A stretch of 64,000 nt of DNA, taken from assembly GCA_964057225.1 (NCBI GenBank), contig OZ059897.1, forward strand, positions 1,612,001 through 1,676,000. Direction: 5' to 3'. The notes beneath the pieces were generated by a model. The model was not told the origin of the DNA, did not search any database, and was given only the letters and a program-made list of their open reading frames with translations. The DNA is from Auanema rhodensis. Its lineage: Eukaryota > Animalia > Nematoda. Shown here piece after piece: positions 1 to 64,000 of this stretch (within the stretch, counting starts at the first letter, position 1; each line of letters starts with the position of its first letter). The translations under genes were made by a program, and so were the position numbers.

Positions 1-3000
1 CTCTAGCTGGTTTTCAATTTTTATGAGATTTTTCATCATCTTACAACAAATTCAATTGAATCTAACATGAATTATTTTTTCGTTTTGAAAAGCATTGAAT
101 ATCATTGTTCCTTGTAATATTGGATTTGATTATTGCTTTGTTAGCTTTATGATTTTGCTACTGTATAGCTTCAGTTTGCTGCACTAGCTGGTTTTCAATT
201 TTTATGAGAATTTTCATCATCTTACAACAAATTCAATTGAAACTAACATGAAATAATTTTTCGTTTTGAAAAGCATTGAATATCATTGTTCCTTATAATA
301 TTGGATTTGAATATTGTTTCGTTAGTTTTATGATTTTTGCTACTACATGTCATGTGTTTACTGCTCTAGCTGGTTTTCAATTTTTATGAGATTTTTCATC
401 ATCTTACAACAAATTCAATTGAATCTAACATGAATTATTTTTTCGTTTTGAAAACCATTGAATATCATTGTTCCTTGTAATATTGGATTTGATTATTGCT
501 TTGTTAGCTTTATGATTTTTGCTACTGTATAGCTTCAGTTTGCTGCTCTAGCTGGTTTTCAATTTTTATGAGATTTTTCATCATCTTATAACAAATTCAA
601 TTGAATCTAACATGAAATAATTTTTCGTTTTGAAAAGCATTGAATATCATTGTTCCTTATAATATTGGATTTGAATATTGCTTCGTTAGTTTTATGATTT
701 TTGCTACTACATGTCATGTGTTTAGTGCTCTAGCTGGTTTTCAATTTTTATGAGATTTTTCATCATCTTACAACAAATTCAATTGAATCTAACATGAATT
801 ATTTTTTCGTTTTGAAAAGCATTGAATATCATTGTTCCTTGTAATATTGGATTTGATTATTGCTTTGTTAGCTTTATGATTTTGCTACTGTATAGCTTCA
901 GTTTGCTGCTCTAGCTAGTTTTCAATTTTTATGAGAATTTTCATCATCTTACAACAAATTCAATTGAATCTAACATGAATTATTTTTTCGTTTTGAAAAG
1001 CATTGAATATCATTGTTCCTTGTAATATTGGATTTGATTATTGCTTTGTTAGCTTTATGATTTTTGCTACTGTATAGCTTCAGTTTGCTGCTCTAGCTGG
1101 TTTTCAATTTTTATGAGATTTTTCATCATCTTATAACAAATTCAATTGAATCTAACATGAAATAATTTTTCGTTTTGAAAAGCATTGAATATCATCGTTT
1201 CTTGTAATAATTGATTTGAATATTGCTTCGTTAGTTTTATGATTTTTGCTACTACATGTCATGTGTTTACTGCTCTAGCTGGTTTTCAATTTTTATGAGA
1301 TTTTTCATCATCTTACAACAAATTCAATTGAATCTAACATGAAATAATTATTCGTTTTGAAAAGCATTGAATATCATTGTTCCTTATAATATTGGATTTG
1401 AATATTGCTTCGTTAGTTTTATGATTTTTGCTACTACATGTCATGTGTTTACTGCTCTAGCTGGTTTTCAATTTTTATGAGATTTTTCATCATCTTACAA
1501 CAAATTCAATTGAATCTAACATGAATTATTGTTTTGTTTTGAAAACCATTGAATATCATTGTTCCTTGTAATATTGGATTTGATTATTGCTTTGTTAGCT
1601 TTAAGATGTTTGCTACTACATGTCATGTGTTTGCTGCTCTAGCTGGTTTTCAATTTTTATTAGATTTTTCACCATCTTGCAACAAATTCATTTGAATCTA
1701 ATATGAACTATTTTTTCGTTTTGAAAAGCATTGAATATCATTGTTCCTTGTAATATTGGATTTGATTATTGCTTTGTTAGCTTTATGATTTTTGCTACTG
1801 TATAGCTTCAGTTTGCTGCTCTAGCTGGTTTTCAATTTTTATGAGATTTTTCATCATCTTACAACAAATTCAATTGAATCTAACATGAATTATTTTTTCG
1901 TTTTGAAAAGCATTGAAAATCATCGTTTCTTGTAATAATTGATTTGAATATTGCTTTGTTAGCTTTAAGATGTTTGCTTCTGCATAGCTTCAGTTTTCTG
2001 CTCTAGCTGGTTTTCAATTTTTATTAGATTTTTCACCATCTTGCAACAAATTCATTTGAATCTAATATGGACTATTTTTTCGTTTTGAAAAGCATTGAAT
2101 ATCATTGTTCCTTGTAATATTGGATTTGATTATTGCTTTGTTAGCTTTATGATTTTTGCTACTGTATAGCTTCAGTTTGCTGCTCTAGCTGGTTTTCAAT
2201 TTTTATGAGATTTTTCATCATCTTACAACAAATTCAATTGAATCTAACATGAATTATTTTTTCGTTTTGAAAAGCATTGAAAATCATCGTTTCTTGTAAT
2301 AATTGATTTGAATATTGCTTTGTTAGCTTTAAGATGTTTGCTTCTGCATAGCTTCAGTTTTCTGCTCTAGCTGGTTTTCAATTTTTATTAGATTTTTCAC
2401 CATCTTGCAACAAATTCATTTGAATCTAATATGAACTATTTTTTCGTTTTGAAAAGCATTGAATATCATTGTTTCTTGTAATAATTGATTTGAATACTGC
2501 TTTGTTAGCTTTAAGATGTTTGCTACTGTATAGCTGCAGTTTGCTGCTCTAGCTGGTTTTCAATTTTTATTAGATTTTTCACCATCTTGCAACAAATTCA
2601 TTTGAATCTAATATGAACTATTTTTCCGTTTCAAATAGTAGTGAATATCATTGTTTCTTGTAATAATTGATTTGAATACTGCTTTGTTAGCTTTAAGATG
2701 TTTGCTACTGTATAGCTTCAGTTTACTGCTCTAGCTGGTTTTCAATTTTTATGAGATTTTTCATCATCTTACAACAAATTCAATTGAATCTAACATGAAT
2801 TATTTTTTCGTTTTGAAAAGCATTGAAAATCATCGTTTCTTGTAATAATTGATTTGAATATTGCTTTGTTAGCTTTAAGATGTTTGCTTCTGCATAGCTT
2901 CAGTTTTCTGCTCTAGCTGGTTTTCAATTTTTATTAGATTTTTCACCATCTTGCAACAAATTCATTTGAATCTAACATGAATTATTGTTTTGTTTTGAAA

Positions 3001-6000
3001 ACCATTGAATATCATTGTTCCTTGTAATGTTGGATTTGATTATTGCTTTGTTAGCTTTAAGATGTTTGCTACTGTATAGCTGCAGTTTGCTGCTCTAGCT
3101 GGTTTTCAATTTTTATGAGATTTTTCATCATCTTACAACAAATTCAATTGAATCTAACATGAATTATTTTTTCGTTTTGAAAAGCATTGAATATCATTGT
3201 TCCTTGTAATATTGGATTTGATTATTGCTTTGTTAGCTTTATGATTTTTGCTACTGTATAGCTTCAGTTTGCTGCTCTAGCTGGTTTTCAATTTTTATGA
3301 GATTTTTCATCATCTTACAACAAATTCAATTGAATCTAACATTAAATAATTATTCGTTTTGAAAAGCATTGAATATCATTGTTCCTTATAATATTGGATT
3401 TGAATATTGCTTCGTTAGTTTTATGATTTTTGCTACTACATGTCATGTGTTTACTGCTCTAGCTGGTTTTCAATTTTTATGAGATTTTTCATCATCTTAC
3501 AACAAATTCAATTGAATCTAACATGAATTATTGTTTTGTTTTGAAAACCATTGAATATCATTGTTCCTTATAATATTGGATTTGAATATTGCTTCGTTAG
3601 TTTTATGATTTTTGCTACTACATGTCATGTGTTTACTGCTCTAGCTGGTTTTCAATTTTTATGAGATTTTTCATCATCTTACAACAAATTCAATTGAATC
3701 TAACATGAATCATTTTTTCGTTTTGAAAAGCATTGAATATCATTGTTCCTTGTAATATTGGATTTGATTATTTCTTTGTTAGCTTTATGATTTTTGCTAC
3801 TGTATAGCTTCAGTTTGCTGCTCTAGCTGGTTTTCAATTTTTATGAGATTTTTCATCATCTTACAACAAATTCAATTGAATCTAACATGAAATAATTATT
3901 CGTTTTGAAAAGCATTGAATATTATTGTTCCTTATAATATTGGATTTGAATATTGCTTCGTTAGTTTTATGATTTTTGCTACTACATGTCATGTGTTTAC
4001 TGCTCTAGCTGGTTTTCAATTTTTATGAGATTTTTCATCATCTTACAACAAATTCAATTGAATCTAACATGAATTATTTTTTCGTTTTGAAAAGCATTGA
4101 ATATCATTGTTCCTTGTAATATTGGATTTGATTATTGCTTTGTTAGCTTTATGATTTTTGCTACTGTATAGCTTCAGTTTGCTGCTCTAGCTGGTTTTCA
4201 ATTTTTATGAGATTTTTTATCATCTTACAACAAATTCAATTGAATCTAACATGAATTATTTTTTCGTTTTGAAAAGCATTGAATATCATTGTTCCTTATA
4301 ATATTGGATTTGAATATTGCTTCGTTAGTTTTATGATTTTTGCTACTACATGTCATGTGTTTAGTGCTCTAGCTGGTTTTCAATTTTTATGAGATTTTTC
4401 ATCATCTTACAACAAATTCAATTGAATCTAACAAGAAATAATTATTCGTTTTGAAAAGCATTGAATATCATTGTTCCTTATAATATTGGATTTGAATATT
4501 GCTTCGTTAGTTTTATGATTTTTGCTACTACATGTCATGTGTTTAGTGCTCTAGCTGGTTTTCAATTTTTATGAGATTTTTCATCATCTTACAACAAATT
4601 CAATTGAATCTAACATGAATTATTTTTTCGTTTTGAAAAGCATTGAATATCATTGTTCCTTGTAATATTGGATTTGATTATTGCTTTGTTAGCTTTATGA
4701 TTTTGCTACTGTATAGCTTCAGTTTGCTGCTCTAGCTGGTTTTCAATTTTTATGAGATTTTTCATCATCTTACAACAAATTCAATTGAATCTAACATGAA
4801 TTATTTTTTCGTTTTGAAAACCATTGAATATCATTGTTCCTTGTAATATTGGATTTGATTATTGCTTTGTTAGCTTTATGATTTTTGCTACTGTATAGCT
4901 TCAGTTTGCTGCTCTAGCTGGTTTTCAATTTTTATGAGATTTTTCATCATCTTACAACAAATTCAATTGAATCTAACATGAATTATTGTTTTGTTTTGAA
5001 AACCATTGAATATCATTGTTCCTTGTAATATTGGATTTGAATATTGCTTTGTTAGCTTTAAGATGTTTGCTACTGTATAGCTGCAGTTTGCTGCTCTAGC
5101 TGGTTTTCAATTTTTATGAGATTTTTCATCATCGTACAACAAATTCAATTGAATCTAACATGAATTATTTTTTCCTTTTGAAAAGCATTGAATATCATTG
5201 TTCCTTATAATATTGGATTTGATTATTGCTTTGTTAGCTTTAAGATGTTTGCTTCTGCATAGCTTCAGTTTACTGCTCTAGCTGGTTTTCAATTTTTATG
5301 AGATTTTTCATCATCGTACAACAAATTCAATTGAATCTAACATGAATTATTTTTTCGTTTTGAAAACCATTGAATATCATTGTTCCTTGTAATATTGGAT
5401 TTGATTATTGCTTTGTTAGCTTTAAGATGTTTGCTACTGTATAGCTGCAGTTTGCTGCTCTAGCTGGTTTTCAATTTTTATGAGATTTTTCACCATCTTG
5501 CAACAAATTCATTTGAATCTAACATGAATTTTTTTTTCGTTTTGAAAAGCATTGAATATCATTGTTCCTTATAATATTGGATTTGATTATTGCTTTGTTA
5601 GCTTTAAGATGTTTGCTTCTGCATAGCTTCAGTTTACTGCTCTAGCTGGTTTTCAATTTTTATGAGATTTTTCATCATCGTACAACAAATTCAATTGAAT
5701 CTAACATGAATTATTTTTTCGTTTTGAAAACCATTGAATATCATTGTTCCTTGTAATATTGGATTTGATTATTGCTTTGTTAGCTTTAAGATGTTTGCTA
5801 CTGTATAGCTGCAGTTTGCTGCTCTAGCTGGTTTTCAATTTTTATTAGATTTTTCACCATCTTGCAACAAATTCAATTGAATCTAACATGAATTATTGTT
5901 TTGTTTTGAAAACCATTGAATATCATTGTTCCTTATAATATTGGATCTGAATATTGCTTTGTTAGCTTTAAGATGTTTGCTTCTGCATAGCTTCAGTTTA

Positions 6001-9000
6001 CTGCTCTAGCTGGTTTTCAATTTTTATGAGATTTTTCACCATCTTGCAACAAATTCATTTGAATCTAACATGAATTTTTTTTTCGTTTTGAAAAGCATTG
6101 AATATCATTGTTCCTTATAATATTGGATTTGATTATTGCTTTGTTAGCTTTAAGATGTTTGCTTCTGCATAGCTTCAGTTTACTGCTCTAGCTGGTTTTC
6201 AATTTTTATGAGATTTTTCATCATCGTACAACAAATTCAATTGAATCTAACATGAATTATTTTTTCGTTTTGAAAACCATTGAATATCATTGTTCCTTGT
6301 AATATTGGATTTGATTATTGCTTTGTTAGCTTTAAGATGTTTGCTACTGTATAGCTGCAGTTTGCTGCTCTAGCTGGTTTTCAATTTTTATTAGATTTTT
6401 CACCATCTTGCAACAAATTCAATTGAATCTAACATGAATTATTGTTTTGTTTTGAAAACCATTGAATATCATTGTTCCTTATAATATTGGATCTGAATAT
6501 TGCTTTGTTAGCTTTAAGATGTTTGCTTCTGCATAGCTTCAGTTTACTGCTCTAGCTGGTTTTCAATTTTTATGAGATTTTTCATCATCGTACAACAAAT
6601 TCAATTGAATCTAACATGAATTATTTTTTCGTTTTGAAAAGCATTGAATATCATTGTTCCTTGTAATATTGGATTTGATTATTGCTTTGTTAGCTTTAAG
6701 ATGTTTGCTTCTGCATAGCTTCAGTTTACTGCTCTAGCTGGTTTTCAATTTTTATGAGATTTTTCATCATCTTACAACAAATTCAATTGAATCTAACATA
6801 AATTATTTTTTCGTTTTGAAAAGCATTGAATATCATTGTTCCATGTAATATTGGATTTGATTATTGCTTTGTTAGCTTTATGATTTTTGCTACTGTTTAG
6901 CTTCAGTTTGCTGCTCTAGCTGGTTTTCAATTTTTATTAGATTTTTCACCATCTTGCAACAAATTCATTTGAATCTAATATGAACTATTTTTCCGTTTCA
7001 AATAGTAGTGAATATCATTGTTTCTTGTAATATTGGATTTGAATATTGCTTTGTTTGCTTTAAGATTTTTGCTACTACATGCCCTGTGTTTACTGCTCTA
7101 GCTAGTTTTCCATTTTTATGAGAATAATCGTCCTGTGACAACAAATTCATTTGAATCTAATATGAATTTTTTTTTTTAAAAAGCATCGAATATCATTATT
7201 TCTTGTAATGATGGATTTGAATATTGCTTTGTTTGCTTTAAGATTTTTGCTACTACATGCCCTGTGTTTACTGCTCTAGCTAGTTTTCCATTTTTATGAG
7301 ATTTTTCATCATCTTACAACAAATTCAATTGAATCTAATATGAACTATTTTTTCGTTTTGAAAAGCATTGAATTTCATTGTTTCTTGTAATAATTGATTT
7401 GAATACTGCTTTGTTAGCTTTAAGATGTTTGCTACTGTATAGCTGCAGTTTGCTGCTCTAGCTGGTTTTCAATTTTTATGAGATTTTTCATCATCTTACA
7501 ACAAATTCATTTGAATCTAATATGAACTATTTTTTCGTTTTGAAAAGCATTGAATTTCATTGTTTCTTGTAATAATTGATTTGAATACTGCTTTGTTAGC
7601 TTTAAGATGTTTGCTACTGTATAGCTGCAGTTTGCTGCTCTAGCTGGTTTTCAATTTTTATGAGATTTTTCATCATCTTACAACAAATTCAATTGAATCT
7701 AACATGAAATATTTTTTCTTTTTAAAAAGCATTGAATATCATTGTTTCTTATAATATTGGATTTGAATATTGCTTCGTTAGTTTTATAATTTTTGCTACT
7801 ACATGTCATGTGTTTACTGCTCTAGCTGGTTTTCAATTTTTATGAGATTGTTCATCATCTTACAACAAATTCAATTGAACCTAACATGAATTATTTTTTC
7901 GTTTTAAAAAGCATTGAATTTCATTGTTTCTTGTAATATTGGATTTGATTATTGCTTTGTTAGCTTTATGATTTTTGCTACTGTATAGCTTCAGTTTGCT
8001 GCTCTAGCTGGTTTTCAATTTTTATCAGATTTTTCATCATCTTATAACAAATTCAATTGAATCTAACATGAATTATTTTTTCGTTTTGAAAAGCATTGAA
8101 TATCATTGTTCCTTATAATATTGGATTTGATTATTGCTTTGTTAGCTTTAAGATGTTTGCTTCTGCATAGCTTCAGTTTACTGCTCTAGCTGGTTTTCAA
8201 TTTTTATGAGATTTTTCATCATCTTACAACAAATTCAATTGAATTTAACATAAATTATTTTTTCGTTTTGAAAAGCATTGAATATCATTGTTTCTTGTAA
8301 TATTGGATTTGAATATTGCTTTGTTTGCTTTAAGATTTTTGCTACTACATGCCCTGTGTTTACTGCTCTAGCTAGTTTTCCATTTTTATGAGATTTTTCA
8401 TCATCTTACAACAAATTCAATTGAATCTAATATGAATTATTTTTTCGTTTTGAAAAGCATTGAATATCATTGTTCCTTATAATATTGGATTTGATTATTG
8501 CTTTGTTAGCTTTAAGATGTTTGCTTCTGCATAGCTTCAGTTTACTGCTCTAGCTGGTTTTCAATTTTTATGAGATTTTTCATCATCTTACAACAAATTC
8601 ATTTGAATCTAATATGAACTATTTTTTCGTTTTGAAAAGCATTGAATTTCATTGTTTCTTGTAATAATTGATTTGAATACTGCTTTGTTAGCTTTAAGAT
8701 GTTTGCTACTGTATAGCTGCAGTTTGCTGCTCTAGCTGGTTTTCAATTTTTATGAGATTTTTCATCATCTTACAACAAATTCAATTGAATCTAACATGAA
8801 ATATTTTTTCTTTTTAAAAAGCATTGAATATCATTGTTTCTTATAATATTGGATTTGAATATTGCTTCGTTAGTTTTATAATTTTTGCTACTACATGTCA
8901 TGTGTTTACTGCTCTAGCTGGTTTTCAATTTTTATGAGATTGTTCATCATCTTACAACAAATTCAATTGAATCTAACATGAATTATTTTTTCGTTTTAAA

Positions 9001-12000
9001 AAGCATTGAATTTCATTGTTTCTTGTAATGATGGATTTGAATATTGCTTTGTTTGTTTTAAGATTTTGCTACTGCATAGCTTCAGTTTGCTGCTCTAGCT
9101 GGTTTTCAATTTTTATTAGATTTTTCATCATCTTACAACAAATTCAATTGAATCTAACATGAAATATTTTTTCTTTTTAAAAAGCATTGAATTTCATTGT
9201 TTCTTGTAATGATGGATTTGAATATTGCTTTGTTAGCTTTAAGATGTTTGCTTCTGCATAGCTTCAGTTTACTGCTCTAGCTGGTTTTCAATTTTTATTA
9301 GATTTTTCATCATCTTACAACAAATTCAATTGAATCTAACATGAATTATTTTTTCGTTTTAAAAAGCATTGAATTTCATTGTTTCTTGTAATGATGGATT
9401 TGAATATTGCTTTGTTTGCTTTAAGATTTTTGCTACTACATGCCCTGTGTTTACTGCTCTAGCTGGTTTTCAATTTTTATTAGATTTTTCATCATCTTAC
9501 AACAAATTCAATTGAATCTAACATGAATTATTTTTTCGTTTTAAAAAGCATTGAATTTCATTGTTTCTTGTAATATTGGATTTGAATATTACTTTGATAG
9601 TTATAAGATTTTTGCTACTACATGCCCTGTGTTTACTGCTCTAGCTAGTTTTCCATTTTTTTTAGATTTTTCATCATCTTGAAACAAATTCATTTGAAGC
9701 TAATATGAATTATTTTTTCGTTTTAAAAAGCATTGAATATCATTTTTTCGTGTAATAATCGTTTTGAATATTGCTTCGTTTGTTTTAAGATTTTGCTACT
9801 GCATAGCTTCAGTTTGCTGCTCTAGCTGGTTTTCAATTTTTATGAGATTTTTCATAATCTTGCAACAAATTCATTTGAATCTAATATGAACTATTTTTTC
9901 GTTTTAAATAGTAGTGAATTTCATTGTTTCTTGTAATGATGGATTTGAATATTGCTTTGTTACCTTTAAGATTTTTGCTACTACATCTCCTGTGTTTACT
10001 GCTCTAGCTGGTTTTCCATTTTTATTAGATTTTTCATCATCTTGCAACAAATTCATTTGAAGCTAATATGAATTATTTTTTCGTTTTGAAAAGCATTGAA
10101 TATCATTGTTCCTTGTAATAATTGATTTGAATATTGCTTTGTTAGCTTTAAGATGTTTGCTTCTGCATAGCTTCAGTTTGCTGCTCTAGCTGGTTTTCAA
10201 TTTTTATTAGATTTTTCATCATCTTACAACAAATTCAATTGAATCTAACATGAAATATTTTTTTATTTTAAAAAGCATTGAATATCATTGTTTCTTATAA
10301 TATTGGATTTGAATATTGCTTCGTTAGTTTTATGATTTTTGCTACTACATGCCCTGTGTTTACTGCTCTAGCTGGTTTTCAATTTTTATGAGATTTTTCA
10401 CCATCTTGCAACAAATTCATTTGAATCTAACATGAATTTTTTTTTCGTTTTGAAAAGCATTGAATATCATTGTTCCTTATAATATTGGATTTGATTATTG
10501 CTTTGTTAGCTTTAAGATGTTTGCTTCTGCATAGCTTCAGTTTACTGCTCTAGCTGGTTTTCAATTTTTATGAGATTTTTCATCATCGTACAACAAATTC
10601 AATTGAATCTAACATGAATTATTTTTTCGTTTTGAAAACCATTGAATATCATTGTTCCTTGTAATATTGGATTTGATTATTGCTTTGTTAGCTTTAAGAT
10701 GTTTGCTACTGTATAGCTGCAGTTTGCTGCTCTAGCTGGTTTTCAATTTTTATTAGATTTTTCACCATCTTGCAACAAATTCAATTGAATCTAACATGAA
10801 TTATTGTTTTGTTTTGAAAACCATTGAATATCATTGTTCCTTATAATATTGGATCTGAATATTGCTTTGTTAGCTTTAAGATGTTTGCTTCTGCATAGCT
10901 TCAGTTTACTGCTCTAGCTGGTTTTCAATTTTTATGAGATTTTTCACCATCTTGCAACAAATTCATTTGAATCTAACATGAATTTTTTTTTCGTTTTGAA
11001 AAGCATTGAATATCATTGTTCCTTATAATATTGGATTTGATTATTGCTTTGTTAGCTTTAAGATGTTTGCTTCTGCATAGCTTCAGTTTACTGCTCTAGC
11101 TGGTTTTCAATTTTTATGAGATTTTTCATCATCGTACAACAAATTCAATTGAATCTAACATGAATTATTTTTTCGTTTTGAAAACCATTGAATATCATTG
11201 TTCCTTGTAATATTGGATTTGATTATTGCTTTGTTAGCTTTAAGATGTTTGCTACTGTATAGCTGCAGTTTGCTGCTCTAGCTGGTTTTCAATTTTTATT
11301 AGATTTTTCACCATCTTGCAACAAATTCAATTGAATCTAACATGAATTATTGTTTTGTTTTGAAAACCATTGAATATCATTGTTCCTTATAATATTGGAT
11401 CTGAATATTGCTTTGTTAGCTTTAAGATGTTTGCTTCTGCATAGCTTCAGTTTACTGCTCTAGCTGGTTTTCAATTTTTATGAGATTTTTCATCATCGTA
11501 CAACAAATTCAATTGAATCTAACATGAATTATTTTTTCGTTTTGAAAAGCATTGAATATCATTGTTCCTTGTAATATTGGATTTGATTATTGCTTTGTTA
11601 GCTTTAAGATGTTTGCTTCTGCATAGCTTCAGTTTACTGCTCTAGCTGGTTTTCAATTTTTATGAGATTTTTCATCATCTTACAACAAATTCAATTGAAT
11701 CTAACATAAATTATTTTTTCGTTTTGAAAAGCATTGAATATCATTGTTCCATGTAATATTGGATTTGATTATTGCTTTGTTAGCTTTATGATTTTTGCTA
11801 CTGTTTAGCTTCAGTTTGCTGCTCTAGCTGGTTTTCAATTTTTATTAGATTTTTCACCATCTTGCAACAAATTCATTTGAATCTAACATGAAATATTTTT
11901 TCTTTTTAAAAAGCATTGAATTTCATTGTTTCTTGTAATGATGGATTTGAATATTGCTTTGTTAGCTTTAAGATGTTTGCTTCTGCATAGCTTCAGTTTA

Positions 12001-15000
12001 CTGCTCTAGCTGGTTTTCAATTTTTATTAGATTTTTCATCATCTTACAACAAATTCAATTGAATCTAACATGAATTATTTTTTCGTTTTAAAAAGCATTG
12101 AATTTCATTGTTTCTTGTAATGATGGATTTGAATATTGCTTTGTTTGCTTTAAGATTTTTGCTACTACATGCCCTGTGTTTACTGCTCTAGCTGGTTTTC
12201 AATTTTTATGAGATTTTTCATCATCTTACAACAAATTCAATTGAATCTAACATGAACTATTTTTTAGTTTCAAATAGTAGTGAATATCATTGTTTCTTGT
12301 AATATTGGATTTGAATATTACTTTGATAGTTATAAGATTTTTGCTACTACATCTCCTGTGTTTACTGCTCTAGCTGGTTTTCCATTTTTATTAGATTTTT
12401 CATCATCTTGCAACAAATTCATTTGAATCTAATATGAATTATTTTTTCGTTTTAAAAAGCATTGAATATCATTTTTTCGTGTAATAATCGTTTTGAATAT
12501 TGCTTCGTTTGTTTTAAGATTTTGCTACTGCATAGCTGCAGTTTGCTGCTCTAGCTGGTTTTCAATTTTTATTAGATTTTTCATAATCTTGCAACAAATT
12601 CATTTGAATCTAATATGAACTATTCTTTCGTTTCAAATAGTAGTGAATATCATTGTTTCTTGTAATATTGGATTTGAATATTACTTTGATAGTTATAAGA
12701 TTTTTGCTACTACATGCCCTGTGTTTACTGCTCTAGCTAGTTTTCCATTTTTATTAGATTTTTCATCATCTTGCAACAAATTCATTTGAAGCTAATATGA
12801 ATTATTTTTTCGTTTTAAAAAGCATTGAATATCATTTTTTCGTGTAATAATCGTTTTGAATATTGCTTCGTTTGTTTTAAGATTTTGCTACTGCATAGCT
12901 TCAGTTTGCTGCTCTAGCTGGTTTTCAATTTTTATTAGATTTTTCATAATCTTGCAACAAATGCATTTGAATCTAATATGAACTATTTTTTCGTTTCAAA
13001 TAGTAGTGAATATCATTGTTTCTTGTAATATTGGATTTGAATATTACTTTGATAGTTATAAGATTTTTGCTACTACATCTCCTGTGTTTACTGCTCTAGC
13101 TGGTTTTCCATTTTTATTAGATTTTTCATCATCTTGCAACAAATTCATTTGAATCTAATATGAATTATTTTTTCGTTTTAAAAAGCATTGAATATCATTT
13201 TTTCGTGTAATAATCGTTTTGAATATTGCTTCGTTTGTTTTAAGATTTTGCTACTGCATAGCTGCAGTTTGCTGCTCTAGCTGGTTTTCAATTTTTATGA
13301 GATTGTTCATCATCTTACAACAAATTCAATTGAATCTAACATGAATTCTTTTTTCGTTTTAAAAAGCATTGAATTTCATTGTTTCTTGTAATGATGGATT
13401 TGAATATTGCTTTGTTTGTTTTAAGATTTTTGCTACTACATGCCCTGTGTTTACTGCTCTAGCTGGTTTTCCATTTTTATTAGATTTTTCATCATCTTGC
13501 AACAAATTCATTTGAAGCTAATATGAATTATTTTTTCGTTTTAAAAAGCATTGAATATCATTTTTTCGTGTAATAATCGTTTTGAATATTGCTTCGTTTG
13601 TTTTAAGATTTTGCTACTGCATAGCTGCAGTTTGCTGCTCTAGCTGGTTTTCAATTTTTATTAGATTTTTCATAATCTTGCAACAAATGCATTTGAATCT
13701 AATATGAACTATTTTTTCGTTTCAAATAGTAGTGAATATCATTGTTTCTTGTAATATTGGATTTGAATATTACTTTGATAGTTATAAGATTTTTGCTACT
13801 ACATGCCCTGTGTTTACTGCTCTAGCTAGTTTTCAATTTTTATTAGATTTTTCATAATCTTGCAACAAATTCATTTGAATCTAATATGAACTATTTTTTA
13901 GTTTCAAATAGTAGTGAATATCATTGTTTCTTGTAATATTGGATTTGAATATTACTTTGATAGTTATAAGATTTTTGCTACTACATGCCCTGTGTTTACT
14001 GCTCTAGCTGGTTTTCAATTTTTATGAGATTTTTCATAATCTTACAACAAATTCAATTGAATCTAACATGAATTATTTTTTCGTTTTAAAAAGCATTGAA
14101 TTTCATTGTTTCTTGTAATGATGGATTTGAATATTGCTTTGTTTGTTTTAAGATTTTTGCTACTACATGCCCTGTGTTTACTGCTCTAGCTGGTTTTCCA
14201 TTTTTATTAGATTTTTCATCATCTTGCAACAAATTCATTTGAAGCTAATATGAATTATTTTTTCGTTTTAAAAAGCATTGAATATCATTTTTTCGTGTAA
14301 TAATCGTTTTGAATATTGCTTCGTTTGTTTTAAGATTTTGCTACTGCATAGCTGCAGTTTGCTGCTCTAGCTGGTTTTCAATTTTTATTAGATTTTTCAT
14401 AATCTTGCAACAAATTCATTTGAATCTAATATGAACTATTCTTTCGTTTCAAATAGTAGTGAATATCATTGTTTCTTGTAATATTGGATTTGAATATTAC
14501 TTTGATAGTTATAAGATTTTTGCTACTACATGCCCTGTGTTTACTGCTCTAGCTAGTTTTCCATTTTTATTAGATTTTTCATCATCTTGCAACAAATTCA
14601 TTTGAAGCTAATATGAATTATTTTTTCGTTTTAAAAAGCATTGAATATCATTTTTTCGTGTAATAATCGTTTTGAATATTGCTTCGTTTGTTTTAAGATT
14701 TTGCTACTGCATAGCTTCAGTTTGCTGCTCTAGCTAGTTTTCAATTTTTATTAGATTTTTCATAATCTTGCAACAAATTCATTTGAATCTAATATGAACT
14801 ATTTTTTAGTTTCAAATAGTAGTGAATATCTTTGTTTCTTGTAATATTGGATTTGAATATTACTTTGATAGTTATAAGATTTTTGCTACTACATCTCCTG
14901 TGTTTACTGCTCTAGCTGGTTTTCCATTTTTATTAGATTTTTCATCATCTTGCAACAAATTCATTTGAATCTAATATGAATTATTTTTTCGTTTTAAAAA

Positions 15001-17429
15001 GCATTGAATATCATTTTTTCGTGTAATAATCGTTTTGAATATTGCTTCGTTTGTTTTAAGATTTTGCTACTGCATAGCTGCAGTTTGCTGCTCTAGCTGG
15101 TTTTCAATTTTTATTAGATTTTTCATAATCTTGCAACAAATTCATTTGAATCTAATATGAACTATTCTTTCGTTTCAAATAGTAGTGAATATCATTGTTT
15201 CTTGTAATATTGGATTTGAATATTACTTTGATAGTTATAAGATTTTTGCTACTACATGCCCTGTGTTTACTGCTCTAGCTAGTTTTCCATTTTTATTAGA
15301 TTTTTCATCATCTTGCAACAAATTCATTTGAAGCTAATATGAATTATTTTTTCGTTTTAAAAAGCATTGAATATCATTTTTTCGTGTAATAATCGTTTTG
15401 AATATTGCTTCGTTTGTTTTAAGATTTTGCTACTGCATAGCTTCAGTTTGCTGCTCTAGCTGGTTTTCAATTTTTATTAGATTTTTCATAATCTTGCAAC
15501 AAATGCATTTGAATCTAATATGAACTATTTTTTCGTTTCAAATAGTAGTGAATATCATTGTTTCTTGTAATATTGGATTTGAATATTACTTTGATAGTTA
15601 TAAGATTTTTGCTACTACATGCCCTGTGTTTACTGCTCTAGCTAGTTTTCAATTTTTATTAGATTTTTCATAATCTTGCAACAAATTCATTTGAATCTAA
15701 TATGAACTATTTTTTCGTTTCAAATAGTAGTGAATTTCATTGTTTCTTGTAATGATGGATTTGAATATTGCTTTGTTACCTTTAAGATTTTTGCTACTAC
15801 ATCTCCTGTGTTTACTGCTCTAGCTGGTTTTCCATTTTTATTAGATTTTTCATCATCTTGCAACAAATTCATTTGAAGCTAACATGAATTATTTTTTCGT
15901 TTTAAAAAGCATTGAATTTCAATGTTTCTTGTAATATTGGATTTGAATATTACTTTCATAGTTATAAGATTTTTGCTACTACATGCCCTGTGTTTACTGC
16001 TCTAGCTGGTTTTCCATTTTTATTAGATTTTTCATCATCTTGCAACAAATTCATTTGAAGCTAATATGAATTATTTTTTCGTTTTAAAAAGCATTGAATA
16101 TCATTTTTTCGTGTAATAATCGTTTTGAATATTGCTTCGTTTGTTTTAAGATTTTGCTACTGCATAGCTGCAGTTTGCTGCTCTAGCTGGTTTTCAATTT
16201 TTATTAGATTTTTCATAATCTTGCAACAAATTCATTTGAATCTAATATGAACTATTCTTTCGTTTCAAATAGTAGTGAATATCATTGTTTCTGGTAATAT
16301 TGGATTTGAATATTACTTTGATAGTTATAAGATTTTTGCTACTACATGCCCTGTGTTTACTGCACTAGCTAGTTTTCAATTTTTATTAGATTTTTCATAA
16401 TCTTGCAACAAATTCATTTGAATCTAATATGAACTATTTTTTAGTTTCAAATAGTAGTGAATATCTTTGTTTCTTGTAATATTGGATTTGAATATTACTT
16501 TGATAGTTATAAGATTTTTGCTACTACATGCCCTGTGTTTACTGCACTAGCTAGTTTTCAATTTTTATTAGATTTTTCATAATCTTGCAACAAATTCATT
16601 TGAATCTAATATGAACTATTTTTTAGTTTCAAATAGTAGTGAATATCTTTGTTTCTTGTAATATTGGATTTGAATATTACTTTGATAGTTATAAGATTTT
16701 TGCTACTACATCTCCTGTGTTTACTGCTCTAGCTGGTTTTCCATTTTTATTAGATTTTTCATCATCTTGCAACAAATTCATTTGAATCTAATATGAATTA
16801 TTTTTTCGTTTTAAAAAGCATTGAATATCATTTTTTCGTGTAATAATCGTTTTGAATATTGCTTCGTTTGTTTTAAGATTTTGCTACTGCATAGCTGCAG
16901 TTTGCTGCTCTAGCTGGTTTTCAATTTTTATTAGATTTTTCATAATCTTGCAACAAATTCATTTGAATCTAATATGAACTATTCTTTCGTTTCAAATAGT
17001 AGTGAATATCATTGTTTCTTGTAATATTGGATTTGAATATTACTTTGATAGTTATAAGATTTTTGCTACTACATGCCCTGTGTTTACTGCACTAGCTAGT
17101 TTTCAATTTTTATTAGATTTTTCATAATCTTGCAACAAATTCATTTGAATCTAATATGAACTATTTTTTAGTTTCAAATAGTAGTGAATATCTTTGTTTC
17201 TTGTAATATTGGATTTGAATATTACTTTGATAGTTATAAGATTTTTGCTACTACATGCCCTGTGTTTACTGCTCTAGCTAGTTTTCCATTTTTATTAGAT
17301 TTTTCATCATCTTGCAACAAATGCATTTGAATCTAATATGAACTATTTTTTCGTTCAGTAGTGAGTATCATTGTTTCTTGTAATATTGGATTTGAATATT
17401 ACTTTGATAGTTATGAGATTTTTACTACA
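1..17429 (+). repeat. 182-bp tandem satellite, ~96 monomers, with sequence variants and local higher-order repeats
   Basis: The motif ctctagctggttttcaatt recurs at 1, 182 (as variant cactag...), 364, 546 and onward, giving a 182-bp period with occasional 1-bp indels. No long ORFs. Confidence 0.97.
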
Positions 17430-18121
17430 CGAAAAAATAGTTCAAATGAATTTGTTGTCACAGGACGATTTATCTCATAAAAATTGAAAACCAACTAGAG
17501 GCAGCAAACTGAAGCTAAGCAGAAGCAAAAATCTTAAAACTAATGAAGCATTATTCAAATCAATTATTACAAGAAACTGATATTCAATGCTTTTCAAAAC
17601 GAAAAAATAATTCATGTTAGATTCAAATGAATTTGTTGTAAGATGATGAACAATCTCATAAAAATTGAAAACCAGCTAGAGCAGTAAACACATGACATGT
17701 AGTAGCAAAAATCATAAAACTAACGAAGCAATATTCAAATCCAATATTATAAGAAACAATGATATTCAATGCTTTTTAAAACGAAAAAATAATTCATGTT
17801 AGATTCAATTGAATTTGTTGTAAGATGATGAACAATCTCATAAAAATTGAAAACCAGCTAGAGCAGTAAACACATGACATGTAGTAGCAAAAATCATAAA
17901 ACTAACGAAGCAATATTCAAATCCAATATTACAAGAAACAATGATATTCAATGCTTTTTAAAACGAAAAAATAATTCATGTTAGATTCAATTGAATTTGT
18001 TGTAAGATGATGAACAATCTCATAAAAATTGAAAACCAGCTAGAGCAGTAAACACAGGAGATGTAGTAGCAAAAATCTTAAAGGTAATAAAGCAATATTC
18101 AAATCCATCATTACAAGAAAC
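17430..18121 (-). repeat. Inverted block of the 182-bp satellite (~3.8 monomers)
   Basis: Sequence such as aaaattgaaaaccagctagagcagtaaac is the reverse complement of the upstream monomer. The strand switch is at ...tttactaca|cgaaaaaatagttca... Confidence 0.93.
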
Positions 18122-19684
18122 GTGAACTCATATCAGTTGATTTCTCGGTTCCTTTTTAAGCTAGCGCAAGTCTGATAAGACAGATCGACGCAGCTTAAAA
18201 ATGGGCATGTGAACGCACTATACTTCTTTGAGAAACGCTTAATACAAAAATTAGTTATGATTGTTCGTGTATGTTGAGTTTCCATGTACACTCAACATTG
18301 CTTCCAAAAACATTTTGACAAAAATTTTCCCAAAAAATTTCAAGATAATTTTACAAAAAGTAGATGTTTTTAGATTCCTTTTTTCAAGGCAAAGACGATG
18401 GAGAATGTTATTCAACGAAAAAATTAATTCTTCAGGGTGAAAATCGAGGATATAAGTGTGGACTTATATCAGTTGATATCTCGGTGCATTTTTAAGCTAG
18501 CGCAAATCTAATAACACAGATCGACGCAGCTTAAAAATCCGCATCGAATGCACTATACTACATTGAGAAACGCTCAATACAAAAATTATTTATGATTGTT
18601 TGAAAAATGATGCATTAGTGTATGTTGCGTTTCCATGTACACTCAACATTGCTTCCAAAAACATTTTGACAAAAATTTTCCCGAAAAATTTCAAGATAAT
18701 TTTACAAAAAGTAGATGTTTTTAGATTCCTTTTTTTAAGGCAAAAACGATGGACAATGTTATTCAACGAAAAAATTAATTCTTCAGGGTGAAAATCGAGG
18801 ATATAAGTGTGGACTTATATCAGTTGATATCTCGGTGCATTTTTAAGCTAGCGCAAATCTAATAATACAGATCGACGCAGCTCAAAAATCCGCATCGAAT
18901 GCACTATACTACATTGAGAAACGCTCAATACAAAAATTATTTATGATTGTTTGAAAAAAGATGCATTAGTGTATGTTGAGTTTCCATGTACGCTCAACAT
19001 TGCTTCCAAAAACATTTTGACAAAAATTTTCCCGAAAAATTTCAAAATAATTTCATGAAAAGTAGATGTGTTTGGATTCCTTTTTTCAAGGCAAAGACGA
19101 TGGACAATGTTATTCAACGAAAAAATTAATTCTTCAGGGTGAAAATCGAGGATATAAGTGTGAACTTATATCAGTTGAAATCTCGGTGCATTTTTAAGCT
19201 AGCGCAAATCTAATAACACAGATCGACGCAGCTTAAAAATCCGCTTCGAATGCACTATACTACATTGAGAAACGCTCAATACAAAAATTATTTATGATTG
19301 TTTGAAAAATGATGCATTAGTGTATGTTGCGTTTCCATGTACACTCAACATTGCTTCCAAAAACATTTTGACAAAAATTTTCCCGAAAAATTTCAAGATA
19401 ATTTTACAAAAAGTAGATGTTTTTAGATTTCTTTTTTTAAGGCAAAGACGATGGACAATGTTATTCAACGAAAAAATTAATTCTTCAGGGTGAAAATCGA
19501 GGATATAAGTGTGAACTTATATCAGTTGATATCTCGGTGCATTTTTAAGCTAACGCAAATCTGATAACACAGATCGTCGCAGCTTAAAAATCCGCTTCGA
19601 ATGCACTATACTACATTGAGAAACGCTCAATACAAAAATTATTTATGATTGTTTGAAAAATGATGCATTAGTGTATGTTGCGTT
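18121..19684 (+). repeat. 351-bp tandem satellite, left segment (~4.5 monomers; the first is degenerate)
   Basis: Same monomer as 34637-64000. The repeated spurious ORFs at 18600 and 19302 are 702 bp apart (2x351). Confidence 0.95.
19679..19684 (+). other. Left target-site duplication TGCGTT
   Basis: Removing the element plus one TGCGTT restores gtgtatgttgcgtttccatgtacac, as seen in intact monomers near 18620 and 19322. Confidence 0.95.
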
Positions 19685-19732
19685 AGTAGAGAGCCATGCC
19701 GAATTTACTAACCACGCCCCCAAACAGTTGCT

Positions 19733-19835
19733 AAAAACATACTTTTGAGGGCGTCAGCTGCTAAAATCATACTTTTGGGGGCGTCAGCTGTCAAAATCAT
19801 ATTTTCGGCGTCAGCTGTCAAAAATATACTTTTCC
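19733..19835 (+). repeat. Subterminal ~27-30-bp repeats, 3 copies of ggcgtcagctg (mirror ~34486-34588)
   Basis: catacttttgagggcgtcagctg / catacttttgggggcgtcagctg / catattttcggcgtcagctg. Confidence 0.85.
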
Positions 19836-21205
19836 TCCCGAGGCAGGCTCTCGAGCCTGCGCATGAATCAAAATGCATGATTTTTTTTTTAAAAATTATT
19901 TTTTAATCTATTTTTAAATCAATTTTTATTATTTATATATTTGTTAATTGTATTTGTAAATATTTTTAAACTTATTTCTTTTTAAATGTATTTTTAATAT
20001 TTATATATATTTTAAATTGTATTTGTAAATATTATTATTTAATTGTTTCTTTTTAAATATATTTTTAATAATATTTCTTTTTAAATGTATTTTAATATTT
20101 ATATATTTTTTAATTGTATCTTTAAAACTGAATAAATTATTTCTCATATATATTGTTTTTTTTTATTTATTTAAATAAATTTAAAAGGTAATCAATATGT
20201 TCACCGTACCTCTTATGGGTTAATCAATGGAACTCATATCGAAGGTTAATTCGATAAGAAGTAATAAATATTTGAACTAAATTTAATGAAACACATATCG
20301 AAGGTTAATTCGATAAGATCGTTAAAACAGGTGCACTACACATGTACCACATGGCAAAAGTTGTGTTCATAAAAATATGATAAATAGCTGTACACCACAT
20401 GTACCTATAACGCTAAAGAATACTTACTATGCCAAGGGGTCATGAGTATATACGAATATTTTCAAACTTTTTAGCATCAAAAATGTTACTTTAAAGTAAT
20501 TGTTGTTGTAGCCCTAATAGTTTATAAATGTTCTGATAGCTAATGTATTTCATAACTATGTTCAAGAATAGAATAAATGTTTCGTAATATATTTATTGAA
20601 CAATAAATTTTCATTTAAAATTAGAACATGTGTTAACATTTTGCAAGAGTTTCTTTTTTACAAAGTGTCTGGAAATGTTGTACTTGTAATCGGATGTGTA
20701 CAAGTCTGTTTTTCGCAACAATCCTGCGTTTCCTCAGAAGGATCCAACATTTTGAATTAGTGTTTCCTAAACTATAGAAATAAGAGTGTACCACAGCTGT
20801 TATAATAAGAATATGAATACAATATTAAACGATCCTATTGTAATATTCCACAATTTTGGCTGACAGTTGTTATTGTATAAGGACTTGTCACAAATGAGTT
20901 GAATTATTGTTAAATATTTGGATTTACGAAATCGAATGCTGTAACAAGTAATTAATAAGCGGATAGTTTACAGGTTGTTAATCCGGCAACTGTTGGCGCA
21001 ATCGGTGTATTTTAGCGCATTTGGCAGCTGTTTGCGCAACAAACTGCTAATTAATGTATAAATGCATATATTTGTTGTAATATATAACAAATAGAAAAGC
21101 TGCATACAGCAGTCAACTGTTTTGTGAAAGAGGCGGAGTGGGTAGAGCTTTACAACAAAGTTTGTATAAAAGGTGGCAAAATTTTTTAGACCGAAATTTG
21201 CATTT

Positions 21206-21325
21206 CAGCTCCGCCAACAAGTCGACTCTACGATCCAGCTCTGTCAACAAGTCTACTCTCCGATCCAGCTCCGCCACCAAGTCTTCTCGCCGATCCACCT
21301 CTGCCAACAAACCGACGATCTGATC
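21206..21325 (+). repeat. 30-bp minisatellite, 4 copies (mirror 32997-33116)
   Basis: cagctccgccaacaagtcgactctacgatc followed by three diverged copies. Confidence 0.88.
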
Positions 21326-21427
21326 CAACGTCAACAGACTGCTGCTAGGACTTTCCTCTACTCTACTTGGACCCTAGACGTAAAAGTTCGTTGTTGTTTA
21401 GGAAAAGCCTCCAATTGGGCTACAAAC

Positions 21428-22021
21428 ATGAAGCGTTCCGCTCTTGTTGATGTAGAGAATATTGTACCTTCGACACCGGAACCGGATGTTCCAAGACCAC
21501 CCACACCAGGACCCAACTTTGCTGCCACATTCTTTGGTAAGGTTTTATTTTTGTTATTAATTATTTTTTGTTTAGACACACCAAAAAAGCAGGTACAAAT
21601 CTCAAAGGATAGCTCTCCACAACAGCCTGTAGTTATGAGACCAATATGTCTCTGCAAAACTTGTAGGGATACATTGCAAGTCGTAGACGAGTACCACTGT
21701 TTCAGCCTCTGTGTCAAGTGTAGAGCGAGGAATGATGCCTTAGGGCTTTTAAAAGTTTTCCGTCATTATAAACCTGAAAATTCAACAATCAATGTGAGAT
21801 TATAAAATTATTAATTCTAATTATTATTTTTTCTTTTACAGATGCGTTCCTATTCTAGCATGTCATCAAAACAATTGTTGAATAATATGGGTTACATTGC
21901 CATTTATACTGATGAGTCAACTGTCAAGTCTTTTGGTTATAAGCAGAATGTGTTCTACTTTAAATTAAGTCAACAGGCGCTCAACTTGAATATGCTTATC
22001 CGTTTTGATCCATCGTTTTGA
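21428..22021 (+). CDS. Putative spliced gene, ~168 aa, Pro-rich N-terminus plus CxxC..CxxC putative zinc-binding motif; exons 21428-21536, 21576-21793, 21842-22021
   Basis: ATG in aaacATG context. Introns gtaagg...tttag (39 bp) and gtgaga...ttacag (48 bp) are AT-rich and keep frame. Motifs CLCKTC and CFSLCVKC. No family recognised. Confidence 0.55.
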
Positions 22022-22270
22022 CTACAACAAGCACAAACTGTTTAATGGACAGTTGGTTGATTTTGTTATGTTATATTTAAATTTTCTTAGCCGTAACATT
22101 TTTTTTTCCAGCTTTCGAAGTTTGAAATTATCCATCAACAGCCGACTCTCTAACCAACTGGTAAGCATTAAAAATTTAAATATTAATCAGTTTATAATTA
22201 TAGGTTATATCATTGTCTTGGCTTTTATGTTTTGCTGGTTTTTTATTGTTACAATATGAACGATTGATCA

Positions 22271-22285
22271 AATAAATCATTTATT
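22271..22285. terminator. Back-to-back AATAAA polyadenylation signals between convergent genes (mirror 32037-32051)
   Basis: aataaa at 22271-22276 on the + strand and tttatt at 22280-22285 (AATAAA on the - strand, 34 bp after the integrase stop). Confidence 0.5.
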
Positions 22286-22318
22286 ATTAATACAATTGTT
22301 TACAACAACAGTGAAAAA

Positions 22319-23386
22319 TTATACATTTAAATTTTCTGCATCTATCCATTCATTAAAGTTGTCGGGATAGCCACTCCATTTTACAAATACTTGACGTTTA
22401 CCATTTCGTGTACGCTCTTTCAAAACTTTCTCAATATAGTACTGGTTGCTTTTATTAGTAGCCAACACAAGTTCAGGCTCATAGAATATTCCCTTTATAC
22501 GTTCACCATTATAATCTACTAGTTTATACACGGTTGGGTTCCCGGCTACAATCTCATCAATTGTGAATAGTTCCATTGTATATCCAGACTCGTAACTTTT
22601 TTCAAAAGTACGCCTGTTCTTGCTTATGCGAACATTATCACCAATTTTGAATCGGTTGCGAACAGCTGGTGCATATTCTTCAACGAATATATTTGCTGTA
22701 ACATCTACGGGGCGCATTTTAATCGACCGATTATAAGATTTGTTTATTCCTTCGACCAAGTCATCTAGTATATCAATCCATCGATGATTATTCTTGTAAT
22801 AGAGATATTTCATCATGCGCGTTTTTAAAGTTCTATTTGCTCGCTCCACCATTGCCGCCTTTTGTGGTGAACTTGTTGATCCATGCAGTATGGCAAATTT
22901 TTTGAATAGTTTTTCACAATGACTATTATAAAACTCTGCACCGTTATCCGTTATTAGTTGGATTGGTATAAAATCCTTGAATACATTTTCAAATGCAGTA
23001 GCAACCTCTAAACCACCTTTAGTTTTCAAAGGCCTAACATATAACATGCGTGTATAAACATCAATCATGGTCAACATGTAAGCATAGCCGTCATTTGATT
23101 TTTTATATTTTTGCATATCAACCAAATCTGCTTGCATTGTTAGGAATCGACCACAGCCTCTAGTCTTTTTAGTCTGCATATGCAGTCTGGTTGGTTTATG
23201 ACGTGTAAAAGTTTCAGAGTCTTGCAAAAAACTTTCAACTTGTGCTTTTGCGATGCCATGCTTTCGCGCTTCCAATAATAGATTTTTGGCAGACGTATAA
23301 GAAGCTGGATGCTTAATATTATAATAAATGTTCTCCAAAACATTACTTCCATAATCTAATGTAGAATCGTTTACGGCCTTTGCCAT
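22319..23386 (-). CDS. Maverick/Polinton retroviral-like DDE integrase (rve) with C-terminal chromodomain, left copy, ~355 aa
   Basis: Motifs IYYN..HPASY, MQADLVDM, LITDNGAEF, MVERANRTLK (D,D(33)E), FKIGDNVRI, and chromodomain YYIEKVL...FVKWSGYPDNFNEWI. The first in-frame ATG is used here; the ORF track starts earlier at a GTG (23425). Confidence 0.93.
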   Translation of the reverse strand: MAKAVNDSTLDYGSNVLENIYYNIKHPASYTSAKNLLLEARKHGIAKAQVESFLQDSETFTRHKPTRLHMQTKKTRGCGRFLTMQADLVDMQKYKKSNDGYAYMLTMIDVYTRMLYVRPLKTKGGLEVATAFENVFKDFIPIQLITDNGAEFYNSHCEKLFKKFAILHGSTSSPQKAAMVERANRTLKTRMMKYLYYKNNHRWIDILDDLVEGINKSYNRSIKMRPVDVTANIFVEEYAPAVRNRFKIGDNVRISKNRRTFEKSYESGYTMELFTIDEIVAGNPTVYKLVDYNGERIKGIFYEPELVLATNKSNQYYIEKVLKERTRNGKRQVFVKWSGYPDNFNEWIDAENLNV

Positions 23387-23924
23387 TCTGTGTTTCTCCC
23401 GCCTGAGGTGTGTAATATGATTCACCAGTGTCAGCGGGTTTTGCCTTTTTATTTATAGCTTTGGATTTGAATGTACGACGCGGAGAGGGTGAATATCGAA
23501 TAACAGCCTTACGATGACCTGGTGTTCTAGGTAATATATTAATAGTAGCATCCAAGTCTGTGACAGCCGATGTGGATGTAGGCACGGGATCAACTGAATC
23601 CTTGTTACTGACGGCAGGCTCTACATTTTTTGCCTTCTTGTTAGGGCTAGAGACCCCATTACTGGCTAAGAATTTGGCTAATACTGAGAATCCATTGGGT
23701 TCCGTCTTTGTTTTATCCAGTACAAAATCCAAAATTTTTGTAATATTTGTGTTTGGTACGGGCTCATTATTAATCACAAGTTGGTTATTTTTGTTTGTAC
23801 GCACCTCTGGAAATCTTTCCCACAGATCGTTATACTTTCGTGGCAGCTTGTATTCTGGCAATAATGGTGGATCAGTAATAAACCTATTTAAAAGAAAAAA
23901 GCTAATTCGCTCGAAATTGTACAT
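23343..23924 (-). CDS. Hypothetical Polinton-type protein upstream of integrase, left copy (193 aa; true 5' end uncertain, possibly spliced)
   Basis: The segment NQLVINNEPVPNTNITKILDFV...EPNGFSVLAKFL resembles, from memory, a conserved Polinton ORF found next to the integrase. Basic C-terminal half. Overlaps the integrase start. Confidence 0.6.
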   Translation of the reverse strand: MYNFERISFFLLNRFITDPPLLPEYKLPRKYNDLWERFPEVRTNKNNQLVINNEPVPNTNITKILDFVLDKTKTEPNGFSVLAKFLASNGVSSPNKKAKNVEPAVSNKDSVDPVPTSTSAVTDLDATINILPRTPGHRKAVIRYSPSPRRTFKSKAINKKAKPADTGESYYTPQAGETQNGKGRKRFYIRLWK

Positions 23925-23968
23925 ATATTCTACTTCAAAAGTTAAAGATTTTTAATATTATACATATT

Positions 23969-24406
23969 TTAAAAATATCTATTTTTTAAATCTGCAAAAA
24001 CTATTAATTTAAAAACTGACATAAATCAAAAAGATATTTTTAAAATACCTTGGTTAACTCGTGTTGGTGGTCGCCATCCATTATGAACCAAATAAAGAAT
24101 ATTCGGATCCCATCCATCCGGATTAAAAATTTTCCCATTAGAAAGTCTAAAAATAAATATAATTTTAAAAATATAATTCAGATATTCTTTCAAACAAATA
24201 TAAACAATTTAAAATCTAAACAATAGTTGTTTAAGATAAAAAAAATGAAAATACCTCATTCCAACTTTTCGTGATTCATTAGACGGATTAACCAAGTTTC
24301 TTGCATCAGGAAAACCAGATTTTAATGTTTCAAGCAATAGCCCATCGTCGCTATCGATATGCATCGATAATACATCACTCCCATCAGTAACATTTATTAA
24401 AAGCAT
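23969..24406 (-). CDS. TDP-43-NTD-like spliced gene, left copy; exons 24406-24255, 24146-24049 and, tentatively, 23991-23969
   Basis: Mirror image of 29916-30353. Confidence 0.72.
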
Positions 24407-24564
24407 AGCCTAAACATGAAAATATCGATATGCATTGATAATACATGACTCCCATCAGTAACATTTATTAAAAGCATAGCCTAAACATGAAAATATCGAT
24501 ATGCATCGATAATACATCACTCCCATTAGTAACATATATTAAAAACATAGTCTAAACATGAAAA
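24352..24564. repeat. 71-bp tandem triplication spanning the 5' end of the TDP-43-NTD-like gene (mirror ~29758-29970)
   Basis: tatcgatatgcat recurs at 24352, 24423 and 24494. Confidence 0.9.
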
Positions 24565-25018
24565 ATATTAGTTTTAGAGTGGGGTACACACCGACAGGTT
24601 GATTTAGACACAGATAAGAGAATCGAATATGAAAAAGAAAAATTATCTCAATCATTATCATGCTAATCGAGGGATGCTAATTCACTCTCCAACAAATAGT
24701 TAACCAATTGTAGTAAAAAAAAAATAGTAGCTACTTTTACAAAAACAAGCATTAAATATTTTTATACAAAAATAAACTGGAATTATTCCAAATAAACAAT
24801 AAGAAAGCAACGCGAACTACAGAACAAAAGGAAAAGTTAATGGAAGAATGTGATGTTGAAAGTTTCTCGTCTTCCTCTGGGTCTCTGCCCACAGACACGT
24901 CTCACCCTTTCCCCCCCCACCCCCCCGGCCCTAAGCCCCGCCATTTTTGCCGAAATGCACACAGTTCACCGGGAATGGGGGGTAAACCCGCCAAACCGGG
25001 GGAAACTGCACTGGATCC

Positions 25019-26491
25019 GTTCCTTTTTCTCAGAAATTATCAACTAAAATCAAAAATAGATAATCCGAGAATAGGTAGTCAGATGTGTAGAATCTGAAAT
25101 TCCGGGTTAATCTTGGCTAGGAATTCTCCTGTTTCCGGAAAAACGGTTTATATCGAGATCATCCACAAGATTTGTTCACAAAAAAGTTCAGGCTGTGGGC
25201 ACTGTGTTTCCGGTGAATGTTCCTTTTTCTCAGAAATTATCAACTAAAATCAAAAATAGATAATCCGAGAATAGGTAGTCAGATGTGTAGAATCTGAAAT
25301 TCCGGGTTAAATTTGGCTGTGACTTTTCACTTTTCCGGAAAAACTGTTTATATCGAGATCATCCACAAGATTTGTTCACAAAAAAGTTCAGGCTGTGGGC
25401 ACTGTGTTTCCGGTGAATGTTCCTTTTTCTCAGAAATTATCAACTAAAATCAAATAAAGATGATCCGAGGTTAGGTATTCAGATGTATAGAATCTGAAAT
25501 TCCGGGTTAAATTTGGCTAGGAATTCTCCTGTTTCCGGAAAAACTGTTTATATCGAGATCATCCACAAGATTTGTTCACAAAAAAGTTCAGGCTGTGGGC
25601 ACTGTGTTTCCGGTGAATGTTCCTTTTTCTCAGAAATTATCAACTAAAATCAAAAATAGATAATCCGAGAATAGGTAGTCAGATGTGTAGAATCTGAAAT
25701 TCCGGGTTAATCTTGGCTAGGAATTCTCCTGTTTCCGGAAAAACGGTTTATATCGAGATCATCCACAAGATTTGTTCACAAAAAAGTTCAGGCTGTGGGC
25801 ACTGTGTGCCCGGTGAATGTTCCTTTTTCTCCAAGACCATCATCGAAAATCAAATAAAGATGATCCGAGATTGGGTATTCAGATGTGTAGAATCTGAAAT
25901 TCCGGGTTAAATTTGGCTGTGACTTTTCACTTTTCCGGAAAAACTGTTTATATCGAGATCATCCACAAGATTTGTTCACAAAAAAGTTCAGGCTGTGGGC
26001 ACTGTGTTTCCGGTGAATGTTCCTTTTTCTCAGAAATTATCAACTAAAATCAAATAAAGATGATCCGAGGTCAGGTATTCAGATGTGTATAATTTGAAAT
26101 TCCGGGTTAAATTTGGCTGTGACTTTTCACTTTTCCGGTAAAACTGTTTATATCGAGATCATCCACAAGATTTGTTCACAAAAAAGTTCAGGCTGTGGGC
26201 ACTGTGTGTCCGGTTAATGTTCCTTTCTCTCAAAAATTATCAACTAAAATCAAATAAAGATGATCCGAGGTTGGGTATTCAGATGTGTAGAATCTGAAAT
26301 TCCGGGTTAAATTTGGCTAGGAATTCTCCTGTTTCCGGAAAAACGGTTTATATCGAGATCATCCACAAGTTTTGTTCACAAAAAAGTTCAGGCTGTGGGC
26401 ACTGTGTGTCCGGTGAATGTTCCTTTTTCTCAAAAATTATCAACTAAAATCAAAAATAGATAATCCGAGAATAGGTATTCAGATGTGTAGA
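25019..26491 (+). repeat. Internal 200-bp tandem array, forward half (~7.3 units)
   Basis: tcctttttctc... (with minor variants) recurs at 25021, 25221, 25421 ... 26421. Confidence 0.95.
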
Positions 26492-29305
26492 TTAACCCGG
26501 AATTCCAGATTCTACACATCTGAATACCCAATCTGAGCTTTTTTGTGAACAAATCTTGTGGATGATCTCGATATAAACCGTTTTTCCGGAAACAGGAGAA
26601 TTCCTAGCCAAATTTAACCCGGAATTTCAAATTCTACACATCTGAATACCTATTCTCGGATTATCTATTTTTGATTTTAGTTGATAATTTTTGAGAAAAA
26701 GGAACATTCACCGGACACACAGTGCCCACAGCCTGAACTTTTTTGTGAACAAATCTTGTGGATGATCTCGATATAAACAGTTTTTCCGGAAAAGTGAAAA
26801 GTCACAGCCAAATTTAACCCGGAATTTCAGATTCTACACATCTGAATACCCAACCTCGGATCATCTTTATTTGATTTTTGTTGATAATTTTTGAGAAAAA
26901 GGAACATTCACCGGACACACAGTGCCCACAGCCTGAACTTTTTTGTGAACAAATCTTGTGGATGATCTCGATATAAACAGTTTTTCCGGAAAAGTGAAAA
27001 GTCACAGCCAAATTTAACCCGGAATTTCAGATTCTGCACATCTGAATACCTATTCTCGGATTATCTATTTTTGATTTTAGTTGATAATTTTTGAGAAAAA
27101 GGAACATTCACCGGAAACACAGTGCCCACAGCCTGAACTTTTTTGTGAACAAATCTTGTGGATGATCTCGATATAAATAGTTTTTCCGGAAAAGTGAAAA
27201 GTCACAGCCAAATTTAACCCGGAATTTCAAATTCTACACATCTGAATACCCAACCTCGGATCATCTTTATTTGATTTTTGTTGATAATTTTTGAGAAAAA
27301 GGAACATTCACCGGACACACAGTGCCCACAGCCTGAACTTTTTTGTGAACAAATCTTGTGGATGATCTCGATATAAACCGTTTTTCCGGAAACAGGAGAA
27401 TTCCTAGCCAAATTTAACCCGGAATTTCAGATTCTACACATCTGAATACCTAACCTCGGATCATCTTTATTTGATTTTAGTTGATAATTTCTGAGAAAAA
27501 GGAACATTCACCGGAAACACAGTGCCCACAGCCTGAACTTTTTTGTGAACAAATCTTGTGGATGATCTCGATATAAACAGTTTTTCCGGAAAAGTGAAAA
27601 GTCACAGCCAAATTTAACCCGGAATTTCAGATTCTACACATCTGAATACCCAACCTCGGATCATCTTTATTTGATTTTCGATGATGGTCTTGGAGAAAAA
27701 GGAACATTCACCGGGCACACAGTGCCCACAGCCTGAACTTTTTTGTGAACAAATCTTGTGGATGATCTCGATATAAACCGTTTTTCCGGAAACAGGAGAA
27801 TTCCTAGCCAAGATTAACCCGGAATTTCAGATTCTACACATCTGACTACCTATTCTCGGATTATCTATTTTTGATTTTAGTTGATGGTCTTGGAGAAAAA
27901 GGAACATTCACCGGGCACACAGTGCCCACAGCCTGAACTTTTTTGTGAACAAATCTTGTGGATGATCTCGATATAAACCGTTTTTCCGGAAACAGGAGAA
28001 TTCCTAGCCAAATTTAACCCGGAATTTCAGATTCTACACATCTGAATACCTAACCTCGGATCATCTTTATTTGATTTTAGTTGATAATTTCTGAGAAAAA
28101 GGAACATTCACCGGAAACACAGTGCCCACAGCCTGAACTTTTTTGTGAACAAATCTTGTGGATGATCTCGATATAAACAGTTTTTCCGGAAAAGTGAAAA
28201 GTCACAGCCAAATTTAACCCGGAATTTCAAATTCTACACATCTGAATACCCAACCTCGGATCATCTTTATTTGATTTTTGTTGATAATTTTTGAGAAAAA
28301 GGAACATTCACCGGACACACAGTGCCCACAGCCTGAACTTTTTTGTGAACAAATCTTGTGGATGATCTCGATATAAACCGTTTTTCCGGAAACAGGAGAA
28401 TTCCTAGCCAAATTTAACCCGGAATTTCAGATTCTACACATCTGAATACCTAACCTCGGATCATCTTTATTTGATTTTAGTTGATAATTTCTGAGAAAAA
28501 GGAACATTCACCGGAAACACAGTGCCCACAGCCTGAACTTTTTTGTGAACAAATCTTGTGGATGATCTCGATATAAACAGTTTTTCCGGAAAAGTGAAAA
28601 GTCACAGCCAAATTTAACCCGGAATTTCAGATTCTACACATCTGAATACCCAACCTCGGATCATCTTTATTTGATTTTTGTTGATAATTTTTGAGAAAAA
28701 GGAACATTCACCGGACACACAGTGCCCACAGCCTGAACTTTTTTGTGAACAAATCTTGTGGATGATCTCGATATAAACCGTTTTTCCGGAAACAGGAGAA
28801 TTCCTAGCCAAATTTAACCCGGAATTTCAGATTCTACACATCTGAATACCTAACCTCGGATCATCTTTATTTGATTTTAGTTGATAATTTCTGAGAAAAA
28901 GGAACATTCACCGGAAACACAGTGCCCACAGCCTGAACTTTTTTGTGAACAAATCTTGTGGATGATCTCGATATAAACAGTTTTTCCGGAAAAGTGAAAA
29001 GTCACAGCCAAATTTAACCCGGAATTTCAGATTCTACACATCTGAATACCCAACCTCGGATCATCTTTATTTGATTTTCGATGATGGTCTTGGAGAAAAA
29101 GGAACATTCACCGGGCACACAGTGCCCACAGCCTGAACTTTTTTGTGAACAAATCTTGTGGATGATCTCGATATAAACCGTTTTTCCGGAAACAGGAGAA
29201 TTCCTAGCCAAGATTAACCCGGAATTTCAGATTCTACACATCTGACTACCTATTCTCGGATTATCTATTTTTGATTTTAGTTGATAATTTCTGAGAAAAA
29301 GGAAC
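26492..29305 (-). repeat. Internal 200-bp tandem array, inverted half (~14 units)
   Basis: Reverse complement of the forward unit. ggaacattcaccgg recurs every 200 bp from 26701 to 29101. Confidence 0.95.
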
Positions 29306-29915
29306 GGATCCAGTGCAGTTTCCCCCGGTTTGGCGGGTTTACCCCCCATTCCCGGTGAACTGTGTGCATTTCGGCAAAAATGGCGGGGCTTAGGGCCGGG
29401 GGGGGGGGGGGAAAGGGTGAGACGTGTCTGTGGGCAGAGACCCAGAGGAAGACGAGAAACTTTCAACATCACATTCTTCCATTAACTTTTCCTTTTGTTC
29501 TGTAGTTCGCGTTGCTTTCTTATTGTTTATTTGGAATAATTCCAGTTTATTTTTGTATAAAAATATTTAATGCTTGTTTTTGTAAAAGTAGCTACTATTT
29601 TTTTTTTACTACAATTGGTTAACTATTTGTTGGAGAGTGAATTAGCATCCCTCGATTAGCATGATAATGATTGAGATAATTTTTCTTTTTCATATTCGAT
29701 TCTCTTATCTGTGTCTAAATCAACCTGTCGGTGTGTACCCCACTCTAAAACTAATATTTTTCATGTTTAGACTATGTTTTTAATATATGTTACTAATGGG
29801 AGTGATGTATTATCGATGCATATCGATATTTTCATGTTTAGGCTATGCTTTTAATAAATGTTACTGATGGGAGTCATGTATTATCAATGCATATCGATAT
29901 TTTCATGTTTAGGCT

Positions 29916-30353
29916 ATGCTTTTAATAAATGTTACTGATGGGAGTGATGTATTATCGATGCATATCGATAGCGACGATGGGCTATTGCTTGAAACATTAA
30001 AATCTGGTTTTCCTGATGCAAGAAACTTGGTTAATCCGTCTAATGAATCACGAAAAGTTGGAATGAGGTATTTTCATTTTTTTTATCTTAAACAACTATT
30101 GTTTAGATTTTAAATTGTTTATATTTGTTTGAAAGAATATCTGAATTATATTTTTAAAATTATATTTATTTTTAGACTTTCTAATGGGAAAATTTTTAAT
30201 CCGGATGGATGGGATCCGAATATTCTTTATTTGGTTCATAATGGATGGCGACCACCAACACGAGTTAACCAAGGTATTTTAAAAATATCTTTTTGATTTA
30301 TGTCAGTTTTTAAATTAATAGTTTTTGCAGATTTAAAAAATAGATATTTTTAA
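29916..30353 (+). CDS. Spliced gene for a stand-alone TDP-43 N-terminal-domain-like protein (~90 aa); exons 29916-30067, 30176-30273 and, tentatively, 30331-30353
   Basis: A GT-AG intron (30068-30175) joins in frame to give MLLINVTDGSDVLSMHIDSDDGLLLETLKSGFPDARNLVNPSNESRKVGMRLSNGKIFNPDGWDPNILYLVHNGWRPPTRVNQ. This matches the TDP-43 NTD pattern I.VT..DDG..LL.T....FP.A..L..NP..G.RL..G....P..GW....Y.V. Confidence 0.72.
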
Positions 30354-30397
30354 AATATGTATAATATTAAAAATCTTTAACTTTTGAAGTAGAATAT

Positions 30398-30979
30398 ATG
30401 TACAATTTCGAGCGAATTAGCTTTTTTCTTTTAAATAGGTTTATTACTGATCCACCATTATTGCCAGAATACAAGCTGCCACGAAAGTATAACGATCTGT
30501 GGGAAAGATTTCCAGAGGTGCGTACAAACAAAAATAACCAACTTGTGATTAATAATGAGCCCGTACCAAACACAAATATTACAAAAATTTTGGATTTTGT
30601 ACTGGATAAAACAAAGACGGAACCCAATGGATTCTCAGTATTAGCCAAATTCTTAGCCAGTAATGGGGTCTCTAGCCCTAACAAGAAGGCAAAAAATGTA
30701 GAGCCTGCCGTCAGTAACAAGGATTCAGTTGATCCCGTGCCTACATCCACATCGGCTGTCACAGACTTGGATGCTACTATTAATATATTACCTAGAACAC
30801 CACGTCATCGTAAGGCTGTTATTCGATATTCACCCTCTCCGCGTCGTACATTCAAATCCAAAGCTATAAATAAAAAGGCAAAACCCGCTGACACTGGTGA
30901 ATCATATTACACACCTCAGGCGGGAGAAACACAGAATGGCAAAGGCCGTAAACGATTCTACATTAGATTATGGAAGTAA
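30398..30979 (+). CDS. Hypothetical Polinton-type protein, right copy
   Basis: Mirror of 23343-23924 with one substitution (PGH vs PRH). Possible splice acceptor at 30438. Confidence 0.6.
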   Translation: MYNFERISFFLLNRFITDPPLLPEYKLPRKYNDLWERFPEVRTNKNNQLVINNEPVPNTNITKILDFVLDKTKTEPNGFSVLAKFLASNGVSSPNKKAKNVEPAVSNKDSVDPVPTSTSAVTDLDATINILPRTPRHRKAVIRYSPSPRRTFKSKAINKKAKPADTGESYYTPQAGETQNGKGRKRFYIRLWK

Positions 30980-32003
30980 TGTTTTGGAGAACATTTATTA
31001 TAATATTAAGCATCCAGCTTCTTATACGTCTGCCAAAAATCTATTATTGGAAGCGCGAAAGCATGGCATCGCAAAAGCACAAGTTGAAAGTTTTTTGCAA
31101 GACTCTGAAACTTTTACACGTCATAAACCAACCAGACTGCATATGCAGACTAAAAAGACTAGAGGCTGTGGTCGATTCCTAACAATGCAAGCAGATTTGG
31201 TTGATATGCAAAAATATAAAAAATCAAATGACGGCTATGCTTACATGTTGACCATGATTGATGTTTATACACGCATGTTATATGTTAGGCCTTTGAAAAC
31301 TAAAGGTGGTTTAGAGGTTGCTACTGCATTTGAAAATGTATTCAAGGATTTTATACCAATCCAACTAATAACGGATAACGGTGCAGAGTTTTATAATAGT
31401 CATTGTGAAAAACTATTCAAAAAATTTGCCATACTGCATGGATCAACAAGTTCACCACAAAAGGCGGCAATGGTGGAGCGAGCAAATAGAACTTTAAAAA
31501 CGCGCATGATGAAATATCTCTATTACAAGAATAATCATCGATGGATTGATATACTAGATGACTTGGTCGAAGGAATAAACAAATCTTATAATCGGTCGAT
31601 TAAAATGCGCCCCGTAGATGTTACAGCAAATATATTCGTTGAAGAATATGCACCAGCTGTTCGCAACCGATTCAAAATTGGTGATAATGTTCGCATAAGC
31701 AAGAACAGGCGTACTTTTGAAAAAAGTTACGAGTCTGGATATACAATGGAACTATTCACAATTGATGAGATTGTAGCCGGGAACCCAACCGTGTATAAAC
31801 TAGTAGATTATAATGGTGAACGTATAAAGGGAATATTCTATGAGCCTGAACTTGTGTTGGCTACTAATAAAAGCAACCAGTACTATATTGAGAAAGTTTT
31901 GAAAGAGCGTACACGAAATGGTAAACGTCAAGTATTTGTAAAATGGAGTGGCTATCCCGACAACTTTAATGAATGGATAGATGCAGAAAATTTAAATGTA
32001 TAA
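30936..32003 (+). CDS. Maverick/Polinton DDE integrase with chromodomain, right copy
   Basis: Identical translation to the left copy. ATG at 30936, with no stops or frameshifts. Confidence 0.93.
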   Translation: MAKAVNDSTLDYGSNVLENIYYNIKHPASYTSAKNLLLEARKHGIAKAQVESFLQDSETFTRHKPTRLHMQTKKTRGCGRFLTMQADLVDMQKYKKSNDGYAYMLTMIDVYTRMLYVRPLKTKGGLEVATAFENVFKDFIPIQLITDNGAEFYNSHCEKLFKKFAILHGSTSSPQKAAMVERANRTLKTRMMKYLYYKNNHRWIDILDDLVEGINKSYNRSIKMRPVDVTANIFVEEYAPAVRNRFKIGDNVRISKNRRTFEKSYESGYTMELFTIDEIVAGNPTVYKLVDYNGERIKGIFYEPELVLATNKSNQYYIEKVLKERTRNGKRQVFVKWSGYPDNFNEWIDAENLNV

Positions 32004-32300
32004 TTTTTCACTGTTGTTGTAAACAATTGTATTAATAATAAATGATTTATTTGATCAATCGTTCATATTGTAACAATAAAAAACCAGCAAAACATAAAAG
32101 CCAAGACAATGATATAACCTATAATTATAAACTGATTAATATTTAAATTTTTAATGCTTACCAGTTGGTTAGAGAGTCGGCTGTTGATGGATAATTTCAA
32201 ACTTCGAAAGCTGGAAAAAAAAATGTTACGGCTAAGAAAATTTAAATATAACATAACAAAATCAACCAACTGTCCATTAAACAGTTTGTGCTTGTTGTAG

Positions 32301-32894
32301 TCAAAACGATGGATCAAAACGGATAAGCATATTCAAGTTGAGCGCCTGTTGACTTAATTTAAAGTAGAACACATTCTGCTTATAACCAAAAGACTTGACA
32401 GTTGACTCATCAGTATAAATGGCAATGTAACCCATATTATTCAACAATTGTTTTGATGACATGCTAGAATAGGAACGCATCTGTAAAAGAAAAAATAATA
32501 ATTAGAATTAATAATTTTATAATCTCACATTGATTGTTGAATTTTCAGGTTTATAATGACGGAAAACTTTTAAAAGCCCTAAGGCATCATTCCTCGCTCT
32601 ACACTTGACACAGAGGCTGAAACAGTGGTACTCGTCTACGACTTGCAATGTATCCCTACAAGTTTTGCAGAGACATATTGGTCTCATAACTACAGGCTGT
32701 TGTGGAGAGCTATCCTTTGAGATTTGTACCTGCTTTTTTGGTGTGTCTAAACAAAAAATAATTAATAACAAAAATAAAACCTTACCAAAGAATGTGGCAG
32801 CAAAGTTGGGTCCTGGTGTGGGTGGTCTTGGAACATCCGGTTCCGGTGTCGAAGGTACAATATTCTCTACATCAACAAGAGCGGAACGCTTCAT
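32301..32894 (-). CDS. Putative spliced Cys-rich gene, right copy
   Basis: Mirror image of 21428-22021. Confidence 0.55.
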
Positions 32895-34636
32895 GTTTGT
32901 AGCCCAATTGGAGGCTTTTCCTAAACAACAACGAACTTTTACGTCTAGGGTCCAAGTAGAGTAGAGGAAAGTCCTAGCAGCAGTCTGTTGACGTTGGATC
33001 AGATCGTCGGTTTGTTGGCAGAGGTGGATCGGCGAGAAGACTTGGTGGCGGAGCTGGATCGGAGAGTAGACTTGTTGACAGAGCTGGATCGTAGAGTCGA
33101 CTTGTTGGCGGAGCTGAAATGCAAATTTCGGTCTAAAAAATTTTGCCACCTTTTATACAAACTTTGTTGTAAAGCTCTACCCACTCCGCCTCTTTCACAA
33201 AACAGTTGACTGCTGTATGCAGCTTTTCTATTTGTTATATATTACAACAAATATATGCATTTATACATTAATTAGCAGTTTGTTGCGCAAACAGCTGCCA
33301 AATGCGCTAAAATACACCGATTGCGCCAACAGTTGCCGGATTAACAACCTGTAAACTATCCGCTTATTAATTACTTGTTACAGCATTCGATTTCGTAAAT
33401 CCAAATATTTAACAATAATTCAACTCATTTGTGACAAGTCCTTATACAATAACAACTGTCAGCCAAAATTGTGGAATATTACAATAGGATCGTTTAATAT
33501 TGTATTCATATTCTTATTATAACAGCTGTGGTACACTCTTATTTCTATAGTTTAGGAAACACTAATTCAAAATGTTGGATCCTTCTGAGGAAACGCAGGA
33601 TTGTTGCGAAAAACAGACTTGTACACATCCGATTACAAGTACAACATTTCCAGACACTTTGTAAAAAAGAAACTCTTGCAAAATGTTAACACATGTTCTA
33701 ATTTTAAATGAAAATTTATTGTTCAATAAATATATTACGAAACATTTATTCTATTCTTGAACATAGTTATGAAATACATTAGCTATCAGAACATTTATAA
33801 ACTATTAGGGCTACAACAACAATTACTTTAAAGTAACATTTTTGATGCTAAAAAGTTTGAAAATATTCGTATATACTCATGACCCCTTGGCATAGTAAGT
33901 ATTCTTTAGCGTTATAGGTACATGTGGTGTACAGCTATTTATCATATTTTTATGAACACAACTTTTGCCATGTGGTACATGTGTAGTGCACCTGTTTTAA
34001 CGATCTTATCGAATTAACCTTCGATATGTGTTTCATTAAATTTAGTTCAAATATTTATTACTTCTTATCGAATTAACCTTCGATATGAGTTCCATTGATT
34101 AACCCATAAGAGGTACGGTGAACATATTGATTACCTTTTAAATTTATTTAAATAAATAAAAAAAAACAATATATATGAGAAATAATTTATTCAGTTTTAA
34201 AGATACAATTAAAAAATATATAAATATTAAAATACATTTAAAAAGAAATATTATTAAAAATATATTTAAAAAGAAACAATTAAATAATAATATTTACAAA
34301 TACAATTTAAAATATATATAAATATTAAAAATACATTTAAAAAGAAATAAGTTTAAAAATATTTACAAATACAATTAACAAATATATAAATAATAAAAAT
34401 TGATTTAAAAATAGATTAAAAAATAATTTAAAAAAAAAAATCATGCATTTTGATTCATGCGCAGGCTCGAGAGCCTGCCTCGGGAGGAAAAGTATATTTT
34501 TGACAGCTGACGCCGAAAATATGATTTTGACAGCTGACGCCCCCAAAAGTATGATTTTAGCAGCTGACGCCCTCAAAAGTATGTTTTTAGCAACTGTTTG
34601 GGGGCGTGGTTAGTAAATTCGGCATGGCTCTCTACT

Positions 34637-34642
34637 TGCGTT
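34637..34642 (+). other. Right target-site duplication TGCGTT
   Basis: Immediately follows ...ctctctact and is identical to 19679-19684. Confidence 0.95.
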
Positions 34643-37600
34643 TCCATGTACACTCAACATTGCTTCCAAAAACATTTTGACAAAAATTTTCCCGAAAAAT
34701 TTCAAGATAATTTTACAAAAAGTAGATGTTTTTAGATTTTTTTTTTTAAGGCAAAGACGATGGACAATGTTATTCAACGAAAAAATTAATTCTTCAGGGT
34801 GAAAATCGAGGATATAAGTGTGAACTTATATCAGTTAATATCTCGGTGCATTTTTAAGCTAACTCAAATCTAATAACACAGATCGACGCAGCTTAAAAAT
34901 CCGCATCGAATGCACTATATAACATTGAGAAACGCTCAATACAAAAATTATTTATGATTGTTTGAAAAATGATGCATTAGTGTATGTTGAGTTTCCATGT
35001 ACACTCAACATTGCTTCCAAAAACATTTTGACAAAAATTTTCCCGAAAAATTTCAAGATAATTTTACAAAAAGTAGATGTTTTTGAATTTCTTTTATTAA
35101 GGCGAAAACGATGGACAATGTTATTCAACGAAAAAATTAATTCTTCAGGGTGAAAATCGAGGATATAAGTGTGAACTTATATCAGTTGATATCTCGGTGC
35201 ATATTTAAACTAGCGCAAATCTAATAACACAGATCGACGCAGCTTAAAAATCCGTTTCGAATGCACTATACTACATTAAGAAACGCTCAATACGAAAATT
35301 ATTTATGATTGTTTGAAAAAAGATGCATTAGTGTATGTTGAGTTTCCATGTACACTCAACATTGCTTCCAAAAACATTTTGACAAAAATTTTCCCGAAAA
35401 ATTTCAAGATAATTTTACAAAAAGTAGATGTTTTTGAATTTCTTTTATTAAGGCGAAAACGATGGACAATGTTATTCAACGAAAAAATTAATTCTTCAGG
35501 GTGAAAATCGAGGATATAAGTGTGAACTTATATCAATTGATATCTCGGTGCATTTTTAAGCTAACTCAAATCTGATAACACAGATCGACGCAGCTTAAAA
35601 ATCCGTTTCGAATGCACTATACTACATTGAGAAACGCTCAATACAAAAATTATTTATGATTGTTTGAAAAATGATGCATTAGTGTATGTTGAGTTTCCAT
35701 GTACACTCAACATTGCTTCCAAAAACATTTTGACAAAAATTTTCCCGAAAAATTTCAAGATAATTTTACAAAAAGTAGATGTTTTTGAATTTCTTTTATT
35801 AAGGCGAAAACGATGGACAATGTTATTCAACGAAAAAATTAATTCTTCAGGGTGAAAATCGAGGATATAAGTGTGAACTTATATCAATTGATATCTCGGT
35901 GCATTTTTAAGCTAGCGCATATCTGATAACATAGATCGACGCAGCTTAAAAATCCGCATCGAATGCACTATATAACAATGAGAAACGCTCAATACAAAAA
36001 TTATTTATGATTGTTTGAAAAATGATGCATTAGTGTATGTTGAGTTTCCATGTACACTCAACATTGCTTCCAAAAACATTTTGACAAAAATTTTCCCGAA
36101 AAATTTCAAGATAATTTTACAAAAAGTAGATGTTTTTGAATTTCTTTTATTAAGGCGAAAACGATGGACAATGTTATTCAACGAAAAAATTAATTCTTCA
36201 GGGTGAAAATCGAGGATATAAGTGTGAACTTATATCAGTTAATATCTCGGTGCATTTTTAAGCTAACTCAAATCTAATAACACAGATCGACGCAGCTTAA
36301 AAATCCGCATCGAATGCACTATATAACATTGAGAAACGCTCAATACAAAAATTATTTATGATTGTTTGAAAAATGATGCATTAGTGTATGTTGAGTTTCC
36401 ATGTACACTCAACATTGCTTCCAAAAACATTTTGACAAAAATTTTCCCGAAAAATTTCAAGATAATTTTACAAAAAGTAGATGTTTTTGAATTTCTTTTA
36501 TTAAGGCGAAAACGATGGACAATGTTATTCAACGAAAAAATTAATTCTTCAGGGTGAAAATCGAGGATATAAGTGTGAACTTATATCAGTTGATATCTCG
36601 GTGCATATTTAAACTAGCGCAAATCTAATAACACAGATCGACGCAGCTTAAAAATCCGTTTCGAATGCACTATACTACATTAAGAAACGCTCAATACGAA
36701 AATTATTTATGATTGTTTGAAAAAAGATGCATTAGTGTATGTTGAGTTTCCATGTACACTCAACATTGCTTCCAAAAACATTTTGACAAAAATTTTCCCG
36801 AAAAATTTCAAGATAATTTTACAAAAAGTAGATGTTTTTGAATTTCTTTTATTAAGGCGAAAACGATGGACAATGTTATTCAACGAAAAAATTAATTCTT
36901 CAGGGTGAAAATCGAGGATATAAGTGTGAACTTATATCAATTGATATCTCGGTGCATTTTTAAGCTAACTCAAATCTGATAACACAGATCGACGCAGCTT
37001 AAAAATCCGTTTCGAATGCACTATACTACATTGAGAAACGCTCAATACAAAAATTATTTATGATTGTTTGAAAAATGATGCATTAGTGTATGTTGAGTTT
37101 CCATGTACACTCAACATTGCTTCCAAAAACATTTTGACAAAAATTTTCCCGAAAAATTTCAAGATAATTTTACAAAAAGTAGATGTTTTTGAATTTCTTT
37201 TATTAAGGCGAAAACGATGGACAATGTTATTCAACGAAAAAATTAATTCTTCAGGGTGAAAATCGAGGATATAAGTGTGAACTTATATCAATTGATATCT
37301 CGGTGCATTTTTAAGCTAGCGCATATCTGATAACATAGATCGACGCAGCTTAAAAATCCGCATCGAATGCACTATATAACAATGAGAAACGCTCAATACA
37401 AAAATTATTTATGATTGTTTGAAAAATGATGCATTAGTGTATGTTGAGTTTCCATGTACACTCAACATTGCTTCCAAAAACATTTTGACAAAAATTTTCC
37501 CGAAAAATTTCAAGATAATTTTACAAAAAGTAGATGTTTTTAGATTCCTTTTTTCAAGGCGAAGACGATGGACAATGTTATTCAACGAAAAAATTAATTC

Positions 37601-40600
37601 TTCAGGGTGAAAATCGAGGATATAAGTGTGAACTTATATCAATTGATATCTCGGTGCATTTTTAAGCTAGCGCATATCTGATAACATAGATCGACGCAGC
37701 TTAAAAATCCGCATCGAATGCACTATATAACATTGAGAAACGCTCAATACAAAAATTATTTATGATTGTTTGAAAAATGATGCATTAGTGTATGTTGAGT
37801 TTCCATGTACACTCAACATTGCTTCCAAAAACATTTTGACAAAAATTTTCCCGAAAAATTTCAAGATAATTTTACAAAAAGTAGATGTTTTTAGATTCGT
37901 TTTTTTAAGGCGAAGACGATGGACAATGTTATTCAACGAAAAAATTAATTCTTCAGGGTGAAAATCGAGGATATAAGTGTGAACTTATATCAATTGATAT
38001 CTCGGTGCATTTTAAAAGCTAACTCAAATCTGATAACACAGATCGACGCAGCTTAAAAATCCGCATCGAATGCACTATATAACATTGAGAAACGCTCAAT
38101 ACAAAAATTATTTATGATTGTTTGAAAAATGATGCATTAGTGTATGTTGAGTTTCCATGTACACTCAACATTGCTTCCAAAAACATTTTGACAAAAATTT
38201 TCCCCAAAAATTTCAAAATAATTTTACAAAAACTAGATGTTTTTAGATTCCTTTTTTTAAGGCGAAGACGATGGACAATGTTATTCAACGAAAAAATTAA
38301 TTCTTCAGGGTGAAAATCGAGGATATAAGTGTGAACTTATATCAGTTGATATATCGGTGCATTTTTGAGCTAGCGCAAATCTGATAACACAGATCGACGC
38401 AGCTTAAAAATCCGCATCGAATGCACTATATAACATTGAAAAAGGCTTGATACGAAAATTATTTATGATTGTTTGAAAAATGATGCATTAGTGTATGTTG
38501 AGTTTCCATGTACACTCAACATTGCTTCCAAAAACATTTTGACAAAAATTTTCCCGAAAAATTTCAAGATAATTTTACAAAAAGTAGATGTTTTTAGATT
38601 TCTTTTTTTGAGGCAAAGACGATGGACAATGTTATTCAACGAAAAAATTAATTCTTCAGGGTGAAAATCGAGGATATAAGTGTGAACTTATATCAGTTTA
38701 TATATCGGTGCATTTTTGAGCTAGCGCAAATCTGATAACACAGATCGACGCAGCTTAAAAATCCGCATCGAATGCACTATATAACATTGAGAAACGCTCA
38801 ATACAAAAATTATTTATGATTTTTTGAAAAAAGATGCATTAGTGTATGTTGAGTTTCCATGTACACTCAACATTGCTTCCAAAAACATTTTGACAAAAAT
38901 TTTCCCGAAAAATTTCAAGATAATTTAACAAAGAGTAGATGTTTTTAGATTCCTTTTTTTAAGGCGAAGACGATGGACAATGTTATTCAACAAAAAAATC
39001 AATTCTTCAGGGTGAAAATCGAGGATATAAGTGTGAACTTATATCAGTTGATATATCGGTGAATTTTTAAGCTAGCGCAAATCTGATAACACAGATCGAC
39101 GCCGCTCAAAAATACGCATCGAATGCACTATACTACATTGAGAAACGCTCAATACAAAAATTATTTATGATTGTTTGAAAAAAGATGCATTAGTGTATGT
39201 TGAGTTTCCATGTACACTCAACATTGCTTCCAAAAACATTTTGACAAAAATTTTCCCGAAAAATTTCAAGATAATTTTACAAAAACTAGATGTTTTTAGA
39301 TTCCTTTTTTTAAGGCGAAGACGATGGACAATGTTATTCAACGAAAAAATTAATTCTTCAGGGTGAAAATCGAGGATATAAGTGTGAACTTATATCAGTT
39401 GATATACCGGTGCATTTTTGAGCTAGCGCAAATCTGATAACACAGATCGACGCAGCTTAGAAATCCGCATCGAATGCACTATATAACATTGAGAAACGCT
39501 CAATACAAAAATTATTTATGATTTTTTGAAAAAAGATGCATTAGTGTATGTTGAGTTTCCATGTACACTCAACATTGCTTCCAAAAACATTTTGACAAAA
39601 ATTTTCCCCAAAAATTTCAAGATAATTTTACAAAAAGTAGATGTTTTTAGATTCCTTTTTGTGAGGCGAAGACGATGGACAATGTTATTCAACGAAAAAA
39701 TTAATTCTTCAGGGTGAAAATCGAGGATATAAGTGTGAACTTATATCAGTTGATATCTCGGTGCATTTTTAAGCTAGCGCAAATCTGATAACACAGATCG
39801 ACGCCGCTCAAAAATACGCATCGAATGCACTATACTACATTGAGAAACGCTCAATACAAAAATTATTTATAATTGTTTGAAAAAAGATGCATTAGTGTAT
39901 GTTGAGTTTCCATGTACACTCAACATTGCTTCCAAAAACATTTTGACAAAAATTTTCCCGAAAAATTTCAAGATAATTTTACAAAAACTAGATGTTTTTA
40001 GATTCCTTTTTTTAAGGCGAAGACGATGGACAATGTTATTCAACAAAAAAATTAATTCTTCAGGGTGAAAATCGAGGATATAAGTGTGAACTTATATCAG
40101 TTGATATCTCGGTGCATTTTTAAGCTAGCGCAAATCTAATAACAAAGATCGACGCAGCTTAAAAATCCGTTTCGAATGCACTATACTACATTGAGAAACG
40201 CTCAATACAAAAATTATTTATGATTGTTTGAAAAAAGATGCATTAGTGTATGTTGAGTTTCCATGTACACTCAACATTGCTTCCAAAAACATTTTGACAA
40301 AAATTTTCCCGAAAAATTTCAAGATAATTTTACAAAAACTAGATGTTTTTAGATTCCTTTTTTTAAGGCGAAGACGATGGACAATGTTATTCAACAAAAA
40401 AATTAATTCTTCAGGGTGAAAATCGAGGATATAAGTGTGAACTTATATCAGTTGATATCTCGGTGCATTTTTAAGCTAGCGCAAATCTAATAACAAAGAT
40501 CGACGCAGCTTAAAAATCCGTTTCGAATGCACTATACTACATTGAGAAACGCTCAATACAAAAAATATTTATGATTGTTTGAAAAAAGATGCATTAGTGT

Positions 40601-43600
40601 ATGTTGAGTTTCCATGTACACTCAACATTGCTTCCAAAAACATTTTGACAAAAATTTTCCCGAAAAATTTCAAGATAATTTTACAAAAAGTAGATGTTTT
40701 TAGATTCCTTTTTCTAAGGCAAAGACGATGGTAAATGTTATTCAACGAAAAAATTAATTCTTCAGGGTGAAAATCGAGGATATAAGTGTGAACTTATATC
40801 AGTTGATATCTCGGTGCATTTTTAAGCTAGCGCAAATCTGATAACACAGATCGACGCAGCTTAAAAATCCGCATCGAATGCACTATTATACATTGAGAAA
40901 CGTTCAATACAAAAATTATTTATGATTGTTTGAAAAAAGATGCATTAGTGTATGTTGAGTTTCCATGTACACTCAACATTGCTTCCAAAAACATTTTGAC
41001 AAAAATTTTCCCGAAAAATTTCAAGATAATTTTACAAAAACTAGATGTTTTTAGATTCCTTTTTTTAAGGCGAAGACGATGGACAATGTTATTCAACAAA
41101 AAAATTAATTCTTCAGGGTGAAAATCGAGGATATAAGTGTGAACTTATATCAGTTGATATCTCGGTGCATTTTTAAGCTAGCGCAAATCTGATAACACAG
41201 ATCGACGCCGCTCAAAAATACGCATCGAATGCACTATACTACATTGAGAAACGCTCAATACAAAAATTATTTATAATTGTTTGAAAAAAGATGCATTAGT
41301 GTATGTTGAGTTTCCATGTACACTCAACATTGCTTCCAAAAACATTTTGACAAAAATTTTCCCGAAAAATTTCAAGATAATTTTACAAAAACTAGATGTT
41401 TTTAGATTCCTTTTTTTAAGGCGAAGACGATGGACAATGTTATTCAACAAAAAAATTAATTCTTCAGGGTGAAAATCGAGGATATAAGTGTGAACTTATA
41501 TCAGTTGATATCTCGGTGCATTTTTAAGCTAGCGCAAATCTAATAACAAAGATCGACGCAGCTTAAAAATCCGTTTCGAATGCACTATACTACATTGAGA
41601 AACGCTCAATACAAAAATTATTTATGATTGTTTGAAAAAAGATGCATTAGTGTATGTTGAGTTTCCATGTACACTCAACATTGCTTCCAAAAACATTTTG
41701 ACAAAAATTTTCCCGAAAAATTTCATGATAATTTTACAAAAACTAGATGTTTTTAGATTCCTTTTTTTAAGGCAAAGACGATGGACAATGTTAATCAACG
41801 AAAAAATTAATTCTTCAGGGTGAAAATCGAGGATATAAGTGTGAACTTATATCAGTTGATATCTCGGTGCATTTTTAAGCTAGCGCAAATCTAATAACAA
41901 AGATCGACGCAGCTTAAAAATCCGTTTCGAATGCACTATACTACATTGAGAAACGCTCAATACAAAAAATATTTATGATTGTTTGAAAAAAGATGCATTA
42001 GTGTATGTTGAGTTTCCATGTACACTCAACATTGCTTCCAAAAACATTTTGACAAAAATTTTCCCGAAAAATTTCAAGATAATTTTACAAAAAGTAGATG
42101 TTTTTAGATTCCTTTTTTTAAGGCAAAGACGATGGTAAATGTTATTCAACGAAAAAATTAATTCTTCAGGGTGAAAATCGAGGATATAAGTGTGAACTTA
42201 TATCAGTTGATATCTCGGTGCATTTTTAAGCTAGCGCAAATCTGATAACACAGATCGACGCAGCTTAAAAATCCGCATCGAATGCACTATACTACATTGA
42301 GAAACGTTCAATACAAAAATTATTTATGATTGTTTGAAAAAAGATGCATTAGTGTATGTTGAGTTTCCATGTACACTCAACATTGCTTCCAAAAACATTT
42401 TGACAAAAATTTTCCCGAAAAATTTCAAGATAATTTTACAAAAACTAGATGTTTTTAGATTCCTTTTTTTAAGGCGAAGACGATGGACAATGTTATTCAA
42501 CAAAAAAATTAATTCTTCAGGGTGAAAATCGAGGATATAAGTGTGAACTTATATCAGTTGATATCTCGGTGCATTTTTAAGCTAGCGCAAATCTGATAAC
42601 ACAGATCGACGCAGCTTAAAAATCCGCATCGAATGCACTATATAACATTGAGAAACGCTCAATACAAAAATTATTTATGATTTTTTGAAAAAAGATGCAT
42701 TAGTGTATGTTGAGTTTCCATGTACACTCAACATTGCTTCCAAAAACATTTTGACAAAAATTTTCCCGAAAAATTTCAAGATAATTTAACAAAGAGTAGA
42801 TGTTTTTAGATTCCTTTTTTTAAGGCGAAGACGATGGACAATGTTATTCAACGAAAAAATTAATTCTTCAGGGTGAAAATCGAGGATATAAGTGTGAACT
42901 TATATCAGTTGATATCTCGGTGCATTTTTAAGCTAGCGCAAATCTGATAACACAGATCGACGCCGCTCAAAAATACGCATCGAATGCACTATACTACATT
43001 GAGAAACGCTCAATACAAAAATTATTTATAATTGTTTGAAAAAAGATGCATTAGTGTATGTTGAGTTTCCATGTACACTCAACATTGCTTCCAAAAACAT
43101 TTTGACAAAAATTTTCCCGAAAAATTTCAAGATAATTTTACGAAAACTAGATGTTTTTAGATTCCTTTTTTTAAGGCGAAGACGATAGACAATGTTATTC
43201 AACAAAAAAATTAATTCTTCAGGGTGAAAATCGAGGATATAAGTGTGAACTTATATCAGTTGATATCTCGGTGAATTTTTAAGCTAACTCAAATCTGATA
43301 ACACAGATCGACGCAGCTTAAAAATCCGTTTCGAATGCAATATACTACATTGAGAAACGCTCAATACAAAAATTATTTATGATTGTTTGAAAAAAGATGC
43401 ATTAGTGTATGTTGAGTTTCCATGTACACTCAACATTGCTTCCAAAAACATTTTGACAAAAATTTTCCCGGAAAATTTCAAGATAATTTTACAAAAACTA
43501 GATGTTTTTAGATTCCTTTTTTTAAGGCGAAGACGATGGACAATGTTATTCAACAAAAAAATTAATTCTTCAGGGTGAAAATCGAGGATATAAGTGTGAA

Positions 43601-46600
43601 CTTATATCAGTTGATATCTCGGTGCATTTTTAAGCTAGCGCAAATCTAATAACAAAGATCGACGCAGCTTAAAAATCCGTTTCGAATGCACTATACTACA
43701 TTGAGAAACGCTCAATACAAAAAATATTTATAATTGTTTGAAAAAAGATGCATTAGTGTATGTTGAGTTTCCATGTACACTCAACATTGCTTCCAAAAAC
43801 ATTTTGACAAAAATTTTCCCGAAAAATTTCAAGATAATTTTACAAAAACTAGATGTTTTTAGATTCCTTTTTTTAAGGCGAAGACGATGGACAATGTTAT
43901 TCAACAAAAAAATTAATTCTTCAGGGTGAAAATCGAGGATATAAGTGTGAACTTATATCAGTTGATATCTCGGTGCATTTTTAAGCTAGCGCAAATCTAA
44001 TAACAAAGATCGACGCAGCTTAAAAATCCGTTTCGAATGCACTATACTACATTGAGAAACGCTCAATACAAAAATTATTTATGATTGTTTGAAAAAAGAT
44101 GCATTAGTGTATGTTGAGTTTCCATGTACACTCAACATTGCTTCCAAAAACATTTTGACAAAAATTTTCCCGAAAAATTTCATGATAATTTTACAAAAAC
44201 TAGATGTTTTTAGATTCCTTTTTTTAAGGCAAAGACGATGGACAATGTTAATCAACGAAAAAATTAATTCTTCAGGGTGAAAATCGAGGATATAAGTGTG
44301 AACTTATATCAGTTGATATCTCGGTGAATTTTTAAGCTAACTCAAATCTGATAACACAGATCGACGCAGCTTAAAAATCCGTTTCGAATGCATTATACTA
44401 CATTGGGAAACGCTCAATACAAAAATTATTTATGATTGTTTGAAAAAAGATGCATTAGTGTATGTTGAGTTTCCATGTACACTCAACATTGCTTCCAAAA
44501 ACATTTTGACAAAAATTTTCCCGAAAAATTTCAAGATAATTTTACAAAAAGTAGATGTTTTTAGATTCCTTTTTTTAAGGCAAAGACGATGGTAAATGTT
44601 ATTCAACGAAAAAATTAATTCTTCAGGGTGAAAATCGAGGATATAAGTGTGAACTTATATCAGTTGATATCTCGGTGCATTTTTAAGCTAGCGCAAATCT
44701 GATAACACAGATCGACGCAGCTTAAAAATCCGCATCGAATGCACTATACTACATTGAGAAACGTTCAATACAAAAATTATTTATGATTGTTTGAAAAAAG
44801 ATGCATTAGTGTATGTTGAGTTTCCATGTACACTCAACATTGCTTCCAAAAACATTTTGACAAAAATTTTCCCGAAAAATTTCAAGATAATTTTACAAAA
44901 ACTAGATGTTTTTAGATTCCTTTTTTTAAGGCGAAGACGATGGACAATGTTATTCAACAAAAAAATTAATTCTTCAGGGTGAAAATCGAGGATATAAGTG
45001 TGAACTTATATCAGTTGATATCTCGGTGCATTTTTAAGCTAGCGCAAATCTAATAACAAAGATCGACGCAGCTTAAAAATCCGTTTCGAATGCACTATAC
45101 TACATTGAGAAACGCTCAATACAAAAAATATTTATGATTGTTTGAAAAAAGATGCATTAGTGTATGTTGAGTTTCCATGTACACTCAACATTGCTTCCAA
45201 AAACATTTTGACAAAAATTTTCCCGAAAAATTTCAAGATAATTTTACAAAAAGTAGATGTTTTTAGATTCCTTTTTTTAAGGCAAAGACGATGGTAAATG
45301 TTATTCAACGAAAAAATTAATTCTTCAGGGTGAAAATCGAGGATATAAGTGTGAACTTATATCAGTTGATATCTCGGTGCATTTTTAAGCTAGCGCAAAT
45401 CTAATAACAAAGATCGACGCAGCTTAAAAATCCGTTTCGAATGCACTATACTACATTGAGAAACGCTCAATACAAAAAATATTTATGATTGTTTGAAAAA
45501 AGATGCATTAGTGTATGTTGAGTTTCCATGTACACTCAACATTGCTTCCAAAAACATTTTGACAAAAATTTTCCCGAAAAATTTCAAGATAATTTTACAA
45601 AAAGTAGATGTTTTTAGATTCCTTTTTTTAAGGCAAAGACGATGGTAAATGTTATTCAACGAAAAAATTAATTCTTCAGGGTGAAAATCGAGGATATAAG
45701 TGTGAACTTATATCAGTTGATATCTCGGTGCATTTTTAAGCTAGCGCAAATCTGATAACACAGATCGACGCAGCTTAAAAATCCGCATCGAATGCACTAT
45801 ACTACATTGAGAAACGTTCAATACAAAAATTATTTATGATTGTTCGAAAAATGATGCATTAGTGTATGTTGAGTTACCATGTACACTCAACATTGCTTCC
45901 AAAAACATTTTGACAAAAATTTTCCCGAAAAATTTCAAGATAATTTTACGAAAAGTAGATGTTTTTAGATTTCTTTTTTTAAGGCGAAGACGATGGACAA
46001 TGTTATTCAACGAAAAAAGTAATTCTTCAGGGTGAAAATCGAGGATATAAGTGTGAACTTATATCAGTTGATATCTCGGTGCATTTTTAAGCTAGCGCAA
46101 ATCTGATAACACAGATCGACGCAGCTTAAAAATCCGCATCGAATGCACTATACTACATTGAGAAACGTTCAATACAAAAATTATTTATGATTGTTCGAAA
46201 AATGATGCATTAGTGTATGTTGAGTTTCCATGTACACTCAACATTGCTTCCAAAAACATTTTGACAAAAATTTTCCCGAAAAATTTCAAGATAATTTAAC
46301 AAAGAGTAGATGTTTTTAGATTTCTTTTTTTAAGGCGAAGACGATGGCCAATGTTATTCAACGAAAAAATCAATTCTTCAGGGTGAAAATCGAGGATTTA
46401 AGTGTGAACTTATATCAGTTGATATCTCGGTGAATTTTTAAGCTAGCGCAAATCTGATAACACAGATCGACGCAGCTTAAAAATCCGCATCGAATGCATT
46501 ATTTTACATTAGAAAACGCTCAATACAAAAATAATTTATGATTGTCTGAAAAATGATGCATTAGTGTATGTTGAGTTTCCATGTACACTCAACATTGCTT

Positions 46601-49600
46601 CCAAAAACATTTTGACAAAAATTTTCCCGAAAAATTTCAAGATAATTTAACAAAGAGTAGATGTTTTTAGATTCTTTTTTTTAAGGCGAAGACGATGGAC
46701 AATGTTATTCAACGAAAAAATTAATTCTTCAGGGTGAAAATCGAGGATATAAGTGTGAACTTATATCAGTTGATATCTCGGTGAATTTTTAAGCTAGCGC
46801 AAATCTGACAACACAGATCGACGCAGCTTAAAAATCCGCATCGAATACACTATACTACATTTAGAAACGTTCAATACAAAAATTATTTATGATTGTTCGA
46901 AAAATGATGCATTAGTGTATGTTGAGTTTCCATGTACACTCAACATTGCTTCTAAAAACATTTTGACAAAAATTTTCCCGAAAAATTTCAAGATAATTTT
47001 ACAAAAACTAGATGTTTTTAGATTCCTTTTCTTAAGGCGAAGACGATGGACAATGTTATTCAACGAAAAAATTAGTTCTTCAGGGTGAAAATCGAGGATA
47101 TAAGTGTGAACTTATATCAGTTGATATCTCGGTGCATTTTTAAGCTAGCGCAAATCTAATAACAAAGATCGACGCAGCTTAAAAATCCGTTTCGAATGCA
47201 CTATACTACATTGAGAAACGCTCAATACAAAAAATATTTATAATTGTTTGAAAAAAGATGCATTAGTGTATGTTGAGTTTCCATGTACACTCAACATTGC
47301 TTCCAAAAACATTTTGACAAAAATTTTCCCGAAAAATTTCAAGATAATTTTACAAAAACTAGATGTTTTTAGATTCCTTTTTTTAAGGCGAAGACGATGG
47401 ACAATGTTATTCAACAAAAAAATTAATTCTTCAGGGTGAAAATCGAGGATATAAGTGTGAACTTATATCAGTTGATATCTCGGTGCATTTTTAAGCTAGC
47501 GCAAATCTAATAACAAAGATCGACGCAGCTTAAAAATCCGTTTCGAATGCACTATACTACATTGAGAAACGCTCAATACAAAAATTATTTATGATTGTTT
47601 GAAAAAAGATGCATTAGTGTATGTTGAGTTTCCATGTACACTCAACATTGCTTCCAAAAACATTTTGACAAAAATTTTCCCGAAAAATTTCAAGATAATT
47701 TTACAAAAACTAGATGTTTTTAGATTCCTTTTTTTAAGGCAAAGACGATGGACAATGTTAATCAACGAAAAAATTAATTCTTCAGGGTGAAAATCGAGGA
47801 TATAAGTGTGAACTTATATCAGTTGATATCTCGGTGAATTTTTAAGCTAACTCAAATCTGATAACACAGATCGACGCAGCTTAAAAATCCGTTTCGAATG
47901 CATTATACTACATTGGGAAACGCTCAATACAAAAATTATTTATGATTGTTTGAAAAAAGATGCATTAGTGTATGTTGAGTTTCCATGTACACTCAACATT
48001 GCTTCCAAAAACATTTTGACAAAAATTTTCCCGAAAAATTTCAAGATAATTTTACAAAAACTAGATGTTTTTAGATTCCTTTTTTTAAGGCGAAGACGAT
48101 GGACAATGTTATTCAACAAAAAAATTAATTCTTCAGGGTGAAAATCGAGGATATAAGTGTGAACTTATATCAGTTGATATCTCGGTGCATTTTTAAGCTA
48201 GCGCAAATCTAATAACAAAGATCGACGCAGCTTAAAAATCCGTTTCGAATGCACTATACTACATTGAGAAACGCTCAATACAAAAAATATTTATGATTGT
48301 TTGAAAAAAGATGCATTAGTGTATGTTGAGTTTCCATGTACACTCAACATTGCTTCCAAAAACATTTTGACAAAAATTTTCCCGAAAAATTTCAAGATAA
48401 TTTTACAAAAAGTAGATGTTTTTAGATTCCTTTTTTTAAGGCAAAGACGATGGTAAATGTTATTCAACGAAAAAATTAATTCTTCAGGGTGAAAATCGAG
48501 GATATAAGTGTGAACTTATATCAGTTGATATCTCGGTGCATTTTTAAGCTAGCGCAAATCTGATAACACAGATCGACGCAGCTTAAAAATCCGCATCGAA
48601 TGCACTATACTACATTGAGAAACGTTCAATACAAAAATTATTTATGATTGTTCGAAAAATGATGCATTAGTGTATGTTGAGTTACCATGTACACTCAACA
48701 TTGCTTCCAAAAACATTTTGACAAAAATTTTCCCGAAAAATTTCAAGATAATTTTACGAAAAGTAGATGTTTTTAGATTTCTTTTTTTAAGGCGAAGACG
48801 ATGGACAATGTTATTCAACGAAAAAAGTAATTCTTCAGGGTGAAAATCGAGGATATAAGTGTGAACTTATATCAGTTGATATCTCGGTGCATTTTTAAGC
48901 TAGCGCAAATCTGATAACACAGATCGACGCAGCTTAAAAATCCGCATCGAATGCACTATACTACATTGAGAAACGTTCAATACAAAAATTATTTATGATT
49001 GTTCGAAAAATGATGCATTAGTGTATGTTGAGTTTCCATGTACACTCAACATTGCTTCCAAAAACATTTTGACAAAAATTTTCCCGAAAAATTTCAAGAT
49101 AATTTAACAAAGAGTAGATGTTTTTAGATTTCTTTTTTTAAGGCGAAGACGATGGCCAATGTTATTCAACGAAAAAATTAATTCTTCAGGGTGAAAATCG
49201 AGGATTTAAGTGTGAACTTATATCAGTTGATATCTCGGTGAATTTTTAAGCTAGCGCAAATCTGATAACACAGATCGACGCAGCTTAAAAATCCGCATCG
49301 AATGCATTATTTTACATTGAAAAACGCTCAATACAAAAATAATTTATGATTGTCTGAAAAATGATGCATTAGTGTATGTTGAGTTTCCATGTACACTCAA
49401 CATTGCTTCCAAAAACATTTTGACAAAAATTTTCCCGAAAAATTTCAAGATAATTTAACAAAGAGTAGATGTTTTTAGATTCTTTTTTTTAAGGCGAAGA
49501 CGATGGACAATGTTATTCAACGAAAAAATTAATTCTTCAGGGTGAAAATCGAGGATATAAGTGTGAACTTATATCAGTTGATATCTCGGTGAATTTTTAA

Positions 49601-52600
49601 GCTAGCGCAAATCTGACAACACAGATCGACGCAGCTTAAAAATCCGCATCGAATACACTATACTACATTTAGAAACGTTCAATACAAAAATTATTTATGA
49701 TTGTTCGAAAAATGATGCATTAGTGTATGTTGAGTTTCCATGTACACTCAACATTGCTTCCAAAAACATTTTGACAAAAATTTTCCCGAAAAATTTCAAG
49801 ATAATTTAACAAAGAGTAGATGTTTTTAGTTTCTTTTTTTTAAGGCGAAGACGATGGACAATGTTATTCAACGAAAAAATTAATTCTTCAGGGTGAAAAT
49901 CGAGGATATAAGTGTGAACTTATATCAGTTGATATCTCGGTGAATTTTTAAGCTAGCGCAAATCTGATAACACAGATCGACGCAGCTTAAAAATTTGTTT
50001 CGAATGCACTATACTACATTGAGAAACGCTCAATACAAAAGTATTTATGATTGTTTGAAAAAAGATGCATTAGTGTATGTTGAGTTTCCATGTACACTCA
50101 ACATTGCTTCCAAAAACATTTTGACAAAAATTTTCCCGAAAAATTTCAAGATAGTTTTACGAAAAGTAGATGTTTTTAGATTTCTTTTTTTAAGGCGAAG
50201 ACGATGGACAATGTTATTCAACGAAAAAATTAATTCTTCAGGGTGAAAATCGAGGATTTAAGTGTGAACTTATATCAGTTGATATCTCGGTGAATTTTTA
50301 AGCTAGCGCAAATCTGATAACACAGATCGACGCAGCTTAAAAATCCGCATCGAATGCATTATACTACATTGAAAAACGCTCAATACAAGAATAATTTATG
50401 ATTGTTTGAAAAATGATGCAGTAGTGTATGTTGAGTTTCCATGTACACTCAACATTGCTTCCAAAAACATTTTGACAAAAAATTTCCTGAAAAATTTCAA
50501 GATAATTTAACAAAGAGTAGATGTTTTTAGATTCTTTTTTTTAAGGCAAAGACGATGGACAATGTTATTCAACGAAAAAATTAATTCTTCAGGGTGAAAA
50601 TCGAGGATATAAGTGTGAACTTATATCAGTTGATATCTCGGTGCATTTTTAAGCTAGCGCAAATCTGATAACACAGATCGACGCAGCTTAAAAATTTGTT
50701 TCGAATGCACTATACCACATTGAGAAACGCTCAATACAAAAGTTATTTATAATTGTTTGAAAAATGATGCATTAGTGTATGTTGAGTTTCCATGTACACT
50801 CAACATTGCTTCCAAAAACATTTTGACAAAAATTTTCCCGAAAAATTTCAAGATAATTTTACGAAAAGTAGATGTTTTTAGATTTCTTTTTTTAAGGCGA
50901 AGACGATGGACAATGTTATTCAACGAAAAAATTAATTCTTCAGGGTGAAAATCGAGGATTTAAGTGTGAACTTATATCAGTTGATATCTCGGTGAATTTT
51001 TAAGCTAGCGCAAATCTGATAACACAGATCGACGCAGCTTAAAAATCCGCATCGAATGCATTATACTACATTGAAAAACGCTCAATACAAGAATAATTTA
51101 TGATTGTTTGAAAAATGATGCAGTAGTGTATGTTGAGTTTCCATGTACACTCAACATTGCTTCCAAAAACATTTTGACAAAAAATTTCCCGAAAAATTTC
51201 AAGATAATTTAACAAAGAGTAGATGTTTTTAGATTCTTTTTTTTAAGGCAAAGACGATGGACAATGTTATTCAACGAAAAAATTAATTCTTCAGGGTGAA
51301 AATCGAGGATATAAGTGTGAACTTATATCAGTTGATATCTCGGTGCATTTTTAAGCTAGCGCAAATCTGATAACACAGATCGACGCAGCTTAAAAATTTG
51401 TTTCGAATGCACTATACCACATTGAGAAACGCTCAATACAAAAGTTATTTATGATTGTTTGAAAAATGATGCATTAGTGTATGTTGAGTTTCCATGTACA
51501 CTCAACATTGCTTCCAAAAACATTTTGACAAAAATTTTCCCGAAAAATTTCAAGATAATTTTACGAAAAGTAGATGTTTTTAGATTTCTTTTTTTAAGGC
51601 GAAGACGATGGACAATGTTATTCAACGAAAAAATTAATTCTTCAGGGTGAAAATCGAGGATATAATTGTGAACTTATATCAGTTGATATCTTGGTGCATT
51701 TTTAAGCTAGCGCAAATCTGATAACACAGATCGACGCAGCTTAAAAATTTGTTTTGAATGCACTATACCACATTGAGAAACGCTCAATACAAAAGTTATT
51801 TATGATTGTTTGAAAAATGATGCATTAGTGTATGTTGAGTTTCCATGTACACTCAACATTGCTTCCAAAAACATTTTGACAAAAATTTTCCCGAAAAATT
51901 TCAAGATAATTTAACAAAGAGTAGATGTTTTTAGATTCCTTTTTTTAAGGCGAAGACGATGGACAATGTTATTCAACGAAAAAATTAATTCTTCAGGGTG
52001 AAAATCGAGGATATAAGTGTGAACTTATATCAGTTGATATCTTGGTGCATTTTTAAGCTAGCGCAAATCTGATAACACAGATCGACGCAGCTTAAAAATT
52101 TGTTTCGAATGCACTATACCACATTGAGAAACGCTCAATACAAAAATTATTTATGATTGTTTGAAAAATGATGCATTAGTGTATGTTGAGTTTCCATGTA
52201 CACTCAACATTGCTTCCAAAAACATTTTGACAAAAAATTTCCCGAAAAATTTCAAGATAATTTAACAAAGAGTAGATGTTTTTAGATTCTTTTTTTTAAG
52301 GCAAAGACGATGGACAATGTTATTCAACGAAAAAATTAATTCTTCAGGGTGAAAATCGAGGATATAAGTGTGAACTTATATCAGTTGATATCTCGGTGCA
52401 TTTTTAAGCTAGCGCAAATCTGATAACACAGATCGACGCAGCTTAAAAATTTGTTTCGAATGCACTATACCACATTGAGAAACGCTCAATACAAAAGTTA
52501 TTTATGATTGTTTGAAAAATGATGCATTAGTGTATGTTGAGTTTCCATGTACACTCAACATTGCTTCCAAAAACATTTTGACAAAAATTTTCCCGAAAAA

Positions 52601-55600
52601 TTTCAAGATAATTTTACGAAAAGTAGATGTTTTTAGATTTCTTTTTTTAAGGCGAAGACGATGGACAATGTTATTCAACGAAAAAATTAATTCTTCAGGG
52701 TGAAAATCGAGGATTTAAGTGTGAACTTATATCAGTTGATATCTCGGTGAATTTTTAAGCTAGCGCAAATCTGATAACACAGATCGACGCAGCTTAAAAA
52801 TCCGCATCGAATGCATTATACTACATTGAAAAACGCTCAATACAAGAATAATTTATGATTGTTTGAAAAATGATGCAGTAGTGTATGTTGAGTTTCCATG
52901 TACACTCAACATTGCTTCCAAAAACATTTTGACAAAAAATTTCCCGAAAAATTTCAAGATAATTTAACAAAGAGTAGATGTTTTTAGATTCTTTTTTTTA
53001 AGGCAAAGACGATGGACAATGTTATTCAACGAAAAAATTAATTCTTCAGGGTGAAAATCGAGGATATAAGTGTGAACTTATATCAGTTGATATCTCGGTG
53101 CATTTTTAAGCTAGCGCAAATCTGATAACACAGATCGACGCAGCTTAAAAATTTGTTTCGAATGCACTATACCACATTGAGAAACGCTCAATACAAAAGT
53201 TATTTATGATTGTTTGAAAAATGATGCATTAGTGTATGTTGAGTTTCCATGTTCACTCAACATTGCTTCCAAAAACATTTTGACAAAAATTTTCCCGAAA
53301 AATTTCAAGATAATTTTACGAAAAGTAGATGTTTTTAGATTTCTTTTTTTAAGGCGAAGACGATGGACAATGTTATTCAACGAAAAAATTAATTCTTCAG
53401 GGTGAAAATCGAGGATATAAGTGTGAACTTATATCAGTTGATATCTTGGTGCATTTTTAAGCTAGCGCAAATCTGATAACACAGATCGACGCAGCTTAAA
53501 AATTTGTTTTGAATGCACTATACCACATTGAGAAACGCTCAATACAAATGTTATTTATGATTGTTTGAAAAATGATGCATTAGTGTATGTTGAGTTTCCA
53601 TGTACACTCAACATTGCTTCCAAAAACATTTTGACAAAAATTTTCCCGAAAAATTTCAAGATAATTTAACAAAGAGTAGATGTTTTTAGATTCCTTTTTT
53701 TAAGGCGAAGACGATGGACAATGTTATTCAACGAAAAAATTAATTCTTCAGGGTGAAAATCGAGGATATAAGTGTGAACTTATATCAGTTGATATCTTGG
53801 TGCATTTTTAAGCTAGCGCAAATCTGATAACACAGATCGACGCAGCTTAAAAATTTGTTTCGAATGCACTATACCACATTGAGAAACGCTCAATACAAAA
53901 ATTATTTATGATTGTTTGAAAAATGATGCATTAGTGTATGTTGAGTTTCCATGTACACTCAACATTGCTTCCAAAAACATTTTGACAAAAATTTTCCCGA
54001 AAAATTTCAAGATAATTTAACAAAGAGTAGATGTTTTTAGATTCCTTTTTTTAAGGCGAAGACGATGGACAATGTTATTCAACGAAAAAATTAATTCTTC
54101 AGGGTGAAAATCGAGGATATAAGTGTGAACTTATATCAGTTGATATCTTGGTGCATTTTTAAGCTAGCGCAAATCTGATAACACAGATCGACGCAGCTTA
54201 AAAATCCGCATCGAATGCACTATACTACATTGAGAAACGCTCAATACAAAAATTATTTATGATTGTTTGAAAAATGATGCATTAGTGTATGTTGAGTTTC
54301 CATGTACACTCAACATTGCTTCCAAAAACATTTTGACAAAAATTTTCCCGAAAAATTTCAAGATAATTTTACGAAAAGTAGATGTTTTTAGATTTCTTTT
54401 TTAAAGGCGAAGACGATGGACAATGTTATTCAACGAAAAAATTAATTCTTCAGGGTGAAAATCGAGGATTTAAGTGTGAACTTATATCAGTTGATATCTC
54501 GGTGAATTTTTAAGCTAGCGCAAATCTGATAACACAGATCGACGCAGCTTAAAAATCCGCATCGAATGCACTATACTACATTGAGAAACGTTCAATACAA
54601 AAATTATTTATGATTGTTCGAAAAATGATGCATTAGTGTATGTTGAGTTTCCATGTACACTCAACATTGCTTCCAAAAACATTTTGACAAAAATTTTCCC
54701 GAAAAATTTCAGGATAATTTAACAAAGAGTAGATGTTTTTAGATTCCTTTTTGTAAGGCAAAGACGATGGACAATGTTATTCAACGAAAAAATTAATTCT
54801 TCAGGGTGAAAATCGAGGATATAAGTGTGAACTTATATCAGTTGATATCTCGGTGCATTTTTAAGCTAGCGCAAATCTGATAACACAGATCGACGCAGCT
54901 TAAAAATTTGTTTCGAATGCACTATACCACATTGAGAAACGCTCAATACAAAAGTTATTTATGATTGTTTGAAAAATGATGCATTAGTGTATGTTGAGTT
55001 TCCATGTACACTCAACATTGCTTCCAAAAACATTTTGACAAAAATTTTCCCGAAAAATTTCAAGATAATTTTACGAAAAGTAGATGTTTTTAGATTTCTT
55101 TTTTTAAGGCGAAGACGATGGACAATGTTATTCAACGAAAAAATTAATTCTTCAGGGTGAAAATCGAGGATATAAGTGTGAACTTATATCAGTTGATATC
55201 TTGGTGCATTTTTAAGCTAGCGCAAATCTGATAACACAGATCGACGCAGCTTAAAAATTTGTTTTGAATGCACTATACCACATTGAGAAACGCTCAATAC
55301 AAAAGTTATTTATGATTGTTTGAAAAATGATGCATTAGTGTATGTTGAGTTTCCATGTACACTCAACATTGCTTCCAAAAACATTTTGACAAAAATTTTC
55401 CCGAAAAATTTCAAGATAATTTTACGAAAAGTAGATGTTTTTAGATTTCTTTTTTAAAGGCGAAGACGATGGACAATGTTATTCAACGAAAAAATTAATT
55501 CTTCAGGGTGAAAATCGAGGATATAAGTGTGAACTTATATCAGTTGATATCTTGGTGCATTTTTAAGCTAGCGCAAATCTGATAACACAGATCGACGCAG

Positions 55601-58600
55601 CTTAAAAATTTGTTTCGAATGCACTATACCACATTGAAAAACGCTCAATACAAAAATTATTTATGATTGTTTGAAAAATGATGCATTAGTGTATGTTGAG
55701 TTTCCATGTACACTCAACATTGCTTCCAAAAACATTTTGACCAAAATTTTCCCGAAAAATTTCAAGATAATTTAACAAAGAGTAGATGTTTTTAGATTCT
55801 TTTTTTCAAGGCGAAGACGATGGACAATGTTATTCAACGAAAAAATTAATTCTTCAGGGTGAAAATCGAGGATATAAGTGTGAACTTATATCAGTTGATA
55901 TCTTGGTGCATTTTTAAGCTAGCGCAAATCTGATAACACAGATCGACGCAGCTTAAAAATTTGTTTTGAATGCACTATACCACATTGAGAAACGCTCAAT
56001 ACAAAAGTTATTTATGATTGTTTGAAAAATGATGCATTAGTGTATGTTGAGTTTCCATGTACACTCAACATTGCTTCCAAAAACATTTTGACCAAAATTT
56101 TCCCGAAAAATTTCAAGATAATTTCACGAAAAGTAGATGTTTTTAGATTCCTTTTTTTAAGGCGAAGACGATGGTAAATGTTATTCAACGAAAAAATTAA
56201 TTCTTCAGGGTGAAAATCGAGGATATAAATGTGAACTTATATCAGTTGATATCTCGGTGCATTTTTAAGCTAGCGCAAATCTGATAACACAGATCGACGC
56301 AGCTTAAAAATCCGCATCGAATGCACTATACCACATTGAAAAACGCTCAATACAAAAATTATTTATGATTGTTTGAAAAATGATGCATTAGTGTATGTTG
56401 AGTTTCCATGTACACTCAACATTGCTTCCAAAAACATTTTGACAAAAATTTTCCCGAAAAATTTCAAGATAATTTCACGAAAAGTAGATGTTTTTAGATT
56501 CCTTTTTTTAAGGCGAAGACGATGGTAAATGTTATTCAACGAAAAAATTAATTCTTCAGGGTGAAAATCGAGGATATAAGTGTGAACTTATATCAGTTGA
56601 TATCTCGGTGCATTTTTAAGCTAGCGCAAATCTGATAACACAGATCGACGCAGCTAAAAAATCCGCATCGAATGCACTATACTACATTGAGAAACGTTCA
56701 ATACAAAAATTAGTTATGATCGTTTGAAAAATGATGCATTAGTGTATGTTGAGTTTCCATGTACACTCAACATTGCTTCCAAAAACATTTTGACAAAAAT
56801 TTTCCCGAAAAATTTCAAGATAATTTTACGAAAAGTAGATGTTTTTAGATTTCTTTTTTTAAGGCGAAGACGATGGACAACGTTATTCAACGAAAAAATT
56901 AATTCTTCAGAGTGAAAATCGAGGATACAAGTGTGAACTTATATCAGTTGATATCTCGGTGAATTTTTAAGCTAGCGCAAATCTGACAACACAGATCGAC
57001 GCAGCTTAAAAATCCGCATCGAATGCACTATACTACATTGAGAAACGTTCAATACAAAAATCATTTATGATTGTTCGAAAAATGATGCATTAGTGTATGT
57101 TGAGTTTCCATGTACACTCAACATTGCTTCCAAAAACATTTTGACAAAAATTTTCCCGAAAAATTTCAAGATAATTTTACGAAAAGTAGATGTTTTTAGA
57201 TTTCTTTTTTTAAGGCGAAGAGGATGGACAATGTTATTCAACGAAAAAATTAATTCTTCAGGGTGAAAATCGAGGATATAAGTGTGAACTTATATCAGTT
57301 GATATCTCGGTGCATTTCTAAGCTAGCGCAAATCTGATAACACAGATCGACGCAGCTTAAAAATCCGCATCGAATGCATTATACTACATTGAGAAACGTT
57401 CAATACAAAAATTATTTATGATTGTTCGAAAAATGATGCATTAGTGTATGTTGAGTTTCCATGTACACTCAACATTGCTTCCAAAAACATTTTGACAAAA
57501 ATTTTCCCGAAAAATTTCAAGATAATTTTACGAAAAGTAGGTGTTTTTAGATTTCTTCTTTCAAGGCGAAGACGATGAACAATGTTATTCAACGAAAAAA
57601 TAAATTCTTCAGGGTGAAAATCGAGGATATAAGTGTGAACTTATATCAGTTGATATCTCGGTGAATTTTTAAGCTAGCGCAAATCTGATAACACAGATCG
57701 ACGCAGCTTAAAAATCCACATCGAATGCATTATACTACATTGAGAAACGTTCAATACAAAAATTATCTATGATTGTTCGAAAAATGATGCATTAGTGTAT
57801 GTTGAGTTTCCATGTACACTCAACATTGCTTCCAAAAACATTTTGACAAAAATTTTCCCGAAAAATTTCAAGATAATTTTACGAAAAGTAGATGTTTTTA
57901 GATTTCTTTTTTTAAGGCAAAGACGATGGACAATGTTATTCAACGAAAAAATTAATTCTTCAGGGTGAAAATCGAGGATACAAGTGTGAACTTATATCAG
58001 TTGATATCTCGGTGAATTTTTAAGCTAGCGCAAATCTGACAACACAGATCGACGCAGCTTAAAAATCCGCATCGAATGCACTATACTATATTGAGAAACG
58101 TTCAATACAAAAATTATTTATGATTGTTCGAAAAATGATGCATTAGTGTATGTTGAGTTTCCATGTACACTCAACATTGCTTCCAAAAACATTTTGACAA
58201 AAATTTTCCCGAAAAATTTCAAGATAATTTTACGAAAAGTAGATGTTTTTAGATTTCTTTTTTAAAGGCGAAGACGATGGACAATGTTATTCAACGAAAA
58301 AATTAATTCTTCAGGGTGAAAATCGAGGATATAAGTGTGAACTTATATCAGTTGATATCTTGGTGCATTTTTAAGCTAGCGCAAATCTGATAACACAGAT
58401 CGACGCAGCTTAAAAATTTGTTTCGAATGCACTATACCACATTGAAAAACGCTCAATACAAAAATTATTTATGATTGTTTGAAAAATGATGCATTAGTGT
58501 ATGTTGAGTTTCCATGTACACTCAACATTGCTTCCAAAAACATTTTGACAAAAATTTTCCCGAAAAATTTCAAGATAATTTTACGAAAAGTAGATGTTTT

Positions 58601-61600
58601 TAGATTTCTTTTTTTAAGGCGAAGACGATGGACAATGTTATTCAACGAAAAAATTAATTCTTCAGGGTGAAAATCGAGGATACAAGTGTGAACTTATATC
58701 AGTTGATATCTCGGTGAATTTTTAAGCTAGCGCAAATCTGACAACACAGATCGACGCAGCTTAAAAATCCGCATCGAATGCACTATACTACATTGAGAAA
58801 CGTTCAATACAAAAATTATTTATGATTGTTCGAAAAATGATGCATTAGTGTATGTTGAGTTTCCATGTACACTCAACATTGCTTCCAAAAACATTTTGAC
58901 AAAAATTTTCCCGAAAAATTTCAAGATAATTTTACGAAAAGTAGATGTTTTTAGATTTCTTTTTTAAAGGCGAAGACGATGGACAGTGTTATTCAACGAA
59001 AAAATTAATTCTTCAGGGTGAAAATCGAGGATATAAGTGTGAACTTATATCAGTTGATATCTCGGTGCATTTTTAAGCTAGCGCAAATCTGATAACACAG
59101 ATCGACGCAGTTTAAAAATCCGCATCGAATGCATTATACCACATTGAGAAACGCTCAATACAAAAGTTATTTATGATTGTTTGAAAAATGATGCATTAGT
59201 GTATGTTGAGTTTCCATGTACACTCAACATTGCTTCCAAAAACATTTTGACAAAAATTTTCCCGAAAAATTTCAAGATAATTTTACGAAAAGTAGATGTT
59301 TTTAGATTTCTTTTTTAAAGGCGAAGACGATGGACAATGTTATTCAACGAAAAAATTAATTCTTCAGGGTGAAAATCGAGGATATAAGTGTGAACTTATA
59401 TCAGTTGATATCTTGGTGCATTTTTAAGCTAGCGCAAATCTGATAACACAGATCGACGCAGCTTAAAAATTTGTTTCGAATGCACTATACCACATTGAAA
59501 AACGCTCAATACAAAAATTATTTATGATTGTTTGAAAAATGATGCATTAGTGTATGTTGAGTTTCCATGTACACTCAACATTGCTTCCAAAAACATTTTG
59601 ACAAAAATTTTCCCGAAAAATTTCAAGATAATTTTACGAAAAGTAGATGTTTTTAAATTTCTTTTTTTAAGGCGAAGACGATGGACAATGTTATTCAACG
59701 AAAAAATTAATTCTTCAGGGTGAAAATCGAGGATACAAGTGTGAACTTATATCAGTTGATATCTCGGTGAATTTTTAAGCTAGCGCAAATCTGACAACAC
59801 AGATCGACGCAGCTTAAAAATCCGCATCGAATGCACTATACTACATTGAGAAACGTTCAATACAAAAATTATTTATGATTGTTCGAAAAATGATGCATTA
59901 GTGTATGTTGAGTTTCCATGTACACTCAACATTGCTTCCAAAAACATTTTGACAAAAATTTTCCCGAAAAATTTCAAGATAATTTTACGAAAAGTAGATG
60001 TTTTTAGATTTCTTTTTTAAAGGCGAAGACGATGGACAGTGTTATTCAACGAAAAAATTAATTCTTCAGGGTGAAAATCGAGGATATAAGTGTGAACTTA
60101 TATCAGTTGATATCTCGGTGCATTTTTAAGCTAGCGCAAATCTGATAACACAGATCGACGCAGTTTAAAAATCCGCATCGAATGCATTATACCACATTGA
60201 GAAACGCTCAATACAAAAGTTATTTATGATTGTTTGAAAAATGATGCATTAGTGTATGTTGAGTTTCCATGTACACTCAACATTGCTTCCAAAAACATTT
60301 TGACAAAAATTTTCCCGAAAAATTTCAAGATAATTTTACGAAAAGTAGATGTTTTTAGATTTCTTTTTTTAAGGCGAAGACGATGGACAATGTTATTCAA
60401 CGAAAAAATTAATTCTTCAGGGTGAAAATCGAGGATTTAAGTGTGAACTTATATCAGTTGATATCTCGGTGCATTTTTAAGCTAGCGCAAATCTGATAAC
60501 ACAGATCGACGCAGCTTAAAAATCCGCATCGAATGCACTATACTACATTGAGAAACGTTCAATACAAAAATTAGTTATGATCGTTTGAAAAATGATGCAT
60601 TAGTGTATGTTGAGTTTCCATGTACACTCAACATTGCTTCCAAAAACATTTTGACAAAAATTTTCCCGAAAAATTTCAAGATAATTTTACGAAAAGTAGA
60701 TGTTTTTAGATTTCTTTTTTTAAGGCGAAGACGATGGACAATGTTATTCAACGAAAAAATTAATTCTTCAGGGTGAAAATCGAGGATATAAGTGTGAACT
60801 TATATCAGTTGATATCTCGGTGCATTTTTAAGCTAGCGCAAATCTGATAACACAGATCGACGCAGTTTAAAAATCCGCATCGAATGCATTATACCACATT
60901 GAGAAACGCTCAATACAAAAGTTATTTATGATTGTTTGAAAAATGATGCATTAGTGTATGTTGAGTTTCCATGTACACTCAACATTGCTTCCAAAAACAT
61001 TTTGACAAAAATTTTCCCGAAAAATTTCAAGATAATTTTACGAAAAGTAGATGTTTTTAGATTTCTTTTTTTAAGGCGAAGACGATGGACAATGTTATTC
61101 AACGAAAAAATTAATTCTTCAGGGTGAAAATCGAGGATATAAGTGTGAACTTATATCAGTTGATATCTCGGTGCATTTTTAAGCTAGCGCAAATCTGATA
61201 ACACAGATCGACGCAGTTTAAAAATCCGCATCGAATGCATTATACCACATTGAGAAACGCTCAACACAAAAGTTATTTATGATTGTTTGAAAAATGATGC
61301 ATTAGTGTATGTTGAGTTTCCATGTACACTCAACATTGCTTCCAAAAACATTTTGACAAAAATTTTCCCGAAACATTTCAAGATAATTTTACGAAAAGTA
61401 GATGTTTTTAGATTTCTTTTTTTAAGGCGAAGACGATGGACAATGTTATTCAACGAAAAAATTAATTCTTCAGGGTGAAAATCGAGGATTTAAGTGTGAA
61501 CTTATATCAGTTGATATCTCGGTGCATTTTTAAGCTAGCGCAAATCTGATAACACAGATCGACGCAGCTTAAAAATCCGCATCGAATGCACTATACTACA

Positions 61601-64000
61601 TTGAGAAACGTTCAATACAAAAATTAGTTATGATCGTTTGAAAAATGATGCATTAGTGTATGTTGAGTTTCCATGTACACTCAACATTGCTTCCAAAAAC
61701 ATTTTGACAAAAATTTTCCCGAAAAATTTCAAGATAATTTTACGAAAAGTAGATGTTTTTAGATTTCTTTTTTTAAGGCGAAGACGATGGACAATGTTAT
61801 TCAACGAAAAAATTAATTCTTCAGGGTGAAAATCGAGGATTTAAGTGTGAACTTATATCAGTTGATATCTCGGTGCATTTTTAAGCTAGCGCAAATCTGA
61901 TAACACAGATCGACGCAGCTTAAAAATCCGCATCGAATGCACTATACTACATTGAGAAACGTTCAATACAAAAATTAGTTATGATCGTTTGGAAAATGAT
62001 GCATTAGTGTATGTTGAGTTTCCATGTACACTCAACATTGCTTCCAAAAACATTTTGACAAAAATTTTCCCGAAAAATTTCAAGATAATTTTACGAAAAG
62101 TAGATGTTTTTAGATTTCTTTTTTTAAGGCGAAGACGATGGACAATGTTATTCAACGAAAAAATTAATTCTTCAGGGTGAAAATCGAGGATTTAAGTGTG
62201 AATTTATATCAGTTGATATCTCGGTGCATTTTTAAGCTAGCGCAAATCTGATAACACAGATCGACGCAGCTTAAAAATCCGCATCGAATGCACTATACTA
62301 CATTGAGAAACGTTCAATACAAAAATTAGTTATGATCGTTTGAAAAATGATGCATTAGTGTATGTTGAGTTTCCATGTACACTCAACATTGCTTCCAAAA
62401 ACATTTTGACAAAAATTTTCCCGAAAAATTTCAAGATAATTTTACGAAAAGTAGATGTTTTTAGATTTCTTTTTTTAAGGCGAAGACGATGGACAATGTT
62501 ATTCAACGAAAAAATTAATTCTTCAGGGTGAAAATCGAGGATACAAGTGTGAACTTATATCAGTTGATATCTCGGTGCATTTTTAAGCTAGCGCAAATCT
62601 GATAACACAGATCGACGCAGCTTGAAAATCCGCATCGAATGCATTATACTACATTGAGAAACGTTCAATACAAAAATTATCTATGATTGTTCGAAAAATG
62701 ATGCATTAGTGTATGTTGAGTTTCCATGTACACTCAACATTGCTTCCAAAAACATTTTGACAAAAATTTTCCCGAAAAATTTCAAGATAATTTTACGAAA
62801 AGTAGATGTTTTTAGATTTCTTTTTTTAAGGCGAAGACGATGGACAATGTTATTCAACGAAAAAATTAATTCTTCAGGGTGAAAATCGAGGATTTAAGTG
62901 TGAACTTATATCAGTTGATATCTCGGTGCATTTTTAAGCTAGCGCAAATCTGATAACACAGATCGACGCAGCTTAAAAATCCGCATCGAATGCACTATAC
63001 TACATTGAGAAACGTTCAATACAAAAATTAGTTATGATCGTTTGAAAAATGATGCATTAGTGTATGTTGAGTTTCCATGTACACTCAACATTGCTTCCAA
63101 AAACATTTTGACAAAAATTTTCCCGAAAAATTTCAAGATAATTTTACGAAAAGTAGATGTTTTTAGATTTCTTTTTTTAAGGCGAAGACGATGGACAATG
63201 TTATTCAACGAAAAAATTAATTCTTCAGGGTGAAAATCGAGGATTTAAGTGTGAATTTATATCAGTTGATATCTCGGTGCATTTTTAAGCTAGCGCAAAT
63301 CTGATAACACAGATCGACGCAGCTTAAAAATCCGCATCGAATGCACTATACTACATTGAGAAACGTTCAATACAAAAATTAGTTATGATCGTTTGAAAAA
63401 TGATGCATTAGTGTATGTTGAGTTTCCATGTACACTCAACATTGCTTCCAAAAACATTTTGACAAAAATTTTCCCGAAAAATTTCAAGATAATTTCACGA
63501 AAAGTAGATGTTTTTAGATTCCTTTTTTCAAGGCGAAGACGATGAACAATGTTATTCAACGAAAAAATTAATTCTTCAGGGTGAAAATCGAGGATATAAG
63601 TGTGAACTTATATCAGTTGATATCTCGGTGCATTTTTAAGCTAGCGCAAATCTGATAACACAGATCGACGCAGTTTAAAAATCCGCATCGAATGCATTAT
63701 ACCACATTGAGAAACGCTCAATACAAAAGTTATTTATGATTGTTTGAAAAATGATGCATTAGTGTATGTTGAGTTTCCATGTACACTCAACATTGCTTCC
63801 AAAAACATTTTGACAAAAATTTTCCCGAAAAATTTCAAGATAATTTTACGAAAAGTAGATGTTTTTAGATTTCTTTTTTTAAGGCGAAGACGATGGACAA
63901 TGTTATTCAACGAAAAAATTAATTCTTCAGGGTGAAAATCGAGGATTTAAGTGTGAACTTATATCAGTTGATATCTCGGTGCATTTTTAAGCTAGCGCAA
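34637..64000 (+). repeat. 351-bp tandem satellite, right segment (~84 monomers)
   Basis: Period 351 (34962, 35313, 35664...). The array resumes exactly in register with the monomer interrupted at 19684. Confidence 0.97.

What the first reader, a model, noticed from the sequence alone, without database searches (positions are those of the whole stretch)
19685..34636. Fully palindromic, integrase-only Maverick/Polinton: a snap-back type element inserted as a unit
Seen: the whole 15-kb element is an inverted duplication, with 5.3-kb gene-bearing arms and an inverted central array, bounded by AGTAGAGAG termini and a perfect 6-bp TSD. Established: canonical Mavericks have TIRs of roughly 0.1-1.5 kb, 6-bp TSDs, and encode pPolB, ATPase, protease and capsids. 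None of those four is present here. Inference: one end of a Maverick was copied back on itself during strand-displacement replication, like snap-back defective genomes of linear DNA viruses. That gives a molecule with two valid ends and two integrases, which depends on a helper for replication. An in-place rearrangement that preserved both original ends is a less simple alternative.
Basis: partly seen in the sequence, partly recalled or inferred. Interest (0 to 1): 0.9.

Follow-up and report, generated by a model that had tools for sequence, protein, structure and literature searches.

The report
Head-to-head Maverick remnant in satellite DNA
A 15-kb virus-like transposon remnant, probably in a nematode genome, consists of two almost identical inverted copies of the integrase-bearing end of a Maverick, joined inside an internal repeat array and inserted cleanly into satellite DNA; this is an unusual architecture, but a single copy cannot show how it arose.

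Summary
The 14,952-bp element (19685-34636) has two inverted arms of 5.33 kb that differ by four small events, identical AGTAGAGAG ends, and a perfect 6-bp duplication (TGCGTT) within one unit of a 351-bp satellite that continues in phase on the other side.

Two claims need correcting:
- It is not fully palindromic. The central 200-bp arrays hold 7.4 and 13.9 units, their unit order is not mirrored, and the centre has two breakpoints.
- It is not integrase-only. Each arm also carries a second conserved gene of unknown function, shortened at its 5' end.

No polymerase, ATPase, protease or capsid was detected. The integrase is intact, lacks a zinc finger, carries a chromodomain, and most resembles MELD-virus and Mavirus integrases in fold. 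Its nearest named relatives are nematode proteins. The ends and the duplication fit Mavericks, not Ginger or LTR elements.

I read it as a non-autonomous head-to-head derivative of a nematode Maverick. Formation off the chromosome before integration is my leading explanation (about 0.45). A single recent snap-back does not explain the arrays, and in-place rearrangement remains open. Only one copy was seen.

The parts
19679..19684 (.). Left copy of the 6-bp target-site duplication, TGCGTT
19685..34636 (.). Whole element, 14,952 bp
19685..25018 (+). Left arm: terminus, non-coding or cargo-like stretch, integrase, second gene, 71-bp repeats
29306..34636 (-). Right arm, an inverted copy of the left arm (99.906% identical)
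19685..19880 (+). Terminal region (GC 0.46). It begins AGTAGAGAG, carries about four subterminal direct repeats of roughly 30 bp (19725-19841) and a short GC-rich inverted repeat. The mirror copy is at 34441-34636
19911..20105 (.). AT-rich repeats of about 68 bp (mirror copy around 34218-34411)
21170..21802 (+). Unassigned 211-codon open frame with 30-bp internal repeats. It has no relatives and no family, so it may not be a gene. An identical mirror copy lies at 32520-33152 (-)
22319..23425 (-). Integrase, left copy: 368 codons, rve core plus C-terminal chromodomain, no stops, full length relative to relatives
30897..32003 (+). Integrase, right copy, identical to the left copy
23343..23924 (-). 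Second conserved gene, left copy (193-codon ORF), function unknown. It is broken once, by loss of its 5' part relative to all relatives. The retained part has no stop or frameshift
30398..30979 (+). Second conserved gene, right copy. It is open and differs from the left copy by one residue
24352..24564 (.). Three 71-bp tandem repeats (mirror copy at 29758-29970)
25019..26491 (+). Left 200-bp array, 7.4 units. Inward unit order is A-E-C-A-B-D'-C plus a partial unit
26492..26532 (-). Central junction: a 40-nt reverse piece of a unit (phase 92 to 53). With the end of the left array it forms a stem of about 21 bp and a 19-nt loop. A second breakpoint follows
26533..29305 (-). Right 200-bp array, inverted, 13.9 units. 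Inward unit order is A-B-C-D-C-D-C-A'-B-C-D-E-D plus a partial unit
34637..34642 (.). Right copy of the 6-bp target-site duplication, TGCGTT
18267..19684 (.). Host 351-bp satellite, left of the insertion (4 units)
34637..64000 (.). Host 351-bp satellite, right of the insertion (about 84 units), in phase with the left part

Best explanation
The element is a non-autonomous derivative of a nematode-type Maverick/Polinton. It consists of two inverted copies of the integrase-bearing end, in the order terminus, about 2.4 kb with no recognised gene, integrase, a shortened neighbouring gene, short repeats, and a 200-bp repeat array. The two copies are joined head to head inside that array. An integrase-type reaction placed the element, or its precursor, into one unit of a 351-bp satellite and made a 6-bp duplication. 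Those points are shown.

The rest is inferred. The head-to-head molecule most likely arose off the chromosome from linear copies of the element. One route is the polymerase switching strands within the repeat array. The other is end-joining of two molecules that each kept only the integrase end. The product has two valid identical ends, and the integrase then inserted it as one unit. The two 200-bp arrays have since been reshuffled, or they came from two different templates. The arms are either young or kept alike by arm-to-arm gene conversion.

The element has no polymerase or capsid genes, so it cannot copy or package itself. It does keep two intact integrase genes. Their HP1-like chromodomain may explain the landing site in satellite DNA.
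For: Maverick identity:
- 6-bp duplication and an AGT/(AG)n-type terminus. Vertebrate Mavericks show (AGT)2 or (AG)3 end motifs with perfect 6-bp duplications (PMC8097293).
- The order terminus, 2.4 kb, integrase matches the nematode layout of left TIR, 2-5 kb cargo, integrase (bioRxiv 10.1101/2022.07.12.499685).
- The integrase has an rve core and a chromodomain. D100, D160 and E194 are invariant in an alignment with 11 relatives. There is only one cysteine in the N-terminal ~97 residues, so no zinc finger; Polinton/Maverick integrases lack that finger (PMC2836005).
- The best viral fold matches are a MELD-virus integrase (2.1e-19) and the Mavirus integrase (4.9e-19), ahead of retroviral integrases.
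- The nearest named relatives are from Auanema and Caenorhabditis remanei.

Non-autonomy: no polymerase, ATPase, protease or capsid family was found. The largest unassigned open frame is 211 codons, whereas intact nematode Polinton genes need at least 900 (pPolB), 390 (MCP) and 730 (fusogen) residues (PMC10748475).

Insertion rather than two separate events: one duplication and an in-phase satellite.

Real DNA rather than a fold-back read: the flanks are collinear and the arrays are not mirrored.

Off-chromosome origin: both ends are precise and identical and the flanks are untouched. Symmetric self-complementary defective genomes are a recognised class (PMC13506859).
Against: - Only one copy is in hand, so nothing shows that the palindrome ever moved as a unit.
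- The arrays are not mirrored: 5.07% difference in mirror register, and 13 private sites in 4,000 nt against 1 substitution in 5,334 nt of arm (p = 1.4e-4). A single recent snap-back does not predict this.
- The centre has two breakpoints. That fits end-joining or serial template switches, and those can happen on the chromosome too.
- The host satellite 2 kb away has its own orientation flip, so local host rearrangement is plausible.
- I did not examine the genomic context of the integrase's relatives, so its placement among Maverick integrases rests on fold hits, end motifs and taxonomy rather than on a tree.
Confidence: 0.45

Rival explanations
1. In-place rearrangement. A conventional Maverick inserted here and made the duplication. 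Later a break inside it was repaired using the element's own inverted ends. The right terminal repeat invaded the left one, on the same or the sister chromatid or on another copy, and copied the left arm inward. The new end was then joined to the broken left part inside the 200-bp array, and the polymerase and capsid genes were lost.
For: It preserves both ends and the duplication just as well. The two-breakpoint centre with a short inverted filler looks like break repair. Fold-back and inverted-duplication repair is well documented (PMC7467729, PMC10622511). The neighbouring 182-bp satellite flips orientation at about 17428-17441. If another copy served as template, unequal and non-mirrored arrays are expected.
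Against: It requires loss of some 10 kb of interior down to the right terminal repeat, followed by copying of more than 5 kb. Ordinary host fold-back events copy outward into flanking DNA, and the flanks here are untouched. No trace of a right-hand (polymerase-side) part remains.
Confidence: 0.3
2. Single recent snap-back. One end was copied back on itself in one replication round, giving a mirror-image molecule that then integrated.
For: The arms are 99.906% identical and the ends are identical. The turn-round lies in a repeat array that offers many places to switch.
Against: The arrays differ two-fold in length, their unit order is not mirrored, and private variants are about 17 times denser than arm substitutions. 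The centre has two breakpoints rather than one. This reading survives only with later array turnover, and in that form it is already part of my best explanation.
Confidence: 0.12
3. Assembly or read artefact. A fold-back chimeric read, or a wrong path through a shared terminal repeat, produced a right arm that does not exist, and the true interior lies elsewhere.
For: Near-identical 5-kb arms and a repeat-rich centre are hard to assemble, and the window is almost entirely satellite DNA.
Against: A fold-back read gives exactly mirrored arrays and inverted flanks. Here the arrays are different sequences and the flanks are collinear and in phase. The arms also carry a few real differences, including one substitution that changes a residue.
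Confidence: 0.08

Closest known systems
Nematode Mavericks/Polintons (Caenorhabditis and relatives; Widen et al., bioRxiv 10.1101/2022.07.12.499685; Jeong et al., PMC10748475)
   Same: The end motif type, the 6-bp duplication, the order terminus, cargo-sized stretch, integrase, the chromodomain integrase without a zinc finger, and nematode relatives.
   Different: It has no pPolB, ATPase, protease, capsid or fusogen gene. The inverted repeat is 5.33 kb, against a reported 0.05-1.5 kb, and contains genes. Both ends are the integrase end.
Snap-back and copy-back defective viral genomes (review PMC13506859), and defective adenovirus genomes cited there
   Same: A largely self-complementary molecule that keeps the end signals and loses the replication genes.
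   Different: This one is integrated in a chromosome with a duplication. The centre is not mirrored and has two breakpoints. It keeps an intact integrase, whereas the review describes snap-back genomes of RNA viruses as non-coding.
Host fold-back inversions / inverted duplications from break repair (PMC7467729, PMC10622511)
   Same: An inverted duplication with a short stem-and-loop spacer at the turn-round, lying in repeat-rich DNA.
   Different: The duplication stops exactly at the element's ends and does not run into host DNA.
Ginger1 and Ginger2/Tdd DNA transposons (PMC2836005)
   Same: DNA transposons whose main gene is a retroviral-type integrase.
   Different: Ginger has TGTNR ends, 4-5-bp duplications, an H2C2 zinc finger and 40-270-bp inverted repeats. 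None of these is seen here.
Internally deleted non-autonomous Polintons and fold-back-type derivatives of other DNA transposons (from my own knowledge, not checked with a tool)
   Same: Loss of internal genes while both ends are kept.
   Different: The loss here comes with an inverted duplication of one end that includes an intact gene.

Membership tests
Maverick/Polinton | 6-bp target-site duplication | tested here: met
   TGCGTT on both sides, with the satellite in phase. Criterion from PMC8097293 and PMC10748475.
Maverick/Polinton | Ends of the 5'-AG / (AGT)n / (AG)n type | tested here: met
   Both ends read AGTAGAGAG. The motifs are reported for vertebrate Mavericks in PMC8097293; I found no nematode-specific motif in the papers I read.
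Maverick/Polinton | Terminal inverted repeats within the reported range (46-1,447 bp, or 100-1,500 bp) | tested here: not met
   The inverted repeat is 5,334 bp and carries genes. Ranges from PMC8097293 and PMC10748475.
Maverick/Polinton | Retroviral-like integrase without the N-terminal zinc finger | tested here: met
   rve plus Chromo domains, D-D-E positions invariant, and one cysteine in the N-terminal ~97 residues. Criterion from PMC2836005.
Maverick/Polinton | Integrase groups with annotated Maverick-class integrases | tested here: inconclusive
   The best viral fold hits are MELD-virus and Mavirus integrases, and the nearest named relatives are nematode proteins. I built no tree with annotated Maverick integrases and did not examine the context of the relatives.
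Maverick/Polinton | [quoted passage not shown] | tested here: not met
   No match in the 27 open frames scanned, and the largest unassigned frame is 211 codons.
Maverick/Polinton | Morphogenesis module: major and minor capsid proteins, packaging ATPase, protease | tested here: not met
   No family match. The second gene is not a jelly-roll and has no fold match. Pfam may not cover Polinton capsids well, so the lack of room is the stronger argument.
Ginger DNA transposons | TGTNR ends, 4-5-bp duplication, H2C2 zinc finger | tested here: not met
   AGTAG ends, a 6-bp duplication and no zinc finger. Criteria from PMC2836005.
LTR retrotransposon (chromovirus) | Direct long terminal repeats, and reverse transcriptase/RNase H next to the integrase | tested here: not met
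   The repeats are inverted, and no RT or RNase H family was found.
Snap-back defective genome | Self-complementary over nearly its whole length, with a minimal turn-round | tested here: inconclusive
   The arms meet this. The central 4.3 kb does not: the arrays are unequal and non-mirrored and there are two breakpoints.
Snap-back defective genome | Produced during replication of a free linear genome | not testable with these tools
   This needs population or read-level evidence from the source organism.
Host fold-back inversion | The inverted duplication continues into the flanking chromosome | tested here: not met
   The flanks are collinear and in phase, and they share no similarity with the element.

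The most novel reading that the evidence does not exclude
The element is a germline-captured defective genome of a Maverick. On this reading a head-to-head dimer of the integrase end formed while the element was copying itself as free linear DNA, and its own integrase then inserted it as one unit, with the chromodomain steering it to satellite heterochromatin. That would be a sequence fossil of the extrachromosomal replication stage that has long been proposed for Mavericks but never observed. It would also be the first palindromic, integrase-retaining satellite-like derivative of this class.
Probability: 0.35. Interest if true: 0.75.

Novelty: new variant of a known kind. Interest (0 to 1): 0.55.

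Why it matters
Mavericks are thought to replicate as free linear genomes primed by a protein, but in animals this stage is known only by inference. A derivative with two copies of the same end, integrated with a clean duplication, is the kind of product such replication should occasionally make. If further copies with different duplications exist, that stage becomes testable from sequence alone. The element also shows a Maverick integrase surviving intact after the loss of all replication and capsid genes. That bears on how integrase-only transposons arise. An HP1-like chromodomain together with an insertion into satellite DNA suggests chromatin-directed targeting. All of this rests on one copy, so for now it is a well-documented oddity rather than a demonstrated new class.

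Tried and rejected
- Two independent inverted insertions: rejected. A single 6-bp duplication and an in-phase satellite flank the whole element.
- Fold-back read artefact: unlikely. The arrays are not mirrored and the flanks are collinear.
- Central 200-bp array captured from the flanking satellites: rejected, since there is no similarity.
- Second gene as the minor capsid protein, which is the integrase's neighbour in vertebrate Mavericks (PMC8097293): not supported. The model is a small alpha/beta domain plus a disordered tail, not a jelly-roll. There was no match in Pfam, PHROGs, PDB sequences, BFVD or PDB folds.
- The 211-codon frame at 21170-21802: no relatives and no family.
- The 193-codon ORF gave nothing in the word-indexed search. 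Only the full HMMER scan found its relatives.
- RNA genes: none in Rfam or ARAGORN.
- Clustering of arm differences at the outer end, which would have pointed to an old terminal repeat plus a fresh copy: not seen. The four events are spread along the arm.
- Array divergence as pure point mutation: largely rejected. Most differences are mosaics of shared variants, although private sites are still denser than arm substitutions.
- Literature: two searches found no palindromic or head-to-head Maverick. Kapitonov and Jurka 2006 is not held.
- The phage, plasmid, E. coli and prokaryote genome collections were not searched, because they cannot contain a nematode locus.
Full report
SCOPE AND CONDUCT

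- I list no break positions inside genes.
- The window does not look human.
- I could not tell whether endogenous nematode Mavericks fall under the bar on fetching a virus of animals, so that step is named under referred steps.
- One slip: in my private reasoning I wrote out from memory a stretch of a host chromodomain protein (HP1) for comparison.

1. THE OBSERVATION

Arms. The region 19685-34636 (14,952 bp) is built from two inverted arms. The stretches 19685-25018 and 34636-29306 align over 5,334 columns at 99.906% identity. Four small events, spread along the arm, account for the differences: a length change with one mismatch in a T/A homopolymer near the outer end, one substitution, and a 2-nt indel at the inner edge.

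Ends. Both ends are identical over the 16 bases compared and begin AGTAGAGAG.

Duplication. TGCGTT lies immediately outside each end, at 19679-19684 and 34637-34642. The element sits inside one unit of a 351-bp satellite (18267-19684 and 34637-64000). The 200 nt after the right-hand hexamer are 99% identical to the 200 nt that follow the same hexamer one period upstream of the insertion point. The satellite is therefore continuous and in phase, with six bases duplicated. The chance of a 6-nt match at this composition is about 6e-4. The element shares no similarity with either flank.

This part of the finding is confirmed.

2. WHERE THE OBSERVATION NEEDS CORRECTING

(a) The centre is not a mirror image.
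- The 200-bp array has 7.4 units on the left (25019-26491) and 13.9 units on the right (26533-29305), in the opposite orientation.
- Pairwise comparison of the units as they stand shows distinct variants. Read inward, the left array is A-E-C-A-B-D'-C and the right array is A-B-C-D-C-D-C-A'-B-C-D-E-D.
- Only the outermost pair corresponds. The mirror register gives 5.07% mismatches and a centre-out register gives 6.00%.
- The turn-round has two breakpoints. The forward array stops at unit phase 73. A 40-nt reverse piece (phase 92 to 53) follows, making a stem of about 21 bp with a 19-nt loop. The reverse array then restarts at phase 173.

(b) The element is not integrase-only.
- The open frame just upstream of each integrase (193-codon ORF, 23343-23924 on the minus strand) found nothing in the word-indexed search.
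- The full HMMER scan found 11 relatives of 190-272 residues, the best at E = 7.7e-25 and 41% identity.
- The named relatives are all from Auanema sp. JU1783, where at least four loci encode them.
- The relatives share an N-terminal part that has no counterpart in the arm, and only one frame matches. I therefore count one break in this gene, a loss at its 5' end, with no stop or frameshift in what remains.
- The ORF is open in both arms, and the two copies differ by one residue.
- Its function is unknown. There is no match in Pfam, PHROGs, PDB sequences, BFVD or PDB folds.
- The model shows a small confident alpha/beta domain and a long disordered basic tail, not a jelly-roll. It is therefore not the minor capsid protein that neighbours the integrase in vertebrate Mavericks (PMC8097293).

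3. WHAT THE ELEMENT IS

Integrase.
- The 368-codon ORF (22319-23425 on the minus strand; identical copy at 30897-32003 on the plus strand) has an rve core and a chromodomain.
- It is full length relative to relatives of 340-380 residues, and D100, D160 and E194 are invariant among 12 sequences.
- The core matches foamy-virus and other retroviral integrase cores, and the C-terminus matches HP1, Rhino and CBX chromodomains.
- The N-terminal ~97 residues hold a single cysteine, so there is no H2C2 finger. That absence distinguishes Polinton/Maverick integrases from Ginger and Gypsy integrases (PMC2836005).
- A structure model (mean pLDDT 74.5, core about 90) finds a MELD-virus integrase and the Mavirus virophage integrase as its best viral matches, ahead of all retroviral ones.
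- Sequence relatives number 109. The best is 49% identical, and the named ones are from Auanema and Caenorhabditis remanei.

Ends and layout.
- The end motif and the 6-bp duplication match what is reported for Mavericks (PMC8097293; PMC10748475). They do not match Ginger, which has TGTNR ends and 4-5-bp duplications.
- The layout terminus, 2.4 kb, integrase matches the nematode pattern of a 2-5-kb cargo region between the left repeat and the integrase.

Missing genes.
- I scanned 27 of the 52 stop-to-stop frames of at least 45 codons listed between 19685 and 26700; those scanned ranged from 53 to 377 codons. None matched a polymerase, packaging ATPase, protease, capsid, reverse transcriptase or RNase H family.
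- The largest unassigned frame has 211 codons and no relatives. Intact nematode Polinton genes need at least 900, 730 and 390 residues for pPolB, fusogen and major capsid.
- I did not scan the short frames inside the 200-bp units.

Verdict on membership. Polintons are defined by having a protein-primed polymerase (PMC5499653), so this is a derivative of a Maverick, not an autonomous member.

4. HOW IT AROSE AND WORKS

Shown:
- One integrase-type insertion event flanks the whole structure.
- Both ends are the same (integrase-side) end.
- The two halves meet inside the repeat array at a two-breakpoint junction.
- The integrase genes are intact and identical.

Excluded or unlikely:
- Two separate inverted insertions are excluded, because there is one duplication and the satellite is in phase.
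- A simple fold-back read artefact is unlikely, because the arrays are physically different sequences and the flanks are collinear.

Open: whether the head-to-head form arose before or after integration.

The arrays are the most informative feature.
- A one-step recent copy-back predicts mirrored arrays as alike as the arms.
- In fact each unit's best match in the other array differs by 1.57% (left to right) and 2.15% (right to left).
- Most of that is recombination among shared variants. With one crossover, the left units are explained with 0, 0, 1, 0, 1, 5 and 3 mismatches.
- Even so, 13 sites in 4,000 nt are private to one array, against one substitution in 5,334 nt of arm (odds ratio 17, p = 1.4e-4).
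- Three readings fit. The palindrome may be older than its arms look, with the arms homogenised by conversion while the arrays drift and reshuffle. The two halves may come from two templates with different arrays. Or units have been lost differentially.

My leading reading (about 0.45) is an off-chromosome origin from linear copies, followed by integration as a unit. The route would be strand switching in the array or end-joining of two truncated molecules that each kept the integrase end. I prefer it because the ends and flanks are untouched, and because self-complementary defective genomes are a known class (PMC13506859).

In-place repair primed from the right terminal repeat (about 0.3) gives the same flanks. 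It is favoured by the break-repair look of the centre and by a second orientation flip in the host's 182-bp satellite only 2 kb away. It needs a large interior loss.

Two further inferences:
- The element lacks replication and packaging genes, so it depends on other elements for copying.
- The chromodomain may bind methylated histone tails and steer insertion to satellite heterochromatin.

5. COMPARISON AND NOVELTY

The closest known relatives are nematode Mavericks. The element shares their ends, duplication, integrase type and layout. It differs in gene content and in having a 5.33-kb gene-bearing inverted repeat. In its workings it resembles snap-back defective genomes and fold-back inversions. 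It fails the Ginger and LTR-element membership tests.

Two literature searches found no palindromic or head-to-head Maverick. The library is incomplete, and the founding Polinton paper is not held.

I rate the element a new variant of a known kind, with interest 0.55. It is well documented and unusual, but it is a single copy with an unresolved origin.

6. LIMITS
- The source genome is in none of the searchable collections.
- The integrase is absent from the protein collection at high identity; the best match is 49%.
- Other copies, empty sites and reads could therefore not be examined.
- The genomic context of the relatives was deliberately not fetched.

Noticed in passing
window 17428-18121: The host 182-bp satellite (1-17428) flips to the opposite orientation at about 17428-17441 and runs 3.7 units inverted. 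A transition of roughly 145 nt then leads into the 351-bp satellite. This is a second inversion junction inside a tandem array, 2 kb from the element.
   Followed up: partly
window 18267-19684 and 34637-64000: The hexamer TGCGTT occurs three times in the left flank but only once in the 29-kb right flank, and that one occurrence is the duplication copy itself. Most right-hand 351-bp units seem to carry a variant hexamer at that phase (inferred from the tandem-repeat summary, not checked unit by unit), so the satellite would have position-specific variants on either side of the insertion.
   Followed up: partly
relatives P0040, P0050, P0059, P0082: Some integrase relatives of 430-480 residues also carry Pfam PF08398, which I recall is a parvovirus coat-protein N-terminal domain. 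I did not check the name or the fusion.
   Followed up: no
relative P0001: The top-scoring integrase relative has 562 residues and carries the extra Pfam domains PF24139 and PF13683. It lies on a 102-kb contig. I did not examine its architecture.
   Followed up: no
window 21206-21325 (mirror copy in the right arm): Three to four 30-bp direct repeats lie inside the unassigned 211-codon frame and give a 10-residue peptide repeat. The frame ends in a cysteine-rich stretch. It has no relatives.
   Followed up: partly
window 24352-24564 and 29758-29970: Three 71-bp tandem repeats that contain short palindromic ATCGAT-type motifs lie between the second gene and the 200-bp array.
   Followed up: no
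window 19725-19841 and mirror copy: About four subterminal direct repeats of roughly 30 bp, plus a short GC-rich inverted repeat, lie within the first 200 bp. These are plausible protein-binding sites at the element's ends. GC here is 0.46, against about 0.31 for the neighbouring sequence.
   Followed up: no
Auanema sp. JU1783 proteins P0110, P0112, P0121, P0122: The second-gene family is present at four or more loci in Auanema, which suggests it belongs to a repeated element there.
   Followed up: partly
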